Of a stretch of 64,000 nt of DNA, positions 1-64,000 are shown one piece after another. The stretch comes from an uncultured Clostridia bacterium (GTDB lineage Bacteria; Bacillota; Clostridia; TANB77; CAG-508): the NCBI GenBank assembly GCA_934141445.1, contig CAKPCF010000003.1, forward strand, positions 34,196 through 98,195, in the 5' to 3' direction. Positions within the stretch are counted from its first letter, which is position 1; every line of letters begins with the position of its first letter. The translations under genes and the position numbers were made by a program. The notes beneath the pieces are model-generated. The model saw only the letters and a program-made list of their open reading frames with translations, made no database searches and had not been told where the DNA came from.

Positions 1-519
1 ATTATTTTCTATAAATTTTTGTCTAACCCAATTATCTAAATCGCTTTGTTTTTGAAATGTGAGGATTTTCGCTTTATTACTTTTATCCAATATATCTACT
101 ATATATTTTCTTCTCTCATTATTATATGTAAATACATACCAAATAAAACTCATATCCAATTTAGGAATTTCAAATTTTTTCTTTCCCAAATGCTTTATTC
201 TTCTTCCAAAAATTCCTTTAAGTTGTGTTGTTCTAGGATAATCAAGAAAAATAACTACATCTGCTTTTGAGACTCTTTCCTCAAGTGTATCAATAAAAGT
301 ACCATCTAAAATCCATTTTTCTTTTTGACTTTCCTCTATGATTATTTTATTTCTTTCTTCTGTATCTCTTAAAACCCAATTATCTTTATAGTGAATATTA
401 TCCAAATGTAAAATTGGTAATTCATATATTTTTCCCAAATTTTTCGCAAGTGTTGTTTTACCTGTTCCAGGTGCTCCAACAATTGCAATTCTATTTATGT
501 TATTTAAGCTTCTTTTCAT
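1..519 (-). CDS. P-loop NTPase, adenylate-kinase-like (topology-modulation/FlaR-like family); C-terminal end runs off the window
   Basis: Own translation of the minus strand from ATG (complement of 517-519): MKRSLNNINRIAIVGAPGTGKTTLAKNLGKIYELPILHLD... Walker A is GAPGTGKTT. The frame stays open to position 1. AAGGA Shine-Dalgarno lies about 8 nt upstream. Absent from the ORF track because no stop lies in the window. Confidence 0.75.
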   Translation of the reverse strand, partial: MKRSLNNINRIAIVGAPGTGKTTLAKNLGKIYELPILHLDNIHYKDNWVLRDTEERNKIIIEESQKEKWILDGTFIDTLEERVSKADVVIFLDYPRTTQLKGIFGRRIKHLGKKKFEIPKLDMSFIWYVFTYNNERRKYIVDILDKSNKAKILTFQKQSDLDNWVRQKFIENN

Positions 520-535
520 CTAGTTTATCCTTAAT

Positions 536-919
536 CTATTTATTTTTACAGTCTTTACATATACCAGATATAGTAAAATTTTCCAAATCACATTCTACAC
601 CAGTTTGATTATATATACCATCTTTTAATTCTTCAAAATCAAACGGATAAACAAAATCAAATACTTTGCCACATTGTAGGCAAATTGCATGATTATGTTT
701 TTTCCTTACTAAATCATATCTGTCTGGTCCTACTGGTGTTGCAATTTTCAATATTGCTTTTTTATTTACAAGTAAAGCCAAATTCCTATACACGGTACTT
801 CTACTAGAAGTAGACAATTTTTCTTTTAGCCTCATATAGATTTCTTCAGCTGTAGGGTGATCATAAGCATTTTCTAATACTTCAATAATTTCTTCTCTCT
901 GTTTAGAATAATTTTCCAT
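536..919 (-). CDS. Fur-family metalloregulator (Fur/Zur/PerR type)
   Basis: MENYSKQREEIIEVL... with a winged-helix N-terminus and HNHAICLQCGKV plus C-terminal CKDC cysteine pairs typical of the Fur family. Start chosen at the internal ATG (917-919) behind an AGGATGAG RBS; the track ORF extends to 946. Confidence 0.85.
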   Translation of the reverse strand: MENYSKQREEIIEVLENAYDHPTAEEIYMRLKEKLSTSSRSTVYRNLALLVNKKAILKIATPVGPDRYDLVRKKHNHAICLQCGKVFDFVYPFDFEELKDGIYNQTGVECDLENFTISGICKDCKNK

Positions 920-995
920 ATTTAATCTCATCCTTTCACAAGGCAATTTAATTAGAATCTATTTTAAATATGAAATATTATATCATAAAAAAATA

Positions 996-1691
996 TTATA
1001 TGCTATTTCTATACAAAAATTTTTTATGTGCATCCAAATAAAATTTATCTTTATAAATTCTTCCTTCTTCTGCGACAAATAAATCATCATACGAATATTC
1101 TTTCAAATATTCAGACAAATTTTTTTCTACTTTGTTTGGGTCAAATATAAATTCAGCCTTCCAATCTTTTGTATGTTCTTTTATTCCCTCTACTTTTTCA
1201 CAACTACATATATTCATTAAAAATTCTTTTTCTGTCATATATCCAGAGGTGATATCTTGAAGTTTAAATGGTGATGCTAATTCTTCTAATTCATTGCTTA
1301 CAGTAAAATAATTTTCTCTATTACATGATACTCTTAATATCGGTTCATTATTATTAGAATAGCAATAATGTTCTCTATCTAAATTAGATAAATTCTTAAA
1401 TATCTGAGAATTTTCATCACTTAATTTATCAAATACTATTTTAACTTCTTCCCCATCTATTATTGACTCTTTAGTAAAAATATTTTTATCCCATACTTCT
1501 TTGCATACTTTAACACAAGGCTCTTCAATATAATTTTCAAGTCCTTCTTTATATATTTCATGTATAGGCTTTGATTTTACTTTATACTTTTTATCTTCTT
1601 GTTTCGTATTTTCCATTTCTTCCATTAAAAGCATAAAAGTGCTTATAATATCTGTATCTAATGTAGCATTTAGAATTTCATCAAAATTCAT
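996..1691 (-). CDS. hypothetical cytoplasmic protein
   Basis: Long intact ORF with no motif I recognise. Start placed at MNFDEILN (ATG 1689-1691) behind an AGAGAGG RBS; the track ORF extends to 1724. Confidence 0.6.
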   Translation of the reverse strand: MNFDEILNATLDTDIISTFMLLMEEMENTKQEDKKYKVKSKPIHEIYKEGLENYIEEPCVKVCKEVWDKNIFTKESIIDGEEVKIVFDKLSDENSQIFKNLSNLDREHYCYSNNNEPILRVSCNRENYFTVSNELEELASPFKLQDITSGYMTEKEFLMNICSCEKVEGIKEHTKDWKAEFIFDPNKVEKNLSEYLKEYSYDDLFVAEEGRIYKDKFYLDAHKKFLYRNSI

Positions 1692-1819
1692 AATATACCG
1701 CCTCTCTTTTGTATTTAAAAACATTATATAGATAACTTTATTTTTTGTCTAGCATATAAAAAAAATTGAAGTAGAAAATTTTAAAATCTTCTACTTCAAG
1801 CATAATAATTTGTTCGTTT

Positions 1820-2578
1820 TTAATTTACTTTTTCTCTAGCCTTTACTATTACTCTTTGAGAACTATCATTTGTACAAGTGATTAAAGTAACTTCTTTTAA
1901 GCCATTTGTAAGTTGACTTGTACATTCTTTATTGTTTGGATCTACAACATATTTATCATATATTGTGTATGTAAGCTTTCTACCAGTTAAATCAGTGATA
2001 TAAATTTCATCGCCTTCTACTAGATTTATAACTTTACTAAAAAATTTATTATTTCTATAATTGTGTCCTACAACACAAAAATTACCGACTTCATTTGGTT
2101 CTGATCCCCAGAAATAGCAAGGTGATAATTTTAATAATTCATCTGTACATGTATTTAAAATTCCATATTCAAGATTTATTTTTGGTATTTCAATTTTTCC
2201 TATTGTCCAATATACTTGTCCACTTTCAGTTACTCTTGTATCTCTTGGTAATACTTCGTTTTTATGAATTTCTGTATCTTGTACTGGTTCTGTATAAATT
2301 ACTTCAAACGGGTCTTCTGAGTTTAAAATAACAACAGTTGAATTATCTGAAAATTTAATTGTTGTATCATCATTAACATTATCCGCAAATGTAAGACTCT
2401 CTAATATTTCTTGTGACTTTTCTTCATTCTTGTTTTTATCATACTCTGCATATATGTAATATGAAAATAAAATGCATATCAAAAAAACAGAAATAAAGAA
2501 ATCAATTTTATACATTCTTTTTTTCTTTTTTAATTCTGGTGTTATATATAATTTTTCAGCTATTAAAATTTGATTCAT
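1820..2578 (-). CDS. sortase-family transpeptidase
   Basis: N-terminal TM anchor, catalytic His context VVGHNYRNNKFF, TLITC Cys motif (KEVTLITCTND) and downstream Arg (RVIVKA), all in canonical sortase order. Confidence 0.85.
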   Translation of the reverse strand: MNQILIAEKLYITPELKKKKRMYKIDFFISVFLICILFSYYIYAEYDKNKNEEKSQEILESLTFADNVNDDTTIKFSDNSTVVILNSEDPFEVIYTEPVQDTEIHKNEVLPRDTRVTESGQVYWTIGKIEIPKINLEYGILNTCTDELLKLSPCYFWGSEPNEVGNFCVVGHNYRNNKFFSKVINLVEGDEIYITDLTGRKLTYTIYDKYVVDPNNKECTSQLTNGLKEVTLITCTNDSSQRVIVKAREKVN

Positions 2579-2660
2579 TTTTTCTCCCTCTATTACAATA
2601 CTACAGATATTATATCATTATATTATTTATAGTGCAATCAAAATTTTTTCCAAAATAATA

Positions 2661-3413
2661 TTAAATTTTTTTTTGCAATTTCTTATATTCATCTTGTAAT
2701 TTTGCTATTTCTTCATTAAGCTCGTCCTTTTTTCTTCTAACCAAATTATCATCTTCTAACATTGATAGCTCTGTAAATGGGAATGTATTTTTTATTTGTG
2801 TTATTTCTTCTTCAATGTTTTTATATAGTTTTTGATATCTTTCATATTCTTCCATAAGCTCGTCTATTTCTCCTTGTTGAACTATTTCAGAATCATCTAT
2901 CAAATCTACATATCTATCTAATAATCTTTCATTACCTTCTTTATATATTTTTTTTGCTTTATCATATAATTTTCTAGTTTGGTCAGATAAATCTGTATTT
3001 ATTATCGGATTCCAACTACGAACTAAAATTGAAAAACTAAAATTTAATTCATCGATATATTTATCTGACATTTGCTCTTTTTGACTATTATTTATTGCTT
3101 CATCAATGTCTTTAAACAAACTTCTTTCTTTTTCAGTAGCTTCTTCAAATTCTTGTTTTATTATTTCTTCAATTTGCTTTTCTTCAATCTTATCAGCTCG
3201 TAATTCTAATTTTCTTTTTGCTTTTTTTATATTATTTTCTAAAAGCATTTTTTTGTACTCTAAAGAACCTATTCGTAACATATATTCAGTTTTTATATCT
3301 TCAGTAGCAAATACTTTTAAATATTCTCTTTCTACAAATTTATCTGTCAATCTATCTTTTATTGTATTTACTTGATACAATGCAATGACATAATCTGGGT
3401 TTAAAAAGATCAT
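2661..3413 (-). CDS. hypothetical K/E-rich coiled-coil protein
   Basis: 250-aa ORF. Its ATG overlaps the dapL stop by 4 nt (ATGA at 3410-3413), suggesting co-translation with dapL. No recognisable catalytic motif. Confidence 0.6.
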
Positions 3414-4642
3414 TTTTGCTCCTTTATTCTATTTATTGCTTCAATTGTATTCTCCTTTGTTCCAAAAGCAGTTAATCTAAAATATCCTTCTCCACTTGGT
3501 CCAAATCCTACACCTGGTGTTCCAACAACATTTACTTCAGATAATAACTTATCAAAAAATTCCCAAGATGTTAATCCTTCTGGAACTTTTAGCCAAATAT
3601 ATGGTGCATTTTTTCCACCAAATACTGTAAATCCAGCTTCTGTTAATCCTTCTCTAATTATTCTAGCATTTTCCATATAATATGCTATATTCTCTTTGAT
3701 TTCTTTTTGTCCTTCTACTGAATAAACAGCTTCTGCACCTTTTTGTACTATATAAGAAACTCCGTTAAATTTTGTGCATTGTCTTCTATTCCAAAGTTTA
3801 TTAAGTTCAACTTTTTCACCATTTTTAGTATATCCATAAACACTTTTTGGAACAACAGCATAAGCGCATCTTACACCTGTAAAACCAGCTGTTTTAGAAA
3901 AACTTCTAAATTCTATAGCAACATCTTTTGCACCATCTATTTCATAAATTGTGTGTGGTACATCAGCTTCTGAAATAAATGCTTCATAAGCTGAATCATA
4001 TAGAATAATTGCTGAATTTTCTTTTGCATAATTTACCCATTTTTCTAATTCTTTCTTTGTTAAAGTTGTTCCTGTTGGGTTATTTGGAAAACATAAATAA
4101 ATAATGTCTACTTTTTCTTTTGGAAGCTCTGGTATAAAGTTATTTTCAGCAGTTGCCGGCATATATACTATATTTTCATATTTTCCTGTTTCTTTATTGT
4201 ATTTTCCACTTCTTCCAGACATAACATTTGTATCCAAATAAACTGGATACACTGGGTCTGTTATCGCAATTTTATTATCTATTCCAAAAATATCTACAAT
4301 ATTTCCACAATCACATTTTGCACCATCAGATACAAATATCTCATCAATGTTTATATCAACACCTCTTGATTTATAATCATTTTCTGCAATTGCTTTTCTT
4401 AAAAATTCATATCCTTGTTCTGGTCCATATCCTTTAAAAGTGTTGATATCTGCCATTTCATCAACAGCTTTATGCATTGCATCAGCAACTGCTGGAACTA
4501 TTGGTCTTGTAACATCTCCTATTCCTAATTTAATAATTTTTTTATCAGGATTTTTTGCACTATATTCACTAACTTTTTTAGCTACTGTTGAAAATAAATA
4601 GCTATCTTGTAAATTTAAAAAATTTTCATTTGCATTTATCAT
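3410..4642 (-). CDS. dapL: LL-diaminopimelate aminotransferase
   Basis: 410 aa. N-terminus [24 protein letters not shown]...[12 protein letters not shown] and the fold-type I aminotransferase Lys context [10 protein letters not shown] match the DapL family as I remember it. Confidence 0.9.
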
Positions 4643-4677
4643 AAAATTTTATTCCTTTCAAACTTTCTTCTAGCATA

Positions 4678-6183
4678 TTATTCAACTGGTTTTCTTTCTC
4701 CAGAAGCAATCATTTCTTCTATTAAATCATGAATGACTTCTCTTTCATTATATGGATATTTTACACCATTTCTTTCCAAATATAAGTCATGTCCAAGACC
4801 AGGTATTACAATTATATCTCCTGGTTTCGCTATTGAAATAGCATATCTAATTCCTTCTGTTCTATCTACTATAATTTTATATGGTTTGCCTGTTGGAATA
4901 ATACCTTTTTCTATTTCTTTTAGAATTTTTAAAGGGTCTTCTGTTCTAACTTGGTCTGACATTAGAACTGTAAAATCTGCTAATCTACCTGATATTTCTC
5001 CCATAATTGGTCTTTTAGCAGCATCTCTGTCTCCTCCAACACCCCATGCACAAATAATTTTTCCTTTTGCATAAGATTTTACAGCAGTTAAAATGCTCTC
5101 TAAACTTGATGGTGTATGTGCATAGTCAATCATAATTGTAAGTCCTAATTTATTAGGAACAAGTTCGCTTCTTCCTAATACTTTTAAATCTTTTAGAGCT
5201 TTTCTAATTTCTTCTGCAGTTACATCAAAGTAAGAACATACTGCTATTGCACCAGTTGCATTATAGATACTAAATCTACCTGGTATACAAGCTTCGATTC
5301 TTTCTTCTTTTCCTTTATACATCACAGAAAAATCGATATACGAATCTGTTATAACAACATTGCTTGGATTTACTTTAAAATCTGCCATTTCGTCAATAGC
5401 AAATGTTTTTATATCTTTATCTGGTAAAATTTCTTTAATAGTTTTTACTTTTTTATCATCATTATTTATTACTGCATGCTTTGCTAATCTTAATAATTTT
5501 AGTTTACAATTAAAATAATCTTCCATACTAGGATGTTCTTTTGGGCTTATATGGTCCTCTGATAAATTTGTAAATAAAGCAACATCAAAGTCACAACCTT
5601 CTACTCTACTTAATTTCATTGCTTGTGATGATACTTCAATTACAGCAACATCAACTTTTCTATCTACCATCAAGCTTAAATATTTTTGAATATCAATGCT
5701 TTCTGGTGTTGTTCTATCTGTATCTTCTATTTTTTCTTCATTGATATAAACAGCAATACTACCAATTAAACCTACATTTAAGCCATGAGCTTCTAAAATA
5801 GATTTAATCATAAATGTAGATGTTGTTTTTCCTTTCGTTCCTGTAACTCCAATTAGTTTTAATTTTTTTGAAGGATTGTCATAAAAATTGCAAGCAACTT
5901 TTGCCAAAGCTTTTCTTGTGTCTTCAACTGAAATTATTGGCATTTCATATTTTTTATTTAATACTTGAACATCTTCATCTTTTTCTACTACAATAGCCTT
6001 TGCACCTTTTTCAATAGCATTTTCAATAAATTCAATACCATTTTTAGAAAAGCCATTTATAGCGAAAAAAAGACCTCCTTCTTTAATTTTTCTTGAATCT
6101 GAATGTATATTTGTTATATCTAAATTTAGATCACCAACACTTTTTATTACTCCAGCTTCTTGAATTAAATTTTTTAGTAACAT
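4678..6183 (-). CDS. murE: UDP-N-acetylmuramoyl-L-alanyl-D-glutamate--2,6-diaminopimelate ligase
   Basis: Mur ligase P-loop GVTGTKGKTT. The DNPR-like region is not checked. The C-terminal GVGGDRD block is typical of MurE. Start set at ATG 6181-6183, 7 nt after a GGAGG RBS (track ORF extends to 6219). Confidence 0.9.
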   Translation of the reverse strand: MLLKNLIQEAGVIKSVGDLNLDITNIHSDSRKIKEGGLFFAINGFSKNGIEFIENAIEKGAKAIVVEKDEDVQVLNKKYEMPIISVEDTRKALAKVACNFYDNPSKKLKLIGVTGTKGKTTSTFMIKSILEAHGLNVGLIGSIAVYINEEKIEDTDRTTPESIDIQKYLSLMVDRKVDVAVIEVSSQAMKLSRVEGCDFDVALFTNLSEDHISPKEHPSMEDYFNCKLKLLRLAKHAVINNDDKKVKTIKEILPDKDIKTFAIDEMADFKVNPSNVVITDSYIDFSVMYKGKEERIEACIPGRFSIYNATGAIAVCSYFDVTAEEIRKALKDLKVLGRSELVPNKLGLTIMIDYAHTPSSLESILTAVKSYAKGKIICAWGVGGDRDAAKRPIMGEISGRLADFTVLMSDQVRTEDPLKILKEIEKGIIPTGKPYKIIVDRTEGIRYAISIAKPGDIIVIPGLGHDLYLERNGVKYPYNEREVIHDLIEEMIASGERKPVE

Positions 6184-6237
6184 AGTCATCCCTCCATTCG
6201 CAAGATTTCTATGCCCCAAATTATATATCTATTTTTA

Positions 6238-7089
6238 CTATTTGTAAATCATTTTTCCATCGAATACAAAATAACTATCTCCTATAAGTTTCACTCTATT
6301 TTCATTTTCAAAATATATTATTTTCAAATTTCCTCCTGGTAATTCCACAGTTAATTCACTATTTGTGAATTTCTTTAAATACGAAACAACCGTTGCCGCA
6401 CAAGCGCCTGTGCCACAGCCTAAAGTTTCACCAACTCCTCTTTCCCAAACTCTCATTTTTATTCTTTTATTATCCATTATTTGTACAAATTCAACATTTG
6501 TCTTATTGGGAAAATACTTATAATCCTCAATCAGCTTTCCAACTTCACTTATATTTAATTTTTCTATATTATCCAAAAAGCATACTGCATGTGGATTTCC
6601 CATTGAAATCGGATAAACTTTATACATTATATCTGAATAATGAATTTCTAAATATTCTAATTCTTTTTTTACTATATTAGGAAAAATTACTGGAATTTTA
6701 CAATATTCAAAAATTGGTTCTCCCATATCTACTTTAACACCAATAACAGTTTTATTCTCTATTATAAGCTCAATGTTCTTTATCCCTGCTTTGGTTTCAA
6801 TTGTCATCTTATCTTTTCTTACAATATCTTTTTCATACAAATATTTTGCCATACATCTTATTCCATTGCCACACATCTCTGCTTCTGTTCCATCTTGATT
6901 AAATATTCTCATTTTGCTATCTGCTATTTTGCTACTTTCAATAAAAATTACTCCATCAGCTCCAATTCCAAATTTTCTATTACACAAATATTCAGTTAGT
7001 TTAGAATATGTAAAATCAAATTTTTGACTATTTTTATCTATAATTATAAAGTCATTTCCAGTACCTTGCATTTTTGTAAAAAAAATCAT
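6238..7089 (-). CDS. dapF: diaminopimelate epimerase
   Basis: 283 aa. FTKMQGTGNDFIIID N-terminus and two catalytic Cys contexts (EMCGNGIRC, LGCGTGACA) are diagnostic of DapF. Confidence 0.92.
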   Translation of the reverse strand: MIFFTKMQGTGNDFIIIDKNSQKFDFTYSKLTEYLCNRKFGIGADGVIFIESSKIADSKMRIFNQDGTEAEMCGNGIRCMAKYLYEKDIVRKDKMTIETKAGIKNIELIIENKTVIGVKVDMGEPIFEYCKIPVIFPNIVKKELEYLEIHYSDIMYKVYPISMGNPHAVCFLDNIEKLNISEVGKLIEDYKYFPNKTNVEFVQIMDNKRIKMRVWERGVGETLGCGTGACAATVVSYLKKFTNSELTVELPGGNLKIIYFENENRVKLIGDSYFVFDGKMIYK

Positions 7090-7147
7090 ATACCTACCAC
7101 CTTTCAGTTTCAGTATATGATTGATATTTATAAAAAATTCAATTTAA

Positions 7148-9394
7148 TTATTGACCATCTTTTAGTTGCTCTTTAATTACAACATTTACAACAGAACCTT
7201 CTTCTACTTCAACATCAAATGTTGGATCTTGTGAAACAACAATTCCATTAGTACCTTCTACTTTTATGTTTAAATTTTTACTTTTTAAAATATTAGTTGC
7301 TTCTTCTACTGTTTTTCCTTTTATATTTGGAACTGTAGTCTTGCCCTTTTCTGAACTATCAGCAGTATACAAATAAATTGTAGAACCTTCTTCTAGATAA
7401 ATTCCAGATTTTGGAACTTGCTCTTTTACAACAGTTGTATCTTCATCTATATTTGAAGGGACACTAACTTTAAATCCTGATTCTTTTAAAATTTTCTTTG
7501 CCTCTGTAATAGTTTTATCTGTAACATCTTGTACAGCTATTGAGCTACTAGTTGTTTCAACTGTTGAATCTGTTGTAGGTATTCCTAAATATGGTAGTAC
7601 TTCTGACATAATCTGTGAAGCTACTGGTCCTGCTGTTTGTCCACCTTGATGTCCTGCTGCACCTTCTGGTTTATATAAAATTACTAAACACACCACCTGT
7701 GTATTTTCAATTGGAGAAATTGCTATAAATGATGCTGTATATCCTTCTTCATCCTTTTTGGCTGCAATTGGTTCTGATGTACCACTCTTGCCACCAATTT
7801 GATATCCATCAACTTTGGCCCATTTTCCTGTTCCACTTTCAACTACAGATAACATCATATCCTTTACTTTATCTGCTGTATCTTTTGAAACAACTTGCCT
7901 TATTTCTTGTGTTTCTACATTATCTATGCTTTTTGTGTCAGTATTCTCTACTTGTTTTACAATTCTTGGTTGCACAAGTATACCATTATTACAAATAGCA
8001 GAAACTGCTGTAATTAACTGAAGTGGTGAAATTGAAAATCTCTGCCCAAAAGACATTGTAGCAAGTTCTACTGCACCTACTTTATTTAAATCATAAAATT
8101 GTGGTTTAGATACAGATGCTATATCACTTCCAATTGAAGTTCCAAATAAACCAAAAGCTTCATAATATTTATATGATGTTCTAGCACCAATTCTTGCACC
8201 AAGCTGCATAAAAGCTGGGTTACAAGAATTTTTTAGTGCATCTCTTAAAGACTGTGCACCATGAGCTGCATATGTTCTCCAACAACTGATTGGTTGATCT
8301 GGGGCTGGATAATATACAATGTTGCAGGTAAAATCATTAGCTGTATCAGTTGAGACTTTTCCTTCCTCTAATCCTATAGCTGATGTTATAAGTTTAAAAG
8401 TTGAACCTGGTTCATACAAATCTGAAACAGCTTTATTTCTCCATAATTTAAATAAAGCATTAGTTTTTTCTTGAGACGAAATAGTATTCCAAGTATCAGC
8501 CAAACCTGTTGCTTCTGCATCTCGTGGTGAATTTAAGTTATAATCTGGGTTTGAAGCCATTGCTAAAATATCACCACTTTGTGGATTCATTATAATAACA
8601 GTTCCACCTTTTTTACATTCATTTTCTGCAACAGCCTGTGATAAATATTTTTCAGCAATTTTCTGTATATTGATATCAATTGTTAAATAAATATTACTTC
8701 CATTTTCAGCAGCAACGTATTGTTCATTTTCATCAGATATAGCTTTTCCATCAGTATCTATTGCTGTTACAATTTTTCCTGCCGTTCCTGTTAATACATC
8801 ATTCCATTTTTCCTCTAATCCTGCTAATCCTGTATTATCATCCCCACAGAATCCTAGTAAATTAGAAGCAATATTATTATTTGGATAATATCTTTTGGTA
8901 TCTTCATCTATATTTATTCCTGTTGAAATCTTATTTTCAGTCATCCATTCTTGCAATTTTGTAACTTTTTCTTTTTCTACTTTTTTAGCAATAATTTCAA
9001 CACTTTTCTTACTTTGAGTTTTTTCTAAAGCCTCTTCATAAGTTAAATCAAAAATTTCGCTTAATACTTGTGCTAATTTTTCTGGTTCTACTGATGTATT
9101 ATTAGTATATTTTACAAGTGTAGGATTTATAGATACTGTATCAACTGAAACACTTTGTGCTAATACTGCACCCTTAGAATCATATATTGTTCCTCTCTTT
9201 GGACTTATTATTTTGTTTTTCATTTGTTGATTATAGGCTATTTTGCTATATTCTTCACCTTTTACCAAATTTACGAATAATAAACTGCCCGTAACAGCAA
9301 CCAATCCCAATGTAGCAACTACACCAGCCACTGCTAATCTTTTATTCATTTTATCTCTATCATTTGATTTTTTAGATTTTATATTAGTCACCAC
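7148..9394 (-). CDS. class B penicillin-binding protein with C-terminal PASTA domains (SpoVD/PBP2B-like)
   Basis: N-terminal TM. Transpeptidase motifs STFK (EPGSTFKLIT), SCN (KNSCNPAF) and KSGT (GGKSGTSE). Two or three PASTA-like repeats lie at the C-terminus. The start overlaps the rsmA stop by 7 nt. Confidence 0.9.
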   Translation of the reverse strand: MVTNIKSKKSNDRDKMNKRLAVAGVVATLGLVAVTGSLLFVNLVKGEEYSKIAYNQQMKNKIISPKRGTIYDSKGAVLAQSVSVDTVSINPTLVKYTNNTSVEPEKLAQVLSEIFDLTYEEALEKTQSKKSVEIIAKKVEKEKVTKLQEWMTENKISTGINIDEDTKRYYPNNNIASNLLGFCGDDNTGLAGLEEKWNDVLTGTAGKIVTAIDTDGKAISDENEQYVAAENGSNIYLTIDINIQKIAEKYLSQAVAENECKKGGTVIIMNPQSGDILAMASNPDYNLNSPRDAEATGLADTWNTISSQEKTNALFKLWRNKAVSDLYEPGSTFKLITSAIGLEEGKVSTDTANDFTCNIVYYPAPDQPISCWRTYAAHGAQSLRDALKNSCNPAFMQLGARIGARTSYKYYEAFGLFGTSIGSDIASVSKPQFYDLNKVGAVELATMSFGQRFSISPLQLITAVSAICNNGILVQPRIVKQVENTDTKSIDNVETQEIRQVVSKDTADKVKDMMLSVVESGTGKWAKVDGYQIGGKSGTSEPIAAKKDEEGYTASFIAISPIENTQVVCLVILYKPEGAAGHQGGQTAGPVASQIMSEVLPYLGIPTTDSTVETTSSSIAVQDVTDKTITEAKKILKESGFKVSVPSNIDEDTTVVKEQVPKSGIYLEEGSTIYLYTADSSEKGKTTVPNIKGKTVEEATNILKSKNLNIKVEGTNGIVVSQDPTFDVEVEEGSVVNVVIKEQLKDGQ

Positions 9395-10260
9395 TTTCTT
9401 TTGTTTTCTTCAACATAATCTGCTATTTTTGCAAAATCTTCTATGCTTAATTTTTCTCCTCTTATTTGTGTATCAAATCCCAATTTTTCTAACATGTTAA
9501 TCACTTCTTGCTTTGAAGAAAATATACTTCCATTACTTAAGCCATTAACTAAAGTTTTTCTTTTTTGCATAAAACTAAGTTTTATTATTTCAAAAAATAA
9601 TTTTTCATTTGCAACATTTACTCTTGGTTCTTTTAATATACTTAATTTTATAACTGCAGAATCTACTTCTGGGCTTGGTATAAAACTAGTTCTTGGTACA
9701 TTTAAAACAATTTCTGGTTCTGTATAATAATATATTCCATAAGTTATTGCTCCACTTTCCTTTTTTCCTGGTGTTTGCGCTAGTCTTATTGCAACTTCTT
9801 TTTGTACCATAACAGTAATACTTGTCAAGTTTAATCTTTCTTCTAATAATTTCATTATTATCGGTGTTGTTATGTAATATGGTAAATTTGCAACAACCTT
9901 TGCATTTTTTAAATTATAATTTTGTAAATTTTCTGAAATTAAATTCTCCAAATCTACTTTTAAAACATCATCATATATTACTTCAAAATTTTTATATAAT
10001 GAGAATCTCTCTGTAATTATTTTTACCATTCTTTTATCTAGTTCAATGCAAATAACTCGTCCAGCTTTTTCTAAAAGTTTACTAGTTAAAGTACCTAGAC
10101 CAGGTCCTATTTCTATAATTAGGTCCTCTGAAGATACTTCTGCATTCTCAACAATTCCATCAACAATCTCTTCATCAATTAAGAAATTTTGACCTAAACT
10201 TTTACTTGCTGTAATATTATATTTGTTCATTATAAATTTTGTTTCATTCAATAAATTCAT
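9388..10260 (-). CDS. rsmA: 16S rRNA (adenine1518/1519-N6)-dimethyltransferase
   Basis: KSLGQNFLIDE... and the SAM-binding IEIGPGLGTLT motif; length 290 aa, typical of KsgA/RsmA. Confidence 0.92.
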   Translation of the reverse strand: MNLLNETKFIMNKYNITASKSLGQNFLIDEEIVDGIVENAEVSSEDLIIEIGPGLGTLTSKLLEKAGRVICIELDKRMVKIITERFSLYKNFEVIYDDVLKVDLENLISENLQNYNLKNAKVVANLPYYITTPIIMKLLEERLNLTSITVMVQKEVAIRLAQTPGKKESGAITYGIYYYTEPEIVLNVPRTSFIPSPEVDSAVIKLSILKEPRVNVANEKLFFEIIKLSFMQKRKTLVNGLSNGSIFSSKQEVINMLEKLGFDTQIRGEKLSIEDFAKIADYVEENKRKW

Positions 10261-10271
10261 ATTTTATATTC

Positions 10272-10526
10272 CTATGCTTCTTTATTTTTAATTTTTTCTA
10301 AAGCCCTTGCTAGTTGATCTGGGCAAGAAGTTCCTTTATCTCTACAAGGTATCCCTTTTAATTTGCTAATTGCCTCATCAATATTCATTCCTTTTACAAG
10401 ATGAGAAACTCCAACTGTATTTCCTGGACAGCCTCCAACAATTTCTACTGATTTAATTATATCACCGTCCATATCGATAATCATTTCTCTAGAACAAACT
10501 CCTTCTGGTTCATATCTATATTCCAT
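10272..10526 (-). CDS. TSCPD-domain small protein (TIGR03905-like)
   Basis: 84 aa containing GGCPGN and GTSCPDQLARAL, the signature of the TSCPD-domain family. Confidence 0.8.
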   Translation of the reverse strand: MEYRYEPEGVCSREMIIDMDGDIIKSVEIVGGCPGNTVGVSHLVKGMNIDEAISKLKGIPCRDKGTSCPDQLARALEKIKNKEA

Positions 10527-10555
10527 ATTTTATTTCATTCCTTTCTGTATTTTAA

Positions 10556-11761
10556 TTAGAAACTTACTATTTCATTATATACATTTATTATATATTGATC
10601 TGTCATCCCTGAAATATAATCTACAATTGCTCTTTCATAATCTTCTAAATTTGATAAATCATAAAGTAATTTATTTCTATAAATATTAGTATCTCTTTCT
10701 TCTATATTAGAATATCTTGAAAGCCATTCTATAAACTCACTTGACAAATTTGGATAATATCTTTTCATTTTTTTCAAATTTTTTATTGTATTTTTACCAG
10801 CGAATTCATTTTTTAATGTATAAAAAATTTCATTTATTACTAGCCTAAAATATCTAATTGAAGGAGATATCTTCGCATTTTTATATATTTGTTTATAATT
10901 AAACTCTTTTATACTTTTTAGAGTTTCAAATGCTTTATCTGAAAATCTTAAACCATCTTTTATATTACTATTGTTGCATAAATCTACAACAAAATAATTT
11001 ATTATATTTGAGTTCTGTAATTTAACATCTTCTATAATTTTGTTAAATTTTTCAATCTCTTTTTCAGAAAGTAAATTCATTTTTTCTGCATCTTCAATGT
11101 CTCTACCAATATAGGCTATTGTATCTGACATCTTAACGACGCAACCTTCCCAGGTATATGGATTAAATTGATTTACAGTTTTATATTCACTTAAATCAAT
11201 TGCTTCTTCTCTTGGTAAAAGACCTTTATCTGTAACTTCTCCACAGTGTGAAATAATTCCATCTCTTACAGCATAGGTTAAGTTTAAATTTTTCAAATTT
11301 CCTGCATAATCTGGTAATAGTTCTAAGTTGTCAACTAAATGTACTCCGTTTTTTTCATGCCAAAATTTTTTTCCAAATTCCCTTTGGGTTATTTCAGAAA
11401 TCGCATATTCACCTTGATGTCCAAATGGACTATGACCTATATCATGTGCTATTGCTATAGCCTTAGTAAGTTCATTATTTAATCCTAAATAATTTGAAAT
11501 TGTATGACTAATTGATTCAACAAGCATGACATGTTCCATTCTAGTACATATATGGTCATTCTTTGGTGCAAAAAATACTTGAGTTTTATTTTTTAATCTT
11601 CTATATGCTCTTGTATTTATTACTCTTGTATAATCTCTATCAAAATCTGTTCTCATAGTATTATCACCATAAGTTGGTAAATACATTTCTTCATTTCTGT
11701 GAATTGCATTTTTCCATTTTGCAGAGCCTTCAACTGTTGCTACATTTTCAAATTCTTTCAT
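10556..11761 (-). CDS. dGTP triphosphohydrolase-like HD-domain phosphohydrolase
   Basis: DFDRDYTRVINTRAYRRLKNKTQVF plus HD motif AHDIGHSPFGH, the canonical dGTPase-like family pattern. Confidence 0.85.
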   Translation of the reverse strand: MKEFENVATVEGSAKWKNAIHRNEEMYLPTYGDNTMRTDFDRDYTRVINTRAYRRLKNKTQVFFAPKNDHICTRMEHVMLVESISHTISNYLGLNNELTKAIAIAHDIGHSPFGHQGEYAISEITQREFGKKFWHEKNGVHLVDNLELLPDYAGNLKNLNLTYAVRDGIISHCGEVTDKGLLPREEAIDLSEYKTVNQFNPYTWEGCVVKMSDTIAYIGRDIEDAEKMNLLSEKEIEKFNKIIEDVKLQNSNIINYFVVDLCNNSNIKDGLRFSDKAFETLKSIKEFNYKQIYKNAKISPSIRYFRLVINEIFYTLKNEFAGKNTIKNLKKMKRYYPNLSSEFIEWLSRYSNIEERDTNIYRNKLLYDLSNLEDYERAIVDYISGMTDQYIINVYNEIVSF

Positions 11762-11770
11762 TCTATACTC

Positions 11771-12673
11771 CTAATCTTTTGTTTCTATTCTTTTTAATAA
11801 ATTTTCTAATTCTTGTTTATTAAATTTATACTCTTTATTGCAAAATTGACATTTGATATGCGCTTCTCCATCTTCTTTTATAATATTTTCTAATTCTTGT
11901 TTTCCTAATGAAATAAGCCCATTTTCAAATTTTTCTTTTGAACAATCACATTCATATTTGATACTTAATTTATTTGTAAGTACCATTGTGTTTTTATCTC
12001 CTGTAATTATCTCTACAATTTCGTTCAAAGACTTTTTATCTTCCAACATTTTACTAATGCTATCAGCTTTATTTATTGCATTTTCTAATTGAGTAATATC
12101 TTCTTCAGTTGCATCTGGCATTAGTTCAATTTTATATCCGCCACTAGCAATTACTCCATCTTTGTTTACAAGAACACCTAAAGCTAAAACAGTTGGAATT
12201 TGCTGTGATTTCGCAAAATATTCGGTAAAATCTTCTGCGATTTCTCCTGAAACCAATGGTACAACACCATTATATCCTTGTTCTGTATATTTGCTTTCTT
12301 TAATAATGTTTAAAAATCCATCTTTTCCAACTGCACCACCAACATCAATCTTTCCATTTGACTTTGTTGGTAATTCTACAAACGGATTTTGTATATATGA
12401 TTTTAATTTTACATCATCAACATTTTTCTTAACAACTGCAACTAATGTTCCAACAGGTCCTCCACCTTTAATTTGAAGAGTCATATTTTCATCATCACTT
12501 TTCATATCGGTGTGCCCCATCATTCCAGCAACTGTTAAAAATCTTCCCATAACAGCCGTTGTAGTTGGTGTTAAATTATGTGATTTTCTATATTCTTCTA
12601 CTAAATTTGTAGTATTTGCAATTATTATGCTTACTCTTCCATCGCAAGCTAAATACTTTTTTACTTCGTCCAT
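11771..12673 (-). CDS. hslO: redox-regulated chaperone Hsp33
   Basis: 300 aa. The C-terminal zinc centre CDCSKEKF...CQFCNKEY (CxC...CxxC) is characteristic of Hsp33. Confidence 0.9.
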   Translation of the reverse strand: MDEVKKYLACDGRVSIIIANTTNLVEEYRKSHNLTPTTTAVMGRFLTVAGMMGHTDMKSDDENMTLQIKGGGPVGTLVAVVKKNVDDVKLKSYIQNPFVELPTKSNGKIDVGGAVGKDGFLNIIKESKYTEQGYNGVVPLVSGEIAEDFTEYFAKSQQIPTVLALGVLVNKDGVIASGGYKIELMPDATEEDITQLENAINKADSISKMLEDKKSLNEIVEIITGDKNTMVLTNKLSIKYECDCSKEKFENGLISLGKQELENIIKEDGEAHIKCQFCNKEYKFNKQELENLLKRIETKD

Positions 12674-12894
12674 TTTATAATGCTAAATATATTAGCGTTC
12701 TCCCTTCATATTTTATAGTCCAATTATCCAGTTAAATTATACATTATTTTATTTGCTTTAGCAAGATAATAAAACAAATTTTCTGTTATAAATTACTTTT
12801 TAAAAGTTTTGATATCTCTTTGCTAAAAACACAAATTGTTAAAAAAAACATATACTACTATTGATTATTCTTTTAATTTAGGAGGTTAGATAAT

Positions 12895-14172
12895 ATGAAT
12901 ATTTTAAAAATAAATTCTACTGGAAATGATGTATATCTTCTTCAAAGTACCTTATTAAAATTAAAATTTTATACTGGAAAAATAGATGGCATATTTGGAG
13001 AAAATACAGAAAATGCTGTTATGAATTTTCAAAAAAGACATAATTTAGTACCTGATGGAATTGTAGGTCAAAATACTATTTCTGCTTTATTGCCATACAT
13101 AAATGGATATACCACATATACAATTATGCAAGGTGATACATTTTTCAGTATTGCGAATAAATTTTATACAAGTGTAAATAGTATTATATTTGCAAATCCA
13201 TCAGTTGATTATAGCAATCTATCAGTTGGGCAGCAAATAATTGTACCATTTGGAAATTCAATAATACCAACTAATATTCCTTATACATCTGATGTTTTAA
13301 ACTTAAATGTAAAAGCTTTAAAAACAATCTATCCATTTTTAAGAATTTCTCATATAGGATATTCTGTATTAGGCAAGCCAATTCAGGCTTTATCATTTGG
13401 AACAGGAAAAAATGAATATTTTTATAATGCGTCTATTCATGCAAATGAATGGATAACTTCACCTGTTTTAATGAAATTTTTAGAAACATTATGTTCTGCT
13501 TATGTAAATAATACTACTATTCACGAAATTGATATTAGAAATTTATATAAAGATATAACTTTATATATAGTGCCTCTGATAAATCCTGATGGTGTTGATT
13601 TAGTTACTGATAATCTAAATAAAAATTCAAACGCTTATCTAAATGCTAAATTGATTAGTAGTAGATTTCCAGAAATTCCTTTTCCTGATGGTTGGAAAGC
13701 AAATATTTTAGGTGTGGATTTAAACTTACAATTTCCAGCTGGTTGGCAAAATGCAAGAGAAATCAAATACTCTCTTGGCTTTAACAAACCAGCCCCAAAA
13801 GATTTTGTTGGATTTGCTCCTTTATCAACGCCTGAATCTCGCGCTATATATCGTTTTACACTTTCTCATGATTTTCGTCTAATATTAACATATCATACTC
13901 AGGGGCAAGTTATTTATTGGCAGTATCAAAATTATGCTCCAAAAGACTCTTTAGACATAGCAAATAAATTTGCTAAGCTTTCATCTTATGAAGTAGCTGA
14001 TGTACCATACAATTCTAGTTTTGCTGGCTATAAAGACTGGTTTATTTATAATTATAGAAAACCCGGTTTTACTATCGAAGCTGGACTTGGAGAAAGTCCT
14101 TTACCTGTATCACAATTTGATGAAATCTACAAAGATAATTTTGGAATTTTGATAAATGGAATATTACAATAA
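12895..14172 (+). CDS. M14-family peptidoglycan peptidase (gamma-D-glutamyl-meso-DAP peptidase-like) with PG-binding and LysM domains
   Basis: N-terminal PG_binding_1-like repeat (GIFGENTENAVMNFQKRHNLVPDGIVG), a LysM-like segment (YTIMQGDTFFSIANKF) and the M14 zinc motif HANEW. GGAGG RBS lies upstream. Confidence 0.8.
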   Translation: MNILKINSTGNDVYLLQSTLLKLKFYTGKIDGIFGENTENAVMNFQKRHNLVPDGIVGQNTISALLPYINGYTTYTIMQGDTFFSIANKFYTSVNSIIFANPSVDYSNLSVGQQIIVPFGNSIIPTNIPYTSDVLNLNVKALKTIYPFLRISHIGYSVLGKPIQALSFGTGKNEYFYNASIHANEWITSPVLMKFLETLCSAYVNNTTIHEIDIRNLYKDITLYIVPLINPDGVDLVTDNLNKNSNAYLNAKLISSRFPEIPFPDGWKANILGVDLNLQFPAGWQNAREIKYSLGFNKPAPKDFVGFAPLSTPESRAIYRFTLSHDFRLILTYHTQGQVIYWQYQNYAPKDSLDIANKFAKLSSYEVADVPYNSSFAGYKDWFIYNYRKPGFTIEAGLGESPLPVSQFDEIYKDNFGILINGILQ

Positions 14173-14230
14173 TATTTAAAATAAAATTTATTAAGTAAAT
14201 TTTCTAATATAATAAATATATGAAAAACAA

Positions 14231-14267
14231 AAACATAGCATTTCTTTTATGATTTGCTATGTTTTTT
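14231..14267 (+). terminator. rho-independent terminator between convergent genes
   Basis: Hairpin aaacatagca(14231-14240)/tgctatgttt(14255-14264) followed by a T-run to 14267. An A-rich 5' flank could make it bidirectional. Confidence 0.6.
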
Positions 14268-14304
14268 ACTACAATTTATTTTTCTATATTGCTATATTTT
14301 ATTA

Positions 14305-15021
14305 CTATATCACTTTAAATTCACCATTTTCAAATTTAAGTTTGTCGCCTTCTAATAAATTTTCATATATATTGGTTGGTATACTTATTTCTTCAATTCC
14401 TTCCATTCCTATCGCTGAATTATCTAAATCATATAGCCATACTCTACCATCATATTTTTCTCCAACTTCATAGGTATGTCCTTCAATTCTATTTTTTTCT
14501 AAATATTCATTTTGTTCTGATATTTTTTGCTTTATCATTTTATTTATTTCATTTGAAATTTTATTGGTTGTATCTCTATCTATTACTTTATTCTCTCCAT
14601 TTTTTATAATGACATAGCCAAGCTCTGTGCCTTCTGGAAGTTCATTTTTATTTATGCTAATATTCTCATCAGTTGAACAATTATATGCATTATATACATT
14701 TTCATCTCTGCTATTTTTTTCATATACATAGTATTTTTCACCATTTTCTATATTATTTAATAAATTTTCTTTTATAATATTTTTTCTTTCTACAAGCATT
14801 TCATCTTTATACTTATTGATGATTTTCGTGCCATATAAAGTTAAATCCTCTGCTAATAAATCATTCCATTGTGAATCTGCAATTTGTTTATTTTCTTTAT
14901 TGTTTTTCATTGTATTTTCTAAATAACTAGCCAATTCATCTATAAAATTTTGCACTACTTTGTTCTCCCTTACACTATTTAATACATCATTTATTAAATC
15001 TAAATTCAAATTGTTCATCAC
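14305..15021 (-). CDS. hypothetical acidic N/E/D-rich cytoplasmic protein
   Basis: 238-aa intact ORF with no signal peptide or known motif. It lies immediately downstream of the secreted nuclease gene. Confidence 0.55.
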   Translation of the reverse strand: MMNNLNLDLINDVLNSVRENKVVQNFIDELASYLENTMKNNKENKQIADSQWNDLLAEDLTLYGTKIINKYKDEMLVERKNIIKENLLNNIENGEKYYVYEKNSRDENVYNAYNCSTDENISINKNELPEGTELGYVIIKNGENKVIDRDTTNKISNEINKMIKQKISEQNEYLEKNRIEGHTYEVGEKYDGRVWLYDLDNSAIGMEGIEEISIPTNIYENLLEGDKLKFENGEFKVI

Positions 15022-15183
15022 TCCTATATTGTTTATTTTTACTGGAAAAATACTATTGACAAATAGTATTAGAATTAAATTTTATACAGTATATAACAAC
15101 ATAAGTGATTTTTCAATTATTTTATAACAATTTCATTATTTTTCGTATATCATTTTTCGACTTATTTTGCAGTTCTAACTATT

Positions 15184-15987
15184 TTATTTTGCATGGCTAT
15201 CTCCTGTTGCATAATCTATAACAATTCCTGGCTGAACATTATAACAATAAATATTAAATTTTATTCCTATTCCTTCATCTTCTACAGACCAAGCTTCCAT
15301 TTCAACACCACTAGCTAATAAATTATCTCCATCATATATTGGAGTTACTCTGTATAATACATGATTTTTATCATTTTTATTGATATATTTTGTAACATCA
15401 TTTTCAAATGGTAACATTCCCTCTGTATTTAAATATCTCGTTCCTGTAATAAGATTATTTTTATTTGCATTCTCTGCCGAAAGCTGCCAGCCAATCAAAT
15501 GACATCTATTATACAAATATTTATCTTTAATTAAGTTGTCATATCTTTTTTGTTTCCAACCAGACAAATTTCTTATACTACTAATGTCTTCTCTTTTTTC
15601 ACCTGTTTTTGGCATTGTTTCTTTACATACATTTGCAAAAGCAACTCCACTTCTTCCAAGCTCGTCCCATTCACTATATTTTTCAAAAGCTTCTGTTGTA
15701 TAATCTTCTTCTGTAAAATATGGTTCATTATTATTTATTTCGACATAAGCTTTATCCGTATATTCTGGAATTGTTGACAAATCAAGCTTTTCTGCTTTAC
15801 TATTGGTTGAACTTGTAGTACTACCAGTAGCATTTATTGTAGCAATTGAAGAATTATTAGTAATAGCATTTTTAGTATTTTCACCATTATTTTGACTTAC
15901 ATATCCTGAAATAATTATGCAAATTATTATAAATAATGATAATATTAGCTCATATATATTTTGCTTTTGTTTTCTTTTTTTGCCCAT
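15184..15987 (-). CDS. secreted/membrane-anchored DNA/RNA non-specific endonuclease (EndA/NucM-like)
   Basis: N-terminal TM/signal anchor, an S/T-rich linker, and the motif YNRCHLIGWQL...NLITGTRYLN that I associate with the Endonuclease_NS_2 family. Confidence 0.7.
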   Translation of the reverse strand: MGKKRKQKQNIYELILSLFIIICIIISGYVSQNNGENTKNAITNNSSIATINATGSTTSSTNSKAEKLDLSTIPEYTDKAYVEINNNEPYFTEEDYTTEAFEKYSEWDELGRSGVAFANVCKETMPKTGEKREDISSIRNLSGWKQKRYDNLIKDKYLYNRCHLIGWQLSAENANKNNLITGTRYLNTEGMLPFENDVTKYINKNDKNHVLYRVTPIYDGDNLLASGVEMEAWSVEDEGIGIKFNIYCYNVQPGIVIDYATGDSHAK

Positions 15988-16013
15988 TTTACGCCTCGCA
16001 TCTCTATGTATAT

Positions 16014-16436
16014 TTATCTTTTCTTTAAGCTCATATCACAATATCTGCATCTATAAACTTCTTTTTCTTTATCTGTTAAAATAAAAATTTGTTCTAAATT
16101 TTTTTCTATTGATGTAATACATCTTGGATTTTGACATTTAGCAACATTTACTATTTTATCTGGTAAATTAAGCTTTCTTTTTTCAATAATTTTATCATCT
16201 TTAACAACATTTACAGTAATGTTATGATCTATAAATCCTAGTGTATCTAAATTTATTGGTATTTCTTTATCTATTTTTATAATGTCTTTTTTTCCTGTTT
16301 TTTTACTTTTAGCATTAGTAATAATTGCAACTTGGCAATCAAGTTCATTTAAATGTAATAGTTCATAGATTTCCATTCCTTTTCCAGCTTGAATATGGTC
16401 TATTACATATCCATTTTTTATACTATCAATATTCAT
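16014..16436 (-). CDS. pyrI: aspartate carbamoyltransferase regulatory subunit
   Basis: 140 aa. Has VIDHI and the C-terminal zinc cluster CQNPRC...CRYC. The start overlaps the pyrB stop by 1 nt (TAATG). Confidence 0.9.
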   Translation of the reverse strand: MNIDSIKNGYVIDHIQAGKGMEIYELLHLNELDCQVAIITNAKSKKTGKKDIIKIDKEIPINLDTLGFIDHNITVNVVKDDKIIEKRKLNLPDKIVNVAKCQNPRCITSIEKNLEQIFILTDKEKEVYRCRYCDMSLKKR

Positions 16437-17350
16437 TATTTCACCTCCAACATTTTCATAATTAAAGCCATTCTAATATATCTTCCATAGTTTGCTTGTT
16501 TAAAATAGCAAGCTCTTGGGTCGTCATCAACATCTGTAGAAATTTCATTTACTCTAGGTAATGGATGCATTATACATAAATCAGATTTTGCATTTTTTAA
16601 CTTTTCTTTATTTAAAATGTAGTAATCTTTTAATCTTATATAATCAGCTTCATTAAAGAATCTTTCTTTTTGTACTCTTGTCATATATAAAATGTCTAAC
16701 TTGCTCATATATTCTTCAATATTATTAGTTTCTACATACTCAATATTATATTTTTCTAAAACATCTCTTTTTACATACTCTGGAAGTTTTAATTCATCAG
16801 GTGCTATTAACACGAATTTTATACCATTATATCTTGACATTGCAGTAATCAAAGAATGAACTGTTCTTCCAAACTTTAAATCACCACATAAACCTATTGT
16901 AAGATTATTCAATCTACCTTTTTCTGAATTTATTGTTAATAAATCTGTTAAAGTCTGAGTTGGATGATTATGTCCTCCATCACCTGCATTTATAATTGGG
17001 ACAGGAGATTTTAAACTTGCAACTAATGGTGCACCCTCTTTTGGATGTCTCATTGCAATAATATCACTATAACAGCCTACTACTTGAATTGTATCTGATA
17101 CAGTTTCTCCTTTTGATACAGAACTAGAAGATGCTTCTGAAAATCCTAAAACATTACCTCCTAGACTTAACATTGCTGATTCAAAACTTAGTCTTGTTCT
17201 TGTACTTGGTTCAAAAAATAAAGTAGCTAATTTTTTACCATCACATTTATGAGAATATTTCTCAGGTTGTGCGATAATATCTTTAGCTACTTTGATTAAC
17301 TCATCAATTTCTTCTACGGATAAATCTTTAATATCAATTAAATGTTTCAT
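16436..17350 (-). CDS. pyrB: aspartate carbamoyltransferase catalytic subunit
   Basis: [13 protein letters not shown] and HPLPR motifs. Start placed at [15 protein letters not shown] (ATG 17348-17350), which matches the usual ATCase N-terminus; the track ORF extends to 17392. Confidence 0.9.
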
Positions 17351-17437
17351 AATATACTTATGCTCCTTTAATATTTTTTTTAATTGTATCAAAAAAATTA
17401 TATATTTGTAAAGAGTATAAAAATATTTGAAGACATT

Positions 17438-18106
17438 TTACTCATCTAATAATTCTAACATTTTTTGGTCTAATTTATTTATTATTTTTGCATAAGCAAC
17501 TAACTTTCTTGAACTTCTTTTAGACAATTTATTAGAAGTCTTATATTTAGCATGATGTTCAATTGTTGCCCAAAAATCCATGGCCATTGTTCGAATCTGA
17601 ATTTCTACTTTTACAAATATATTTGTACCTTCAAATTCTACTGGAATTTCTACAATTAAATGGTAGCTTGTATACCCACTCTTTTTAGGCTTCTTTATGT
17701 AGTCTTTTTCATTTAAAATTCTAACATCTTCCATTTCAGCAATAATATTTCTTACATCATATACATCTTTTCTAAGTGGACAAATTACTCTAACACCAGC
17801 AATATCATTAACATTTTCTATAAGTTCCTTATAGTTTAAATTGTAATTTTTCTTTTTCATTTTATCTACTATACTTTGCGGACTTTTAATTCTTTTCATT
17901 GTATGGTCAACAATATTGTATCCATAAATTTCCCTATAATCATCATTTATTCCCTTGACAATTTCTTCAACTTTCTTCATTGCAATTTCATAAATTGACA
18001 TTACCTTTTCAAATAAATTATCTTTTATATTTATACTTTCATCTATTCTTATTAACTGATTTTCAATTTCTTCAACATTTCCTTTTTTTAAATCTTTTTT
18101 TATCAT
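17438..18106 (-). CDS. small alarmone synthetase (RelQ/RelP-type GTP pyrophosphokinase)
   Basis: 222 aa. RIKSPQSIVDKMKKK and GYTSYHLIV...EIQIRTMAMDFWA are typical of single-domain RelA/SpoT-homologue synthetases. Confidence 0.85.
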   Translation of the reverse strand: MIKKDLKKGNVEEIENQLIRIDESINIKDNLFEKVMSIYEIAMKKVEEIVKGINDDYREIYGYNIVDHTMKRIKSPQSIVDKMKKKNYNLNYKELIENVNDIAGVRVICPLRKDVYDVRNIIAEMEDVRILNEKDYIKKPKKSGYTSYHLIVEIPVEFEGTNIFVKVEIQIRTMAMDFWATIEHHAKYKTSNKLSKRSSRKLVAYAKIINKLDQKMLELLDE

Positions 18107-18220
18107 TACTTTTTCTATAATTCATTCCTCCTATCAATTTGTTATTTTATGCTATAATTTTATTCATACTTCATTAAAATTTTATTAAAACTTTATGAAT
18201 TCTTTGTGAATTCGTAAAAA

Positions 18221-18263
18221 CAAAAAAATCAAAATTGTTAAATTTTATTTTAACAATTTTGAT
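18221..18263 (-). terminator. rho-independent terminator after the amylase gene
   Basis: A 15-bp perfect stem (18228-18242 / 18249-18263). The minus-strand RNA is followed by a U7 run (complement of A-run 18222-18228). Confidence 0.7.
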
Positions 18264-18269
18264 TCTTCT

Positions 18270-19724
18270 TTATTTCTTTATCCAAATAGAAACACTACCA
18301 TCTTTGCAAAAAAATGTACCATTACCTTCTGTATCAACACTTACTATATCGGATACATTTTTAGTACAGTCATAAAATGTACAACCAGCTAATTTTTTTC
18401 CAACATTCATCACTTTACTGCCACCAACACCATCTGTCATTATTACAGCAACACCAGAATTGATATGCTCAGTATCACCTGTTCTAGTAAATCCAATAAC
18501 ATTTCTATCATCAAAATAATCGTATTGCTCACCATACGCATAATTTTTTCTTACATTTAATATTATATCTAAAATTTCACTCTTACTATCAATTTGTTTT
18601 GTAGGTATTCCAAAATAATCTCCATAAAAAACTGTTGGTAATCCATCTTTTCTAAGTAAAATCAAACTATAAGCTAAAGGTTTAAACCAATCTAGAATAA
18701 ATGACTCTAAAGCTTGTCCTGGTTCTGTATCATGATTATCAACAAAAGTAACAGCACTTTCTGGTTTTGCCTCAACAAGTGTTCCATCAAAGATTTCACT
18801 CATATTAAATTCGCCATTACTAATTGATGCTCTATAAAAATTATAGTGAAGTGGAACATCAAATAAAGTCATACAATTATCAACTTTTTCTAAATATTTT
18901 AATAAAGTATCTACATTAGCACTCCAATATTCTCCAACTGAAAATAGTGCTTTACCACTTTCGTGTCTTAAAAAACCTAACCATTCCGGAAAAAATTCGG
19001 TTCTTATATGTTTTACTGCATCTAATCTGAAACCATTTATTCCAGTAAAATTTAAATACCATCTACCCCATTTTTTCAATTCTGCTACAACATCAAAATT
19101 GTTCAAATCAATGTCAGCACCCATTAAATAGTCAAAATTTCCTTTTTCCTTGTCAACATTTTCATCCCAATGTTTTCCATAAAATTTATATATTGAAGTT
19201 GTTGATGTTGCTTCATCCCAATCAACACCATGAAAATGTGTCCAATTCCATTTAAAATCAGAATATTTATTTTCTCTACCTGGAAATGTATACTTTGTCC
19301 AAGCTTTAATTGGTTTTGCATCAGTTAAACTAACATTTCTATCTGAATCATCATCTTGAACTGCTAAAACTTCTTCTGTTTCATCAGCTCCAAGTTTATG
19401 GTTTAAAACTATATCTGCTATTACATCTATATTATTTTCTTGCAATGTTTTTATTGCCATTAAATATTCATCTTTTGTTCCATACTTTGTTTGAATAGAG
19501 CCTTTTTGGTCAAATTCACCTAAATCATATAAATCATAAACACCATAACCTACATCATCTTTTCCACTAGCCCCTTTATAAGCTGGTGGAAGCCATAATT
19601 TTGTAATTCCTAATTCGCTTAAGTGTTTTGCATCTTTTGTAACTTTATTCCAAAGTGTAGAATCACTAGATAAATACCATTCAAAAAATTGCATTAAAGT
19701 ATCATTACTAGCCAAATCTATCAC
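18270..19724 (-). CDS. cytoplasmic GH13 alpha-amylase
   Basis: GH13 conserved regions DIVLNH, GFRLDAVKHI, EYW and FVDNHD. No signal peptide. Confidence 0.9.
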   Translation of the reverse strand: MIDLASNDTLMQFFEWYLSSDSTLWNKVTKDAKHLSELGITKLWLPPAYKGASGKDDVGYGVYDLYDLGEFDQKGSIQTKYGTKDEYLMAIKTLQENNIDVIADIVLNHKLGADETEEVLAVQDDDSDRNVSLTDAKPIKAWTKYTFPGRENKYSDFKWNWTHFHGVDWDEATSTTSIYKFYGKHWDENVDKEKGNFDYLMGADIDLNNFDVVAELKKWGRWYLNFTGINGFRLDAVKHIRTEFFPEWLGFLRHESGKALFSVGEYWSANVDTLLKYLEKVDNCMTLFDVPLHYNFYRASISNGEFNMSEIFDGTLVEAKPESAVTFVDNHDTEPGQALESFILDWFKPLAYSLILLRKDGLPTVFYGDYFGIPTKQIDSKSEILDIILNVRKNYAYGEQYDYFDDRNVIGFTRTGDTEHINSGVAVIMTDGVGGSKVMNVGKKLAGCTFYDCTKNVSDIVSVDTEGNGTFFCKDGSVSIWIKK

Positions 19725-19773
19725 TCCTATTTTTAATAACTTAATTATCCCACTAACTAGTTAAAATATCAAG

Positions 19774-20523
19774 TTATTGTTTATCTTTTGATTTTTGTGC
19801 ATGATATGAAGCCTCTTCAACTAATTTATCTGGTCCAATTTTTGTAAAAAACTTCACAAATTTTATTGTAAAACTAGGTAATATAATCTCTTTGCCCTTT
19901 AGCATTTTGTCTATTGCATATTTAGCTACATATTCACTTGTTACACCTCTAATACAAAATTTAACACCTGCTACTTCATTAAATTCTGTTCTTACTGGTC
20001 CTGGACAAAGAACTGAAATTTGAACATTTGATTTTTCCTTTTTAAGTTCTTTTCTAATTGCTCTTGTTAATGAAACAACATAATTTTTTGTAGCATAATA
20101 AGTTGCCATAAGTGGCCCTGGCATAAATCCTGCAATTGACGCCACATTCAAAATGTGTCCTGAATTTCTTTTCTTCATCTCCTGTAAATATAATTTTGTA
20201 AGAATATGAACTGCAACAATATTTGTATCAACCATATTTAGTTCTTTATCTAAATCAGTTGTATCAAAATGTCCAAATAATCCAAATCCTGCATTATTTA
20301 TCAATAAATCAATGTCTTTATGTTCTAAAAATAAATTATAGCAATTTTCTCGTATACTAACATCTGCACATACTATTTCAACATTTGTGTGCAATTCTTT
20401 TTTTAATTCTTTTAATCTATCTTTTCTTCTAGCTACTATTACTAAATCATAGCCTAAATTTGATAAATATCTAGCAATATCTTTACCTATTCCTGAAGAA
20501 GCACCTGTTATTAAAGCTTTCAT
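19774..20523 (-). CDS. SDR-family oxidoreductase
   Basis: TGASSGIG cofactor motif, NNAG and a YxxxK (YYATK) catalytic motif. Confidence 0.85.
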   Translation of the reverse strand: MKALITGASSGIGKDIARYLSNLGYDLVIVARRKDRLKELKKELHTNVEIVCADVSIRENCYNLFLEHKDIDLLINNAGFGLFGHFDTTDLDKELNMVDTNIVAVHILTKLYLQEMKKRNSGHILNVASIAGFMPGPLMATYYATKNYVVSLTRAIRKELKKEKSNVQISVLCPGPVRTEFNEVAGVKFCIRGVTSEYVAKYAIDKMLKGKEIILPSFTIKFVKFFTKIGPDKLVEEASYHAQKSKDKQ

Positions 20524-20539
20524 ATATTCTCCTAATAAA

Positions 20540-21394
20540 TTATTTTGTTAATTCTAATATTTTTTCTTTATTATTCATAATTGTATCATATCCAACTTTA
20601 AATACTTTATCAACATCATCAACAACTAATAAACTTGTTCCGGCCGCATCAATTTCAATTGCTAAATCAGCTTCTGCTTGAGCCTTTCTAACATCTTTTA
20701 ATGAAAATATATCAACAGTTCTTAATAGTATAGCAAATAAATCTGGTTCTGGTTTATACTCATCTATTTTAAAACTTAATCCTAAAGTTTTTGTCGCTCC
20801 CATATCTTTTAAAATATGTACTGGTAAATTATCTTTTGTACCACCATCTATAAAATTATAACCTTTATAATTGCAAGGAGTAAATACTGCTGGAAATGCA
20901 ATACTTGCTCTTGTAGCAATGTCAACTGGTGCATCATATAAATAATCAATATTATCATTTTTCAAATTGTAGTGTCTTGATAAAAATATACACTCTTTAG
21001 TTGATATTGTATCTACTGTTGCTACTGCATAAGGTATTGGTAAATCATTCATATTTGATATATTTTTTTCTTTTGCACATTCTTTTATTATATTTCCAAT
21101 ATCTTCACCATTTATAAGTCCTTCAACTTTTGCTACTCCACTTCCAAGATATGTAACTCCAGCCTTGAATAATGGCTTTTTAGGAATTTTAGTCATTGCC
21201 TTATAGTAGCTTAAAAATCTTTCTAATATTTCGTCTGTATTATAGCCTAAAGCATAAATTGTTCCTATTAAAGCTCCTGAACTCGTTCCAGATAAATAAT
21301 CAATTTTAATTCCTAAATCATTTAAAGCTTTTAAAGCACCAATATGTGCTATTCCTTTTAATCCTCCGCCAGCTAGTGCTACACCTAAACTCAT
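20540..21394 (-). CDS. patatin-like phospholipase
   Basis: Oxyanion GGGLKG, nucleophile elbow GTSSG and DGG near the C-terminal half. The start overlaps the MscS stop (ATGA). Confidence 0.85.
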   Translation of the reverse strand: MSLGVALAGGGLKGIAHIGALKALNDLGIKIDYLSGTSSGALIGTIYALGYNTDEILERFLSYYKAMTKIPKKPLFKAGVTYLGSGVAKVEGLINGEDIGNIIKECAKEKNISNMNDLPIPYAVATVDTISTKECIFLSRHYNLKNDNIDYLYDAPVDIATRASIAFPAVFTPCNYKGYNFIDGGTKDNLPVHILKDMGATKTLGLSFKIDEYKPEPDLFAILLRTVDIFSLKDVRKAQAEADLAIEIDAAGTSLLVVDDVDKVFKVGYDTIMNNKEKILELTK

Positions 21395-22488
21395 GCTTTT
21401 GTTTCCTCCTGATTATTCAAATAAATAGTTTGTGTTGGATATGCTAAATCAATATTCTCTTTTTCTATTAGAGTTAACAAATCACATAATATTTCTTGTT
21501 TTATTTTTAAAAATTTCTCGTAATTTTTTTCTTTTACATATAAATATATTTTAATATCATTACTACAAGCTGTAATATCATTAAAATTTACCATAACACT
21601 TTCTGGAACAACATTTGGATTATTTTCTAAAACAAAAGTAATTTCTTTTACTATTTTTTTAATTTGTTCTGAGGTTGTTTGTAAACTTACTCCTAAAGTT
21701 AAATCAAATCTTCTTGTTGCTAATTTATTCCAATTTGTAACATAAGATGAAGCTATTGTTGCATTTGGGATATTAATTATAGAATTACTAACTGTTTTTA
21801 TTCTTGTACTTCTAAAAGTTATATCTGTAACTGTACCAGCAAAGTCACCAACTTCAATCCAATCACCAATATTGAATGGTTTATCTGTTAATATTGCAAT
21901 TCCACTAAGTAGGCTTTTTACTAAATCTTGGGCAGCTAAAGCAATCACAGCACTACCAATTCCTAAACCAGCTGCTAAACCATTCAAGTCAATTTTATTC
22001 ATATATAAAATTATGAAGAAAGATACAATCCATATAAAACCTCTAATAATTTTGCAAATAAAATTATTTACCATTTTATTTGATGAATAATTTGTAAGAG
22101 ATTTAAAAATAATTGACTTTGGAGAAATAGCAGATGTAATACATTTTGTAATAAAAATCATTACAATTATTTTAAATACATCATTAGCTATTACCATAAT
22201 TTGTGAATTTACTGGTAAAATTCTTATTGATAAATATAAACCAACTAATGCAAAAAAAGTTCTAAGTGGTTTATACATAGAATTTTCTTTTACATCTTCC
22301 TTTTCCCTTTTTATTTTGTTTATGATTTTTAAAATTATTCTTGCAAACAATCCTCTTAATAAGAAAAATACTATTGCAACCGCTATTGCTATTTGAATAT
22401 CAAATATTGCTATTAAGTTTTTTATATCTATACTGGTTAATTTAGCTTTTAAAGCTTCCATACTTCCTCCATTTATTTTTTCGTTCAT
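21391..22488 (-). CDS. MscS-family mechanosensitive channel
   Basis: Several N-terminal TM helices followed by the MscS beta-domain pattern ILTDKPFNIGDWIEVGDFAGTVTDITFRSTRIKT. Confidence 0.8.
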   Translation of the reverse strand: MNEKINGGSMEALKAKLTSIDIKNLIAIFDIQIAIAVAIVFFLLRGLFARIILKIINKIKREKEDVKENSMYKPLRTFFALVGLYLSIRILPVNSQIMVIANDVFKIIVMIFITKCITSAISPKSIIFKSLTNYSSNKMVNNFICKIIRGFIWIVSFFIILYMNKIDLNGLAAGLGIGSAVIALAAQDLVKSLLSGIAILTDKPFNIGDWIEVGDFAGTVTDITFRSTRIKTVSNSIINIPNATIASSYVTNWNKLATRRFDLTLGVSLQTTSEQIKKIVKEITFVLENNPNVVPESVMVNFNDITACSNDIKIYLYVKEKNYEKFLKIKQEILCDLLTLIEKENIDLAYPTQTIYLNNQEETKA

Positions 22489-22511
22489 TTATTGTTTTTA
22501 TATTATATATT

Positions 22512-22547
22512 AAAAAATGCAAAAAGTATATCTCTTTTTGCATTTTT
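22512..22547. terminator. bidirectional-looking hairpin terminator
   Basis: A 13-bp stem aaaatgcaaaaag(22514-22526)/ctttttgcatttt(22534-22546), flanked by an A-run and a T-run. It lies between the Spo0E-like ORF and the MscS gene. Confidence 0.55.
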
Positions 22548-22625
22548 ATTTATAATATTTGATTGAATTATTTTTTACTAAATTAAATATCCATTTATTA
22601 TAATATATATTGTTTCAGTTTGTGA

Positions 22626-22775
22626 TTAGTTTATTTTATATATCTTTTGTTCGTAGAATTTTGCAATCAACTCATCTAATTCTACACTAATATTGTATAT
22701 GATTGCATAATCTTTTCCTTCGCTAATGCTTTCATTAAGACGGTCTCTTAATTTACAAATTTCATCATTTAACAT
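22626..22775 (-). CDS. Spo0E-family aspartyl-phosphate phosphatase-like small protein
   Basis: Hand translation: MLNDEICKLRDRLNESISEGKDYAIIYNISVELDELIAKFYEQKIYKIN (49 aa). Strong RBS AAGGAGAG lies 7 nt upstream. The pattern (I..LR..L.......-...I...S.ELD.LI..Y) matches the Spo0E-like family. Too short for the supplied ORF track. Confidence 0.6.
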   Translation of the reverse strand: MLNDEICKLRDRLNESISEGKDYAIIYNISVELDELIAKFYEQKIYKIN

Positions 22776-23035
22776 ACAATCACTCTCCTTAAAAACATTT
22801 TTTCCTTAGTACAGTTTTAAAATAACATATTGCTCCAGCAATGTCAATAAAATAACAGTTTCTGCTGTCTTTTTCGTATGACAAAATTCGATTTATTCTA
22901 CAAATTATGACATTTTTCACTTTATTTCCACTTTTTCTGTAAAAATCCACCTTTACAATTTGCAATATTATATATCTTTTCAAACTATATAATTTCAAAT
23001 AAAATCTTACTTTTTTACCAAATATTGCATAATTA

Positions 23036-23812
23036 TCAATTTATTTTATTTTTACATAAAGAAATAATCGAATATATAAATATAATCAAAGATACAATTT
23101 GTGAAACTCTAAATCCAAAAAACATAAGGCTATCCTGTCTTAATCCTTCCAAGAAAAATCTAGCAAATGAATATAATAATAAATAAGTAAAACATATTTC
23201 ACCAGAAAATTTTCTATTTTTTTGTAACCATCTTAAAACCAAAAATATTAGTAAACAAATTATACTTTCATATAGAAATACTGGATGTACTTCAGTATAC
23301 CCAATTTCTGTTATTATTCCCATTCTCAAAAAGCTTTGCGTTTGGCTTCCATAAGCTTCCACATTGAAAAAGTTTCCCCATCTTCCAATACTTTGAGCAA
23401 TACTTACAAATGGTACTATGTAGTCTAAAAAATCCAACACTTTAATGTCATATTTTTTGCACATCTTCACAATGGTAATCATTCCAGCAATAATTCCACC
23501 ATAAATCGCAAGTCCACCATTTTTTATATTTAAAATTTCAACTATATTTTGAGAATAATATTCAAAATTAAAAATTATATAATATATCCTTGCACCAATT
23601 ACTCCAAATACTAGAGTAATTAACATTATTTCAAGCATTTGATTATAGTCTATATAAAACTTCTCTTTGCTTAATTTTGCTAAAATTAAAGCAACTATAA
23701 CTCCAAACACAATGCAAACAGCATACCAATACACATTCATATTAAATATGCTGAAAGCTATTTGTGGTACTTGTAAATTTATACCTAATTCTGGAAAAGT
23801 AACTATTTTCAT
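23036..23812 (-). CDS. lgt: prolipoprotein diacylglyceryl transferase
   Basis: Polytopic 258-aa protein with the Lgt signature GRWGNFFNVEAYG and GARIYY. Confidence 0.9.
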   Translation of the reverse strand: MKIVTFPELGINLQVPQIAFSIFNMNVYWYAVCIVFGVIVALILAKLSKEKFYIDYNQMLEIMLITLVFGVIGARIYYIIFNFEYYSQNIVEILNIKNGGLAIYGGIIAGMITIVKMCKKYDIKVLDFLDYIVPFVSIAQSIGRWGNFFNVEAYGSQTQSFLRMGIITEIGYTEVHPVFLYESIICLLIFLVLRWLQKNRKFSGEICFTYLLLYSFARFFLEGLRQDSLMFFGFRVSQIVSLIIFIYSIISLCKNKIN

Positions 23813-23846
23813 CTTTAATCACATTCCTTCCTTAAAAGATAAAAAT

Positions 23847-25130
23847 TTATCTTTCTTCTTTCAAAGGTTTAACTACTGACATAACACTTTTATCTTCTAA
23901 AAATACTTCTTTTAATATTTCTTCTGCATTTTCTTTAGTAAGAGTATTAAATTCCTCAAAATATGCAAAAGGCTCTATTCCCTTCATGTAATCTGTTATT
24001 AAACTGTTTGCAACAGCACCTATATCATTATATTCTTTTACATATTCACCATAAAGTTTCTTTTTAATTCTTGTAAATTCTTTTTCATCGAAGCCAGTAT
24101 TTTTAAATTTTTCTATTTCACTTTTAATTCTTTCTATTACTAATTCTGGATTATCTGATTGTCCTTGAATTAAAAAATGTGCATAATTTCTAGAGAATTC
24201 ATAGTCATAGCTAAGCTCTGTGTATAGTAATCCCTCATTATATAATTCTTGATATAGTTTTGAACTTTTTCCTAAAATTAAATAAAATATAATATCCGTC
24301 GCTAAATCTTTTTTAGTAAATTTTTCTATTTCAACTTTATCTTTATATCCAATCATGAATAATGGTAAACTAATTTGCATTTCTGTTTCAGCTTGTTTTT
24401 GAAAAATTTCATCTGGTTCTTTTTCATATAATCTTTTAATTTCAGTATTGTTTCTTGGTAATGTGATTCTTTTTGAAATTTCTTCAATAATTTCTTTTAC
24501 CTCAAAATCTCCACATACTGCCATTACCATATTATCTAGTCTATAAAATGTATTATAAATCTTATATAATTTTTCTTTATCAATTTTTGCAATTGTTTCT
24601 TTTGTACCAGCAACATCAATTCTTATAGCATTTTTTGAATACATACACTTTATTGCATTCATGTATAACTGCCAATCTGGATAATCGTTATACATCATTA
24701 TCTCTTGTCCTATAATTCCACGTTCTTTTTCAACATTTTCATCTGTAAAATAAGGATTTTGTACATAATTCATAAACTCATCTAATGCTTTATAAAAATT
24801 ATCTGAACATTCATATAAATATGCTGTCATATTATTTCCTGTATATGCATTAGCATCAACACCCAAGCTAGACAATACATCTAAACTATTTTTTCCATTT
24901 TCTTGTTCAAATAACTTATGTTCCAAATAATGTGCAATTCCATCTGGCACAACAGTTTCCTCACTATCTCCTGGGCTAATAAAATGATTATCTATAGAAC
25001 CAAATCTTGTACCCCATATTATATATTTCTTTTGAATATTTTTTCTTGGAAAAACAAGTACAGTTAATCCATTTTCCATTTTTTCTATATATACTTTTTC
25101 TTGTATTTTGTTATTTTCTATAATTTGCAT
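23847..25130 (-). CDS. M16-family zinc peptidase (active-type subunit)
   Basis: Inverted zincin motif HYLEH (HxxEH) in GIAHYLEHKLF; about 427 aa pitrilysin-like. Confidence 0.85.
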   Translation of the reverse strand: MQIIENNKIQEKVYIEKMENGLTVLVFPRKNIQKKYIIWGTRFGSIDNHFISPGDSEETVVPDGIAHYLEHKLFEQENGKNSLDVLSSLGVDANAYTGNNMTAYLYECSDNFYKALDEFMNYVQNPYFTDENVEKERGIIGQEIMMYNDYPDWQLYMNAIKCMYSKNAIRIDVAGTKETIAKIDKEKLYKIYNTFYRLDNMVMAVCGDFEVKEIIEEISKRITLPRNNTEIKRLYEKEPDEIFQKQAETEMQISLPLFMIGYKDKVEIEKFTKKDLATDIIFYLILGKSSKLYQELYNEGLLYTELSYDYEFSRNYAHFLIQGQSDNPELVIERIKSEIEKFKNTGFDEKEFTRIKKKLYGEYVKEYNDIGAVANSLITDYMKGIEPFAYFEEFNTLTKENAEEILKEVFLEDKSVMSVVKPLKEER

Positions 25131-25143
25131 AAATTCAAACCTC

Positions 25144-26418
25144 CTAATCTCTTAAAAAATAAATTGTATTTATTTGAATTTGATTTGCGAAATCTATTAT
25201 TTCTTGCTTTGTAACTTTTTCTATATTTTTTAAATAAGTATCTAAATCAACATTTGTCTTAGATATTTCTTGACCAATATAATATACAACTTCAGTGTCT
25301 TGTTCTTCACTAACAGATTTAATTCCAGATATTAAATATTTTTTAGCATTATTTATATCTTCATCTGAAAAATTACCATTCTTAATATTTTCTAATTGTT
25401 CTTTTATTATATTTAATGCTTTTTCATAATTTTCTATTTCTATACCACAACGAATAAAAATATTCATTTTCTGTTTAACCAAATTAGATTTTGTACTATA
25501 AGCTAAACTAGCTTTTTCTCTAACATTTTGGAAAAGCATCGAATTTGCTCCATCACCTAATATAGAATTATATACTAAAGCTATACATTGTAAATTTTCT
25601 TGTTTACTTAAGATATCCATTCCTATTACTAATTTACCTTGAGTAATATTCATTTCTTCAGTAATTTCCTTAGGTTTATCCACAATTTGTTTAATTTCTG
25701 TGAATTCATTATTTAATACATAATTCTCTGCCCTTGGAATTAAATTCTTTATATTTTCATTTTCTATAAAAACATTTTTAACATAGTTTTCGTTCAAGTT
25801 TCCTGATACAAAAATGTCTATTTTAGCTGTTTTTAATAATTTAAAATATTGTTCTGTTATATTTTCTTGGTTTATATTATCTACATCTTCAATATTTCCA
25901 AATTTAAATAATCCAAATCCCTCATTATTATACATTGTACTTATACAATTTTCTAATGCATAAAAATCTTTATCATCAATTTTGCTTTCAATAATCTTTT
26001 TCAATTTTTCTTTTTCAGTTTTTAAAAATTCTTCTCTGAAAAGTCCATTTTCTAAATTAGGATTAAATATTATATCTAATAATAATTTAATTGATTCATC
26101 AATTAGACTTCCATCAACTATATATTCATCTCTTATACTTTCTACATAGAATTTCAACACTTGATTATCGCCAATTTTATCAACACCACATTCAAAAGAA
26201 GTTCCGTATAAATCATCTAATTTTTTGCTAATTTCTTCTTGCGTTTTATAATTTTTGCTCCCTCTTTTTAATAAAAATGGTATTAAAGCATTTTTTGTAA
26301 CTGTATCTTTATTAAGTGGTGTAGTTAATAATACACATACTAAATTAGTTTTAAAAAGATTTGTTGGAATAAAATGTAAATTTATTCCTTGTTTTATTTC
26401 TATTTTTTTATCACCCAT
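25144..26418 (-). CDS. M16-family peptidase-like protein (lacks HxxEH; probable non-catalytic partner)
   Basis: Same length class and tandem position with the HxxEH-bearing paralogue. I find no HxxEH in its sequence. Confidence 0.7.
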   Translation of the reverse strand: MGDKKIEIKQGINLHFIPTNLFKTNLVCVLLTTPLNKDTVTKNALIPFLLKRGSKNYKTQEEISKKLDDLYGTSFECGVDKIGDNQVLKFYVESIRDEYIVDGSLIDESIKLLLDIIFNPNLENGLFREEFLKTEKEKLKKIIESKIDDKDFYALENCISTMYNNEGFGLFKFGNIEDVDNINQENITEQYFKLLKTAKIDIFVSGNLNENYVKNVFIENENIKNLIPRAENYVLNNEFTEIKQIVDKPKEITEEMNITQGKLVIGMDILSKQENLQCIALVYNSILGDGANSMLFQNVREKASLAYSTKSNLVKQKMNIFIRCGIEIENYEKALNIIKEQLENIKNGNFSDEDINNAKKYLISGIKSVSEEQDTEVVYYIGQEISKTNVDLDTYLKNIEKVTKQEIIDFANQIQINTIYFLRD

Positions 26419-26672
26419 TCTCTTCTCCTATAAAAATTTATATATATTATTTCCTTAATTTTACATCATATACTATAAATGCAATTTGATTATAGCATAA
26501 CTAAAAATAAAAGTATATTCTACATTTGTTTTAATTTAAATTTTAGTAATTTTTTTATTATAACAACATAGTATGTATAAAGAAGATTTTTATATGTAAA
26601 TATTTGAATATTTTTATTATCAACAATAAAAGTAGCATTTTCAAAATTTTGTAAAATTTGTTTATTTACCTA

Positions 26673-26701
26673 TTGACTTTTGCATTTTTTTTTGGTATCA
26701 T
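26673..26701 (+). promoter_or_regulatory. sigma-A-type promoter of the tRNA-Gly/tRNA-Cys unit
   Basis: TTGACT (26673-26678), 17-nt spacer, TATCAT (26696-26701), 31 nt upstream of the tRNA. Confidence 0.55.
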
Positions 26702-26732
26702 AATAATGCTTTCACGAAAGCACATAGAAAAT

Positions 26733-26808
26733 GCGGGAGTAGCTCAGTTGATAGAGCGTCGCCTTGCCAAGGCGAAGGTCGCGGGTTTGAGCCCCGTTTC
26801 CCGCTCCA
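26733..26808 (+). tRNA. tRNA-Gly (anticodon GCC)
   Basis: Hand-folded cloverleaf: acceptor GCGGGAG/TTCCCGC, D arm GCTC..GAGC, anticodon stem TCGCC/GGCGA with loop TTGCCAA, T arm GCGGG/CCCGT, encoded CCA. Confidence 0.93.
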
Positions 26809-26840
26809 TTTTTTTATTATAAACATTTAAATACATATTT

Positions 26841-26914
26841 GGCGCCTTAGCCAAGCGGTAAGGCACGAGTCTGCAAAACTCTGATGATCGGTCCGACTCC
26901 GATAGGCGCCTCCA
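26841..26914 (+). tRNA. tRNA-Cys (anticodon GCA)
   Basis: Acceptor GGCGCCT/AGGCGCC, D loop AAGCGGTAA, anticodon loop CTGCAAA, T arm ATCGG/CCGAT, encoded CCA. Confidence 0.9.
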
Positions 26915-26921
26915 AACAAAG

Positions 26922-26962
26922 AAACGATAAAATGTTGGTAATCAGCATTTTATCGTTTTTTT
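26922..26962 (+). terminator. rho-independent terminator of the tRNA unit
   Basis: Stem aaacgataaaatg(26922-26934)/cattttatcgttt(26946-26958) followed by a T-run to 26962. Confidence 0.75.
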
Positions 26963-26978
26963 ATTTTTATATATGAAA
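26950..26978 (+). repeat. left copy of 29-nt direct repeat flanking the RhuM pseudogene (overlaps the 3' arm of the tRNA terminator)
   Basis: ttatcgtttttttatttttatatatgaaa; it recurs at 28052-28080 with one mismatch. Confidence 0.8.
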
Positions 26979-26996
26979 CACAAATGTAACAAAATC

Positions 26997-28011
26997 TTAT
27001 TTATCTATTTTTTTACACTCATTGATAATTCTGTCAAAATCAGAAATATATTGTTTATCTTGCTCAACCCTAAATTTTTCAAATTCGCTTTCTGCAAATT
27101 GCTTTGCTTTTTCAGCAGATATGCTACCTTTATCTTGTAAAATATCATATCTATTTGTTTTTAACATTATATCTAATTCTTCTACCCAATCTTTCATTTT
27201 CATAGGTATTTGCCTCTTTGCTCTATTTTCTGCAATATCCAAATACATATTTACTATATCCTGTAAAAATTCTAATTCTTTAGAAGTAAGATAGTTTTTT
27301 GCAATAGATACATCACTTTTTAAAATTTTGCCGTTAGGAGAATGTTTCCAAGAAGTTAGTCCCATATATTCCTTTTGGCTACTAGCTCTATGGTAAATAA
27401 TTTCAGCAGCTGTTTCATTTGTTATTGCATAATGAAATTTATTCTGGATTGTAGCATAAAAATCATTTGCAATTTCAGAATTTTTATTATAATCAATACT
27501 ACACTCTGCAAAAATATCTGTCACCTTTTGATAAAATCTTCTTTCACTTGTCCTAATTTCTTTGATTATTTCCAATAACTCATCAAAGTAATCTTTACCA
27601 AATTTGTTTGGATTCTTCAACTTTTCCTTATTTATACTATATCCTTTTATAATATATGATTTTAAAACCTCTGTTGCCCATTGTCTAAATTTTGTTGCTT
27701 TTTTTGAATTTGTCCTATATCCGAACAGCGATTATCATATCTAAATTGTAATAATCAATATTTCTATTAACTTTACGATTTCCTTCAATTTGAACTGTTG
27801 GGAATTTCCCAACAGTTGAAATTTTATCTAATTCTTGTTCTTCAAAAATATTTTTTATATGCTCACTTATTGTAGATTTATCCTTTTCAAATAATTCTGC
27901 AATTTTATTAAGTGGTAACCAAATAGTTTCATTATATAAAAACACTTCTATTTCTATTTTGCTATTTTCATCTTCGTAAATAATTAAATCACCTTTTGTT
28001 AAATTTTGCAT
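26997..28011 (-). pseudogene. RhuM-family (virulence-protein RhuM-like) gene disrupted by a single 1-nt frameshift
   Basis: The two track ORFs (27715-28011 and 26997-27620) are the N- and C-terminal parts of one protein. Hand translation shows ...YYNLDMIIAV then RI-stop. Removing one base near 27721-27723 restores ...AVGYRTNSKKATKFRQWATEVLKSYIIKGYSINKEKLKNPNKFG..., the conserved RhuM core. Confidence 0.75.
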
Positions 28012-28051
28012 ATAATAAACCTTTCTTTATAAGTATTTTATGTCACTCATA

Positions 28052-28080
28052 TTATCGTTTTTTTATTTCTATATATGAAA
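28052..28080 (+). repeat. right copy of the 29-nt direct repeat
   Basis: ttatcgtttttttatttctatatatgaaa; 28/29 identical to 26950-26978. It lies 6 nt from the stop of the CNNM-type gene. Confidence 0.8.
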
Positions 28081-28086
28081 TATTTT

Positions 28087-29391
28087 CTATTCATCATCAT
28101 CTTCATTCGCTAATACTTTGCAAATTTTTACACTTGCAATTCTATTATCTTCAAATTTTTCTACTTTGTATATTGCTTTATCTGTTTCTATTACTGGTTT
28201 TTCTTTGGCTTTAGGAATTCTACCAAGTTCCTCTAAGATATAGCCTGAAAGTGTATCATAATCACCATCTGGAATCTCTATATCTAATATTTTTTCTAAT
28301 TCATATATTGAAATTGAACCATCAACAAGAAAAGTATTTTCATCTATTTTTTCATATTTTTCTGTTGGAGTATCATATTCATCATATATTTCACCAACTA
28401 TTTCTTCCAATATATCTTCCATTGTAACAACACCTGCAGTACCACCATATTCATCTACAACAATAGCAATTTGTTTTTTATTCTTTTGAAATTCTTTAAA
28501 TAATTCATTGATTTTCTTTGTCTCTGGTACAAAATATGCTTCTTTTATCAAAGATTTTATTTTAGTATTTCTATTTTTATTTGATAATAAAATATCTCTC
28601 AAATATGCAACGCCTTTTATTTCATCAATTGTTTCATCATATACTGGTATTCTACTATATCCTCTTTCTTCTGTAAGTTCCTCTATTACTTCACCAATTG
28701 ACATATTCTCATCTACTGCAAACATATTTGTTCTATCTGTCATTATTTCAGATACAGTTCTATCATTAAGTTCAAAAACATTATTTATCATTTCTTTTTC
28801 ATCTTTTTGAATAGTACCTTTTTCTTGTCCAGCATCAACCATCATTCTTATTTCTTCTTCAGTAACTGTACTCTCATCATTTTCAGTTACTCCAAATATT
28901 TTTGATACTATGTTAGTCGAAAATGTTAAAAATTTAACAAAAGGAGCTGTTATCACAGAAATTACTTTTATGATTCCTATTGAAGCAAAAGAAATTTTTT
29001 CAAAGTGTTTCATTGCTAATCTCTTTGGTACTAATTCTCCAAATATTAAAGTGAAATAAGATAAAATAATTGTTATTAAAACAAGTGAAATTCCACGCCA
29101 TGTTGAAATACTCAAACTTGGAATTAAATTATTTAATTGTGGAGCTAACTTATCAACAAATGTATCAGCTGCAAAAGCACTTGACAAAAATCCTGCTAAA
29201 GTTATTCCAATCTGAATCGTTGCTAAAAATTTGCTTGGATTTTTTAACATTTTCTCAATTGATTTTGCTTTTTTATTTCCTTCTTTCGCCATTTTTTCAA
29301 TTTTGGCATCATTTAATGAAATAAATGCAATCTCTGCTGCGGCAAAAAAAGCATTTACAAAAATTAAAATTATCAATATTGTTATTTGCAT
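28087..29391 (-). CDS. CNNM/HlyC-CorC family transporter (DUF21-CBS pair-CorC_HlyC)
   Basis: N-terminal 4-TM DUF21-like region (AAAEIAFISL), tandem CBS-like segments and a CorC/HlyC-type C-terminal domain. Confidence 0.85.
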   Translation of the reverse strand: MQITILIILIFVNAFFAAAEIAFISLNDAKIEKMAKEGNKKAKSIEKMLKNPSKFLATIQIGITLAGFLSSAFAADTFVDKLAPQLNNLIPSLSISTWRGISLVLITIILSYFTLIFGELVPKRLAMKHFEKISFASIGIIKVISVITAPFVKFLTFSTNIVSKIFGVTENDESTVTEEEIRMMVDAGQEKGTIQKDEKEMINNVFELNDRTVSEIMTDRTNMFAVDENMSIGEVIEELTEERGYSRIPVYDETIDEIKGVAYLRDILLSNKNRNTKIKSLIKEAYFVPETKKINELFKEFQKNKKQIAIVVDEYGGTAGVVTMEDILEEIVGEIYDEYDTPTEKYEKIDENTFLVDGSISIYELEKILDIEIPDGDYDTLSGYILEELGRIPKAKEKPVIETDKAIYKVEKFEDNRIASVKICKVLANEDDDE

Positions 29392-29438
29392 ATATCTTCT
29401 ATGTAATTAAATTACACAAAACACCCCTTTCTTTTGTT

Positions 29439-30263
29439 CTATTTATTTACTTTTATAAAATTAAAGTCATTTTTACCATAATTATTTAAAATTATTATAT
29501 ATCCATCTTTTATATTTCCATCTGAATTTTCAAGTACAATATCCAAATACAATCTACAAAAATATTCTTCATTCATATTATTTATAATATGAATGTCCAT
29601 ACTTAATTTAGGTGTAATATTTTTTAAATTAACATTTGCATCTTTTAAAATGCTTCCATTGAAAGAAACTCTTTTGTTTTCTTCTGATATTTCAAAATTT
29701 TTAAGTATATCTGCATTTACAAATTCTAATGTTATAGGATTTGTGCAATCTGTAAAGTATTTTGCTATATTATTATCGTTTACAACTTCACTATTTGAAT
29801 GAATAATGTTGAAGTCTATTTTATCAGAATCTAAATCATCTATATCTGAATATTTTCCAAATAGTTTTGGAGATTTATAATTTAACTTCAAACTTGCATT
29901 TTCATTTGTCGTTTCTAGCTTTATATTATCAATATATAATTGATTAACAGTATTTCTTTCTGTTAAATCCTGTTGATTACTTTTATTATCTATATAAATT
30001 GCTATATCTGTATATTGTGAAATTGATAAATTTTTCAAACTACTATCTTGACTATTGTCTTTTGCAGTTGCACTACTATACATCAAAATTTGATTTATTC
30101 TGAAATTCGAATTTTTATTATCATTAAAGTTAGCAACGATTTGATTTGAAAATTCTTGTATTGCTTTATTCTTTTTAAAAATGTAATAATAGCACAAAAT
30201 TACTAATATTATAATTGCAATTATAATAACAGTTTTTACAATTTTTTTTATATTATTTTTCAC
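29439..30263 (-). CDS. hypothetical N-terminally anchored extracytoplasmic protein
   Basis: A single N-terminal TM (VIIIAIIILVILCYYYIF) followed by an N/S/D-rich soluble part. No recognised motif. Confidence 0.55.
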   Translation of the reverse strand: MKNNIKKIVKTVIIIAIIILVILCYYYIFKKNKAIQEFSNQIVANFNDNKNSNFRINQILMYSSATAKDNSQDSSLKNLSISQYTDIAIYIDNKSNQQDLTERNTVNQLYIDNIKLETTNENASLKLNYKSPKLFGKYSDIDDLDSDKIDFNIIHSNSEVVNDNNIAKYFTDCTNPITLEFVNADILKNFEISEENKRVSFNGSILKDANVNLKNITPKLSMDIHIINNMNEEYFCRLYLDIVLENSDGNIKDGYIIILNNYGKNDFNFIKVNK

Positions 30264-30301
30264 ATTTTCTCCTTACCCATACTTATTCTTAGATTAAAAT
30301 T

Positions 30302-31714
30302 TTATGGTGCAATTTTATCATATAAACTTTTCATTGTATTATACACTTTTGTTGCCCAATCTGGATCACTTGCATATCTAACATTTACAGCTTTAATCGT
30401 AGATCCATTATAAAAACTTCCAACAGCCTTATTATCATCAAAAATATCTGTACCAGCTGGATTCAAATAATATTTTGATAACATCTTTGCAACTGTATTT
30501 ATTCCACTAGCATAGCCATCAAAATTTATAGATGAATTATATGGATCAGAATCATAAGCTCCATATCCAAATAAATTTTTCTTATTTTGTGCAATAGTAG
30601 ATGTTCCCCATGCACTTTCGTGAACTGCAATAGCTGCTACAAATAAACCATTTACATTATATTTCTGTTCTGCATTATAAAAATTTTCTGCATTTTGTTC
30701 GAATATTTTATATGTATCTCTTGAATTATTAGAAAATATTTTTTTGTAATCATCTAAAGTTAGTCCACTTTTTTGATTCATACTCATATCTTCGTTTACG
30801 TTTACAATAATTTTTTGTTTTCTATTTTTTTCTACTATATCTTGTTCAATATTAGCAGATACAAAGTATTTCTTTTCTGCATATCCTACATAATCAAATA
30901 TTTGTACTTTGCACCAGTCTCCTTCTATATCAAGTAAAAGAACATCATAATATTTTAAAATAATTCCTATTAGTTCTGAATTTGTATTCATTTCCTTATA
31001 TAGAGATGCATTTTCCTTTGCATATAAAGAATCTCCTATATGTATCTTTTGTTCTGCTAAATATTCATTAGTTCCAACATCAATTATTTGTGTTGTTGGC
31101 TCTTGAATAGTTTTTATACCAATTATTGTATCATTTACAATTTCTGAATTTGTTGAAGTTCTAATAAAAGAAACTTCTTCAATTCCTTGAACTCCCTCTC
31201 TACTAACCTTTTGTTCGTCTTTTGGCAATTTTGAATTTTCAACATATTCTGTTTCAAAATCAATATTTCTTTGTGTTGTTAATAATTCTTTACTTTCAGT
31301 AGTATTTATATTATCTATTAATATTTGTTGTATATTGATTATATTTTCATTTTTTTCAAAAGTTCCAATTATTTCTTTTTTCTTATTCTCATTATTACTT
31401 TCATCTTCTTTTGCAAATATATAATTGCTTGAAAACATAGTAATACCAAGCAAAACAACAACTGTCAACATTGCAATACTTAATGGGTCTCTGTTTTTAA
31501 AATTTATTTTTTTATCTGATTTCGTATCTTTTTCAAACCACTGTCTTTTATTTTTTAAATTCTTTTTGTTAATATTTTTTTCTTCTAATTGATGTTTTAT
31601 TTGAATATTTCTACTTCTTTCTAATTCTTCAAACACTTCTGGAAGGGATTTATTTTGATTTTCTAAATTATTTGCTGATACTTCTGAATTTTTTATTTTA
31701 TCTAAATTATTCAT
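30302..31714 (-). CDS. membrane-anchored peptidoglycan hydrolase: G5 + SH3b-like + GH73 N-acetylglucosaminidase domains
   Basis: TM at about residue 85. G5-like segment (EGVQGIEEVSF...IIDVGT). SH3b-like segment (GDWCKVQIFDYVGYAEKKYF). GH73 motif AAIAVHESAWGTS...NLFGYGAYD. Confidence 0.75.
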   Translation of the reverse strand: MNNLDKIKNSEVSANNLENQNKSLPEVFEELERSRNIQIKHQLEEKNINKKNLKNKRQWFEKDTKSDKKINFKNRDPLSIAMLTVVVLLGITMFSSNYIFAKEDESNNENKKKEIIGTFEKNENIINIQQILIDNINTTESKELLTTQRNIDFETEYVENSKLPKDEQKVSREGVQGIEEVSFIRTSTNSEIVNDTIIGIKTIQEPTTQIIDVGTNEYLAEQKIHIGDSLYAKENASLYKEMNTNSELIGIILKYYDVLLLDIEGDWCKVQIFDYVGYAEKKYFVSANIEQDIVEKNRKQKIIVNVNEDMSMNQKSGLTLDDYKKIFSNNSRDTYKIFEQNAENFYNAEQKYNVNGLFVAAIAVHESAWGTSTIAQNKKNLFGYGAYDSDPYNSSINFDGYASGINTVAKMLSKYYLNPAGTDIFDDNKAVGSFYNGSTIKAVNVRYASDPDWATKVYNTMKSLYDKIAP

Positions 31715-31814
31715 AATCCCCTCCTTTACTGAATAAAATTTATTTTTACTCTATTTTATCATATTTATTTTATATCAATTGCTTATTTATAGCAATAGAA
31801 AATTTTAGATATTT

Positions 31815-31872
31815 AAAATAAAAAAGCTATTCATATCAAAGATTTTTAATAACCTTTATATAAATAGCTTTT
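31815..31872 (-). terminator. probable terminator after the distal giant hydrolase gene
   Basis: A 15-bp stem (31822-31836 / 31858-31872, one G-U in the minus-strand RNA) with a 21-nt loop, then a U-rich tract. Confidence 0.45.
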
Positions 31873-31885
31873 GTTTTATTTAAAT

Positions 31886-34800
31886 TTAAGCTTCCTCATC
31901 ACTTGAATCAGACTCTTCTGTATTTTCTTCGTCTTCTGATGATTCATCTTCACTAGTGTCACTACCTGTAACACCTGTTTCTACTTCAAGATAATCTTCA
32001 ACATTTTCCAATATTGTATCTTTATTTGCAGCACCACTTGCTCCATCTTCACTAGTTCTTAAAATCAATCTAATATAATTTCCATTTGGTAAATTGTATT
32101 CTTTTCCATCATCTGTGGTATCTGTCTTTTTCTTCATATTTGCTATACCAGGTCTTGGCTTTGCATCATCTGGAAATTGATGAGCTCCATTATCTCTTGA
32201 AACAGATGTTGGTGTTCCTTCATCAGTATATGTTTTTCCAAGTACTGTACCAGCTTTTACAAAGATTTTTCCATCAGATGTTTGTATATATGGTTTTGCC
32301 TGTTCCATTACATCTTGTCGTTTTTCTAATCTTTCTCGCGTATCTTTAGATATTGTTGAATCATAAACTTCTCGTGTATAATAATTTACAATTTCTCCTG
32401 TTGATGATTTATGACCATTTTCATCTGTTACTTCTCCCATAAGAGCCGAATCATTTGTAAAATTCAAATTTTCATCAACAATTCTTACATCAAAACCTTC
32501 TATATATAAAATATAGTCTGTAATTCCTGCTGTATTATAAGCTTCATAAAAATATTTATATCCTCTATAATCATCATTATCTGCATCAATATAAGCTTCT
32601 ACATCAGCTTTATTTATTGCTCTTATTTTTATAAATCCAACTTCTTCTCCTTCTTCATCATCTGTTGCTTCCCCTTCTTCTGTTGAAATATTTCCAGTTT
32701 CTATATTCTTGATTTTGGTTGTTCCAGCTTCAATTATTTCACCTGTAATTGGTGACACAACATTTTCATATCCATCAAATCCAGTAAATTGTTTTGCAGC
32801 ATCTTCAATTCTGATAATTTTTCCAGGTGCATCTGGTGCATCAGCACCACTAGCAAATCCATTCCATCTAAATCCGTTAATATATTGACTTTCCCAGTGT
32901 GTTGCTTTTCCACAGTCATAAGTAATTATATCTCCATTTGGTGCAATCTCTTTTATTATTTGCATATGATGAACATCACCACTTTCAGATACTCTAACTA
33001 GAATATCACCAGCTTGTAACTTACTTCTACAATCCTCATCATTTCCAATTACTATTTCTTCCCAACCATATTTTGCATTCCAATCAGTATCTGTAAAAGT
33101 AGATGTACTTACTGTAGTACTTCCAAATTCATCATAACCATACTCATATAAAACCCAAGCAACATAACTGCTACAATCTATTCTATTACTATCTTGGTAT
33201 GGAGCTGGCTTTCCGGGATATCTATATACATAATCTCCTTTATTTACAATATATTCCCAAACAGCTTGAGCTGTTTCTAAAAAAGTACCTCTTTGTAAAC
33301 CAGAACCACTACCAGTACCATCAGCTGCATATAAAGCTTCTAATCCAGCTATTGGACTTATTAAATCCAAATTGATTACATTATCTTGGTCATTCTTTTC
33401 TGGTAGCTTTTTATTATTTTCTTCAGCTAATTGTATCATATCAGATTTTCCAAAAATATCTAAATTCAAATCTGGTGCAGTAGGTGTATCTCCATCACCT
33501 GTATCGGAAATAATTGGTGTTAAAGCTTGGTCTTTTTCTTTCAAATTTACTAAATCTACAGTTGAATGTATCAAAGTGCCATAATAATCAGTACCCTTTT
33601 CATATCTCTTTACCGGCCAACCAGCAGAACCTGTATCTGGCAACAACCATTCTCCAATATTAGTTGGACCTTGTGTCAAATCTTCTTTATCAAAATAGTT
33701 TAATTCAACGATTAACTCTTTAAAATCTCTATATATTGAATCAGAATCAAATGTATTCATATTTGTTAATATATTAAATGCTGTTAAAGAATCTCTAGTT
33801 ACTGAAAAGTTTCCTATTAAACTTTGATCTCTTTGATCAAATGCTGTATTGTCAAATAATCTAGTTGTTTTTGCCCTATCTTTCGCTATTTTATCTGCTC
33901 TTTCCTTTGTTCCATCATATTGATAATATTTATTAGTTGAAAATATTCTTTTAATAGTTGCATTTGTTTCTGTTCTCTGAGCATCTTGAATTTGAGTTGG
34001 TATTTGAGATAAATCAACACACATCCATAAATCCTCTAAATCACTATGTAATGTATTCTCACATATACTTTCTAAATCAACTTCAATTCCAGCTGCATTT
34101 AAAGCTGCTTGTAACAATTCTATAAATTCTTTTAATGGCATCCATTCTGTTGGTGGTACATCTAAAGAATATGCACTCCAATATCCAGGATTTGTAACAT
34201 AATTTCCTTCTGCTTCTTCTGTTATATTTTTAGTTATCGCCTTTTTAGCAACTTTTATTCCTTCTCTATCTGCATCTTCTTTTGTTCCATTATATACTTC
34301 ATTTGTTAAATTTCCTAAATTATCTAATTTATATAAAGTATATGTAATATTTCCTTCATCGTCAACTGTATTCTCATAATCTGTCCATCTCTCTTTTGTT
34401 AATTCCTCATAATCATAATCATTGCTTACAACTTTTGTATATAATGGTGCAACAAAATACACATCTCTAAACCAATGGTCTGTCACTTTACTTATATATG
34501 GATAATATGTATCATTTTGTCCCAATGCTAACACTTTTAAGTCTGAAATCGTATTATCTATAAAAGTTTTACAATTATCACATACTTCTGAAAATTCTTT
34601 TGTTCCAGCCTGAACTTCTGAATCTTCTGCTTCTTTAACAGCTTTTTTTTTGCAATTACTTGAACAATTATTATCATCAAATCCGCTATTTACAAAGTTA
34701 TCAGGTGTATACGCAAGTACTGCTCCATATCCACCTTGTTCTTTATATTGAGTTAATTGTTCATAAGTTACACAATCAGTTTTTCCAGCAAGCATCATTG

Positions 34801-36037
34801 CTCTTTTTCTAAAACCACCTTTTACTGTAAATTCAACTTTATGTAAAAGAATAACAACTTCTGTATCAAATGATCTAGCTAAATCTAGTGCTAAATCTGG
34901 TGACATACTTGTCAAATGAACCGCTAATAAAAATTCTAATGGTATACCATATCTTGCTGTCCAACCATCTAAATTATATGAGAAAGTTCCAACATTTCCT
35001 GAAACCTTTTGACTTAGACCTAAATTCCTAAATAATTTTGATAAAATAGAATTATTGCCACCTGTAATATTTTTTGATGCCTTAGTTGTAATCTTTAAAG
35101 TTTTAGATGTTCCATCTATTTCAATTTTATATCTGCTAAATAAACCATTTCTATATGCTTTTCCATCTTCTCCAATTTTTCCAATTGATAATAAGCTATC
35201 TCTTTCTTCATATAATCCAAGCAATCCACTTCCCCAATTTTGATTATCAAATAATCCAGAAAAAAATGTACTTACTGATGAAAATGCTTTCTTTACATTT
35301 TTATTAAAATTCTTACATGTATATACATAGTTATCTGAAATTAAATAAGTTTTTAAAATATCACTTTCTATATTAGTAATACCATCAGAAGTTCTACCAA
35401 TTCCATATTCATCTATATACGCATTTGTTTTCATATTTGAATATTTTTTATATCCAACATCATTCTCTTTATCAGAATCATTATTATTATTGAACTTACT
35501 TTTTAACTCATCAAAAAAATCTTTTGAATATGGTGTAAGTACTTTATCTGTCAAAAATCCATACTGGTATAAATCATATCCCATACTCTCCAAATAATCT
35601 GCCACATCTATAACATCTTGCATTTTTACTTGTGCTTCTTCTGAACCTGAAAAAAATGCTGCTATTTTTTCTCCAAAACTCTGAAGTATGGCATTTAGCT
35701 TTGCCATCAAAGCTCCTGGTAATGTAAGTATAAACATAATTAAACCAATTATAATAATTATAGCTGCTATTACTAAAAGTATAGGCCATATATAAGGTCC
35801 TATTATTTTTAATACTGATGATACTACAGACATTCCTTTAGTACTACCCATTTTCTGTAATATTTTTTGATTTCTAATTTGTTGTTCTGCAATTTTTTCA
35901 GCTTTTTCCTTTGCCAAATTTAAGTTTTGTTGCTTTGTATTTTGCACTTGCTGTTCGTTTTGCTCTGTCCCTTGTACATCAACTTGTGCATCTATTTCTT
36001 CTGAAACATCATCAATTTCATCTTCTGGATAAGACAT
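31886..36037 (-). CDS. giant (1383 aa) membrane-anchored multi-domain cell-wall hydrolase, PrgK/CwlT-like (VirB1 analogue), paralogue 2
   Basis: Acidic N-terminus, TM about residues 70-105. NlpC/P60-type Cys context RIDCSSYVAWVLYEYG (codons near 33161-33180) and His context DVHHMQIIKE (near 32950-32980). M23/LytM-like beta-barrel pattern VSPITGEIIEAGT...GKIFVKAGTVLGKT...GNYIRLILR without obvious HxH. S/D/E-rich acidic C-terminal tail. AGAGGA RBS. Confidence 0.7.
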   Translation of the reverse strand: MSYPEDEIDDVSEEIDAQVDVQGTEQNEQQVQNTKQQNLNLAKEKAEKIAEQQIRNQKILQKMGSTKGMSVVSSVLKIIGPYIWPILLVIAAIIIIIGLIMFILTLPGALMAKLNAILQSFGEKIAAFFSGSEEAQVKMQDVIDVADYLESMGYDLYQYGFLTDKVLTPYSKDFFDELKSKFNNNNDSDKENDVGYKKYSNMKTNAYIDEYGIGRTSDGITNIESDILKTYLISDNYVYTCKNFNKNVKKAFSSVSTFFSGLFDNQNWGSGLLGLYEERDSLLSIGKIGEDGKAYRNGLFSRYKIEIDGTSKTLKITTKASKNITGGNNSILSKLFRNLGLSQKVSGNVGTFSYNLDGWTARYGIPLEFLLAVHLTSMSPDLALDLARSFDTEVVILLHKVEFTVKGGFRKRAMMLAGKTDCVTYEQLTQYKEQGGYGAVLAYTPDNFVNSGFDDNNCSSNCKKKAVKEAEDSEVQAGTKEFSEVCDNCKTFIDNTISDLKVLALGQNDTYYPYISKVTDHWFRDVYFVAPLYTKVVSNDYDYEELTKERWTDYENTVDDEGNITYTLYKLDNLGNLTNEVYNGTKEDADREGIKVAKKAITKNITEEAEGNYVTNPGYWSAYSLDVPPTEWMPLKEFIELLQAALNAAGIEVDLESICENTLHSDLEDLWMCVDLSQIPTQIQDAQRTETNATIKRIFSTNKYYQYDGTKERADKIAKDRAKTTRLFDNTAFDQRDQSLIGNFSVTRDSLTAFNILTNMNTFDSDSIYRDFKELIVELNYFDKEDLTQGPTNIGEWLLPDTGSAGWPVKRYEKGTDYYGTLIHSTVDLVNLKEKDQALTPIISDTGDGDTPTAPDLNLDIFGKSDMIQLAEENNKKLPEKNDQDNVINLDLISPIAGLEALYAADGTGSGSGLQRGTFLETAQAVWEYIVNKGDYVYRYPGKPAPYQDSNRIDCSSYVAWVLYEYGYDEFGSTTVSTSTFTDTDWNAKYGWEEIVIGNDEDCRSKLQAGDILVRVSESGDVHHMQIIKEIAPNGDIITYDCGKATHWESQYINGFRWNGFASGADAPDAPGKIIRIEDAAKQFTGFDGYENVVSPITGEIIEAGTTKIKNIETGNISTEEGEATDDEEGEEVGFIKIRAINKADVEAYIDADNDDYRGYKYFYEAYNTAGITDYILYIEGFDVRIVDENLNFTNDSALMGEVTDENGHKSSTGEIVNYYTREVYDSTISKDTRERLEKRQDVMEQAKPYIQTSDGKIFVKAGTVLGKTYTDEGTPTSVSRDNGAHQFPDDAKPRPGIANMKKKTDTTDDGKEYNLPNGNYIRLILRTSEDGASGAANKDTILENVEDYLEVETGVTGSDTSEDESSEDEENTEESDSSDEEA

Positions 36038-36084
36038 TTTTATTCCTCTTTCGTTTTTATAATCTAATATTCCACTTTTTTATC

Positions 36085-36113
36085 ATTTTATATTATTTTT
36101 CTTTTAGTATCAA
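36085..36113 (-). promoter_or_regulatory. candidate promoter for the distal giant hydrolase gene
   Basis: On the minus strand: TTGATA (complement of 36108-36113), 17 nt, TAAAAT (complement of 36085-36090), 48 nt upstream of the ATG. Weak in an AT-rich background. Confidence 0.3.
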
Positions 36114-36151
36114 TAGGAATTATTAACAAAATAATATTTTTTTCTTAACAC

Positions 36152-36193
36152 AAAAATAAACCTACCTTGCTAAATATTTAGCAAAGTAGGTTT
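36152..36193 (-). terminator. rho-independent terminator ending the long T4SS-like operon
   Basis: Near-perfect palindrome 36158-36193 (aaacctaccttgctaaat/atttagcaaagtaggttt). The minus-strand RNA is followed by UUUAUUUUU. Confidence 0.7.
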
Positions 36194-36210
36194 TAATTTA
36201 ATTATTTATT

Positions 36211-39200
36211 TTAAGTTTGACTATCTGATGATGTATCACTGTCGTTATTTTCTTCACTATCATCCACATTTTCATCATTTTCTGTTTCTTCATCATCTGA
36301 ATCATTTGAACTTGAAGCAGTTGCTATTTCCAAGTAATCCTCAACATTTTCTAATATTGTATCTTTATTAGCTGTTCCATTAGCTCCATCTTCACTAGTT
36401 CTTAAAATTAGTCTAATATAATTTCCATTTGGTAAGTTATATGTTTGACCATCATCTGATGTGTCTGTCTTCTTTTCCATAGTTGCAATTCCTGGTCTTG
36501 CTTTTGCATCAGCTGGAAATTCTTGTGTGTCTTCTTCTGAACTTGATGTAGGTGTACCGGCATCTGTATATGTTTTTCCAAGAACTGTACCTGCTTTTAC
36601 AAATATCTTTCCATCAGATGTCTGTATTACAGAAAGTGCTTGTTCCATCTTATCCTGTATTTCTTCTAGTCTTTCTCTTGTTGCTTTAGTTAATGTAGAA
36701 TCATATATTTCTCTAGTATACATATTTGCTATTTGACCTGTTGATGTTTCATTTCCATTTTCATCTGTTGTTTTACCCATAATAGCAGAATCGTTAAGTA
36801 AACTTAAATTTTGATCAACAATTCTTAAATCGAATCCTTCTATATATAAAATGTAATCTGTAATACCTGCTGTTTCATATTCTTCATAAAAATACTTATA
36901 TCCTTCATAGTTTTCATCATTTTCATTTATATAAGCTTCTACATCTGATTTATTTATTGCTCTTATTTTTATAAATCCAACATTTTCTTTTTGGTTTGTT
37001 TCAATATTTTCAATCTCTGTTGTACCAGCTTCAATGATTTCACCTGTTATTGGAGTTACAACATCTTCATAGCCATTGAATCCTGTAAATTTGTTTACAG
37101 CATTCTCAATTCTAATGATCTTGCCAGGTGCATTAGCTCCACCAGCAAAACTATTATATCTAAAACCATCCCTATGATCTGTTGACCAATGTGGCTTATC
37201 ACCACAATCATAAGTAATTATGTCACCATTTGGTGCAATTTCTTTTATAATTTGAATATGATGTACTTTTGCTGGTTCAGTTGGAGATCTTCTTACAAGA
37301 ATATCACCTGGTTGTAATTGACTTCTACAATCTTCTCCTGCTTCTATATCTATTTCTTCCCAACCATATTTTGCACTCCAATCAGTATTCATAAAAGAGC
37401 TTGTATTATATGCTGTTTGTCCAAATTCTTCATATCCATATTCATATAATACCCATGCAACATAACTACTACAATCTATTACACTACTATTTTGATATGG
37501 AGCGCCAGTTCCTGGAGCACCATAACTGTATTTCTTAGCATCAACAATATATTCCCAAACAGCTTGTGCTGTATCTAATAATGTGTCTCTTTGTAATCCT
37601 GAACCACTACCATTTATATCTGCTGCATATACTGCCTTAAGTCCTGCAACTGGATTTACTAGTTCTAAATTTATAACATTATCTTGTTCATTTTTTTCTG
37701 GTAATTTTTTTTCAACTGTAGTTGCAAGTTCTAATACATTTGAATCTCCTGTTGTTCCATCTTCTACATCTGGTGCAGTTGGTTCATTACCATCTGTTTC
37801 TCCTGCTCCTATTATTGGATTTAACACATCATCTCTTTCTCTTAAGTTAGCTAAATCTGCTTTTGAATGAATTAGTGTTCCATAATAATTTTCATTTTTA
37901 TCATATTTCTTAATTGGCCAACCAGCTGAACTTGTTTCAGGTAATAGCCATTCTCCAATTGATGTAGGAATTTGTGTCAAATCTTCTTTATCAAAATAGT
38001 TAAGTTCTACTATCAATTCTTTAAAATCTCTATAAATTGAATCTGAATCAAAAGTATTCATATTAGTCAATATATTAAATGCTGTTAATGAATCTCTTGT
38101 TACTGAGAAGCTTCCTATTAAGCTTTGATCTCTTTTGTCTTCTGCTGTATTATCTAATTTTCTCTCTCTTTTTGTGTCTTCCTTATCTTTTTCTATAGCT
38201 CTTGCTCTCTCTTGAGTTCCATCATATTGATAATATTTATTAGTTGAAAAAATTCTTTTAATTGTTGCATTTGTTTCCGTTCTTTGTGCATCTTGAACTT
38301 GTGTTGGAATAGCTGATAAATCAATACACATCCATAAATCTTCAAAATCACTCTTTAAAAGATCTTTACACATTTGCTCAAACTGATCTCCTGGTAATCC
38401 AGCAGCATCTAATGCAGCTTTTACCATTTCAATAAATGCTTTTAAAGACATCCACTCTGTTTCAGGAACTTCTACATCATAAGCAGACCACATATTTTCA
38501 CCAAAAATTGCTGCATTTGATACACCTTCAGCTTCATCTTTAATACTTTGTGTCATTGCTTTTTTAGCAACTTTTATTCCCTCTTTTTCAGCATCTTCTT
38601 TTGTGCCATTATATACTTCATCTGTCAATTCACCATCATCATTTAATTTATATAATTTATATGTTCCATCATCATTCATTTCATAAGATGTCCAACGTTC
38701 TTTTGTTTGCAATTCATAATCATAGTCGTTACGTACTACTTTCATATCTTCTGGTGCAACAAAGTAAACATCTCTAAACCAATGGTCAGTTACTTTACTG
38801 ATATATGGATAAAATGTAGTATTTTCTCCTAAAGATAATTTTTGTAAATCTGACATTGTATCATCTATAAATGATTTGCACTCACTACATACATCTGAAA
38901 ATTCTTTTTCTCCAGATTGAACTTTGGAATCTTTTGATTCCAAAATAGCTTTTTCTTTACAACCACTACTACAATCACTTGATTTAAATGAGTTTGGAGT
39001 ATATGCAAGTACAGCACCATATCCACCAGCTTCTTTATATTGCTTTAATTTATCGTAAGTAACTCTATCACCACTATTCCCAAGTGAATTTTCTGCTTTT
39101 AAGAACCCACCTTTTATAGAATATTCTACTTTATGTAGTAGAACTACAACTTCTGTATCAAAAGAAGTTGCTAAATCAACTGCTAAATCTGGTGACATAC

Positions 39201-40404
39201 TTGTTAAATGTACTGCTAACAAAAATTCTAATGGTATACCATAACGAGCTGTCCATCCATCTAAGCTGTATGTAAATGTACCAATTGCTTTTTGATTTGA
39301 TGCTATTTTATCCATAATTCCACTTTGAGTGAATAATAATCCAATTGCTGAATCATTATCATTTTCTGCTGTGTTTGTATCTTTTGATGTGATAGATAAA
39401 GTTTTATTCTCAGCATCAATAGTAATATCATATCTACTTCTAACGCCATTTCTATAAGCATTTCCCTGTTGTCCAATTTTTCCTTCTTTTTGTAAGTTTA
39501 CATCCTCTTCATAAATTCCAATCAATCCAGAACCATAATCATTAGATGTAATTTTTCCTAGTGAAACCATATATTTTAGAGTAGACCAAGCAGCATCTAA
39601 AAAACTACTCAAATCTGCAAAAATATTTCTTAAGTTTGGATTAAAGTTTCTACAGCAATATACATAATTATCAGAAAGTAAATATGTTCTTATTATTTCA
39701 CTATCTATATTAGTAATACCTTCTGCAACTCTACCAATTCCATTTTCATCAACATAAGGTTCATTTGTAGCCATCTTTTGAAGTTTTGTTTCTTCTGTTT
39801 CTGTTAATCCCTCAGTTGCTGTTCCATCAGAATTATCTGCACTATCACTTTTGATTTTTGCTAATTCCGCCATATATTTACTACTTTTAGCATCATTAAC
39901 TTTTCCAGTTAAAAATCCATATTCGTATAAATCATAACCCATACTTTCTATGTAATCTGCTACATCTATTACATCTTTTTCTTTTATACGGGTTTCTTCT
40001 TGACCTAGAACATCATCCTTTAGTTTATCAAAAATTGCTACTAGTTCATTACCTACATTTTTCATTATTGCATTTAGTTTTCCCATCAATACACCAGGCA
40101 TTGTTAATACAAACATTATTATACCAATTATAATAATAAATGCTACAATAACTAAAATGATTATCCATAATTTTGGTAATATTACCTTTAAAATTGAAGA
40201 CACAACTGACATTGCTTTAGTATTACTCATTTTTTGCAATACTTTTTGGCTTCGCAGTTTTTGGTTGATAAAGTTTTTGGCCGTATTATTAGCTTCACTA
40301 GTTGTTTGGCTACCTGTACTTTCTTCTTGTGATTCAGTTTGTCCACTTTCTACATCTGCATTTTCATCATTTGTTTCATCTTCTTCATCATCTAAATAAA
40401 ACAA
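36211..40404 (-). CDS. giant (1397 aa) membrane-anchored multi-domain cell-wall hydrolase, PrgK/CwlT-like, paralogue 1
   Basis: Same architecture as 31886-36037: VIDCSSYVAWVLYEYG, VHHIQIIKE, VTPITGEIIEAGT...GNYIRLILR and acidic termini. Apparent TTG start behind an AGAGGTGA RBS. Confidence 0.7.
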   Translation of the reverse strand: MFYLDDEEDETNDENADVESGQTESQEESTGSQTTSEANNTAKNFINQKLRSQKVLQKMSNTKAMSVVSSILKVILPKLWIIILVIVAFIIIIGIIMFVLTMPGVLMGKLNAIMKNVGNELVAIFDKLKDDVLGQEETRIKEKDVIDVADYIESMGYDLYEYGFLTGKVNDAKSSKYMAELAKIKSDSADNSDGTATEGLTETEETKLQKMATNEPYVDENGIGRVAEGITNIDSEIIRTYLLSDNYVYCCRNFNPNLRNIFADLSSFLDAAWSTLKYMVSLGKITSNDYGSGLIGIYEEDVNLQKEGKIGQQGNAYRNGVRSRYDITIDAENKTLSITSKDTNTAENDNDSAIGLLFTQSGIMDKIASNQKAIGTFTYSLDGWTARYGIPLEFLLAVHLTSMSPDLAVDLATSFDTEVVVLLHKVEYSIKGGFLKAENSLGNSGDRVTYDKLKQYKEAGGYGAVLAYTPNSFKSSDCSSGCKEKAILESKDSKVQSGEKEFSDVCSECKSFIDDTMSDLQKLSLGENTTFYPYISKVTDHWFRDVYFVAPEDMKVVRNDYDYELQTKERWTSYEMNDDGTYKLYKLNDDGELTDEVYNGTKEDAEKEGIKVAKKAMTQSIKDEAEGVSNAAIFGENMWSAYDVEVPETEWMSLKAFIEMVKAALDAAGLPGDQFEQMCKDLLKSDFEDLWMCIDLSAIPTQVQDAQRTETNATIKRIFSTNKYYQYDGTQERARAIEKDKEDTKRERKLDNTAEDKRDQSLIGSFSVTRDSLTAFNILTNMNTFDSDSIYRDFKELIVELNYFDKEDLTQIPTSIGEWLLPETSSAGWPIKKYDKNENYYGTLIHSKADLANLRERDDVLNPIIGAGETDGNEPTAPDVEDGTTGDSNVLELATTVEKKLPEKNEQDNVINLELVNPVAGLKAVYAADINGSGSGLQRDTLLDTAQAVWEYIVDAKKYSYGAPGTGAPYQNSSVIDCSSYVAWVLYEYGYEEFGQTAYNTSSFMNTDWSAKYGWEEIDIEAGEDCRSQLQPGDILVRRSPTEPAKVHHIQIIKEIAPNGDIITYDCGDKPHWSTDHRDGFRYNSFAGGANAPGKIIRIENAVNKFTGFNGYEDVVTPITGEIIEAGTTEIENIETNQKENVGFIKIRAINKSDVEAYINENDENYEGYKYFYEEYETAGITDYILYIEGFDLRIVDQNLSLLNDSAIMGKTTDENGNETSTGQIANMYTREIYDSTLTKATRERLEEIQDKMEQALSVIQTSDGKIFVKAGTVLGKTYTDAGTPTSSSEEDTQEFPADAKARPGIATMEKKTDTSDDGQTYNLPNGNYIRLILRTSEDGANGTANKDTILENVEDYLEIATASSSNDSDDEETENDENVDDSEENNDSDTSSDSQT

Positions 40405-40427
40405 TCTATCACCTCTTTTGCTATAAA

Positions 40428-41384
40428 CTATTTATTAACAGAGATACTCATTGCTAATTTAGCAACTGCATTTGTAAGAGCATCTTCTATTTCTTCATCA
40501 GTAGCTTGTGAGCCATAATATTCTTTTAAGACTCTAACTTGGTTAAATCCAATTGAATATGATGTATCATTATCATCTACAAACTTATCAAATGAAAGTG
40601 ATAATTCTTTTGATTCTCCTGGTTCTAATACAATAGGTGTAGTTTGTGAAGTTAATCTAGTTTCATTAGATAAATTTAAAACTACCTCATCTTCTGCTTT
40701 TTTATCTAATACTGCAATATCGTACTCACTTCTATTAGTAAATACTATATTGTATACTTCTGTACCATAATTTACAGTTTTGTCTTTCACTTCTATTTTT
40801 AAGTATTCATTTTCAGTTGCAATATTCAAATCTTCATGACTGATATAATTTCCGACAGTCATATTAAGAGTACCATCTGAATTTTTGGTAAAAGCCATTT
40901 TTTCTTCTGTATAAGAATATTGACTATTAGTTAATCCTGTTGCCAAAATATCATCAGTATACTTAATATCATAAATATACATATTATCTAAATTAGAATA
41001 ATTTTGTATGAAATATTTTTTAGGTGTATACATTACAACTTTCAAATGTTTTAAGAAATCTGAAAAAGTTGGATAAGCATATTTTTTACAATCTTCTGAA
41101 ATCATTTTATATGCTTTATCAAAATCATTATTATTACAATATGTAACATATTGATCAATCATTTCTTCTATTTTAGATTGATATTTCTCTGGTACTTTAC
41201 TTGTTGAATCCATAACCGAAGTATGTGGTTCATAAGTTGTTTCAATATTTTTAGTTGGTGTATATAATTTTAAGAGTTGATTTACTAAAAATATAACAAG
41301 CCAAACAATTACAACTATATATATAATCTTTTTATGCTTTCTAAAAAAATGTCTAATTTTTAATCTTAAATCTGTAAAATTCAT
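40428..41384 (-). CDS. N-terminally anchored extracytoplasmic protein; possible NTF2-like + Ig-like domains (candidate VirB8-type component)
   Basis: One TM, then YVTYCNNNDFDKAYKMISEDCKKYAYPTFSDF (a pattern seen in SnoaL/NTF2-like lipoprotein domains). The C-terminal beta-sandwich-like segment ends ...LEPGESKELSLSF. Confidence 0.4.
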   Translation of the reverse strand: MNFTDLRLKIRHFFRKHKKIIYIVVIVWLVIFLVNQLLKLYTPTKNIETTYEPHTSVMDSTSKVPEKYQSKIEEMIDQYVTYCNNNDFDKAYKMISEDCKKYAYPTFSDFLKHLKVVMYTPKKYFIQNYSNLDNMYIYDIKYTDDILATGLTNSQYSYTEEKMAFTKNSDGTLNMTVGNYISHEDLNIATENEYLKIEVKDKTVNYGTEVYNIVFTNRSEYDIAVLDKKAEDEVVLNLSNETRLTSQTTPIVLEPGESKELSLSFDKFVDDNDTSYSIGFNQVRVLKEYYGSQATDEEIEDALTNAVAKLAMSISVNK

Positions 41385-41393
41385 TTTATCCTC

Positions 41394-41942
41394 CTATTCT
41401 TCTGTAACATTGAAAGATAAATCAATATCATTTACAGCATTTTCTCTTACAACAAATGTATACTCTTTACCTACATCATCTTTTTTTCCATTTATTAAAT
41501 CTTTTATTGTTACCCATAAAATGTATGTATTTCCATTGCGTTCTATATTATCAAATTCTAGATTTCCCATATTTGGAAATTCTTTTTTTGCATAAGTTTC
41601 AAATTGTCCAGCTGTTGGAAAATAATTTTTTTGGAAATCTTCATATAATAAATTATAAGCTTCTTCATATTTTTTCTTTTCAACAAGATTTATAAAATTT
41701 GAAACATAATATTCCATTCTTCCTCGTTCAGACATATTAAGAAGTTTTTCTTTCATATTATTATTTGAAATTTCATTGTAATTAGCATCTGTTTCAATAA
41801 TATCATTTGCAATTGTTATATTTGCTGTTTTTTTATTATTTGATGTATTTTTTTTAGCATATACCAATATTGTTATTAGTATAACTAATATTACCAATAA
41901 AATTATTATGCTTTTTAATATTTTATTTTTCTCATCTTTCAT
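41394..41942 (-). CDS. N-terminally anchored small extracytoplasmic protein, NTF2-like pattern (candidate VirB8-type component)
   Basis: One TM, then YVSNFINLVEKKKYEEAYNLLYEDFQKNYFPTAGQFETYAKKEFP, paralogous in pattern to the N-terminal domain of the 318-aa neighbour. Confidence 0.4.
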   Translation of the reverse strand: MKDEKNKILKSIIILLVILVILITILVYAKKNTSNNKKTANITIANDIIETDANYNEISNNNMKEKLLNMSERGRMEYYVSNFINLVEKKKYEEAYNLLYEDFQKNYFPTAGQFETYAKKEFPNMGNLEFDNIERNGNTYILWVTIKDLINGKKDDVGKEYTFVVRENAVNDIDLSFNVTEE

Positions 41943-41967
41943 TTGCTAATCACCTTATTTCCTTTAT

Positions 41968-44619
41968 TTATCCATTAAAATGAACACCTTGTTTTGATAT
42001 TGCACCAACTTGAGAATTTAATTCCTGTCTCATAGTATTTATTATATCAGTTTGTGGTTGGCTTGTACTTCCATTATCTCTTGAATTTTCTAATTCTGTT
42101 ATTTTATCATTTAAAGAATTTACAATTTGGTCAACATTGTTCTGTGTTGCATCTTTTATTCTATCCATTTCATTATTTACTTCAGAAATCTTATTGTCAA
42201 GTTCATCTAAGTTTGTATATGTAACTGTTGTAGTTGTCTTTTGAATATCATATTGATGAACTTGTGAGTTTGATGTTTGTTTTGTATCTGCTATTCTGTC
42301 AACCATATCCTCTGGTTCTACATCTGCACTTGAAGCAGTTTTCATTGCATTATATAATTTTGCATTTGCAAATGTTGTCATATATTCTTTCATAGCATCT
42401 TTTATATCACCTAATTCTGATGCAGGCATATTGTTAACAACGTCTCTTCCTAAAACACTTTGCATTGAATTTTCAAATTCTTTGTCAAAATCCATTGTGC
42501 CACCACTTTGAGCCAATTTTATTTGCATATTTGTAGCAATCATTTCTGCCTTTTCTTTGCTTAATCCTTGCATTACACTCTGCATTTCATTTGTAAATTT
42601 ATTTAATTCATTATTGATATTATTTGTATCATATTTTCCATTATCACCCAATTGCTTTACATAAAGCATGTGTTGTAGTTTTTCTTGATTTGTAGTATAT
42701 TCTTGACCGGTTACACTTGTAACACTTTGTAATGAACTAGATGTTTCATTTGACAATTCTCTTTTTGTATGTTTTAAGAACTCATTAGTTGCACCATAAG
42801 CACCCATACCAGTCATAAGTGCAGATAATGCATTACTTGAACTTAAACCATACATTGCAAGACCAGCACTTGCTCCAGCAACTGTAGATATGTATTGTTT
42901 ATCATGTAAATGGGCACTTATACTTCCCTTTGCACCTGATATACCTTTTTTCATTTTTTCTCCGACTAGTTTTCCAACATCTTTACTTAAAACATGTTCT
43001 GCAGAGAATTGTGCACTAGCTTGTTCTTTATATGTATTTTTCTCTTCTTCTGTTAATTGATTCCATTGCTTTCCTTCATTTTGAGCTAATTGTTCAGCTC
43101 TACCTGGATTTCCATTTGAACCTTCTACATAAGCTCTTCTAGCTGCCTCAAATGTTTTCACACTACCACTAACACTTTTATATGCTTTGCTATTTGTTAC
43201 TGTATCAGCAATCTTACTTGGTACTGATGCTACAGCATGTGTTACATTAGAAACTGCTGTTCCACCTTTTACAACTAATCCAGCTGCCTTTCCTAAAGCA
43301 GTGTTTGTACCAGCTACACCTTTTACTTTATTTGCAATACTACTTGTAGCCTTAGAAATCTTGCTAGCAGTTCCACCAAACATATTTCCCATCATCTTGC
43401 CAACACTAGAAGCACTCTTTCCTAATTTACCAGCATTATTAGCTAAAGTTGTAACAGCAGCTGTTGCTGCAACCATATCGGTTAAAGAAGATGCTTTGCC
43501 AAATCCAAAGATTTGTCTGATAATTTTTTCACCATCATTTACGAATTGAATACAAACTATTGCTAAGATACCAGCTGCTAATGTATTTGTTCCAGTAACA
43601 CTTGTAACAAATGTTAAATTTCCAAACATACTATCTAATGAGCTTACTTCTATTAAACTAATTGCAATATTTACAAATGCTAGATACATTATACAATGAA
43701 ATGGTTGTATTAAAATATTATAGCAAAATTCTTTCATCCATGTATTTAATGCCTGTGCTCTTTGGTCACCTATTTTATCTATTGAATATGTAATTGTAAT
43801 TAGTGGTGATATTATAATTAAAAATCCTATTGTAAGCATTCTTTTTAAATACAAGAATAGGAATTTTAGAGTTTGCCATACAATTAAAGCATATACTACC
43901 GTACTTGCAATTCCAGCGAAACCACTAATAGGCGAAACCGAACTTACACCAATCGTAGAAATCCACTGTACAAAATTTCCAACATAATCATCTGCATTTC
44001 CTACTTGTTTTAAAATATCTATCAATACACCATTTATCTTAGTTATAAAAATAATGAAATAATGTAGCAAATATAATAAAGCTAAACTTGATGCCCAATC
44101 AACAAGCATTTTTTTATACATAACTTTATCTTGTGCAACAGTTGATAAAGCCATTCTTATACCTATATAAATCAATATTACTAAAAGGATTACTGTAGCT
44201 ATGATTCTAATTACATAATACCATGTTGCAACTTGTGTTCTAAAATCAAGTATCATACTTGGTACACCAGAATTAAAATTCATAAAATCTATGTCTAATA
44301 ATGGTACTTGATTAAAGAATATTGTAAATGGTGTTACTAATACTCCATCTGAAACGCCACCTAAGCTTACGATACCTGATATTAGTACCTGTGCAGCTGC
44401 ACAGATTGCCACAACACCAACTCTTAATCCCCATGTTGCAAATCCAACAAATGCTCCTAGCAAGTTTGTTAAAAGATTATACATTGTATTAAAAGCATCT
44501 GCTGCAACACTTGTTCCACTAGTAGAACTATCTGTTCCATATACTTGTGTTGTAAAATTGAACAATGTTAAAAATATTAAAAAGCACCCTAAAATCTTAA
44601 AAAGTGATTTTTTCCTCAT
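41968..44619 (-). CDS. VirB6/TrbL-like polytopic membrane protein with long S/T/A/G/K-rich and coiled-coil C-terminal extension (paralogue C)
   Basis: Signal peptide and multiple TM helices. Shares the core motif VATWYYVIRIIATVILLVILIYIGIRMALSTVAQDKVMYKKMLVDW with the 422-aa and 1328-aa proteins. Start placed at ATG 44617-44619 (the track uses an upstream TTG, 44631). Confidence 0.5.
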   Translation of the reverse strand: MRKKSLFKILGCFLIFLTLFNFTTQVYGTDSSTSGTSVAADAFNTMYNLLTNLLGAFVGFATWGLRVGVVAICAAAQVLISGIVSLGGVSDGVLVTPFTIFFNQVPLLDIDFMNFNSGVPSMILDFRTQVATWYYVIRIIATVILLVILIYIGIRMALSTVAQDKVMYKKMLVDWASSLALLYLLHYFIIFITKINGVLIDILKQVGNADDYVGNFVQWISTIGVSSVSPISGFAGIASTVVYALIVWQTLKFLFLYLKRMLTIGFLIIISPLITITYSIDKIGDQRAQALNTWMKEFCYNILIQPFHCIMYLAFVNIAISLIEVSSLDSMFGNLTFVTSVTGTNTLAAGILAIVCIQFVNDGEKIIRQIFGFGKASSLTDMVAATAAVTTLANNAGKLGKSASSVGKMMGNMFGGTASKISKATSSIANKVKGVAGTNTALGKAAGLVVKGGTAVSNVTHAVASVPSKIADTVTNSKAYKSVSGSVKTFEAARRAYVEGSNGNPGRAEQLAQNEGKQWNQLTEEEKNTYKEQASAQFSAEHVLSKDVGKLVGEKMKKGISGAKGSISAHLHDKQYISTVAGASAGLAMYGLSSSNALSALMTGMGAYGATNEFLKHTKRELSNETSSSLQSVTSVTGQEYTTNQEKLQHMLYVKQLGDNGKYDTNNINNELNKFTNEMQSVMQGLSKEKAEMIATNMQIKLAQSGGTMDFDKEFENSMQSVLGRDVVNNMPASELGDIKDAMKEYMTTFANAKLYNAMKTASSADVEPEDMVDRIADTKQTSNSQVHQYDIQKTTTTVTYTNLDELDNKISEVNNEMDRIKDATQNNVDQIVNSLNDKITELENSRDNGSTSQPQTDIINTMRQELNSQVGAISKQGVHFNG

Positions 44620-44641
44620 AACTACCACCAATCTCTCCTAT

Positions 44642-47600
44642 CTATTTTCTTCCTTTTCCAATTTCTTCTATCAATGCTGATATATCTGTCATTGGTCGTT
44701 CTAATCCTGAATTTAATTCTTTACTTTTAATTGTACCATTCTTTCTTCTTTGTGTCACTATTTTTGGTGAATTTTGTCCATTTGTATTTGCTATACCTTG
44801 ATTTGCTCCACTTGCTGTTCTTCTTTGTGCACCATTTCCATTTTGTGCTCCATTTGGAGTAAATAAATTATCTCTTACTGATGTATCTTGTTCACCAACC
44901 CTACTTTCTGGATTATCAGTATCGCCTCTATATTCTCCAAACATTGAATTACCTTTTATCCTATTTAATGAATTAACAACATCTTCCGTATTACGTGGAT
45001 CAAATTCAAGATGTTTAGCTTGTTTTCCTTTTCCCTTAATTTTAGCTGCTCTTAAATTGCTCTTTTCAATTTCAGTTGTTAAGTATGCAAATTCTTGTAC
45101 AGGTTCTGAAACAGTTGAAATTAGTTCCTCTCTTCTTTCTTCGTCTTTTTCTGCTATTACTGCTGCTAACATATCCGCCATATCTTGATGTCTTTTTTCT
45201 TCTATCAATCTTTTCATTTTTTCTGATGTGGCATCGGCAGTATTACTACTTACACCAGTACTATTTAATCTAGTAAAAGCTTGATTTCTTGCTTGTACAG
45301 CAGTATTTACAGTTTCTTCAATACTCTTTCCACCTAATACTGGGCGTGCAACTTTTCTTGTATCATCTGATGGATTAACTTGTCCAAACATTGGTGTATT
45401 ATCTAATTTATTTTTTGGAGTTCCACCAGAATTAGAAATTCTTTTCTTTTTCTCTGATAGATTATCCAAAACAGATGTAGTCTTATTAGGTACAGCTTTT
45501 ACCCAATTTTCTAGTTTTTGTGTTGCTCTTTCTTGTACATCATTAACATTCAAATCTCCAGCTGTTTTTATATCATTTTCATCAATTATTTCTTGGAAAG
45601 ATTGTGTTGTAAATTCTTTTACAACCATATCAGCTTTTACTTTTTCAACTCTAGTTTTTAAAGCTTTTACAAGTTCTTGTTTTTCTTCTTTAGTTGCATC
45701 TTTACCTAAAACAATACTTTGTAATTGTTTTTCAATAGCTTCTTCACTTGTATCATTAGTTGTAAAATCAGAAATTGCTTTTTTACTATTAGCTGCTGCC
45801 TCTACAACAGCTTGTTCAATCATTTTATCTGTTACTAAAATAGTTTTATTATTTACATTTACCACTGTAGCTGTTGCATGTTCATCATTACCATCTGATA
45901 CTTGTTTTCTATCTTCATTTGAAAAAGCATTTATTATTTCTTCAGCTGATGCATAATTTTGTGCACTGATTCGAGAACCATTTATTTCACCTATTACATT
46001 TGGATTTTGAATCTTCAATTTCATAAGTTGATTTGCAAATTGCTCTAAAGTCATATTAGCTGCTGCAACTACAACTGGTTCATCAATTTCATCAGTTGTT
46101 TTCTTTTCTTCAAGAGCTTTTGTCATATCTTTTACATCTTGTTCTTTATCAGTTGTTGGAACATACAATCCATTAACTTCAACTGCATTTCCAGTTTCAG
46201 CTACTGCTTCTCTATGAATCTTGTCTTTATCATCTTCAACTTTACAATACTCAACAACTCCAGATTTAATTGCATTTTTCAAAGCAACTCCAAGTACACG
46301 TTCTTCTAATCTATATGTTGCATCATTTATCTCTGAACTTGTATTTAATAGTTTTTCTCTTTGTGTATAACCATAACCGCCACTTCTTGTATATCTATAA
46401 CCTTCTGGTTTATTCTTTCTTGTTTGTGCTCCTCTTATTAAACTTGCACCAAAAATATTTCCAGTTGCTATTACAGAGCCTTTTGCAAGAGCTTTTACAA
46501 ACTTTTGATGTTTTGTTGATATTTCTTTTACTATATATTCATCTTTAGCAGACTCTACTTGTACACGAATTTGTCTTGTAACATTTTGTACATCTTCATT
46601 AGTAAATCCAGCATCATTTTCTATACCACTGCTTGGCATATATTCTGCTTTTCCACTCTTCTTGATATAGTCATAAGTTTTAGATATTGAAGCAAGTGAG
46701 CCAAACATTGTTGAAAAACCAATAACTGGATTTTCTACAGTTGTTGGTATAGATGTTACCATTCCCAAAAATCCTGTTAACAAGTTTTGAATTGCATTTA
46801 CTTCATTTCCTATTATCTCTTTATCAGTATCATTCATTCCAGTTAAAGCTTTTAAATTAACATTATCAGCAATTCTTTTCTTTAAGCTATCTTCTGTTAA
46901 TTCATCTCCTGAAAACAAACTTTCAGCAAATGATAATTTCTTTCTTTCTACATATTTAACTTTACCATTCTCATCTGTAACATATCTGCCTTTATATTTA
47001 GTTCTAAATCCTACATATTTTCCTTTTTCTTCATCATATTCAACATATTTCCTTGGGTCAAATACTTCTTTAATTTTTTGATTCATTGCAAAAGTTCTAG
47101 CAAATTTAGTTTTAGAAAATTTATCATTTAATTGTTTTAATTTTTCTTCTTCTATTTTTTGAGTATCTTGTGCATCTTTCTTTTCTGTTTCAAGAACTTT
47201 AATTTCATCTTCTGAATCTTCATTCTCTTGTTCTAGTTTAGCTATTTCAGCTTCAGCTGCATCTATATCTTTTTCTAATCCTTTAAGAATTTTTTCTTTT
47301 TTCTTTTTTATTTTAGCCTTATTTTCTCTAATTTTTTTCTTATTATTTTGTATTTTCTTATCTTTTGCGTCTACAGCTTCTCTTGCCTTATTTACATTCA
47401 TTCCTTGGTCTACAATTTCTTTTACATCTTCATTATTTTCAAAAGATTGGTATTCTTCTTCTGTAAAAGCTGTTTCATTTCCAGCAATATCTTTGTGCAT
47501 TTCTTCATTTTTTGGATTATTCTCCATGCTATTCATTCTCCATGCCATAACTCCACCAAAAGCTTTTCTAGCTGGATTATAAAATAACTTTTCTCTCTCC

Positions 47601-48628
47601 CAATTAGCAATATTTCTTATTGCTTTTCCACCAATGTATGCAGTTGTTAAGCTCTTGAAATTATTCATTAACTCTCTACCAACATTTCTGTCTGCAATAT
47701 CATCTACTAAGCTTCCACTTCCACCAAATGCAAATATCTTTCTGAAGATTTTATCTGCATTACTCATAAAGCTTAATAACATAAACGCAAGTAACATACC
47801 TGAAATTGAGTTTAAAGATAATTGTAAAGCATTCATTACAAATGTTACATAAATAATAGCATGTACAGATTGAAGAATAACATTTAAAAAGTATTCTTTA
47901 ATCCATGTTGAAAATATTTTTGTTTTTCCTGATAAAACTTTGTTTAAAGCATAAGAAACAGCAACAGCTGGTGCCATTAAAGTTAGTACAGCCACTGTTA
48001 AATATCTCTTAAAATATATAAATACAAATTTGTAAGAATAATATACTAAATATGCATACATAACAAGACCAGATGTACCATTTACAAGTTTTGGATCATA
48101 GGCTCTTGTTCTAATCGTATCATAAATACTTACTTCTATATCTTCATCTGTCTTTTGAGTATTATCTCGATTATCAGATGTTGTTAATGAACCATACTCA
48201 GATGGTTTAGCATTATATACTGCAGCTGCTGTATCTTGAACCATTTCTACTAGTAATTCGTTCATATCTATAATAAATAACATTATATAATGTATACCAA
48301 AAACTAATACCATACCTGCAGCCCAATCCATAAGCAATCTTTTATAATATGCTTTATCAGATGCTACTGATGATATTGCTAACTTAATACCAATAAAAAT
48401 CAGTACCAATAACATAATTACTATTGATACTACTCTTATAATATAATACCATGTTGCAATTGCTTCTTTTAAAATAAGTACTGTATTTATTCCTTCACTT
48501 TCTGTTGAAGATGCTCCACCTTCACTTGCTTGCATTGGCTCAGCAAAAGAAAAAGTAGGTAAAATAACAATAATTGCAAAAACTACTATTATAAATAAAA
48601 TTATATTTTTTTTACTACTTCTCATCAT
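44642..48628 (-). CDS. VirB6/TrbL-like polytopic membrane protein with about 1000-aa K/E-rich coiled-coil extension (paralogue B)
   Basis: Signal peptide, core motif IATWYYIIRVVSIVIMLLVLIFIGIKLAISSVASDKAYYKRLLMDW and about 6 TM helices. These are followed by a long hydrophilic region with KKIQNNKKKIRENKAKIKKKKEKILKGLEKDIDAAEAEIAKLEQENE. Confidence 0.5.
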   Translation of the reverse strand: MMRSSKKNIILFIIVVFAIIVILPTFSFAEPMQASEGGASSTESEGINTVLILKEAIATWYYIIRVVSIVIMLLVLIFIGIKLAISSVASDKAYYKRLLMDWAAGMVLVFGIHYIMLFIIDMNELLVEMVQDTAAAVYNAKPSEYGSLTTSDNRDNTQKTDEDIEVSIYDTIRTRAYDPKLVNGTSGLVMYAYLVYYSYKFVFIYFKRYLTVAVLTLMAPAVAVSYALNKVLSGKTKIFSTWIKEYFLNVILQSVHAIIYVTFVMNALQLSLNSISGMLLAFMLLSFMSNADKIFRKIFAFGGSGSLVDDIADRNVGRELMNNFKSLTTAYIGGKAIRNIANWEREKLFYNPARKAFGGVMAWRMNSMENNPKNEEMHKDIAGNETAFTEEEYQSFENNEDVKEIVDQGMNVNKAREAVDAKDKKIQNNKKKIRENKAKIKKKKEKILKGLEKDIDAAEAEIAKLEQENEDSEDEIKVLETEKKDAQDTQKIEEEKLKQLNDKFSKTKFARTFAMNQKIKEVFDPRKYVEYDEEKGKYVGFRTKYKGRYVTDENGKVKYVERKKLSFAESLFSGDELTEDSLKKRIADNVNLKALTGMNDTDKEIIGNEVNAIQNLLTGFLGMVTSIPTTVENPVIGFSTMFGSLASISKTYDYIKKSGKAEYMPSSGIENDAGFTNEDVQNVTRQIRVQVESAKDEYIVKEISTKHQKFVKALAKGSVIATGNIFGASLIRGAQTRKNKPEGYRYTRSGGYGYTQREKLLNTSSEINDATYRLEERVLGVALKNAIKSGVVEYCKVEDDKDKIHREAVAETGNAVEVNGLYVPTTDKEQDVKDMTKALEEKKTTDEIDEPVVVAAANMTLEQFANQLMKLKIQNPNVIGEINGSRISAQNYASAEEIINAFSNEDRKQVSDGNDEHATATVVNVNNKTILVTDKMIEQAVVEAAANSKKAISDFTTNDTSEEAIEKQLQSIVLGKDATKEEKQELVKALKTRVEKVKADMVVKEFTTQSFQEIIDENDIKTAGDLNVNDVQERATQKLENWVKAVPNKTTSVLDNLSEKKKRISNSGGTPKNKLDNTPMFGQVNPSDDTRKVARPVLGGKSIEETVNTAVQARNQAFTRLNSTGVSSNTADATSEKMKRLIEEKRHQDMADMLAAVIAEKDEERREELISTVSEPVQEFAYLTTEIEKSNLRAAKIKGKGKQAKHLEFDPRNTEDVVNSLNRIKGNSMFGEYRGDTDNPESRVGEQDTSVRDNLFTPNGAQNGNGAQRRTASGANQGIANTNGQNSPKIVTQRRKNGTIKSKELNSGLERPMTDISALIEEIGKGRK

Positions 48629-48648
48629 TCTACCTCTCTTTCTTAAAA

Positions 48649-49122
48649 TTACTCTGCATCAGATTCTTCATTATTTGTTGTATCTGAAAAATTAAATATA
48701 TTAACATCAAAAATAGGAATTTTATTAAAAACTATTTTTTCAATTGTTACTCTATTATCAACATCTGTTATACTTTGAAATACATCAAAAGCTAAAAGTT
48801 TATCACTTGTTGCCATATCTGTTTTACAAATTGCATCAATTGTTCTAACCAAAACCCATTCAAATAACTCAATCCAACCTACAAACACAGCTCTAATGCC
48901 CATTGTCATAATTCCTAAAATCCAGTCTGCAATTCCTGCTAAAATATCTACTATTGTCTTTCCTCCTTTAGCTGAAACTGAATATGAAGAAGTTGATGTA
49001 CCTTTATAATAAAAATCATCAATCTTTCCAGCTGCATAAGTAGGAGCTGTGGCAAGGAATGTTGAAAATGTTGTTACAATTATTGCAATTACTAAAATTT
49101 TTACTAATATTGTTTTTTTCAT
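48649..49122 (-). CDS. small secreted/2-TM protein equivalent to the N-terminal module of the VirB6-like paralogues
   Basis: Signal peptide, hydrophobic hairpin, then IVFNKIPIFDVNIFNFSD. This matches TVFNEIGLFNIDYFDFSD (422-aa protein) and FFNQVPLLDIDFMNFNSG (887-aa protein). Confidence 0.5.
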   Translation of the reverse strand: MKKTILVKILVIAIIVTTFSTFLATAPTYAAGKIDDFYYKGTSTSSYSVSAKGGKTIVDILAGIADWILGIMTMGIRAVFVGWIELFEWVLVRTIDAICKTDMATSDKLLAFDVFQSITDVDNRVTIEKIVFNKIPIFDVNIFNFSDTTNNEESDAE

Positions 49123-49150
49123 AATTTACTCCTTTCCACTTAATCTTTAA

Positions 49151-50695
49151 TTAAAAATTTATTTGAATTTCTTTATTATCATATTTTAATAAATTATTAT
49201 AACAGCTTTCAATTTTAAATTCTTGTTCACCTGTTAAAATCTTTCCTCTTTTATCTGCCTGTAAATCATAATAATATATGCCTTTTTTATTTATACTATA
49301 TATAAAAATGCTATCACTAAGCCATGTAAAAGTATCTATTGCTTCATTTATTTCTCTATTTGGTCTTGTATCGTCTTTTGAAACAAAATACATTGTTTCT
49401 ATTATATTGTTTTCATCTTTATCTGCATAAAATCCATATAAACTGCTATATAAAGTATTACTTTCAGTTTTATTTTCATCTATAAATTTATTACAATTTG
49501 CTAACAAGCTATTTGCTTTTGATACTCTTGCAACTTCATCTTCAAATACATTATCTACTTGCATTTGTGCTAAACATTCTGGCATATCCAAGCATTTAGA
49601 TGATTGAAAACTTGTCATTTTCACATTATTATATAGAATAATTGCATTAGTATTTTCGTAATTGCATTTTACAGAAATTCCTTGTAGTGGATATGTTATA
49701 TAGAAACTATTCTCCTTAACTATATATTCACTATAATCGCTCCATAAATATGTAAGCTTGTTCATAAATTGATATATATCTGTATCTCCATTTGAAAATT
49801 CTTCTACTAAATTTATAAATTCTTCATACTCAACATTATCAATTCTATAGATTGAAATTTCATCTTTAGTAACAAATATATAAAAATCTTTTCCTTTATA
49901 ACCATAAACACCATTTTCCGTATCTTCAAAAGCTGGTGTTCCCAGTTTTGTTTTTGCAACATCAAAAGCCTCTCTTACCATTATACCACTAATTACAGGA
50001 TTTGTGTAGTTCTTCGTAAAAACAATATTGTATATTTTTTGATCTAGTTTTCTTATTTTTAATCCTTTTTCTGTATATTGTTCATATTTTTGAAAAATGC
50101 TATCATAATTTCCTATATTCAAATTAAAATATGACCAATTATTATCTAGTAAATTTCTTAGCTCTTCAGCATTGACTTCAAATATAGTTTCTTCAATTGC
50201 CTTATAATCTTTTAAACTAATTTGTGACTTAATATAAGTAAAATAATCTTCAATTCCATTTATATAAAATTTGCTGATACTATTGTTAGCACAAATAACA
50301 CTAACTGTTATATTATTTTTTTCATCTATAATTCTAAAATTTTGAAAATTTAAGACACTTGCAGAAAATTGTATAAGTCTTGTATAAAATAATTCATTTA
50401 TATTATCATCATCTTCATAAGGTATCTCTGAAAGAGTTGCATAAATATCTACACTATAATCTTTTTCAATACTTTTTTCTTGTTTTATAAAAGTACAATT
50501 ATAATATTTTAATACATCTTCTATTGTTTTAAATGAATTTATATCTATTTCATTTAATTCAGTATTATCCGAAAAATCAATATTTGAAATTGCATAATAA
50601 GTAACAGCTAATGATATTACTACACAAAATAATATTATTAGCATTTTTTTATCATTATTTTGATTATTATACTTTCCTTTTTTCGAATTAAACAC
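49151..50695 (-). CDS. N-terminally anchored extracytoplasmic protein, paralogue of 50707-51930
   Basis: One TM. Shares blocks with its neighbour (DVLKYYNCTFIKQEKS / LLEDYGCVFIKEVKS; GYKGKDFYIFVTKDEISIYR / GYRTKDLYVFVYEDEISAYG). Confidence 0.5.
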   Translation of the reverse strand: MFNSKKGKYNNQNNDKKMLIILFCVVISLAVTYYAISNIDFSDNTELNEIDINSFKTIEDVLKYYNCTFIKQEKSIEKDYSVDIYATLSEIPYEDDDNINELFYTRLIQFSASVLNFQNFRIIDEKNNITVSVICANNSISKFYINGIEDYFTYIKSQISLKDYKAIEETIFEVNAEELRNLLDNNWSYFNLNIGNYDSIFQKYEQYTEKGLKIRKLDQKIYNIVFTKNYTNPVISGIMVREAFDVAKTKLGTPAFEDTENGVYGYKGKDFYIFVTKDEISIYRIDNVEYEEFINLVEEFSNGDTDIYQFMNKLTYLWSDYSEYIVKENSFYITYPLQGISVKCNYENTNAIILYNNVKMTSFQSSKCLDMPECLAQMQVDNVFEDEVARVSKANSLLANCNKFIDENKTESNTLYSSLYGFYADKDENNIIETMYFVSKDDTRPNREINEAIDTFTWLSDSIFIYSINKKGIYYYDLQADKRGKILTGEQEFKIESCYNNLLKYDNKEIQINF

Positions 50696-50706
50696 TAAAT
50701 TACTCC

Positions 50707-51930
50707 TTAATCAATTTCATTTGCTCTACGTTCTTTTTCTAAATTATATAGTGCATCTTCTGTTGAAACTAATGTTATTTTTCCCTCTGTAATATATCTT
50801 TTAGTTGTAGCTGTAAAATAATAATTTGAATACAACTTTATTCCTATTGGATTGTTATTTTCTATATCAATCATTACTCCTATAGCTGGATATGATAGAT
50901 GTAATCTTCCACTATCAGCATCATATTCAAACTCTTCATAACTTTGCCATAATGCTGTTACCTGTTTTACAAATAAATCTAAATTTCTATTTTGAATATA
51001 ATCACTTAAATATGTTTCAAATTTTGTATGTTCATAATAGCTATATCCATAAGCAGAAATTTCATCTTCATAAACAAATACATATAAATCTTTAGTTCTA
51101 TATCCAAGCATTCCTTCTGAAACACTACCAAAAGCATTATCAGGATATTCAGTTTTTACAACCTTTAAAGCTGTACCAACTTTTATATCATGTAATACAT
51201 TTTCTTCAAAATTTGATAAGAATACAATATTTCTAACTTTTCCAGCAGAAACTCTTGCTTTAATAGTTCTATTCAAATAATAATTATATCTCTCATCAGC
51301 TGTACTTCCTTCAGAGTTTCCAAAATCACTTGAAATAAACATATTATTGTTAACTAATTTAAGAAGAATATTATATGTAGTTGGTATTGACTGATATTTA
51401 GCTATTTCGGTATTTTTTTCTACTTCAACATATAAATCACCATCTAATTTATCAAAATAATTATTTTGGTTATTTATTTTATATGATAATTCCCCTTTTT
51501 CCAAATCGCAATTTATTTCTATCTGTATGTCTTTGTTAGAATCATATAAGTAAAATCTAGTTACAGATAATTTTTTTGAGCAAGCATTTATTAAACTTTC
51601 AAAATACTCTCTATTATTTGTTCCATCTTCATTATATAGATTTTTACCAAAATACAAATAAATTGCTTCTGTTGGTGACTTTACTTCTTTAATAAAAACA
51701 CAGCCATAGTCTTCTAATAAAGTTTTCATATTGCTATATGTAGCACTATTATCATAAACAGAATTTTCTAAATCTTGTTTATTTACTTGTTGATTTTCCA
51801 GTTTCTGTTTATTCTCTTCTTTTCTTATAATTACCAATAAAATAGAGGCTAATATAAATAGTATTATAAAACTAACTATAATAATTATTTTTATTACTTT
51901 GTCTGTTTTCATATACTTTTTATATTTCAC
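50707..51930 (-). CDS. N-terminally anchored extracytoplasmic protein, paralogue of 49151-50695
   Basis: One TM (IIIIVSFIILFILASILLVII); shared blocks as listed for the 514-aa neighbour. Confidence 0.5.
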   Translation of the reverse strand: MKYKKYMKTDKVIKIIIIVSFIILFILASILLVIIRKEENKQKLENQQVNKQDLENSVYDNSATYSNMKTLLEDYGCVFIKEVKSPTEAIYLYFGKNLYNEDGTNNREYFESLINACSKKLSVTRFYLYDSNKDIQIEINCDLEKGELSYKINNQNNYFDKLDGDLYVEVEKNTEIAKYQSIPTTYNILLKLVNNNMFISSDFGNSEGSTADERYNYYLNRTIKARVSAGKVRNIVFLSNFEENVLHDIKVGTALKVVKTEYPDNAFGSVSEGMLGYRTKDLYVFVYEDEISAYGYSYYEHTKFETYLSDYIQNRNLDLFVKQVTALWQSYEEFEYDADSGRLHLSYPAIGVMIDIENNNPIGIKLYSNYYFTATTKRYITEGKITLVSTEDALYNLEKERRANEID

Positions 51931-51942
51931 CTCCTACATTAT

Positions 51943-53211
51943 TTAATGTTTTCCTTTAGGTTTTCCAATAGCATTCAAGTGATCTATTGTTTTACTATTA
52001 TTTAATCCAAATATATTTCTTACCATTTTTTCAGCTGATGGTATTGCCATAAAGAATAACAATCCAAACATTGGAGCAAACTTTACAATTTCTCCTGCTG
52101 TAAATGCAAATATTATATATAAAATTGCATGTATTGGTTGAATAAATATATGTATAATCAATTCTTTAAACCAAGCACTAAATGCCTGTGCTTTATTATC
52201 TCCCATTTTATCAATTGGATATGTTACTGTTATAAATGGAGATATAACTATTAGGAATCCTAGCATAATTGTTCTTTTCATATACAATAAGAAAAATCTT
52301 AAATGTGAAAACGCAACACACCAAAGCATTAAAGTTAATATCATAAGCTGACTACCAGAAGATGTAAATAGCTTAACCATTAAATTATTTACAAAATCTT
52401 GCTCAAAGCTTTCTGCACCTGCAGAACTTATTGCAATTTTTATTTTATATGTTATATCTACTAATAATTTTCCTAGTACCATTATTGCTTGAATAATGTA
52501 TTGTAACATAAATAATATGATTATTGATTCAACCCATGCTATAAGCATCTTTTTATATTTTGCTCTATCTGAAGCTACTGTTGACATTGCCATTCTAATT
52601 CCAACATAAATTAAAACTAGTAATGAAATTGCAAGTGACAATATTCTAGCTATATAGAACCATTTAGCAACATTTTCTTTTATACTAATCATAAATGTTG
52701 GCACTGGAACATTAGTATCTTCAGCATCACTTACTCCACCAAAAAAATTATATTTTTTTACCGTATCACTAAAATCAAAATAATCGATATTAAATAATCC
52801 AATTTCATTAAATACTGTTTTTTCTATAGTAAATGAAAACTTATTTTGCGAAGTATTTAATGTATTTAAAATATCTGTACCACTAGCACTAACAACTGTT
52901 AATAAAATTTCTGATGTAAGTGGTATTATATTAAGTAGCATACACACAATTCCTAATACAGCATTTAAAGCAGAACCTGTTGCTGAAAATATGTCAAAAT
53001 TTTGTGTTTTCCCTGTTCTTGGATCAGATGTACTACCTTCATACACTAAATCATTTATCATGTTATTACTATATGCCATATTCTGCTGTCCAACTTTTGG
53101 AATTTTACTTGTTGCAGCATCTGTTTCAGCAGTTTCAGCATAGCAATAACTAGTAAATATGAAATTAAACAATATTAGCACACATATAAGTGACCATAAT
53201 ATTCGTTTCAT
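51943..53211 (-). CDS. VirB6/TrbL-like polytopic membrane protein (paralogue A, minimal form)
   Basis: Signal peptide, extracytoplasmic N-domain, core motif VAKWFYIARILSLAISLLVLIYVGIRMAMSTVASDRAKYKKMLIAW, further TM helices and the block YPIDKMGDNKAQAFSAWFKE (compare YSIDKIGDQRAQALNTWMKE in the 887-aa protein). Confidence 0.55.
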   Translation of the reverse strand: MKRILWSLICVLILFNFIFTSYCYAETAETDAATSKIPKVGQQNMAYSNNMINDLVYEGSTSDPRTGKTQNFDIFSATGSALNAVLGIVCMLLNIIPLTSEILLTVVSASGTDILNTLNTSQNKFSFTIEKTVFNEIGLFNIDYFDFSDTVKKYNFFGGVSDAEDTNVPVPTFMISIKENVAKWFYIARILSLAISLLVLIYVGIRMAMSTVASDRAKYKKMLIAWVESIIILFMLQYIIQAIMVLGKLLVDITYKIKIAISSAGAESFEQDFVNNLMVKLFTSSGSQLMILTLMLWCVAFSHLRFFLLYMKRTIMLGFLIVISPFITVTYPIDKMGDNKAQAFSAWFKELIIHIFIQPIHAILYIIFAFTAGEIVKFAPMFGLLFFMAIPSAEKMVRNIFGLNNSKTIDHLNAIGKPKGKH

Positions 53212-53229
53212 AGCTTTCTCTTTCTTTTA

Positions 53230-55221
53230 TTATTGTTTTTCTGCTTCTTTTCTTGCTTTTTCTAGTGCTGCTTGTTTGCTTAAGTTTGTTTCCATAAATT
53301 CAAATTCTTTCTTTGTTGGTTGAATTGCAAGAATTGCTGAATCTCCACCAACTCTAAGAAGTCCTTCACCTCTACTACATGTAATTAAGAAACTAGCTTC
53401 ACCTTCACTAAGTTTGAAAACTTCTCTTAGGTATTCTATTTCTGATTTATCTTGTGCTAAAAATAATTTTGTTTCTGAAGAAGTTAAAACCGCTTGAACC
53501 TCTTTTTTCTCATAGAAATCTTGGAATTTCTGTGAAATTACTGCTAAAGATACATTTCTTTTTCTGGCTCTTCTGGCCATTGTATTTAAGAAATCTACAG
53601 CTTCTGGATATGGTAATAACATCCAAGCCTCATCAACAAGAACTCTCTTTTTAGCAGCTTTAGCTTTATCTTCACTATTTTTCTTTACATATTTTTCCCA
53701 AACCCATGAAAGCATTATTTGTTGTGCCAAAGGTCTAGCAAATCTTTCTTCTAGTTGAGAAATATCAATATTTATAAATGGCATTCCTTCTGATAATTCA
53801 AAAGTTGATTGTCCATCAAAATAAGCCATTTGACCTTGATATTCTCTTGTATACTGTTTCATAACTTTAACTAAATAACTATAGTGGAAACGATAATCTT
53901 GGTTAGTATTTTCTTCCGCTTTTCTACAAATTCTTCTATACCATGAACCTATTGTAGGCATTTGCTTTTTAGTTCTACCTAAATAATTTGAATTTACTTC
54001 AAATCTTCTATGGTCATCTTTTACATATAAACTTTCTACATTATCTGTTATTCCTAAAGCTGCATATTCTTCTAAAACAGCTTCTGAAATAATCTGTTTT
54101 GTAAGTTCGTTTACTTCTTGGCTTCTTGTACTACCTCTTGCCATTGTTAGCAAACCTTGTGTAACGTCCTCTACTTTATTTTCAACACTTAAGATTGTTC
54201 TTTCTTTTCCTGTTATTTCGTCTTTAATATTTTCGGGCTCTATATCAAATAAGTTAATAATTGTTTTTGAAGTTGGACTTAAAACAACATTAACTCCACC
54301 AAGAGCTTCTGCAACAGCACCATACTCACCTTCAGCATCTAGTGCCAAACTATCAATTCCCATTAGAATTGATGAACGAGCTGTAATTGTTTTTATAGTA
54401 ACAGATTTACCAGCACCAGACTTACCAAAAATAACCATATTATAATTTGTTAATTTTGAACTAAAATTATCATACAATATTGGTAATCCTGTTTGTTTAT
54501 TAAATCCTAAAGGTATTCCATTTTCATGTCCAACATCTGATGTAAAGAATGGGAATACAGTTGACATAGCACGTCTATCAAAAGTATGTGACTTTGAAAT
54601 TTTATTGTCTACAAAAGGCATATTTGACCTAAATGCTTCATCTTGCATTGCCCAAGCTGGTTTTACATCTATTAAGTTCTTTGACATTTCACTTGATAAA
54701 AGTTCTGTATATTTTTCTAGCTCATCCATACTGTAAGCAAATATAGTTGCAATTATTGATGAATCAAAAAGCTTATTAAAACCTGCTGCAATAGCATCTC
54801 TTAATTGTTCTGCTTCTTCTCTTTTTTGAGCTAATATTCTCTCTCTGTTTATATCACCTCTATCTAAGGCAACAATTCTTTCAGATTCAATTTCATTGAT
54901 TGTTCTATTTAAATCTGTTTGTGAACTCGCTTCACTAATAGGATTGATAAATACAGACACATTTAAATCACCAAAAGTATACATACCTCTCAAAAATTCT
55001 GGGAATGTACACATTCTTGGTAAATTTGCAACTATCATACTTCTCGCATATCTGGTTCTTGATGAAGCTATTTCTATATGATTTGTATAACTTGCATCAA
55101 TTCCACCTGGAGCAATCAAACTTTTTATATTATTTTCATTTTTCTTGAATACGCTTTTAGCTTCTTCATTTTTTGATGCATCTAATCCCATTGATTCATC
55201 TGTTTTTTTACTTGATAACAT
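53230..55221 (-). CDS. VirB4-family T4SS ATPase
   Basis: 663 aa. Walker A FGKSGAGKSVT, Walker B KRVLVDEAWMLL and the downstream ...LAVISQKFQDF block. The N-terminal domain pattern IAPGGIDASYTNHIEI...RYARSMIVANLPR is typical of VirB4/TrsE/ConE-type proteins. Confidence 0.85.
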   Translation of the reverse strand: MLSSKKTDESMGLDASKNEEAKSVFKKNENNIKSLIAPGGIDASYTNHIEIASSRTRYARSMIVANLPRMCTFPEFLRGMYTFGDLNVSVFINPISEASSQTDLNRTINEIESERIVALDRGDINRERILAQKREEAEQLRDAIAAGFNKLFDSSIIATIFAYSMDELEKYTELLSSEMSKNLIDVKPAWAMQDEAFRSNMPFVDNKISKSHTFDRRAMSTVFPFFTSDVGHENGIPLGFNKQTGLPILYDNFSSKLTNYNMVIFGKSGAGKSVTIKTITARSSILMGIDSLALDAEGEYGAVAEALGGVNVVLSPTSKTIINLFDIEPENIKDEITGKERTILSVENKVEDVTQGLLTMARGSTRSQEVNELTKQIISEAVLEEYAALGITDNVESLYVKDDHRRFEVNSNYLGRTKKQMPTIGSWYRRICRKAEENTNQDYRFHYSYLVKVMKQYTREYQGQMAYFDGQSTFELSEGMPFINIDISQLEERFARPLAQQIMLSWVWEKYVKKNSEDKAKAAKKRVLVDEAWMLLPYPEAVDFLNTMARRARKRNVSLAVISQKFQDFYEKKEVQAVLTSSETKLFLAQDKSEIEYLREVFKLSEGEASFLITCSRGEGLLRVGGDSAILAIQPTKKEFEFMETNLSKQAALEKARKEAEKQ

Positions 55222-55237
55222 CTTTTTTCCTCCTTCT

Positions 55238-56503
55238 TTAGTTTTCTGAAGTTCTTCTTCTAACTATTTTCTTTTTTGGAGCTTCAATTTTTTTAGCCTC
55301 ATCTGCATTTATTTCAGGAGTATTATTCTTTTGTTTTTCATCTATTGTTTTTTCTACTTCTTTTTTAGCTAGTTTATAAACTTTTGGGTCTAATTGATTT
55401 TCATAAGTATCTAATAATTCCAAAGCTTTTTCTTTTACTTTTTGGTCTTTATTTAATTGTCTTGATAATTCTTCTTGTTGTTTCATTTTATCAGCTTTTA
55501 AAATACTATCTGTTGCAATATCTATTGCTTCAAGATTTATTTCTCTATCCATCTTTTCTTGTTTCTTCTGTAATACATCTTTTCCTGAACTATATAAAGC
55601 ATCATATTGAGCATCTAAAGCTTTAGATAATTGTAATAATTCTGCTTCATCTCTGTTGTAAGCAATATATAATAATTCTGCTAATTCTTCTGAATCTAAT
55701 ATTTTGCTTGTAACTTGTGATGTTGCTAAAGCACTAGCAATATTTTGACATCTTGTATATAATTCTGAGAAACACATATTATAAATTTCTTCTTTTGTAT
55801 AATTTCCAAGTCCTCCACCTATTTCAGCAGAATAATAAGAAACTACTACATAAGTCTTTTGTTGAAGTACATTTCTATTTGAACTTAATTTTTCAACATA
55901 ATCTGTAATGTTAATACCATATTCTAAAACATTTACTTTTCTTTTTCGCTCAAATTGTAATTTTTCAACTAAAGATCTATTTCCTTGTGCTTTTGCTTGT
56001 GCAATTCTTGCATCTAATTTATCAATATCTTCTGATAAATTATTTACTCTATCTTTATATGTAGCAATTATATCTCTTAAATTTAAAGTTCTACTTTGAA
56101 TATATAATTGAATTGGAAATCTCAATGTATTTAAGAATTGTACAAATCCCTCTTCAACTGCAATCTTTTCCTGCTCACTCATTAAGTCATAGTTTACACC
56201 ATTACATTGAAGAACCATTATAAATTGTGTTCCATTTTTTCTTACAATCATGTTATCAACAATTTCATCAAATTCCATAAATTTATAGATTGATTCTGTT
56301 GTCAACTCACCTTGAAATCTACCATAATTGTCGATTTTTTTCTCTTTTTCTTTTGTTCCATCTTCTTCAGAATCACTAGTAGCAATTTGACTTTCTTTTT
56401 TAGCTTTTGGTCTTAATAAGTATATATACAATGCTATTAGTAAGAACATTATAAAAAATATGATAAAAATCAACATTTGTAACATAGGAATCATACTATC
56501 CAT
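55238..56503 (-). CDS. TM-anchored protein with a VirB4 N-terminal-domain-like segment and coiled-coil tail
   Basis: N-terminal TM. The segment IVDNMIVRKNGTQFIMVLQCNGVNYDLMSEQEKIAVEEGFVQFLNTLRFPIQLYIQSR resembles, from memory, the N-terminal domain of Gram-positive VirB4 homologues. No Walker motifs. Its ATG abuts the stop of the upstream gene (TAAATG). Confidence 0.35.
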   Translation of the reverse strand: MDSMIPMLQMLIFIIFFIMFLLIALYIYLLRPKAKKESQIATSDSEEDGTKEKEKKIDNYGRFQGELTTESIYKFMEFDEIVDNMIVRKNGTQFIMVLQCNGVNYDLMSEQEKIAVEEGFVQFLNTLRFPIQLYIQSRTLNLRDIIATYKDRVNNLSEDIDKLDARIAQAKAQGNRSLVEKLQFERKRKVNVLEYGINITDYVEKLSSNRNVLQQKTYVVVSYYSAEIGGGLGNYTKEEIYNMCFSELYTRCQNIASALATSQVTSKILDSEELAELLYIAYNRDEAELLQLSKALDAQYDALYSSGKDVLQKKQEKMDREINLEAIDIATDSILKADKMKQQEELSRQLNKDQKVKEKALELLDTYENQLDPKVYKLAKKEVEKTIDEKQKNNTPEINADEAKKIEAPKKKIVRRRTSEN

Positions 56504-56839
56504 TTATTTTTCCTCCTTTGTATAACTGTAAATCTTTCTATTTTTCTTAAATTTGAAATATCTAATAATAATTTCACTTAATGGTTCTCCACCTATTTTT
56601 TTAGTAATTGGAATACTTACTATAGTTGGTATTTTAACTGCGCCAACTATATATCCCAAAACACCACAAAGAGCTGTTATGATTAAGCCCACAGTTTTCA
56701 TATTTAGTACCATAAAAATTAGTAAAAATACTGAGCCTATAACAGCACCTATTGCAGTTGAAATTAAAGATTTTACAGTAAATATATATAAGAATCTTGT
56801 TTCTCCTTTATAATTACGAGGTATATAATATGTTCCCAT
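56504..56839 (-). CDS. PrgI/VirB3-like small 2-TM protein
   Basis: 111 aa. YIPRNYKGETRFLYIFTVKSL is followed by two TM helices and a basic tail. Its position directly upstream of the VirB4-type genes is as in Gram-positive T4SS loci. Confidence 0.55.
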   Translation of the reverse strand: MGTYYIPRNYKGETRFLYIFTVKSLISTAIGAVIGSVFLLIFMVLNMKTVGLIITALCGVLGYIVGAVKIPTIVSIPITKKIGGEPLSEIIIRYFKFKKNRKIYSYTKEEK

Positions 56840-56881
56840 ACATTTCTCCTTTGTTTAATAATTTTATTAAAACTTTTTATT

Positions 56882-57274
56882 TTAGAATTTTTCTACAATT
56901 GAAATAACTATCTTCCAAATGAAATATGCTCCAAAAATAACAAACCCTGATACAAGTAAACCAATTAGTTGTTGCTTTAATTTAGCTTGACCTTCTGGAG
57001 TAGCAGTAATATATTTAATTCCCATATATAAAGTAACTGCAACTAAAATACCAGCACCAATAGTTGTTAAAATAGAACCTAAGTCAACTAAATCTTCAAA
57101 AATATTTGCTCCATTTACATTACCTGCTCCAGTTTGCCCTTTATTCAAAAAAGTTTGTGTTTGGTTTTGCATCTCACTTAATGTTAGAGCTTCTACTTTT
57201 GATGTATTTACTAATGATAAACTTATTATAAAAAATGCTATCAATGTAATTAAAACTTTTTTTGTTATTCTCAT
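56882..57274 (-). CDS. VirB2/TrbC-like pilin-type protein, paralogue P1 (divergent; first gene of the long operon)
   Basis: Signal peptide ending VEA, a variable segment, then a two-helix hairpin LGSILTTIGAGILVAVTLYMGIKYITATPEGQAKLKQQLIGLLVSGFVIFGAYFIW. Confidence 0.6.
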   Translation of the reverse strand: MRITKKVLITLIAFFIISLSLVNTSKVEALTLSEMQNQTQTFLNKGQTGAGNVNGANIFEDLVDLGSILTTIGAGILVAVTLYMGIKYITATPEGQAKLKQQLIGLLVSGFVIFGAYFIWKIVISIVEKF

Positions 57275-57318
57275 TATTGTTCCTCCACATATTATTTCAT
57301 TTAGACAATTATAATTTT

Positions 57319-57347
57319 ATTATAAAGAATTATTGTACATTTTTCAA
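57319..57347 (-). promoter_or_regulatory. sigma-A-type promoter of P1 and the long T4SS-like operon
   Basis: Minus strand TTGAAA (complement of 57342-57347), exactly 17 nt, TATAAT (complement of 57319-57324). Confidence 0.6.
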
Positions 57348-57507
57348 CAGATTTCAAGTAAAATATATATTTTTAATCGAAATGTAATATAGTTTTTTTG
57401 TAATATTTTTGTTAATTTTAAATACTAATTTTTATTTTCTTACGCATACCTAAAAAATTTTTTAATAAAGAATAATTTCATATTTAATTCATAAAAAATA
57501 TTATACG

Positions 57508-57539
57508 AAAAAAGATATGTTAATTAAAACATATCTTTT
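57508..57539 (-). terminator. probable terminator after P2
   Basis: Stem aaagatatgtt(57511-57521)/aacatatcttt(57528-57538) with a 6-nt loop; a short U-tract follows on the minus-strand RNA. Confidence 0.45.
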
Positions 57540-57543
57540 GAAT

Positions 57544-57924
57544 CTAATCTTGATTTCCTAAAACTCCATTTGTAAAATTAGCAACTAAGGCAACTAAATT
57601 CACACCAGCAAATAGTAAAATACAACCAATTACAATTGGCATTGCTTTATTTTTTATAGTAGCTTTTTCTTCAACACTTGATACCATATATTTAGCTCCA
57701 AGTATTGTAACCGTAATAACTGCAATTGCTGTACCACCTAATTGTAGATATCCAATAATATCATTTAAAATTGCATTTACACCTGTATTCGTGCCACCAC
57801 TAGTATCTAACTTTGATACATTCTTCATTGACTCAAGGTCTAATTCAAATCCTGCTGCATTTACATTTACAGCATATATCAAGATAAAAAATATTGTTAA
57901 TGTAATTACAAATATTTTTTTCAT
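57544..57924 (-). CDS. VirB2/TrbC-like pilin-type protein, paralogue P2 (divergent)
   Basis: Signal peptide ending VNA, a variable region, then the hairpin GGTAIAVITVTILGAKYMVSSVEEKATIKNKAMPIVIGCILLFAGVNLV. Confidence 0.6.
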   Translation of the reverse strand: MKKIFVITLTIFFILIYAVNVNAAGFELDLESMKNVSKLDTSGGTNTGVNAILNDIIGYLQLGGTAIAVITVTILGAKYMVSSVEEKATIKNKAMPIVIGCILLFAGVNLVALVANFTNGVLGNQD

Positions 57925-57953
57925 AATCTATCATTCCTTTCTTAAGTTATATT

Positions 57954-58337
57954 CTATTCAACTTTTATGCTATTGTCTGCAAAATCTCTTATTATTGTTA
58001 CTAGGAAACTAGCTCCCATCATTACGACAGCACCTATAACATATACTGTTGCACCTTTTTTGATTTCTGCTCTATCATTTGGAGATGAAACCATATATTT
58101 AATTGCAAGAACTGTTAACATTATAATAGCAATTGCAGCTGTTGCAATTCTTACGGCATCAAGTATTCCAGCAAATAAATTTGTAACTTCATTACTTCCT
58201 TGTAAATTAGATCCACTTGAACCACCAAAACTACTAGTAATCTCAGAACCACTTACAGCAAAAACTTGTGAAAAAATTGCAAATATAAATAAACTTATTA
58301 CTAATAAAATACTTATTTTTCTTATATATTTTTTCAT
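57954..58337 (-). CDS. VirB2/TrbC-like pilin-type protein, paralogue P3
   Basis: Signal peptide ending VFA, an S/G-rich variable segment, then the conserved AIAIIMLTVLAIKYMVSSPNDRAEIKKGATVYVIGAVVMMGA. Confidence 0.62.
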   Translation of the reverse strand: MKKYIRKISILLVISLFIFAIFSQVFAVSGSEITSSFGGSSGSNLQGSNEVTNLFAGILDAVRIATAAIAIIMLTVLAIKYMVSSPNDRAEIKKGATVYVIGAVVMMGASFLVTIIRDFADNSIKVE

Positions 58338-58399
58338 ATAAAATCATTCCCTTCATTTTAATATAAGGTTAGATATTTCCTTTATACACTATTAAATTT

Positions 58400-58428
58400 A
58401 TTATAAACTATTTAAATATTTTTTTCAA
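58400..58428 (-). promoter_or_regulatory. sigma-A-type promoter of the P3-P2 unit
   Basis: Minus strand TTGAAA (complement of 58423-58428), 17 nt, TATAAT (complement of 58400-58405). Confidence 0.6.
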
Positions 58429-58516
58429 CATCAGAATTTAAAATTTATCAAAACCTTTTCTTTTACTGCGTTTTTCTACATATTTTTTATTTTCATAACA
58501 TATATGTCATTTTATA

Positions 58517-58525
58517 TGGTATAAT
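58517..58525 (+). promoter_or_regulatory. extended -10 promoter element for the plus-strand membrane-protein gene
   Basis: TGgTATAAT at 58517-58525, 27 nt upstream of the ATG, with a GGAGG RBS at about 58542-58546. No good -35 element. Confidence 0.45.
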
Positions 58526-58552
58526 AACTAAAAATTTATTTGGAGGTTTACA

Positions 58553-60157
58553 ATGAAAAAAATATCAAAAGATAAAATATTTTTTATTTTTGCATGCTTA
58601 GCAATTGCCTTTTTCACAGCAGCATTAGTTCCAAAAACATTTCAAAATGATACTTTTTTCAATATTTCTATTGGAAAATATATTTTAAATAATGGTATTG
58701 ATATGCAAGAACATTTTTCGTGGGTACCAAATCTAACTTATACTTATTCCCACTGGGCATTTGATATAATTATATATCTTTTATACAATTGTTGGAATTT
58801 TACTGGTATCTATGTTTTTACAATTATATTTTCTGCAATTATAGCTGTTACTTTATTTACTCTATTATCAAAAGCATATAAAACTCCTGTTTCTGCTTTT
58901 TTAGTAACAGTTGTTTCTGTCTTCGTAGTAAAAGATGCATTTACAGCACGTTCGCAAATAATATCTTTCTTATGTTTTATAATTGAAATATATTGTTTAG
59001 AACAATTTATAGAGACAAACAAAAAAAGATATCCTTTAATATTAGTTGCATTATCAATAGTTATAGCAAATTTTCATGCAGCAACTTGGCCTTTAATTTT
59101 AGTTTTATTTTTACCATATCTTGCTGCTGGATTTTTCAATCTAATTTCTTGTAAAAATATTTATACTTTTTTAGCTAATTTTAAAGAAAAACAATTACAA
59201 AAATTAGATATAAATTCTTCTAAGGCAACTAAATGCAAAGAAGATATTGAATATTATAAAAAACTAGCAAAAGATAAAATTTTATCTGATGAATCAAAAT
59301 TAAAATTAAGAAATGACTATAACTTTAAAAATTTAATTATTGTATTTATTATAATTTCACTTACAGGTTTAATCACACCAATACATGGAGTTCCTTATAC
59401 TTACATAATAAAATCTATGACCGGAACAAGTAATTTTGAAAATGCAGCTTCAATTGACTATATTAGTGAGATGCAACCAATTATTCCCGTAGGTAGTTTA
59501 GCATTTTTTGTTTTTTTAAGTTTGATTATTTTTACACTAGCATTCATGCCAACAAAAATAAAAGTAGAACATGGATTTTTAATACTAGGACTTTTAATAA
59601 TGACACTATACAGTAGACGCTATGTATATTTATTAGTTCTACTTGGTGCATTTCCAATTTGTGAACTTATTTCACAATGTGTTAACAAAGATACTGAAAA
59701 ACAAATTGAAAATTCTATATTATCATTTGTATTATGTATATGTTCGGTAATCTTTCTACTTGTAAGTATTTTTAATAAACAAGAAGATCCTTATGTAGAT
59801 GAAACAAAATATCCTACAAAAGTGGTAGATTATATAAAAGAAAATATAGATTACAAAAATATGAGAATTTATAATGATTATGATAATGGAAGTTATTTAA
59901 TGCTGAATGATATTCCTGTTTTCATTGATTCTAGACTAGATGTTTATTGTAGTGAATTCAATAATACAGATGTTTTTAAAGATTATATTTATGTAGTCGC
60001 TGGGAAAGTAAATTATGAAAAGATTTTCTCAAAATATGATTTTACACATATTTTATTATATAAAAATGAAATCGCTAATCAATATATTACAAATGATGCA
60101 AATTACAAATTATTATATGAAGATGAATATTTCTCTTTTTATCAAAAATTAAATTAA
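58553..60157 (+). CDS. polytopic membrane protein, possible GT-C-fold glycosyltransferase, inserted antisense within the pilin array
   Basis: 534 aa with about 12 hydrophobic helices. First loop is FQNDTFFNISIGKYILNNG. The C-terminal soluble part MRIYNDYDNGSYLMLNDIPVFIDSRLDVY recalls uncharacterised ArnT/PMT-like families. The assignment is from pattern memory only. Confidence 0.35.
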   Translation: MKKISKDKIFFIFACLAIAFFTAALVPKTFQNDTFFNISIGKYILNNGIDMQEHFSWVPNLTYTYSHWAFDIIIYLLYNCWNFTGIYVFTIIFSAIIAVTLFTLLSKAYKTPVSAFLVTVVSVFVVKDAFTARSQIISFLCFIIEIYCLEQFIETNKKRYPLILVALSIVIANFHAATWPLILVLFLPYLAAGFFNLISCKNIYTFLANFKEKQLQKLDINSSKATKCKEDIEYYKKLAKDKILSDESKLKLRNDYNFKNLIIVFIIISLTGLITPIHGVPYTYIIKSMTGTSNFENAASIDYISEMQPIIPVGSLAFFVFLSLIIFTLAFMPTKIKVEHGFLILGLLIMTLYSRRYVYLLVLLGAFPICELISQCVNKDTEKQIENSILSFVLCICSVIFLLVSIFNKQEDPYVDETKYPTKVVDYIKENIDYKNMRIYNDYDNGSYLMLNDIPVFIDSRLDVYCSEFNNTDVFKDYIYVVAGKVNYEKIFSKYDFTHILLYKNEIANQYITNDANYKLLYEDEYFSFYQKLN

Positions 60158-60181
60158 ATTTTATTTCTATGCACATATAAA

Positions 60182-60221
60182 AATACTGTTGATATATTTT
60201 CTATTATCAACAGTATTTTTT
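60182..60221. terminator. bidirectional terminator between the convergent membrane-protein gene and P4
   Basis: A 13-bp perfect stem aatactgttgata(60182-60194)/tatcaacagtatt(60205-60217), with a T-run to 60221 and an A-run on the 5' side. Confidence 0.7.
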
Positions 60222-60236
60222 ATATTTTTTTAATTA

Positions 60237-60620
60237 CTATGCCTTTATATTTCCTTCTGCAAATTTTTGAATAATTGTTAAAATTCCAGATGCTGCAAAC
60301 ATTACAACAGCTCCAACTATGTAAACAACTGCATATTTTTTTATCTCTGCTTTTTCGTTTGGTGCTGATGACATATATTTAATAGCCAATACAGTTAACA
60401 TTATTAAAGCTACACCAACTGCTACTATTCTTGCAACTTGTAATATTGCACCAACAATATTAGTAGTTGAACTAGCAGCTGCACTATTATCTGTTTTTCC
60501 ATCAATTGCTGATATTTTGCTTCCAAAATCATATCCATCAGCATATACCATTGGCATGAAAGCACTTACAACAGTAGTGAATATAATTATAGACACTAAA
60601 ACTATACCTAATTTTTTCAT
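60237..60620 (-). CDS. VirB2/TrbC-like pilin-type protein, paralogue P4
   Basis: Signal peptide ending VYA, a variable segment, then the conserved VAVGVALIMLTVLAIKYMSSAPNEKAEIKKYAVVYIVGAVVMFAASGIL. Confidence 0.62.
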   Translation of the reverse strand: MKKLGIVLVSIIIFTTVVSAFMPMVYADGYDFGSKISAIDGKTDNSAAASSTTNIVGAILQVARIVAVGVALIMLTVLAIKYMSSAPNEKAEIKKYAVVYIVGAVVMFAASGILTIIQKFAEGNIKA

Positions 60621-60637
60621 ACTTCTCCTCCTAACTT

Positions 60638-61030
60638 CTAACTAGCTGATATATTGCTAGAGAATTTTTCAATTATTTGTAAAATTCCTGCTGCTCCGAA
60701 TAATACAATTGCACCTACTACATATACAACTGCATGTTTTTTAATGGTAGCTCTATCGTTTGGTGCTGATGACATATATTTGATTGCTAATACAGTTAGC
60801 ATTATTAAAGCTACACCAACTGCTACTATTTTTAGTATGTAAAAAACTGCACCTATTACATTACCAACAGAATCTGCTGCAGCTGAATTTCCAGCACCTT
60901 CAATTGAAGATATATCTGGCATTGCACTTCCTTCTGCAAAGACATTACCTTGAAACGCAACTAATACTGTTGAAAAAATTATTAGTGCTATTGCAAGGAT
61001 CATTCCTTTTTTTAATAAAATCTCCTTCAT
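60638..61030 (-). CDS. VirB2/TrbC-like pilin-type protein, paralogue P5
   Basis: Signal peptide ending VFA, a variable segment, then the conserved VAVGVALIMLTVLAIKYMSSAPNDRATIKKHAVVYVVGAIVLFGAAGILQIIEKF. Confidence 0.62.
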   Translation of the reverse strand: MKEILLKKGMILAIALIIFSTVLVAFQGNVFAEGSAMPDISSIEGAGNSAAADSVGNVIGAVFYILKIVAVGVALIMLTVLAIKYMSSAPNDRATIKKHAVVYVVGAIVLFGAAGILQIIEKFSSNISAS

Positions 61031-61053
61031 ACTTTTTCTCCTTTTTTATATTT

Positions 61054-61425
61054 CTATGCTTGCATGTTTGAATTTACAAATTTTTCGATTATCTGTAAAA
61101 TTCCTGCAGCTCCAAATAGTACAACAGCTCCTATTACATATACAACTGCATTTTGTTTTATTGTAGCTCTTTCATTAGCAGAAGAAGTCATGTACTTAAT
61201 TGCTAATACAGTTAACATTATTATTCCAACTCCTACCGCAACAATCTTCATAATATACAACAATGTTCCAGCTGCTGTTTCTATTGAATTTCCAATTTGT
61301 CCACTATTTCCGTTATCAAAAGCTTTAACATTATAATTGTCATTGCTTGCAAAGCTTGGAATAGATAATACAATGCAACTTAATAACAAAAATATTGTAA
61401 CACAACATATCAATTTTTTGCTCAT
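61054..61425 (-). CDS. VirB2/TrbC-like pilin-type protein, paralogue P6
   Basis: Signal peptide ending SFA, a variable segment, then the conserved VAVGVGIIMLTVLAIKYMTSSANERATIKQNAVVYVIGAVVLFGAAGILQIIEKF. Confidence 0.62.
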   Translation of the reverse strand: MSKKLICCVTIFLLLSCIVLSIPSFASNDNYNVKAFDNGNSGQIGNSIETAAGTLLYIMKIVAVGVGIIMLTVLAIKYMTSSANERATIKQNAVVYVIGAVVLFGAAGILQIIEKFVNSNMQA

Positions 61426-61458
61426 ATCAAGCTCCTTTCAAATTGATTCTTATTATAA

Positions 61459-61487
61459 ATTATATAACATATTTACATTCTTTTCAA
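61459..61487 (-). promoter_or_regulatory. sigma-A-type promoter of the P6-P5-P4 unit
   Basis: Minus strand TTGAAA (complement of 61482-61487), 17 nt, TATAAT (complement of 61459-61464). Confidence 0.6.
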
Positions 61488-61631
61488 TATTATATAAATA
61501 CAATTCCATTAAATATTTTATCTTTTTACAATATTTTTTGTCAATAAATTATACTTTTTGTAATCTAAAAGATATATGAGTAAAAATTTATGTTAAATAT
61601 TCTTCAAATATTCATAATTTAAAAACTGCAT

Positions 61632-61658
61632 AAAAAAAGACTCTCCGCAAAGAGAGCC
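61632..61658 (-). terminator. rho-independent terminator directly after P7
   Basis: Minus-strand RNA GGCUCUC-UUUGCG-GAGAGUC followed by U7 (complement of A-run 61632-61638). It lies 17 nt after the P7 stop. Confidence 0.75.
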
Positions 61659-61674
61659 TTTTTTCTTTTCAAAT

Positions 61675-62067
61675 TTAGTTTCCAGTACCTTGGATATTTT
61701 TTGAAAAAGATTTGATAATTTGTAAGATACCTGAAGCTGCAAATAATACGATTGCACCAACAACATACACAACAGCATGTTTTTTGATATCTGCTTTATC
61801 ACCAGGAGCTGCTGAAATATATTTAATAGCAAGAACTATTAACATAATAATAGCAACACCAGTACCAATGATTTGAACAATGTTAATTAAAGCACCAATA
61901 ATATTTTGTGAACTTCCTGCTGCACCTGAAGTATCGTGTTTGTTATCAAATTGTTTAACATTAAGTCCATCTGTTGTTTGAGTTGCAAATACTGCTTGTG
62001 TTCCAACAGCTACTAACATCATAGCTACTAATAAAATAGCAACTACTTTCATAACTTTCTTTGTCAT
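61675..62067 (-). CDS. VirB2/TrbC-like pilin-type protein, paralogue P7 (monocistronic; candidate major subunit)
   Basis: Start set at MTKKVMKVVAILL (ATG 62065-62067), 7 nt after a GGAGGA RBS (track ORF extends to 62157). Signal peptide ending VFA. Conserved GTGVAIIMLIVLAIKYISAAPGDKADIKKHAVVYVVGAIVLFAASGILQII. Confidence 0.65.
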   Translation of the reverse strand: MTKKVMKVVAILLVAMMLVAVGTQAVFATQTTDGLNVKQFDNKHDTSGAAGSSQNIIGALINIVQIIGTGVAIIMLIVLAIKYISAAPGDKADIKKHAVVYVVGAIVLFAASGILQIIKSFSKNIQGTGN

Positions 62068-62107
62068 GGTTTTTTCCTCCTTTATTTTATACTCATACTT
62101 ATAATTT

Positions 62108-62136
62108 ATTATAAACCTTTTCAGGCTAAATTTCAA
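62108..62136 (-). promoter_or_regulatory. sigma-A-type promoter of P7
   Basis: Minus strand TTGAAA (complement of 62131-62136), 17 nt, TATAAT (complement of 62108-62113), about 40 nt upstream of the ATG. Confidence 0.65.
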
Positions 62137-62286
62137 TATAAGTATATATTTTTTCATATAATGTTATTTTAGCATATATGTTTTTTTTTGTAAATATTAA
62201 ATTTTACTTAATTTTTATTTTTCAACATTTTTGCTCTTTTTTCTGTTAATTTTACTTCTAGAAAATACATTCTATAACATCTCGAC

Positions 62287-62649
62287 TTATTTTATTATCT
62301 TTTTCCATTCTTCTTGTTTAAAACCTAACAATACATTGCCTGTTTCAATTTCAATTAAAATAGGTCTTTTTATTAGCATACCATTAGATGCAAGCATTGC
62401 TATTTTTTCGTCATCTGTTAATTTTTTTATTTCTTCTTTTAAATTCATACTTTTATATAATAAACCACTTGTATTAAAAAATTTTTTAATTGGTAATTTA
62501 CTTTTTTCAATCCAAATTTTTAATTCTTCTATTGTTGGTGTTTCAGTAACTATATTTCTATTTTCAAAATTTATACCATTTTCTTTCAAAAATTTTTCAG
62601 CATTTTTACATGTACTACACTTTGGATATTCTATCAATAAATATTTCAT
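62287..62649 (-). CDS. ArsC/Spx/MgsR-family thioredoxin-fold protein
   Basis: 120 aa. N-terminal CxxC (YPKCSTCKNAEKFL) and LIKRPIL near the C-terminus are the family pattern. Confidence 0.75.
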   Translation of the reverse strand: MKYLLIEYPKCSTCKNAEKFLKENGINFENRNIVTETPTIEELKIWIEKSKLPIKKFFNTSGLLYKSMNLKEEIKKLTDDEKIAMLASNGMLIKRPILIEIETGNVLLGFKQEEWKKIIK

Positions 62650-62804
62650 AAATTTCCTCTTTTCTAATATATTTTTATATGCGCTTAATATTTTATTGTA
62701 ATGTTTTTATGTATATCACATATTGATTTTATCATATTTTTGATAATTTATCCAGCTATTTTAAAATTTTCCATAGTTTTTCCATATTTTTTTTTCATAA
62801 AGTA

Positions 62805-62833
62805 TTGACTTTTGCATATAATGATACTATAAT
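62805..62833 (+). promoter_or_regulatory. consensus sigma-A promoter of the initiator tRNA
   Basis: TTGACT (62805-62810), 17 nt, TATAAT (62828-62833), 11 nt before the tRNA 5' end. Confidence 0.7.
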
Positions 62834-62844
62834 AAAGAAGTCAT

Positions 62845-62920
62845 CGCGGGGTGGAGCAGTTGGCAGCTCGTTGGGCTCATAACCCAAAGGTCGTAAGTTC
62901 GAGTCTTACCCCCGCAACCA
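62845..62920 (+). tRNA. initiator tRNA-fMet (anticodon CAT)
   Basis: CGCGGGG acceptor with a C1-A72 mismatch and three consecutive G-C pairs closing the anticodon stem (TTGGG-CTCATAA-CCCAA). T arm GTAAG/CTTAC, encoded CCA. Confidence 0.93.
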
Positions 62921-62923
62921 AAA

Positions 62924-62951
62924 AACACCATTTTATAAAATGGTGTTTTTA
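62924..62951 (+). terminator. rho-independent terminator after tRNA-fMet
   Basis: Stem aacaccatttt/aaaatggtgtt followed by a T-run (to about 62950). Confidence 0.65.
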
Positions 62952-63152
62952 TTTTATTATTTTTCTATTTAATTTAACTTAAAAAATCAACTTGTCGACC
63001 ATTTTTTGATATATTAGTATCATTTTTGGTCAATAACTCACCTTTTTAGCTTATATATTTACAATAATTGCTTTACTATATATTTTATGATAAAATGTTA
63101 ATAATTTAGTAAAAATCTAATTATTTTGTAGCATAAATAAAGAAAGGTACAT

Positions 63153-64000
63153 ATGAATTCTAAAAAAACAAAAATTAAAAATATTATATATATACTAATT
63201 TACAGTGTTCTCATTATTAGTGTTGGAATGTTACATGAACCATGGAGTGATGAAGCACAATCTTGGCTTATTGCAAGAGATGCAAATTTTCATGATATAT
63301 CCTTTAAATATGCATCTTATGAAGGTTGTTTTCCATTATGGATATGCATATTAAAATTTTTTATAATTTTAGGCGGAAAATATAAATATCTACACATAAT
63401 TTCTAGTGTAATTACCATTATCGCAGCTTATTTAATTATTTCTAATCAGAAAATAAAAAAAGAATTTAGATACTTAATTCCTTTAAATTTTTGGTTTTTC
63501 TATCAATATGGAATTATCGCAAGAAACTACGCTTTGACTACATTATCATTTTCACTCTTTTTATTGTTATATGAAGATAGGCATAATAAAAAAATTAAAT
63601 ATACAATTCTACTAATATTTATGTCAATGATAAATATGTATGGAATGATTATTTCTGGAATTTTATTTTTACAATTATGTATTGAAAATTTCAAGAAAAA
63701 AAATTTATTGCAGTTATACTACATACCAATAATTATTACATATCTTTTTGAAATTTTTGTACTAATGCCACAAAAAGATTTGCTAATATACTTTTATTAC
63801 CAGTCTGACACTTTACAAGTATTTTGCAATTTATTTTTGCGAATTATAACATGCCAAAATAATATACTTATTCAATCAAGTAATTTAATAACTGTTGTTT
63901 TAATTGTTTCTATTATTATATCACTTAAAAAATATAATAAAATAAACATTTTCTCATTGATGGAATTTAGTATACTTATATTTTTCCTATTAGTACGTGG
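63153..64000 (+). CDS. polytopic membrane protein, ArnT/PMT-like GT-C glycosyltransferase candidate; runs off the right edge
   Basis: Hand translation from ATG 63153: MNSKKTKIKNIIYILIYSVLIISVGMLHEPWSDEAQSWLIARDANF... The frame is open to position 64000. The first-loop DEAxxW motif resembles the DE(A)RY(A) motif of ArnT-type enzymes. Several hydrophobic helices follow. Confidence 0.45.
   Translation, partial: MNSKKTKIKNIIYILIYSVLIISVGMLHEPWSDEAQSWLIARDANFHDISFKYASYEGCFPLWICILKFFIILGGKYKYLHIISSVITIIAAYLIISNQKIKKEFRYLIPLNFWFFYQYGIIARNYALTTLSFSLFLLLYEDRHNKKIKYTILLIFMSMINMYGMIISGILFLQLCIENFKKKNLLQLYYIPIIITYLFEIFVLMPQKDLLIYFYYQSDTLQVFCNLFLRIITCQNNILIQSSNLITVVLIVSIIISLKKYNKINIFSLMEFSILIFFLLVR

Follow-up and report, generated by a model that had tools for sequence, protein, structure and literature searches.

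[quoted passage not shown] The window that we analyzed is a 64,000-bp stretch of DNA from an uncultured bacterium of the Clostridia (TANB77/CAG-508). A sequence-only reading had described the two gene products as membrane-anchored, multi-domain wall hydrolases. The features of the locus, together with their coordinates, are summarized in Table 1.

Table 1. Features of the giant genes and of the neighboring T4SS operon (positions refer to the window)
Feature	Position	Strand	Basis
G5-SH3-glucosaminidase, 470 aa, bitopic, downstream of B	30302..31714	-	domain search, topology
AT-rich terminator-like hairpin and U-run after B	~31824..31870	-	dG -20.6
Gene B, 1383 aa, tandem paralog of A	31886..36037	-	intact ORF, 65% aa identity
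B 1352-1383, acidic tail	31889..31984	-	charge
B 1084-1351, conserved C-terminal beta-rich domain	31985..32788	-	similarity to A
B ~915-1078, NlpC/P60-CHAP domain	32804..33295	-	profile, alignment to A
B triad: Cys955; His1024; Asp1041	33173-33175; 32966-32968; 32915-32917	-	
B 113-848, conserved core	33494..35701	-	similarity to A
46-aa identical block in B core	33671-33808	-	
GWTARYG in B core	34889-34966	-	
B ~72-104, transmembrane anchor	35726..35824	-	hydrophobicity
Intrinsic-terminator hairpin (16 bp) and U-run after A	36158..36193	-	dG -21.8
Gene A, 1397 aa, putative T4SS-associated hydrolase, giant and bitopic	36211..40404	-	ORF call, TTG start, Shine-Dalgarno
A 1360-1397, S/D/E-rich acidic tail	36214..36327	-	charge
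A 1106-1359, conserved beta-rich C-terminal domain, family-specific	36328..37089	-	conservation, profile tests
A 940-1100, NlpC/P60-CHAP papain-like domain	37105..37587	-	profile, Foldseek, triad
A triad: Cys978; His1049; Asp1066	37471-37473; 37258-37260; 37207-37209	-	
A 125-855, conserved extracellular core, no fold match	37840..40032	-	conservation, AF2, Foldseek
46-aa identical block in A core	37972-38109	-	
GWTARYGIPLEF motif in A core	39181-39258	-	
A ~79-100, single transmembrane anchor	40105..40170	-	hydrophobicity
A 1-70, acidic then basic, predicted cytoplasmic	40195..40404	-	charge; positive-inside rule
Two conserved bitopic genes (182 and 318 aa) directly upstream of the giant gene	40428..41942	-	tblastn
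Membrane/extracellular T4SS genes	41968..53211	-	topology, synteny
VirB4 ATPase (663 aa), TraC-like bitopic (421 aa), VirB3-like (111 aa, two TM)	53230..56839	-	
Seven VirB2/T4SS_pilin paralogs, two blocks	56882..62157	-	
Polytopic 534-aa gene between the pilin blocks	58553-60157	+	

Both ORFs are intact, and the start codon of gene A is preceded by the Shine-Dalgarno sequence AGAGGTGA. Each product has an acidic N-terminus (net charge of the first 45 aa: -13 in A, -9 in B), one hydrophobic segment with a K/R-rich stretch just before it, and an acidic tail (last 40 aa: -16 and -19, respectively), in agreement with the layout proposed earlier. Since the N-terminus is predicted to lie inside the cell, a single transmembrane helix would place approximately 1,300 residues of each protein outside the membrane. 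Domain searches revealed none of the wall-binding repeats SH3, LysM or CWB in A or B. In other members of the family, a lytic domain occupies the position of the acidic tail of A. The proposal that each gene has its own terminator also held, as a hairpin with a U-run was found 3′ of both (z = -5.9 against shuffles in either case). The promoter postulated for gene B did not: its -35/-10 match (36085-36113) is no better than chance and is not evidence, because shuffled sequence has as many such matches (49 found in the region before B vs. 57.8 expected).

The Cys/His set noted previously belongs to a genuine NlpC/P60-CHAP domain, on which profile comparison, Foldseek and the catalytic triad agree. 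The best match of the domain profile was the DL-endopeptidase CwlO (7.4e-6), in an alignment spanning both the DCSxxV motif of the catalytic Cys and the GHV motif of the His; the Tn916-family T4SS hydrolases 9ubf and 4hpe and the diffocin hub-hydrolase CD1368 (9.8e-5) were also matched. Among 36 family members, 16 match NLPC_P60 and 15 match CHAP, and the domain of gene A itself attains the CHAP gathering score. The mutually consistent Foldseek matches are papain-like or CHAP folds. The Foldseek matches also include Tse1 and a papain-like toxin, which we counted as a likeness to toxin/effector families. Conservation of the catalytic residues, on which the hydrolase assignment had been made to depend, is high among homologs (Cys in 38/44, His in 42/44, Asp/Asn in 36/44). 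The domain resembles an active cysteine endopeptidase or amidase, and may function as one.

The best-conserved part of the giant proteins is a core of ~730 aa, which in A also holds HWFRDVYF and a Cys cluster. The AF2 model of the A core (pLDDT 76) yielded no Foldseek match at E<0.001 in the PDB and none in BFVD. The region around GWTARYGIPLEF had been considered SLT-like; Pfam and PDB-profile searches gave no match to it, and no lysozyme-like fold was present among the Foldseek matches listed for this stretch (AF2 pLDDT ~90), so that this assignment found no support. The C-terminal domain had been compared with M23/LytM peptidases. Peptidase_M23 was matched by 0 of 35 members at E<=1, there was no PDB match at E<=10 and no M23 protein among the Foldseek top 50, and hhalign aligned no more than a 13-residue motif, with a probability of 2.7%; an M23 identity is thus unsupported by any of these tests. 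A wall-spanning structural role is compatible with the observation that the best-conserved part is this non-enzymatic core.

The operon that ends with the giant genes encodes seven VirB2-like pilins, a VirB3-like protein, VirB4 (matching PDB 4ag5 at 4e-25) and three VirB6-like proteins; the VirB3-like and VirB6-like assignments agree with the predicted topologies. Its membrane/extracellular section encodes (i) extended VirB6-like proteins of 887 and 1328 aa, (ii) a 157-aa protein, (iii) bitopic paralogs of 514 and 407 aa and (iv) a polytopic 422-aa VirB6-like protein. The glucosaminidase encoded downstream of B is the probable source of the activity against glycan strands, which other members carry as a C-terminal fusion; the enzyme shares the bitopic design of the giant proteins. 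The 64-kb window contains no relaxase, coupling protein or integrase gene and no capsid or terminase gene, and nothing in it marks this chromosomal T4SS as conjugative. The flanks carry housekeeping genes, including those for a PBP, MurE and DapF, so a wall must be crossed in this organism. The gene content of the operon and its synteny in distant genomes bear out the earlier view that this is a Gram-positive T4SS locus.

The giant proteins constitute a large, unannotated family (~689 clusters) that our searches detected solely in MAGs of these Clostridia and in metagenome records; tblastn against 50,697 phage and 72,556 plasmid records gave no match, and IMG/VR contained no relative. The gene order ~390/515/~1230/~815/~173/~320/giant recurs where the identity of the giant protein is only 25-30%, and the upstream half of the operon recurs in L068 and L069. 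By tblastn, the 182/318-aa genes immediately precede the giant gene in ~20 of 63 fetched loci, and the same arrangement is seen in two genomes that are very distant; elsewhere, tblastn at this sensitivity did not detect the upstream genes. In every locus with identifiable upstream genes (about one third of those fetched), the giant gene ends a pilus-bearing T4SS operon. Uncultured low-GC gut Clostridia, probably of TANB77/CAG-508, share the operon; the chromosomal position beside the same CNNM gene is kept in related species.

The family is also highly variable. Tandem amplification has occurred independently in many lineages (from one to at least five copies), and orphan copies occur away from any T4SS locus, that of L067 among ribosomal and housekeeping genes. 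At the extreme C-terminus, other members carry a Phage_lysozyme2, Lysozyme_like, SleB-type, glucosaminidase or M23 domain, and these lytic domains are swapped modularly; one sampled member has a Metallophos domain inserted in its N-terminal half. In nearly all other loci, a conserved membrane-anchored partner gene (~195 aa), of which the 182-aa protein is a paralog, follows the giant gene directly on its 3′ side; no such gene lies downstream of A and B. Between the window and one and the same other species, Ca. Scatovivens faecipullorum, the identity of the giant proteins is 27-31% vs. 88-91% for VirB4, the two genes having been read on different contigs.

Among the VirB1-like peptidoglycan hydrolases of Gram-positive T4SSs, PrgK (pCF10), TraG (pIP501) and Orf14 (Tn916 family) are precedents for anchored multi-domain T4SS hydrolases, and PrgK, TraG and CwlT (ICEBs1) pair a peptidase with a glycosidase (PMC12857230). 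A and B resemble these four proteins in being encoded inside a T4SS gene cluster and in combining an N-terminal anchor, an extracellular multi-domain body and a CHAP/NlpC-P60 cysteine peptidase; the wider giant family also pairs peptidase with glycosidase, as do PrgK, TraG and CwlT. They differ in having neither an SLT nor a muramidase domain (a separate gene encodes the glycosidase), in carrying the ~730-aa core and a ~260-aa C-terminal domain without a detectable relative, in belonging to a multi-copy, fast-evolving family, and in forming part of a chromosomal T4SS that has VirB2-like pilins and, within the window, neither relaxase nor coupling protein, as opposed to a conjugative element. 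Relative to PrgK (871 aa) they are ~1.6 times as long, and they exceed TraG, CwlT and Orf14 further.

On this evidence, we consider A and B to be anchored wall hydrolase/scaffold subunits dedicated to the T4SS, representing a giant version of PrgK, TraG and CwlT, with a probability of roughly 0.55. The core would dock the protein, outside the cell, to the extended VirB6-like and the 182-/318-aa proteins and reach into the wall, where the NlpC/P60 domain may cut peptidoglycan stem peptides locally and the adjacent membrane-anchored glucosaminidase the glycan strand. In combination, the hydrolases would make an opening in the thick wall, and perhaps also line it, so that the channel and the VirB2-type pilus can pass; A and B would then be functional analogs of PrgK, TraG and CwlT. 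Several observations argue against this reading. To our knowledge, known VirB1-like hydrolases are single-copy; the variable copy number and the orphans are more what one would expect of surface or effector proteins that diversify than of an assembly factor with a housekeeping role. The family also evolves much faster than VirB4, and its most conserved part, the core, has no recognizable function. Moreover, VirB2 pilins of Patescibacteria mostly occur without a VirB1 homolog (PMC12102498), and pili of this kind therefore do not obviously need a hydrolase.

The target may be the cell's own wall, as we favor, or that of a partner cell. In the latter case, the giant proteins would be displayed, contact-dependent tools that cut the wall of a touched partner or prey bacterium, serving channel insertion, acquisition of nutrients or DNA, or killing, and the diversity of the peptidoglycans attacked would be mirrored in the paralog arrays and the exchanged lytic domains. 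We regard this as rather unlikely, although recurrent duplication, orphans, domain swapping and rapid divergence would all suit it, and the conserved gene 3′ of the giant is the place for an immunity or regulator gene. The hosts are low-GC and uncultured, and their T4SS resembles that of Patescibacteria (e.g., Southlakia epibionticum SEML1_0006-0019) in being monoderm and chromosomal, with no relaxase nearby, and in comprising VirB4, VirB3, VirB6 and arrays of divergent VirB2-like pilins (PF18895/PF04956). Patescibacteria cannot grow as epibionts on their host bacteria without this system, and in Southlakia the peptidase and lysozyme homologs adjoining virB4 are essential (PMC10633639, PMC12102498). 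However, the present host belongs to the Clostridia (Bacillota), for which an epibiont or predator lifestyle is not established, genes for ordinary wall synthesis and for central metabolism are present in the window, and the hydrolases are giant fusions with a family-specific core. In polymorphic toxins and effectors (LXG, Rhs, CdiA; the peptidoglycan-targeting T6SS Tae/Tge and Xanthomonas T4SS X-Tfe), too, the N-terminal body is conserved and the C-terminal enzyme can be exchanged; they likewise have paralog arrays, orphan copies and a small downstream gene, as in most giant loci. In contrast to these, the variable domains detected in the giants are cell-wall hydrolases (the Metallophos insertion apart), the proteins are TM-anchored, so that release is not obvious, and the partner family is conserved, related to a structural protein and not varying with the lytic domain; A and B themselves have neither a variable C-terminal domain nor a partner or immunity gene after them.

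Less probable still is that A and B are general autolysins, cell-separation or wall-remodeling enzymes (similar to CwlO, PcsB or the large wall proteins of Clostridia) that merely neighbor the T4SS and take no part in secretion. The CwlO match, the L067 orphan and the separate terminators, with a promoter for B if its chance-level match is real, would fit such enzymes. CwlO, of the CwlO/LytE type of NlpC/P60 DL-endopeptidases that the catalytic domain matches best, is a small autolysin that is secreted during growth and is under FtsEX control, whereas the giants carry the domain as one module among several in an anchored, T4SS-linked protein of 1,400 aa. The position after the 182-/318-aa genes, retained in ~20 of the 63 loci and in two very distant genomes, the detection of the family only in these Clostridia and in metagenome records, the lack of wall-binding repeats and a very large family-specific core, needless for an ordinary autolysin, all speak against this role. 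An origin from a phage, a tail-like particle (tape-measure protein or tail-lysin) or an integrated conjugative element is very improbable: a weak PHROG match to a tape-measure protein (E 0.025), the CD1368 match and the Phage_lysozyme2 domain of some relatives are outweighed by the negative phage, plasmid, IMG/VR and BFVD searches, the absence of element genes from the window, the conserved site beside the CNNM gene and the conservation of VirB4 across the clade (88-91%), as expected if this core gene is inherited vertically.

A and B arose by lineage-specific tandem duplication of the gene that ends this conserved chromosomal operon. BLASTP gave 63% identity over their full length, and global alignment 65% at the protein and 72% at the DNA level. 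A run of 46 aa identical in both (A766-811) differs at 14 of 138 DNA positions (dS 0.80, dN 0.009), and the gene-wide values are similar in dS (0.83), with a dN/dS of 0.31; no long identical DNA stretch suggesting gene conversion was found. Judged from these substitutions, the duplication is old and constrained, as the sequence-only reading had argued from protein-identical blocks with many synonymous differences. Compared with their L001 orthologs, both genes are under purifying selection (dN/dS 0.18 for A and 0.15 for B); they are two diverged copies, each maintained by selection.

The two adjacent ORFs that the sequence-only reading had described as a tandem pair of membrane-anchored wall hydrolases lie exactly where it had placed them: gene A at 36211..40404(-), encoding a giant protein of 1397 aa, and its paralogue B at 31886..36037(-), encoding 1383 aa. 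Translation of A begins at a TTG codon, located 6 nt past the Shine-Dalgarno sequence AGAGGTGA. The two proteins align end to end with 63% identity (BLASTP), and a global alignment gives 65% identity at the protein level and 72% at the DNA level. The features ascribed to their termini were also confirmed: both N-termini are acidic (net charge of -13 in A and -9 in B over residues 1-45), as are the S/D/E-rich tails (-16 and -19, respectively, over the final 40 residues), and each protein contains a single hydrophobic segment preceded by a K/R-rich stretch. Judged by the positive-inside rule, this arrangement suggests an N-terminal anchor and an extracytoplasmic enzymatic body.

The mosaic pattern of conservation between A and B is real. 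The longest identical run comprises 46 aa (A766-811), within which 14 of 138 bases differ. In this block dS is 0.80 and dN 0.009; over the whole gene, dS is 0.83 and dN/dS 0.31. Since the dS of the block matches that of the whole gene, the identical blocks reflect constraint, and recent gene conversion was rejected as their source. A neighbor-joining tree places orthologues of both A and B in L001, one of the three closest homologous loci from other genomes (L001-L003), and dates the duplication after the split from the other two, L002 (single copy) and L003 (with a duplication of its own). Each gene has its own terminator, comprised of a hairpin and a U-run (dG of -21.8 kcal/mol for A and -20.6 kcal/mol for B; z = -5.9 in both cases). 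A separate promoter had also been proposed for B; the consensus match before this gene is no better than chance.

The location of the pair within a T4SS gene cluster was borne out, as A and B form the end of a long same-strand operon with VirB4, VirB3-like, VirB6-like and VirB2-like genes (see the table). The 887-, 1328- and 422-aa proteins share a polytopic N-terminal domain of approximately 280 residues (28-33% identity), and look like two extended and one plain VirB6-like subunit. The upstream boundary of the locus is marked by an ArsC/Spx-like gene. Outside the locus the window encodes housekeeping functions (Lgt, M16 peptidases, PASTA-domain PBP, MurE, DapF, KsgA, Hsp33). The G+C content of the window is 23-32%, and nearly all of its genes are carried on the minus strand.

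Features of the T4SS locus, with the identity of the window proteins to their counterparts in L068/L069 (loci of Scatovivens-like genomes) and in the Scatovivens loci
Feature	Coordinates	Identity to window protein
Seven VirB2/T4SS_pilin paralogues, each with a signal peptide and two TM segments	56882-62157	36-63%
VirB3-like protein, 111 aa, two TM segments	56504-56839	68-70%
TraC-like bitopic protein	55238-56503	72-74%
VirB4 (PDB 4ag5, 4e-25)	53230-55221	88-91%
Polytopic VirB6-like protein, 422 aa	51943-53211	37-39%
Bitopic proteins of 407 and 514 aa, paralogues of each other	49151-51930	
157-aa protein	48649-49122	
Two extended VirB6-like proteins, 1328 aa (44642-48628) and 887 aa (41968-44631)	41968-48628	
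Bitopic proteins, 182 aa (41394-41942) and 318 aa	40428-41942	
A and B (giant proteins)	31886-40404	27-31%
Bitopic G5-SH3-glucosaminidase, gene next after A/B	30302-31714	
Partner gene, examples from other genomes	L002:14371-15087, L003:7656-8351, L008:3824-5066, L066:15123-15713	

The pilin array is interrupted, on the opposite strand, by a gene encoding a 534-aa protein with approximately nine TM segments and no Pfam match (58553-60157, +). Its counterpart in L069 (51% identity) does not split the array, being located upstream of it, past the ArsC/Spx-like gene. A separate contig of 8 kb (L064:1-8090) carries an identical 160-aa pilin and three further pilins, followed by unrelated chromosomal genes (DUF4301, CN_hydrolase) and not by the remaining T4SS locus, a difference due either to rearrangement at the strain level or to misassembly.

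Among monoderms, VirB2-like pilins have been described as confined to Patescibacteria (PMC12857230, PMC12102498), whose chromosomal, relaxase-free T4SS contains arrays of pilins and is indispensable for epibiotic growth (PMC12102498, PMC10633639, PMC12857230). The system of the window resembles it in its chromosomal location, its pilin array and the lack of a relaxase within the window. Our literature search found no description of such a T4SS in TANB77 or in Clostridia; a pilin paper on TANB77 (PMC11680825) deals with Tad/Flp, a different pilus system. A chromosomal T4SS with VirB2-like pilin arrays in Clostridia is more surprising than the A/B pair, which is in itself an ordinary lineage-specific duplication, one of many in the family.

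The sequence-only reading had recognized three hydrolase-like regions in each giant protein, and two of these three assignments fail. The one that stands concerns the Cys/His region, which profiles, Foldseek and a conserved triad identify as a genuine NlpC/P60-CHAP papain-like domain. Full-length A and B gave sub-threshold CHAP matches only in Pfam (21.1 bits), whereas the domain of A taken alone reaches the gathering score (26.3 bits; cut-off 26), and within the family NLPC_P60 and CHAP were matched by 16/36 and 15/36 members, respectively. A profile of the domain matches the solved structure of the CwlO DL-endopeptidase (7.4e-6), in an alignment spanning the DCS and GHV motifs, as well as further NlpC/P60 enzymes, including the hydrolases 9ubf and 4hpe of Tn916-family T4SSs. 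In the AF2 model of A 871-1397 (mean pLDDT 75) the domain is predicted with a pLDDT of approximately 85-95, and its mutually consistent Foldseek matches are papain-like, namely CHAP endolysin(s), Tse1, a C39 peptidase and a papain-like toxin (probability 0.7-1.0, E 5e-3 to 0.1). The catalytic residues are retained in most of the 44 homologues compared (Cys978 in 38, His1049 in 42, Asp/Asn1066 in 36), and the C/H/D triad is present in both A and B. Profile similarity, papain-like fold and catalytic residues, the features by which membership of the Peptidase_CA clan was judged, were all found.

The C-terminal domain (A1101-1362), previously likened to M23/LytM, is conserved across the family, and the M23 reading was rejected in each test run. 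Neither A 1101-1362 nor the family consensus contains the metal-binding motifs HxxxD and HxH, none of 35 members matches Peptidase_M23 at E<=1, a profile of the domain retrieved nothing from PDB at E<=10, and M23 is absent from the 50 best Foldseek matches. Comparison by hhalign with a small M23 alignment (three sequences, two of them entered by hand) aligned only the 13-residue motif VVSPVTGxxxEYG, with a probability of 2.7%. At most, the domain might have a distant barrel-sandwich relationship to M23.

The SLT-like character assigned to the stretch GWTARYGIPLEF likewise found no support in Pfam, in PDB profiles or in a Foldseek search of the AF2 model. This stretch falls within a core of approximately 730 residues (A125-855), where conservation across the family is highest and dozens of residues are invariant. 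The model of A110-870 (pLDDT 76, pTM 0.75) is predicted with a pLDDT of approximately 90 around GWTARYGIPLEF. Foldseek returned nothing at E<0.001 for it in PDB (best 0.56) or BFVD, and no lysozyme-like fold is present among the matches listed. Searches against Pfam (E<=1), NCBIfam, PHROGs and PDB profiles gave no match; the core is without a Pfam or NCBIfam model and without a structural relative in PDB or BFVD. The E-S pair of SLT/GH23 lytic transglycosylases is absent from the SLT-like region; Glu393 of this region is well conserved, 41 of 44 homologues having E at this position and the other 3 having D. No glycan-strand-cleaving domain (SLT, muramidase or lysozyme-like) was detected in A or B by Pfam, PDB profile or Foldseek searches.

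The core also contains a cluster of Cys residues (A ~470-525; window ~38830-38995), seen in A as CxxxC and in the family consensus as C..C, followed by CxxC. Two of these residues do not vary among the 14 sequences of the core alignment. As the domain is extracytoplasmic and the organism an anaerobe, the cluster may form a zinc knuckle or two disulfides.

A search with the full-length protein revealed 109 homologues, all unnamed and mostly of 1,400-2,000 aa. When a single genome per species was scanned, 63 loci were obtained, every one in an uncultured Clostridia gut MAG, from human, rabbit, sheep, mouse and chicken ("Ca. Scatovivens"); Scatovivens belongs to the GTDB order TANB77, family CAG-508 (PMC13106387). 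With a profile of the core alone, 689 clusters (50% identity) were retrieved at E<=1e-3, 392 of them at E<=1e-30. In L001-L003 the chromosomal neighbours are the same as in the window (CNNM 89-97% identical), and very distant relatives (25-30% identity) keep the upstream gene order next to other housekeeping genes. The upstream half of the locus, from the pilins, VirB3-like, TraC-like and VirB4 genes to the extended VirB6-like genes, is also conserved in L068 and L069. Sequence conservation declines steeply along the operon, from VirB4 to the giant proteins; over 120 VirB4 clusters have an identity of 88% or higher.

Tandem duplication has occurred independently in many further lineages. In rabbit gut MAGs (L008, L011, L009/L038) arrays of at least five giant paralogues lie within approximately 26 kb, and one MAG carries family copies at six separate loci (JAEESU01 contigs L023, L039, L040, L044, L056 and L059), at least one of which is an orphan situated directly after rplS, among ribosomal-protein genes. 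Longer members of the family have, at their extreme C-terminus, an extra lytic domain, which may be (i) a phage-tail lysozyme, (ii) lysozyme-like, (iii) SleB-type, (iv) a glucosaminidase or (v) M23. A and B carry their acidic tail in this place, and the glucosaminidase gene next to them looks like the outcome of domain fission or fusion. With its unannotated giant proteins, the family represents a variation on the VirB1-like hydrolase theme.

In most other loci (approximately 60) the giant gene is directly followed by a conserved gene for a bitopic protein of approximately 195 aa, here termed the partner gene. It has no Pfam match and is a distant paralogue of the 182-aa gene upstream of A. 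An HMM search of six-frame fragments of the window from 29 to 41.5 kb matched this 182-aa paralogue only, and the partner gene is thus absent after A and B, as it is after both of their orthologues in L001.

We consider it somewhat more probable than the alternatives taken together (approximately 0.55) that A and B are anchored wall-processing and scaffold subunits dedicated to the T4SS, functionally analogous to PrgK, TraG, CwlT and Orf14. Like these proteins, they are encoded within a T4SS cluster, whose synteny is kept in distant genomes, and they would have an N-terminal anchor and an extracytoplasmic body. They differ in lacking a glycan-cleaving domain, which in relatives is C-terminal and here is encoded separately, as the downstream glucosaminidase. 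The NlpC/P60 domain is predicted to be active, as an endopeptidase or amidase; glycan strands would be cut by the product of the neighbouring gene, and the large core probably docks to extracellular parts of the T4SS or spans the wall. That A and B are instead autolysins unrelated to the T4SS is improbable. An origin as phage or ICE remnants is highly improbable: tblastn against collections of phages and plasmids returned nothing, nor did scanning IMG/VR, and no integrase, relaxase or coupling protein is encoded within the 64-kb window.

The main rival to a role in the producer's own T4SS is that A and B act on the wall of a partner cell. This would account for the amplification, domain swapping and fast divergence of the family and for the downstream partner gene, and it fits the likeness to the T4SS of Patescibacteria. 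Family members combine a conserved body with a C-terminal enzymatic domain that varies, as polymorphic toxin and effector modules do; A and B end in acidic tails without such a domain. The partner genes form one conserved family, not immunity genes that vary with the toxin domain. We regard action on a partner wall as possible, if rather unlikely. A broader proposal, which is still more tentative, is that the core T4SS is a vertically inherited, Patescibacteria-like, non-conjugative system with a VirB2-type pilus, used for cell interaction, and that the giant proteins are its fast-evolving, amplifiable wall-breaching heads. Their new-fold core would then build or guide a conduit through the wall of the producer, that of the partner, or both. 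If true, Patescibacteria would cease to be the only monoderms with VirB2-type pili and non-conjugative "lifestyle" T4SSs, and the locus would indicate from which Firmicute lineage, or next to which one, the Patescibacterial system originated.

Of the components of Gram-positive T4SSs, the associated wall hydrolases are understood least. The family, with a very large conserved extracellular module joined to a confirmed NlpC/P60 domain, bears on how a thick wall is traversed by a channel or, as apparently here, by a VirB2-type pilus. The hosts are abundant, uncultured gut bacteria, probably of the order TANB77, and their surface machinery therefore matters for gut ecology and host interaction.

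Elsewhere in the window, a RhuM-family gene (26997-28011, -) is split into a 98-aa ORF, corresponding to the N-terminal part with an HTH-like match, and a 207-aa ORF covering profile positions 67-250. The gene has probably become a pseudogene through a frameshift.

Follow-up and report, generated by a model that had tools for sequence, protein, structure and literature searches.

The window, the 64,000-nucleotide stretch of DNA analyzed here, contains a chromosomal type IV secretion/pilus (T4SS) operon of an uncultured, small-genome gut Clostridium, in which three membrane proteins, designated S (422 aa), L (1328 aa) and M (887 aa), are encoded on the minus strand (Table 1). Domain searches identify seven VirB2-like pilins, a PrgI/VirB3-size gene, VirB4 and CHAP/glucosaminidase hydrolases alongside them, in agreement with the initial annotation, which had placed the three proteins in a T4SS operon. 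The S gene starts 18 nt downstream of virB4. Because all genes of the operon lie on one strand with intergenic gaps of 9-28 nt, and no terminator-like site was seen on the minus strand between positions 40000 and 57500, the three genes are co-operonic, as had been proposed. Apart from a 111-aa VirB3-size protein, the operon strand encodes no polytopic proteins other than S, L and M. When S, L, M and their neighbors were searched against Pfam, NCBIfam and PHROGs, the three proteins reached no curated cut-off and had no PHROGs match. Elsewhere in the genome, a VirD4-type coupling protein is encoded at C1:95060-97093 (PF02534, 9e-83); its gene lies on a different contig from the operon, among neighbors that, read by eye, look like housekeeping genes. 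A search for relaxases of the PF03432 type, to which this result is confined, found none in the genome.

Table 1. Features of the S/L/M locus, with positions counted from the first nucleotide of the window.
Feature	Coordinates	Strand	Description
M paralogue, 887 aa from TTG	41968..44631	-	signal peptide, N-module, core aa 125-387, extension aa 388-887 (basic S/T/A/G/K-rich stretch, then helical region)
M hairpin (aa 128-198)	44038..44250	-	hhalign of pilin profile vs M class: 93.9%, E 1.5e-7; NF045848 on same stretch, E 6.7e-4
L paralogue, 1328 aa (P0002)	44642..48628	-	new signal peptide aa 1-29, core aa 48-307, extension aa 308-1328
L extension, only part detectable in distant orthologues (aa ~475-735)	46424..47206	-	BLASTP 21-27% identity, E 1e-10 to 1e-4, about 20 distant loci
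L hairpin (aa 51-122)	48263..48478	-	hhalign of pilin profile vs L class: 97.2%, E 4.2e-11
157-aa ORF	48649..49122	-	own signal peptide, hydrophobic helical segment, VFNKIPIFDVNIFNF motif
514-aa bitopic protein	49151..50695	-	one N-terminal TM; no family match
407-aa bitopic protein	50707..51930	-	one N-terminal TM; between S and L; no family match
S paralogue, 422 aa (P0001)	51943..53211	-	signal peptide aa 1-25, acidic N-module aa 26-170 with VFNEIGLFNIDYFDF motif, core aa 171-400, short basic tail
S hairpin (aa 171-251)	52459..52701	-	hhalign of pilin profile vs A1 (S profile): 96.2%, E 2.5e-9; weak PF18895 match aa 178-241
VirB4-like ATPase (663 aa)	53230..55221	-	NF045971 4e-62, NF045975 4e-59, PF19044/PF12846; directly upstream of S
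Seven VirB2-like pilin genes	56882..62157	-	PF18895/PF04956 matches; sequence kin of the S/L/M hairpins

S, L and M share a common core of ∼260-290 aa with pairwise identities of 28-33%. BLASTP aligns S with M over 306 columns (33%, E 5e-47), L with M over 280 columns (33%, E 1e-44) and S with L over 290 columns (28%, E 3e-39), which substantiates the single recognizable core described in the initial annotation. The motifs quoted there were all found in the sequences: the core block reads VAKWFYIARI..LVLIYVGIRMAMSTVASDRAKYKKMLIAW, IATWYYIIRV..LVLIFIGIKLAISSVASDKAYYKRLLMDW and VATWYYVIRI..VILIYIGIRMALSTVAQDKVMYKKMLVDW in S, L and M, respectively, and the second motif set is present as YPIDKMGDNKAQAFSAWFKE and YSIDKIGDQRAQALNTWMKE. 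The general layout comprises a cleavable signal peptide, an acidic N-terminal ectodomain and a pilin-like two-helix hairpin with a K/R-rich loop, followed by four more long hydrophobic helices, which carry the invariant motifs YP/SIDKxGD and IQPxH, and by a conserved amphipathic helix, EKxxRxIFG. The core contains six hydrophobic segments. Beyond the EKxxRxIFG helix, the proteins extend by about 20, 500 and 1020 aa in S, M and L, close to the 0, ∼500 and ∼1000 aa first estimated.

The AF2 model of S has an overall pLDDT of 78.8, with the core above 90, and none of the 404 homologues of its family is annotated. For M, translation probably begins at the ATG at 44619 (883 aa) rather than at the TTG. 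L does not carry the N-terminal module of S and M because this module is encoded by the separate 157-aa ORF, which is the detached N-module of L. This ORF is colinear with aa 5-120 of P0003 (BLASTP E 2e-5), is matched by the HMM of the S profile (A1) over positions 4-147 (E 6e-13) and has a dN/dS of 0.052. Most loci encode the N-module and L as one fused protein; the split occurs only in the window and at loci L001-L003 and L055.

Profile comparison reveals homology between the VirB2-type pilins of the operon and helices 1 and 2 of the core in all three proteins. HMM matches were obtained in both directions, and the A1 HMM, searched against the 2955 ORFs of its own genome, gave matches in the hairpin region to pilins only. 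On S itself (P0001), PF18895 scores 16 bits, under its 26.6-bit cut-off; the same family is listed for the S orthologue P0022 and matches 3 of 33 L orthologues (E up to 6e-5). At the domain level, all three proteins contain a VirB2/T4SS pilin, namely a two-helix hairpin with a short charged loop. At the whole-protein level they differ from such pilins, which are secreted two-helix proteins of about 100-160 aa, in their length of 422-1328 aa and their four extra hydrophobic helices. The core block quoted in the initial annotation is, judged by these alignments, the VirB2-type pilin hairpin, a relationship that had been overlooked. Whether the hairpin is a general property of VirB6 proteins was examined with TrwI: the pilin profile gives 0.2% against the TrwI profile, so that no hairpin is detectable in TrwI.

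The designation of the trio as VirB6-like was retained only in part. S, L and M are polytopic, with six hydrophobic segments in the core, and are encoded beside virB4 in a T4SS operon, as expected of the VirB6-like class, and the models of S and L have TrwI/VirB6 as their best, though not significant, fold likeness in the PDB; membership of the TrbL/VirB6 family, however, was not borne out. An hmmscan with E up to 1 gave no TrbL (PF04610) match for any of the three, and a six-frame search of the genome gave a sole match of 13.6 bits (gathering score, 25.9 bits) located elsewhere, at C1:73170-73682. Profile-profile alignment against A3, built from TrwI and 29 homologues that all belong to PF04610, returned a probability of 0.1% for A1 and of 0.3% for the combined S+L+M core. 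Values for A1 against PrgH of pCF10 (0.2%) and Tn916 Orf15 (1.0%) were similarly low, with sensitivity limited by the single-sequence targets, and PDB sequence searches with P0001 and the A1 profile gave no matches.

Structurally, Foldseek aligns the S model with the TrwI/VirB6 chains 7o3v_G/J (probability 0.80/0.77, TM 0.46-0.49, rmsd 7.4-8.3, ∼270 columns), and the independently built L model again with TrwI (8rtd_L and 8rt9_F, TM 0.46). Across both models, the TrwI matches have probabilities of 0.54-0.80 over 270-290 columns, with non-significant E values of 0.65-2.2 and TM below 0.5. The remaining inspected matches of the S model (rhodopsins, designed repeats, BAR domains) reach TM ≤0.24, so that TrwI/VirB6 appears to be the only sensible, if statistically weak, PDB fold match for the two predicted structures. 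Furthermore, the segment formerly read as TM3-loop-TM4 forms one continuous helix of 43-52 residues in both models, which fits a TrwI-like stalk better than a classical TM hairpin.

Among curated families, just two show any similarity to S in sequence: NF045848 (MMCAP2_0566) and NF045889 (Mbov_0396), membrane proteins from Mollicutes integrative and conjugative elements (ICEs). Among 86 S orthologues, 64 match NF045848 (best 3.4e-8) and 30 match NF045889 (best 2e-7); in this genome, the scores of 16.9-18.4 bits lie far under the curated cut-offs of NF045889 and NF045848 (70 and 90 bits). The NF045848 match here falls mainly on the hairpin and also touches a pilin, and the NF045889 match (aa 179-378) includes helices beyond the hairpin. 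The Mollicutes proteins and S are alike in adjoining a VirB4, which in both cases belongs to one subfamily (NF045975). Since Mbov_0396 lies next to the VirB4-like Mbov_0397, we infer that it corresponds to CDS16, a likely VirB6-like component (PMC12857230). If so, the S family would be linked to a recognized VirB6-like protein. Unlike S, L and M, the Mollicutes proteins reside on ICEs of wall-less bacteria, and pilin arrays are not described for those systems.

The L and M tails are mutually unrelated, hhalign of L against M aligning the core alone. Neither contains a recognizable enzymatic fold or a TM segment (maximum KD19 of 1.28 and 1.05, below TM hydrophobicity). A shared hydrophobic Gly-rich hairpin or a second pilin hairpin in the tails was considered and rejected, as the pilin profile matches the core hairpin only. 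A homologue search with the L tail (aa 330-1328) gave one match among those listed, at 69% identity, low-complexity words having filled the candidates. The part of the L extension detectable in distant orthologues comprises, in AF2 secondary structure, the end of a coiled-coil hairpin, a small beta domain (aa 529-580) and a helical hairpin (aa 600-659). In the fold search with the L model, the tail matched generic antiparallel coiled coils only (for example IpaB, colicin R-domains, YscO). Evolution of the tails is about threefold faster than that of the core (dN/dS 0.28 vs 0.09; core values 0.085-0.091). The purifying selection acting on them is relaxed but real, and we read them as lineage-specific arms with an accessory role. 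The evidence on their topology conflicts. The net charge of +3.4 to +4.7 over the first 60 aa suggests a cytoplasmic start, at odds with the outside C-terminus suggested by six hydrophobic segments following an outside N-terminus and by the TrwI-like long helices. An NlpC/P60 domain found in 3 of 33 L orthologues was rejected as a topology marker, since it sits in the N-terminal ectodomain (aa ∼80-197).

S, L and M form three old orthologous groups with similar core rates. Clade support is 0.99-1.0 for S and L; no support value was reported for the M node, and the M clade contains no S or L members. The gene order S/L/M, after virB4, is kept in most of 80 related species/loci. A comparison of pilin copy number with paralogue number (5.5 vs 2.7 per locus), uncorrected for phylogeny, was set aside as evidence. 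The family is present in 184 of 201 genomes and in all 33 genera of the order, and was found in none of the sampled genomes from other orders of the class Clostridia. No homologue of S was detected by tblastn of P0001 against 72,556 plasmids, and megablast of 15 kb against plasmids and phages gave no match.

Several known systems resemble this arrangement. R388 TrwI/VirB6 (PF04610; PDB 7o3v, 8rt9, 8rtd), proposed to be a platform for VirB2 polymerization, is likewise polytopic and mostly helical, is encoded after virB4 and has long helices, suggesting partial membrane embedding. Features that set S, L and M apart from TrwI are the signal peptide, the ectodomain at the N-terminus, the VirB2-type hairpin and the presence of three paralogues in one operon, of which two bear tails of 500-1000 aa. 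Extended VirB6 proteins, such as the Rickettsiales/Ehrlichia paralogue sets, F-plasmid TraG, and TcpH/ConG/Orf15 of Gram-positive MPF_FA systems (PMC12857230), similarly combine a VirB6-type hydrophobic core with sizeable hydrophilic domains, central or C-terminal, whose role is not known, and Rickettsiales also have several VirB6 paralogues in one system. However, no sequence relation was detected in the comparison made (Orf15), and the present system differs in its monoderm host, its chromosomal, non-mobile location, its core pilin hairpin and the unrelated L and M tails. The Patescibacteria T4SS, which is chromosomal and apparently non-conjugative (PMC12102498), and pCF10 share with this operon a monoderm host, VirB2-like pilins, VirB3/PrgI, VirB4 and VirB6; for pCF10, a PrgF/PrgH model has pilins assembling on a VirB6 pentamer (bioRxiv 10.64898/2025.12.18.695078). 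Most Patescibacteria VirB6 homologues are caught by the canonical VirB6 profile, unlike S, L and M, and neither a built-in pilin hairpin nor an S/L/M trio is described in the passages of these two sources that were consulted.

The explanation we favor, with a probability of about 0.65, is that S, M and L, the last together with its detached N-module, are VirB6-position platform or stalk subunits of a chromosomal, vertically inherited, pilus-forming T4SS. By analogy with the R388 TrwI/VirB6 pentamer, the subunits would oligomerize above the VirB4 ATPase, and free pilins would dock and polymerize on a layer formed by the built-in pilin hairpins. The three paralogues would be non-redundant, either mixed in one platform or each forming a distinct one, and the tails may act as cytoplasmic scaffolds contacting VirB4, the coupling protein or substrates, or else as wall-zone arms. 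An unlikely competing view holds that the proteins are a separate invention: pilins grown by C-terminal helices into membrane-retained anchor or base pilins, or assembly chaperones, whose TrwI likeness reflects a generic helical bundle. The clear homology to pilins alone and none to VirB6, the non-significant TrwI fold match and the concentration of the NF045848 match on the hairpin all speak for this view. Yet the operon encodes no other polytopic VirB6 candidate, the NF045889 match extends past the hairpin, and TrwI is the top sensible match for two independent models, well above the other inspected folds. Functionally, such an invention largely converges with the favored platform reading, as both describe a platform carrying a pilin layer.

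It is quite improbable that S, L and M are extended conjugative Gram-positive VirB6 proteins of the TcpH, ConG and Orf15 type, with tails recruiting the coupling protein and DNA substrate in the cytoplasm of a DNA-transfer machine. In MPF_FA systems, VirB6 proteins are typically extended to 700-900 aa and include unstructured domains (PMC12857230), the tails begin net positive and the genome encodes a VirD4-type coupling protein; however, that protein lies on another contig in apparent housekeeping surroundings, no PF03432-type relaxase was found in the genome, and neither Orf15 similarity nor a plasmid homologue was detected. An operon near-universal in, and confined to, one order shows the opposite of a mobile-element distribution. 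Barely credible is an unrelated transporter or permease family merely located in the operon: although the proteins are polytopic and fall below every curated family cut-off, they are homologous to the operon's own pilins, most of the 80 related loci keep them in the same place behind virB4, and the helices of the model exceed the length compatible with a classical transporter fold.

Going beyond the favored platform reading, it is possible, at clearly less than even odds, that the T4SS platform of this order consists of true pilin derivatives. The VirB2 hairpins of S, L and M would then form a mixed or stacked ring constituting the first pilus layer, and the VirB6-type platform would have evolved from a pilin that gained additional C-terminal parts. 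In this scenario, the rapidly evolving tails of L and M would serve as arms in the wall zone or at the surface, belonging to a machine that contacts the host or neighbors, does not conjugate and is indispensable to the lineage. Such a machine would parallel, in a Firmicute, the essential T4SS of Patescibacteria.

The T4SS field has yet to explain how pilus growth is seeded by VirB6 and what the domains of extended VirB6 proteins do, the role of extended architectures being "not yet known" (PMC12857230). A platform protein that visibly holds a pilin fold offers a concrete, testable model of pilus nucleation, and a conserved, size-graded trio of paralogues is a natural experiment on platform composition. 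With no Pfam or NCBIfam cut-off reached and no PHROGs match, annotation pipelines call S, L and M hypothetical and miss the VirB6 position of these T4SSs. The T4SS belongs to the chromosomal core of an entire uncultured order of gut bacteria with small genomes. Its near-universal presence there, with no homologue found in the sampled genomes of other Clostridia orders or on the plasmids searched, argues for a function in lifestyle and not in gene transfer.

It is essentially certain that S, L and M, the paralogues of 422, 1328 and 887 residues, share one core of ∼260-290 residues. BLASTP recovers it at 33%, 28% and 33% identity in the pairs S/M, S/L and L/M (E 5e-47, 3e-39 and 1e-44), and the motifs cited in the initial annotation are all present in the three sequences. 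The extensions, which it had put at 0, ∼500 and ∼1000 residues, measure ∼20 (S), ∼500 (M) and ∼1020 (L) residues past a conserved helix, E-K-x-x-R-x-I-F-G. M is listed from a TTG (44619-44631 stretch). Because an ATG four codons downstream, at 44619, has GGTGG five bases upstream and lines up with the first codon of the 157-aa ORF preceding L, this ATG is probably the true start, giving a protein of 883 residues.

The window is a chromosomal stretch of 23-32% G+C, in which a long minus-strand operon is flanked by the housekeeping genes murE, dapF, a PBP gene, ksgA, lgt and mscS. Intergenic gaps are 9-28 nt from virB4 through the first giant protein, and a scan of the minus strand over 40000-57500 found no terminator-like site. 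Neither Pfam nor PHROGs matches the 407- and 514-aa bitopic proteins, and their NCBIfam matches all fall below threshold. The S-L gap is just 1.5 kb in many related loci, so the number of bitopic genes between S and L varies.

Features of the operon, of related loci (L056, L058, L070) and of contigs C1 and C2 of the organism's own genome (G000); positions without a prefix are those of the window
Feature	Position	Strand	Place or match
Seven VirB2-type pilin genes	56882-62157	-	PF18895/PF04956
111-aa two-TM gene (VirB3-size)		-	After the pilin genes
421-aa bitopic gene		-	After the 111-aa gene
VirB4-like ATPase	53230-55221	-	NF045971 (4e-62), NF045975 (4e-59)
S, 422 aa	51943-53211	-	Directly after virB4
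Bitopic pair of 407 and 514 aa, each with a single N-terminal TM	49151-51930	-	Between S and L
157-aa ORF	48649-49122	-	After the bitopic pair, 20 nt upstream of L
L, 1328 aa	44642-48628	-	After the 157-aa ORF
M, 887 aa	41968-44631	-	After L
Two further bitopic proteins		-	After M
Two CHAP-containing proteins, ∼1390 aa each		-	After the second bitopic pair
G5/glucosaminidase protein		-	Last listed in operon order
L orthologues with NlpC/P60	L056:12789-17255; L058:12311-15775; L070:12442-15702		
VirD4-type coupling protein, 677 aa	G000 C1:95060-97093		PF02534 (9e-83)
780-aa membrane-anchored P-loop protein	G000 C2:40156-42498		TraG-D_C (1.4e-9)
290-aa polytopic ORF	G000 C1:73035-73907		TrbL (13.6 bits)
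345-aa TraG-D_C-like ORF	G000 C1:74314-75351		Adjoins the 290-aa ORF

The core contains a hairpin that is very probably homologous to VirB2-type pilins. The S-family HMM also matches ∼130-aa pilin ORFs of related loci, and the full mature part of window pilins 5, 4, 7 and 1 aligns to its positions ∼110-237. Among the 2955 ORFs of the own genome, that region of the HMM hits nothing but S, L, M and four of the seven pilins (E 1e-6 to 1e-2). In the reverse search, an HMM of the seven window pilins alone retrieved 369 small pilins and 66 S, L or M proteins from 2061 ORFs of 80 loci. Aligned with hhalign, a 127-sequence pilin profile reaches 96.2% with S (E 2.5e-9, residues 171-251), 97.2% with L (E 4.2e-11, residues 51-122) and 93.9% with M (E 1.5e-7, residues 128-198), and the same profile gives 0.2% against a TrwI profile, the control for membrane-helix bias (TrwI is the VirB6 of plasmid R388). 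The matching consensus strings are GIKYM-A-P-eKAdIKK in the pilins and GIRMAiSTVASdkAKYKKML in the core. PF18895 reaches a sub-threshold 16 bits on the S hairpin, is listed for one S orthologue (P0022) and matches 3 of 33 L orthologues. A K/R-rich loop and acidic preceding segments (net -7 and -5) point to the topology of a membrane-resident pilin, with the ends outside and the loop inside.

The initial annotation had read the three paralogues as VirB6-like. Operon context and a weak fold match to TrwI speak for this reading, whereas PF04610 and profile comparisons show no sequence kinship. PF04610 (TrbL/VirB6) matches neither S, L nor M, nor anything at this locus in a whole-genome search, which places the three proteins outside the known family. 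A profile of 86 S orthologues retrieved nothing relevant from PDB sequences; its hhalign values are 0.2% against PrgH of pCF10, 1.0% against Orf15 of a Tn916-like element and 0.1% against a profile of TrwI with 29 PF04610 homologues, and the combined S, L and M core gives 0.3% against the TrwI profile. Two NCBIfam families of Mollicutes ICE proteins are matched by S orthologues: NF045848 by 64 of the 86 (best 3.4e-8) and NF045889, the Mbov_0396 family, by 30 (best 2e-7). Scores in the own genome are 17-18 bits, far under the cut-offs, and the NF045848 match there spans mainly the hairpin and also touches one pilin. A faint sequence bridge links the S family to the Mollicutes proteins. The available text of PMC12857230 names the Mycoplasma ICE protein CDS16 as the likely VirB6-like component; we presume that Mbov_0396 is CDS16, because its family name puts it beside the VirB4-like Mbov_0397. 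NF045848 (Mollicutes 'conjugal transfer protein') weakly matches pilin 5 (60638-61030; E 0.02) and the M hairpin (43990-44244; E 6.7e-4) at equal model positions (about 49-134), and this Mollicutes family may itself contain a pilin-like hairpin.

Structurally, the AF2 model of S (mean pLDDT 78.8, >90 over residues 170-400) finds its sole geometrically sensible PDB matches, by Foldseek, in TrwI/VirB6 chains. For 7o3v_G and 7o3v_J, respectively, the probability is 0.80 and 0.77, the target-normalised TM 0.46 and 0.49, and the rmsd 8.3 and 7.4 Å over ∼270 columns; the other listed hits (rhodopsins, BAR domains, designed repeats) have TM <=0.24, and no hit in this search reached an E of 0.001. Residues 1-800 of L, modelled independently from a different alignment (core pLDDT 76-93), also match TrwI (8rtd_L, 8rt9_F; TM 0.46, rmsd 7.3-7.5 Å). 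What the hydropathy profile shows as 'TM3-loop-TM4' is, in both models, one uninterrupted helix 43-52 residues long; the remaining helices span 35-51 residues. This geometry resembles that of R388 VirB6, in which, according to the available text of PMC12857230, two N-proximal helices alone lie in the membrane and the rest forms the stalk. Apart from the VirB3-size gene, S, L and M are also all that the operon strand encodes in the way of polytopic proteins, and S directly follows virB4. On the models, the core fold is probably related to VirB6, and we put the probability of a VirB6-equivalent role at roughly 0.65.

The N-termini of S and M consist of a signal peptide and an acidic segment with a hydrophobic helical stretch, and carry the motif F-N-x-(I/V)-x-(L/I)-F-(D/N)-(I/V)-(N/D)-x-F-(N/D)-F. 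L is devoid of this N-module, its core beginning right behind its own signal peptide. The 157-aa ORF is the N-terminal ectodomain module missing from L: it is colinear with M residues 5-120 (E 2e-5) and matches S-family HMM positions 4-147 (E 6e-13). The module is fused to L in most related loci; a separate gene for it occurs in the window, in L001-L003 (the three nearest relatives) and in L055 only, and has a dN/dS of 0.052, indicating strong purifying selection. The split is a recent, genuine gene fission rather than an assembly error, and L has gained a new signal peptide; the 157-aa gene carries one too. In a distant sublineage, L orthologues bear an NlpC/P60 peptidoglycan-hydrolase domain in the N-terminal ectodomain (residues ∼80-197; E 1.5e-8 to 3e-4) and are in effect VirB6-like/VirB1-like fusions. 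The location of this domain confirms that the N-terminal part of L faces the wall.

When L and M are compared by hhalign, the cores alone align (100%; L 48-303 with M 125-379), and the tails show no homology; a scan of both tails found no segment of TM-level hydrophobicity and no Pfam domain. The tails evolve much faster than the cores. Tail identity is 69-72% in a relative whose S is 90% identical and 36-40% at 64-65% S identity, and once S identity is down to ∼40%, nothing beyond L residues ∼475-735 and one stretch of ∼45 residues in M can still be detected. Between the window and L001, dN/dS is 0.085-0.091 in the cores and 0.28 in both tails (0.14-0.46 in sub-windows), as in constrained coding sequence under relaxed selection; this comparison gives no signal of bulk positive selection in the tails. 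The modelled L tail opens with helices, followed by a long antiparallel coiled-coil hairpin (residues 400-505, pLDDT ∼86-94), a small beta domain (529-580) and a helical hairpin (600-659), for which Foldseek returns generic coiled-coil look-alikes only.

Whether the tails are cytoplasmic or outside is close to an even bet. In each of the three classes, the 60 residues that follow the conserved amphipathic helix have a net charge between +3.4 and +4.7, which, together with the cytoplasmic C-terminus of classical A. tumefaciens VirB6, favours the cytoplasm. Six hydrophobic segments after an outside N-terminus, a tight, uncharged TM5-TM6 turn and the TrwI-like long helices favour the outside; the TrwI-like geometry would place everything past the hairpin above the membrane. 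Confidence in any single specific role for the L and M tails is low.

A related-locus search returned 376 loci, 80 of which were kept (uncultured Clostridia, Candidatus Scatovivens and Clostridium sp. CAG:571). The full order S (370-430 aa), L (1057-2185 aa), M (560-966 aa) lies within the flank in 55 of these 80, and nine distant loci have S and one 441-656-aa paralogue only. A maximum-likelihood tree of 219 cores resolves three clean clades, with support of 0.993 for S and 1.0 for L; the M clade, listed without node support, spans all M members and no S or L sequence, and the second gene of two-paralogue loci groups within it. Core divergence is similar across the clades (1.35-1.53 substitutions per site). 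Pilin genes per locus, uncorrected for phylogeny, average 5.5 (mode 7) with three paralogues vs 2.7 with two. The family is present in 184 of 201 sampled genomes of the order (0.9-2.2 Mb), in 166 of the 176 of high quality and in all 33 genera. One family of the order (f5; e.g. G005, G024, G028) has 5-9 S-profile matches per genome, so the VirB6-like expansion there goes well past three copies. Sampled genomes of other orders of the class gave no match at E <=1e-6, the only five matching genomes all being of this order, and the plasmids and phages searched hold no homologue. Such a distribution is that of a vertically inherited core system.

The VirD4-type gene lies on another contig, far from the T4SS operon, among neighbours that by eye are ddl-, HD-domain- and DnaJ-like; its product may be the coupling protein of the S/L/M system. 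A search of the own genome with PF03432, the one relaxase family covered, found no relaxase of that type. The orphan VirD4-type gene, this absence and the distribution together favour a non-conjugative, pilus-forming T4SS, a kind reported for Patescibacteria in the available text of PMC12102498. The TraG-D_C- and TrbL-like ORFs elsewhere in the genome may be mobile-element remnants.

In the available portions of PMC12857230 and bioRxiv 10.64898/2025.12.18.695078, pilins are shown or modelled assembling on VirB6 pentamers in diderms and monoderms, and the former, a review, gives the role of extended VirB6 domains as unknown. These portions describe neither a VirB6-position protein with a recognisable VirB2 hairpin, nor any monoderm in which an S/L/M trio is conserved, nor the family as such, and its database entries are all 'hypothetical'. 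We classify S, L and M as a probable extended, multi-paralogue VirB6-type platform.

Follow-up and report, generated by a model that had tools for sequence, protein, structure and literature searches.

The window, i.e. the whole stretch of 64,000 nucleotides that was analysed, carries on its minus strand seven ORFs designated P1 to P7, located next to a block of T4SS genes, and their coordinates and lengths were confirmed to be as given in the initial annotation (Table 1). All seven are preceded by a Shine-Dalgarno sequence, and for P7, whose mechanical ORF extends to 62157, the start codon is the ATG at 62067, served by a ribosome-binding site. P1-P7 are real genes and not chance ORFs, because the same seven are present in nine other strains and the hairpin region yields a dN/dS of 0.09 against orthologues of the next species.

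Table 1. Pilin genes, associated signals and neighbouring genes in the window
Feature	Position	Strand	Description
P1	56882..57274	-	core pilin, 130 aa; VirB4-proximal copy; PF18895 27.9 bits (cut-off 26.6)
P2	57544..57924	-	pilin, 126 aa; PF04956 TrbC/VirB2 33.3 bits (cut-off 27.9), E 5.7e-8
P3	57954..58337	-	pilin, 127 aa; PF18895 36.1 bits, E 7e-9
P4	60237..60620	-	pilin, 127 aa; PF18895 27.5 bits
P5	60638..61030	-	pilin, 130 aa; PF18895 32.0 bits
P6	61054..61425	-	pilin, 123 aa; PF04956 29.1 and PF18895 27.9 bits, each above cut-off
P7	61675..62067	-	distal pilin, 130 aa; PF18895 33.0 bits
Promoter-like site upstream of P1 and machinery operon	57319..57347	-	11/12 consensus positions
Promoter-like site upstream of P3-P2	58400..58428	-	11/12 consensus positions; within repeats D2, D4
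Two promoter-like sites upstream of P6-P5-P4	61459..61544	-	each 11/12 consensus positions
Promoter-like site upstream of P7	62108..62136	-	11/12 consensus positions
Terminator-like hairpin after P7	61641..61656	-	scan: stem on plus strand, then T run
Likely terminator after P4	60179..60220	-	perfect 16-bp inverted repeat I22
VirB3/PrgI-like protein	56504..56839	-	111 aa; weak PrgI Pfam match, E 0.032; two predicted TM segments
TraC-like protein	55238..56503	-	421 aa, single-pass, one N-terminal TM segment; orthologues annotated PF26593 TraC-like
VirB4 ATPase	53230..55221	-	663 aa; P-loop_TraG, AAA_10, DUF87 matches
p422	51943..53211	-	VirB6-like, polytopic, 8 TM-like segments; pilin-like hairpin at residues 181-244
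p157, p514, p407	48649..51930	-	block proteins; N-terminal TM segments: one in p407 and p514, two in p157
p1328	44642..48628	-	giant protein; first 124 residues a complete pilin-like module
p887	41968..44631	-	polytopic membrane protein of conserved block, 8 TM-like segments
p1397 and p1383	31886..40404	-	giant membrane-anchored paralogues, weak CHAP domain, one TM segment each
M534	58553..60157	+	polytopic membrane protein inside pilin array

The products share one architecture, which follows the initial description. An N-terminal hydrophobic signal segment ends in AxA-like triplets (VEA, VNA, VFA, VYA, VFA, SFA and VFA in P1 to P7, respectively, exactly as first listed) and leads into a segment of 22-28 residues with an S/G/N/T/A/D content of 59-78%, after which come two hydrophobic helices of ~38 residues each, with a Lys/Arg-rich basic loop between them. 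In the AF2 model of P5 (pLDDT 75.6), the signal helix is followed by long helices at residues 49-87 and 90-127. Across the pilin family, the polar and presumably exposed segment retains a semi-conserved motif D.SGA..S..NI.GA.L.

Each of the seven ORFs exceeds a curated Pfam gathering cut-off, P1 and P3-P7 that of PF18895 (T4SS_pilin) and P2 and P6 that of PF04956 (TrbC/VirB2), with margins of only ~1 bit for P1 and P4. The matches to these two pilin profiles, which are independent of each other, are in register. An hhalign comparison with four Agrobacterium-type VirB2 sequences did not reach significance (E 0.15), although the alignment was in register. Comparisons with known structures were uninformative, as Foldseek searches of the pilins returned generic helical hairpins only (best E 0.9) and a PDB-sequence profile search matched no pilin. 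None of P1-P7 matched any PHROG family, holins included, and the holin identity that had been named as a challenge to the assignment is hence not supported. P5 exhibits a weak similarity to NCBIfam NF045849, the Mbov_0395 family (E 2.5e-4); its 20.6 bits are far below the cut-off of 40, ruling out membership. Given the Pfam results and the neighbouring VirB3/PrgI-like, TraC-like and VirB4 genes, the VirB2-like assignment is borne out, and the classification of P1-P7 as putative VirB2-type pilins holds on sequence grounds.

The pilin genes are followed by the VirB3-like, TraC-like and VirB4 genes in that order, with P1 located 42 bp upstream of the VirB3/PrgI-like gene, which is present in 87 of the 90 loci compared (here and below, same-species copies included) and whose equivalents on Bacillus and C. 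perfringens plasmids carry the annotation 'PrgI family'. VirB4 matches the solved VirB4 structure 4AG5 with an E value of 4.1e-25; within the T4SS block, GKSGAGKS of VirB4 is the one Walker A motif that looks genuine, and no second P-loop ATPase was found there. p422 weakly resembles the Mbov_0396 ICE membrane protein of NCBIfam, and its hairpin is recognized by the pilin HMM (E 2.1e-7, loop GIRMAMSTVASDRAKYKK; PF18895 E 0.013), as are the N-terminal module of p1328 (positions 1-124, E 2.8e-7) and its orthologues from other species, both hairpins carrying the same loop motif as P1-P7. No other gene of the block varies as much between strains as p1328, the central part of which has a nucleotide identity of 73-81%. 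p887, which gave no match in Pfam and PDB searches, is present in 84 of the 90 loci, and p157, p514 and p407, which had no Pfam match, are kept in 42-55. p1397 and p1383 are candidate VirB1-like wall hydrolases, with CHAP matches (E 4.6e-4 and 1.6e-3) under the curated cut-off. M534, encoded on the opposite strand and with no match in Pfam and NCBIfam searches, is predicted to have a GT-C glycosyltransferase fold, the top Foldseek PDB matches of its AF2 model (pLDDT 82) being DPY19, STT3, PglB, AglB and ArnT (E 6.7e-8 to 6e-3). In relatives, M534 is located outside the array and adjoins an ArsC-family gene.

Several regulatory elements of the array are related in sequence. The promoter-like site of P1 lies inside a 57-nt repeat (family D2), which recurs ahead of P3 with 75% identity, and the P3-P2 site falls into the repeats D2 and D4, which are shared with the sequences ahead of P1 and P7. 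P7 constitutes a single-gene unit with its own promoter-like site and terminator-like hairpin, the minus strand past its stop codon reading ggctctctttgcggagagtc and then a T run. With four separate promoter-like sites, the pilins could be expressed differentially; a repeat scan of the array revealed no invertible promoter or similar switch.

The block is chromosomal and flanked by housekeeping genes. No relaxase, coupling protein or integrase was found within the window, and no lysin or phage genes lie adjacent to the pilins; genes for a relaxase or coupling protein could lie beyond its borders. The Clostridium that serves as host has a cell wall: the window encodes a sortase and a PASTA-domain PBP, and the flank contains an LCP gene. 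Using tblastn with a threshold of E <= 1e-3, VirB4 relatives were detected among uncultured gut Clostridia in no fewer than 474 species-level genomes, the carriers apparently belonging to the TANB77/CAG-508 lineage, and the best 80 of these loci are 71-98% identical. The pilin array is kept in dozens of related species, with 6-8 copies in the nearest and 3 in more distant ones, and in distant relatives with a single copy the lone pilin gene adjoins the PrgI-like gene. Across 24 related loci (L009-L032), the VirB4-proximal gene best matches P1 in 24/24 and the distal gene best matches P7; the second-position gene best matches P2 in most related species, and the middle copies P3-P6 are lineage-specific and not one-to-one orthologues in most species. 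Relatives also carry in-frame fusions with 3-5 pilin modules per protein, one of them inside an array upstream of VirB4 and others on several contigs.

Among the paralogues, the hairpin of P3-P7 has a mean identity of 65% (range 53-81%, 57 columns), or 71% over a core of 40 columns, 18 of which are invariant, and the degenerate pattern initially derived for it matches exactly in P4 and P5 only, which are 60% identical. The contrast with the N-terminus is real, but describing the hairpin as near-invariant was an overstatement. Identity between paralogues amounts to 24% in the mature N-terminus, 23% in the signal peptide and 24% in helix 1, and paralogue dN/dS is near 1, a value uninformative on positive selection because synonymous sites are saturated (pS ~0.55). 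Against the next species, dN/dS is ~0.47 in the mature N-terminus and 0.52 in the signal peptide, as compared to 0.09 in the hairpin. Hence, the N-terminus, which had been called hypervariable, is so between paralogues and between species, to the same extent as the signal peptide, but not between strains. When ten strains were compared, amino-acid changes in the exposed segment numbered zero for P2, P4 and P5 and one or two for P3 and P6, whereas P1 had 5 variable sites and P7 was polymorphic at 12 of 23 sites, with 5 alleles and a within-species pN/pS of ~1.2. P7 is thus the sole copy with an exposed segment clearly variable between strains, and its within-species pattern suggests relaxed constraint or diversification. 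Nucleotide identity between strains is 93-98% in the pilin region versus 94-96% in the housekeeping flank; the strain-variable part comprises the large surface proteins downstream (73-88%), p1328, p422, p407 and p514 being far more variable than the pilin region. The pilin array is under purifying selection across strains and species and has the appearance of a long-established, stable set of paralogues and not of fast antigenic variation.

The explanation that we favour, with a probability of roughly 0.6, is that P1-P7 are Sec-exported VirB2/TrbC-type pilins of a chromosomal, vertically inherited T4SS-like machine, whose copies most likely form a fixed heteromeric set. Signal peptidase I would cleave after the AxA-like site, leaving a mature pilin of ~100 residues arranged as a membrane hairpin, with the basic loop KY..S.P.(D/E)(K/R)A.IKK on the cytoplasmic side and the Ser/Gly/Asn/Thr-rich N-terminus and short C-tail on the outer side. 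A complex of VirB4, VirB3-like and VirB6-like proteins would then pull the subunits from the membrane and stack them into a filament or conduit that spans the thick wall and displays the N-terminal segments on the outside. p422 and p1328, which contain the same hairpin module, may insert into this structure or form its cap. P1 would represent the ancestral core subunit, probably co-transcribed with the machinery, and P2-P7 old duplicates that are most likely co-assembled like major and minor subunits and do not replace each other. Co-assembly is favoured because of the in-frame fusions in relatives. As no relaxase or coupling protein is encoded nearby, plasmid-style conjugation is less likely than a non-conjugative role, for which uptake, secretion or cell-cell contact are candidates.

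It seems rather unlikely that the copies are alternative subunits, one or a few being expressed at once and changing the antigenic face or receptor specificity, as the initial annotation had proposed and as has been suggested for the Bartonella Trw and Anaplasma virB2 arrays. Divergence between paralogues and species is indeed concentrated outside the hairpin, the middle copies are lineage-specific, and the promoter-like sites together with at least two terminator-like hairpins make separate transcription units possible; because of these sites and the polymorphism of P7, some alternative use of the copies is conceivable. However, near-fixation of the P2-P6 exposed segments, a pilin region conserved like the housekeeping flank, an N-terminal dN/dS below 1 and about equal to that of the signal peptide, and repeats shared upstream of P1, P3 and P7 with no switch weaken the case for diversification, and the multi-module fusions argue for simultaneous use.

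VirB2 is required for substrate transfer in some pilus-less systems, and the proteins could accordingly be VirB2 homologues that make no external filament but stay in the membrane as part of a translocation channel or short stalk. This is quite improbable: a strongly constrained hairpin with loosely constrained termini and the hairpin modules of the polytopic p422 and p1328 would fit it, but a buried lining hardly accounts for seven paralogues whose exposed N-termini are long and polar, and the family-wide motif of the exposed segment also speaks against it. In most Gram-negative T4SSs, pilins are needed whether or not pili are made (PMC12857230), which is again in line with a channel or stalk. 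That P1-P7 are unrelated two-TM proteins such as holins, bacteriocins or immunity proteins, resembling pilin profiles through hydrophobic composition alone, is very improbable, even with some Pfam scores barely above the cut-off and only generic hairpins from Foldseek, given the PHROG result, the two in-register profiles, the lack of adjacent lysin or phage genes and a position next to VirB3/VirB4 that is maintained across dozens of species as well as on plasmids of Firmicutes.

The closest described parallel to such a pilin set is found in Patescibacteria, where the T4SS of Southlakia epibionticum and Nanosynbacter lyticus TM7x includes tandem arrays of 2-11 VirB2-like pilins (PMC12102498, PMC12857230). 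As here, the host is monoderm, the locus is chromosomal with VirB3/PrgI-like, VirB4 and VirB6-like genes and usually lacks a relaxase, and the pilins, detected with the same PF04956 and PF18895 profiles, are similar in structure and divergent in sequence. However, their mean identity is 25%, as compared to a within-array mean of 36% across 55 arrays of the present type, and Patescibacteria are ultrasmall epibionts, whereas here the genome is ~1.8 Mb in size and belongs to a classical cell-walled Clostridium. Several sequence-variable VirB2 copies on a T4SS also characterize Bartonella Trw (trwL), which has no coupling protein, and Anaplasma phagocytophilum (virB2), for which the variable parts have been suggested to be surface-exposed; these bacteria are intracellular Gram-negative pathogens that have to cope with an immune system, unlike this Clostridium, whose copies are stable within the species without sign of antigenic variation. 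The Gram-negative MPF_T pilins (Agrobacterium VirB2, RP4 TrbC; PF04956, the family whose cut-off P2 and P6 pass) share the signal peptide, the hydrophobic two-helix hairpin with a short polar loop and the gene position immediately before virB3-virB4, but the mature protein here is longer, with its polar N-terminal extension, and the direct profile match to Agrobacterium-type VirB2 is not significant. On the plasmids of cultured Firmicutes C. perfringens pJFP838A, Thermoanaerobacterium saccharolyticum pMU3262 and C. botulinum p12/29, single T4SS_pilin genes occur in the same order as here, i.e. pilin, PrgI-like, a ~300-aa gene, VirB4 (29-40% identical to VirB4 here), VirB6-like and wall hydrolase. 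The plasmid pilins have a similar loop motif, and those of C. perfringens and Thermoanaerobacterium score 30.2, 36.5 and 38.1 bits with PF18895; they are present in one or two copies and annotated 'hypothetical protein', in contrast to the seven chromosomal copies here. The Mbov_0395 family of Mycoplasma ICEs likewise comprises a small pilin-like T4SS membrane protein in a single-membrane host.

Gram-positive T4SSs have been described as pilin-less (PMC4027160, PMC12857230), as the initial annotation had correctly stated. A pilin type reviewed as absent from Gram-positive T4SSs is yet kept, as arrays, in related gut species.

Hundreds of species of gut Clostridia are shown by this analysis to carry, as a fixed chromosomal feature, arrays of as many as eight VirB2-type pilin genes, and the seven-gene array P1-P7 of the window, with P1 proximal to VirB4 and P7 distal, is a member of T4SS pilin arrays, an already known kind. 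The seven minus-strand ORFs of 123-130 aa exist as the initial annotation had described them, each with a ribosome-binding site, and in the P1-P7 alignment their signal segments were found to be hydrophobic and to end, as had been read, in VEA, VNA, VFA, VYA, VFA, SFA and VFA, with cleavage predicted from the -3/-1 rule. These are followed by 22-28 residues, of which 59-78% are Ser, Gly, Asn, Thr, Ala or Asp, and then by two hydrophobic helices with a Lys/Arg-rich loop between them, as judged from hydropathy and loop sequences. The combination of a signal peptide, two hydrophobic helices and a short polar/basic loop is hence present in all seven, and an AlphaFold2 model of P5 (75 sequences, mean pLDDT 75.6) contains a signal helix followed by long helices at residues 49-87 and 90-127.

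The VirB2-like identity proposed for these proteins is borne out by Pfam, since all seven pass the curated gathering score of PF18895 (T4SS_pilin) or PF04956 (TrbC-VirB2). With PF18895 (cut-off 26.6 bits), the scores are 27.9 for P1, 36.1 for P3, 27.5 for P4, 32.0 for P5, 27.9 for P6 and 33.0 for P7, and with PF04956 (cut-off 27.9 bits) they are 33.3 for P2 and 29.1 for P6. Architecture and gene order agree with this assignment, as P1 is separated by 42 bp from the downstream VirB3/PrgI-like gene (two transmembrane segments), which is followed by the genes for a single-pass TraC-like protein and VirB4, and the same pilin/VirB3/TraC/VirB4 order is found in most of the related loci L009-L088. 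Comparisons with solved pilins do not discriminate, as is expected for a helical hairpin: the 50 matches listed by Foldseek for the P5 model in the PDB were generic helical hairpins (best E 0.9) without a pilin among them, no pilin came up either when PDB sequences were searched by profile, and hhalign, run against four VirB2 sequences in a shallow alignment, reached E 0.15 with an in-register match, a result not counted as evidence. As these comparisons are uninformative, the family assignment rests on the Pfam profiles, architecture and gene order, by which the pilin assignment of P1-P7 is well supported. The alternative that these two-helix proteins are holins was set aside, with no PHROG family match for any of the seven and no phage context.

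The array is part of a T4SS block with ordinary chromosomal genes on both sides, in a window of about 27% G+C. One flank carries genes for a CNNM-family membrane protein, M16 peptidases, Lgt, PyrB/PyrI, Hsp33, KsgA, a PBP, MurE and a sortase, and the other an ArsC-family gene and tRNA-Met. VirB4 is confirmed by its match to the solved VirB4 structure 4AG5 (E 4e-25) and has the sole genuine-looking Walker A motif in the block. Together with the VirB3/PrgI-like partner, it makes up a pair also expected in monoderm conjugative T4SSs of the MPF_FATA type; the PrgI match itself is weak (E 0.032), with the gene position conserved and plasmid homologues annotated as 'PrgI family'. Genes downstream encode the polytopic proteins p422, p1328 and p887 (named by length in aa), whose profile matches as VirB6-like candidates are weak, smaller proteins with one or two N-terminal TM anchors, and the two giant CHAP-like proteins p1397 and p1383, whose CHAP matches lie under the cut-off. 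These giant paralogues adjoin each other, with one N-terminal TM segment each, and may be duplicated VirB1-like wall hydrolases, next to which an autolysin gene is located. Among ORFs of at least 100 aa within the 64-kb window, no Pfam match to a relaxase, a coupling protein (VirD4/T4CP) or an integrase was observed, and gut-metagenome contigs, the longest of 609 kb, show the seven-pilin arrangement with the same surroundings. Given this chromosomal context and the spread across a large clade, the locus looks vertically inherited and not mobile, and its interpretation as a mobile element was dropped due to the lack of these three functions in the window and the same chromosomal context across species. 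Elsewhere in the window, tRNA-Gly and tRNA-Cys adjoin a RhuM-family gene, beside which a second RhuM fragment is called in the matching contig, and this stretch may be a small island remnant amid housekeeping genes.

Coordinates of the features discussed (window positions unless a related locus is named)
Feature	Position	Strand	Remark
tRNA-Gly, tRNA-Cys and RhuM-family gene	26733-27620	- (RhuM)	
T4SS block	about 30.3-62.1 kb		
Autolysin	30302-31714		glucosaminidase/G5/SH3
Giant paralogues of 1383 and 1397 aa	31886-40404	-	weak CHAP
Large surface proteins	43000-53200		far more strain-divergent than pilins or housekeeping flank
p1328	44642-48628	-	pilin module
p422	51943-53211	-	pilin module
Pilin array P1-P7	56882-62067	-	
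Upstream repeat	57293-57349, upstream of P1		covers promoter-like site
Upstream repeat	58374-58440, upstream of P3		covers promoter-like site
Upstream repeat	62103-62153, upstream of P7		covers promoter-like site
Segment compared with L001	58000-62500		P3 to P7
M534	58553-60157	+	534 aa, polytopic
P7 supported start	62067	-	ATG
Pilin fusion gene	L100 8001-9374		204 kb contig
Plasmid pilin gene(s)	L098 6938-7396		directly upstream of PrgI-like and VirB4 genes
Plasmid pilin gene(s)	L099 6734-7797		directly upstream of PrgI-like and VirB4 genes
Plasmid pilin gene(s)	L091 9099-9482		directly upstream of PrgI-like and VirB4 genes

In a scan of species-representative genomes, at least 474 were found to encode a relative of this VirB4. 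The best 80 VirB4 loci are 71-98% identical and come from uncultured gut Clostridia of humans, ruminants, rabbits and mice, several of whose genomes are named Candidatus Scatovivens, a genus of the order TANB77, family CAG-508 (PMC13106387); the complete genome of one relative measures 1.8 Mb. Pilin genes upstream of VirB4 were counted with a profile built from P1-P7, giving a median of 7 (range 6-8) at VirB4 identities to the window of at least 85% and a median of 3 (range 0-6) at 70-85%, counts in the more distant species being possibly underestimated. Tandem arrays with two or more copies are present in 55 of the 62 related loci with enough upstream sequence, as compared to seven copies in the window, with a within-array mean identity of 36%. 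Across 24 related loci, the ends of the array keep their order, such that P1 is always the best match of the copy adjoining the VirB3-like gene, P2 usually that of the second copy, and the copy farthest away usually resembles P7, while the middle copies are lineage-specific. A homologue search with P2 returned 12 close relatives, and a profile search of 1.84 billion representative proteins yielded 5,965 family members at E <=0.001. In the nearest other species (VirB4 93% identical), one-to-one orthologues exist for all seven pilins, and amino-acid identity and dN/dS amount to 45% and 0.52 for the signal peptide, 53% and 0.47 for the exposed N-terminus and 84% and 0.09 for the hairpin, as compared to 93% and 0.06 for VirB4. 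The exposed segment is evolving about 5 times faster than the hairpin, yet below neutrality and no faster than the signal peptide.

Between the paralogues, divergence of the predicted exposed parts with a conserved hairpin is evident just as it is between orthologues. The observation made initially was real, with its adjectives overstated. The hairpin had been called near-invariant; the contrast with the N-terminus stands, but the P3-P7 hairpins are on average 65% identical (range 53-81%), with 71% identity and 18 invariant columns in a 40-column core, and the degenerate pattern proposed for them fits exactly in P4 and P5 only. Likewise, the variation said to be concentrated in the exposed N-terminus is indeed higher there (24% identity) than in the hairpin (65%), but the signal peptide is equally divergent (23%). 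Synonymous sites are saturated between paralogues, which indicates that the duplications are old and renders paralogue dN/dS uninformative and hence unusable as an argument for positive selection. Recent gene conversion as the means of homogenizing the hairpins was dropped on account of the same saturation and of the hairpin DNA being just 64-80% identical.

Diversification of the exposed segments for antigenic or receptor specificity had been suggested, with variability of these segments in populations as its own test, and a comparison of ten strains leaves the antigenic-variation reading mostly unsupported. Each paralogue has only 2-5 alleles among these strains. Of 177 amino-acid sites in the exposed segments, 18 are polymorphic, 12 of them in P7 and 5 in P1, as compared to 9 of 399 hairpin sites. 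Exposed segments of P2, P4 and P5 have zero non-synonymous differences and those of P3 and P6 show 1-2 amino-acid changes, leaving clear variation in P7 and P1 only; for the P7 exposed segment, pN/pS is about 1.2, based on small, non-independent counts. In sliding windows, most of the pilin region is 93-98% identical in nucleotide sequence between strains, the exceptions being two windows at 83-89%, over the stretch ahead of P1 and over the P7 N-terminus, and it is no more variable than the housekeeping flank (94-96%). The same analysis gave 84-88% for p422, p407 and p514 and 73-81% for the centre of p1328, and hence assigns strain-level hypervariability to the large surface proteins rather than the pilins. 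From P3 to P7, strain L001 matches the window at 99.6-100% identity (97% around P6), and elsewhere at 83-96%, a recombination mosaic with one breakpoint between P3 and P2.

Expression signals are distributed along the array. The five best minus-strand promoter-like sites, each matching at 11 of 12 positions, all lie in the four gaps upstream of P7, P6, P3 and P1, and terminator-like hairpins stand after P7 and P4, with a third, weaker one read in the sequence after P2. Based on these sites and hairpins, the likely transcription units are P7 alone, P6-P5-P4, P3-P2, and the machinery genes together with P1. Repeats of 46-57 nt, 72-75% identical, are common to the stretches ahead of P1, P3 and P7, which could reflect either promoters duplicated along with the genes or a common regulatory site. 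A phase-variation switch by invertible promoters was dropped, as no convincing inverted repeats flank the promoters.

Pilin modules were also found in larger polypeptides. In p1328, the pilin profile matches residues 1-124, where a signal peptide and a polar segment precede a hairpin whose loop reads GIKLAISSVASDKAYYKR; in p422, it matches residues 181-244. Weak Pfam matches agree for both proteins; the loop motif of P1-P7 is present in both modules, and orthologues in other species match too. Top hits of the pilin profile are single polypeptides with 3-5 in-frame pilin modules behind one signal peptide. Such fusion proteins (P0276-P0280, 265-457 aa) occur on several independent contigs, and at the related locus L100 the gene for one of them forms part of a pilin array that precedes PrgI-like, TraC-like and VirB4 genes. 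Such in-frame fusions suggest that neighbouring pilin paralogues act next to one another within a single assembly. In the best reading, P1-P7 would represent an old, fixed set of VirB2-type subunits, consisting of a core P1 and six accessory copies, with the two pilin-fused large proteins p1328 and p422 as part of the same set, and this set would belong to a chromosomal T4SS-like machine with no relaxase in the window that is conserved across a large gut clade. Filament formation by P1-P7, like any substrate that this machine would move, is an inference.

The array is interrupted, between P3 and P4 on the opposite strand, by the gene for the membrane protein M534. M534 has no Pfam or NCBIfam match, and its AF2 model (pLDDT 82) matches the GT-C protein glycosyltransferases DPY19, STT3, PglB, AglB and ArnT, with an invariant QNDTF motif in the first loop. 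Pilin glycosylation is a possibility. A role of M534 as a dedicated pilin glycosyltransferase was not adopted, since relatives carry the gene next to that of the ArsC family and away from the array, and it was found in just 17 of 90 loci. An unrelated GtrII-type membrane glycosyltransferase gene adjoins the array in L100.

Reviews published until December 2025 hold that monoderm or Gram-positive T4SSs lack VirB2 pilins, and treat a Gram-positive T4SS pilus as an open, intriguing possibility (PMC4027160; PMC12102498; PMC12857230), in line with the pilin-less description given in the initial annotation (PMC4027160). Patescibacteria are the single named exception, with arrays of 2-11 divergent pilins, one such array being essential, and these arrays were found with the same two Pfam profiles as P1-P7; otherwise, multi-copy VirB2 is described in Bartonella Trw and Anaplasma (PMC12102498, PMC12857230). 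In a limited literature search by keyword, neither Bacillota pilin arrays nor a TANB77 T4SS turned up in any paper. With P5, tblastn against plasmids gave no match, and megablast of the region matched plasmids only in the tRNA. The pilin family nevertheless extends beyond this clade. Certain plasmids from cultured Firmicutes, whose VirB4 is 29-40% identical to that of the window, have the order pilin, PrgI-like, a gene of about 300 aa, VirB4, VirB6-like and hydrolase. In the virB2 position, C. perfringens pJFP838A carries one pilin gene (PF18895 30.2 bits, cut-off 26.6), Thermoanaerobacterium saccharolyticum pMU3262 two adjacent ones (36.5 and 38.1 bits) and C. botulinum p12/29 one with a weak score below the cut-off (18.2 bits), all annotated just as 'hypothetical protein'. 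On the C. botulinum plasmid, the 864-aa VirB6-like protein weakly matches T4SS_pilin over residues 87-154 (23.0 bits, E 8.2e-5, below cut-off).

A further-reaching proposal, which we consider unlikely as it stands, is that the gut Clostridia of the TANB77/CAG-508 lineage, with their reduced genomes, possess a domesticated, relaxase-free T4SS with a wall-crossing pilus made of a fixed set of 6-8 pilins and pilin-fused giants. It would be the equivalent in Bacillota of the pilin-array T4SS required for epibiosis in Patescibacteria, and perhaps the lineage from which the latter arose. If true, this would point to a way of life that depends on contact or uptake in a large fraction of the gut microbiota that is uncultured. 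The locus contradicts the textbook generalisation of a pilin-less Gram-positive T4SS and makes it less compelling that the pilins of Patescibacteria had to be borrowed from the systems of two-membrane bacteria. Whether a T4SS pilus can be built through a thick wall is now a question testable in culturable hosts, for which the plasmid systems would be tractable, and the locus offers a way into the biology of a gut lineage that is both abundant and uncultured.
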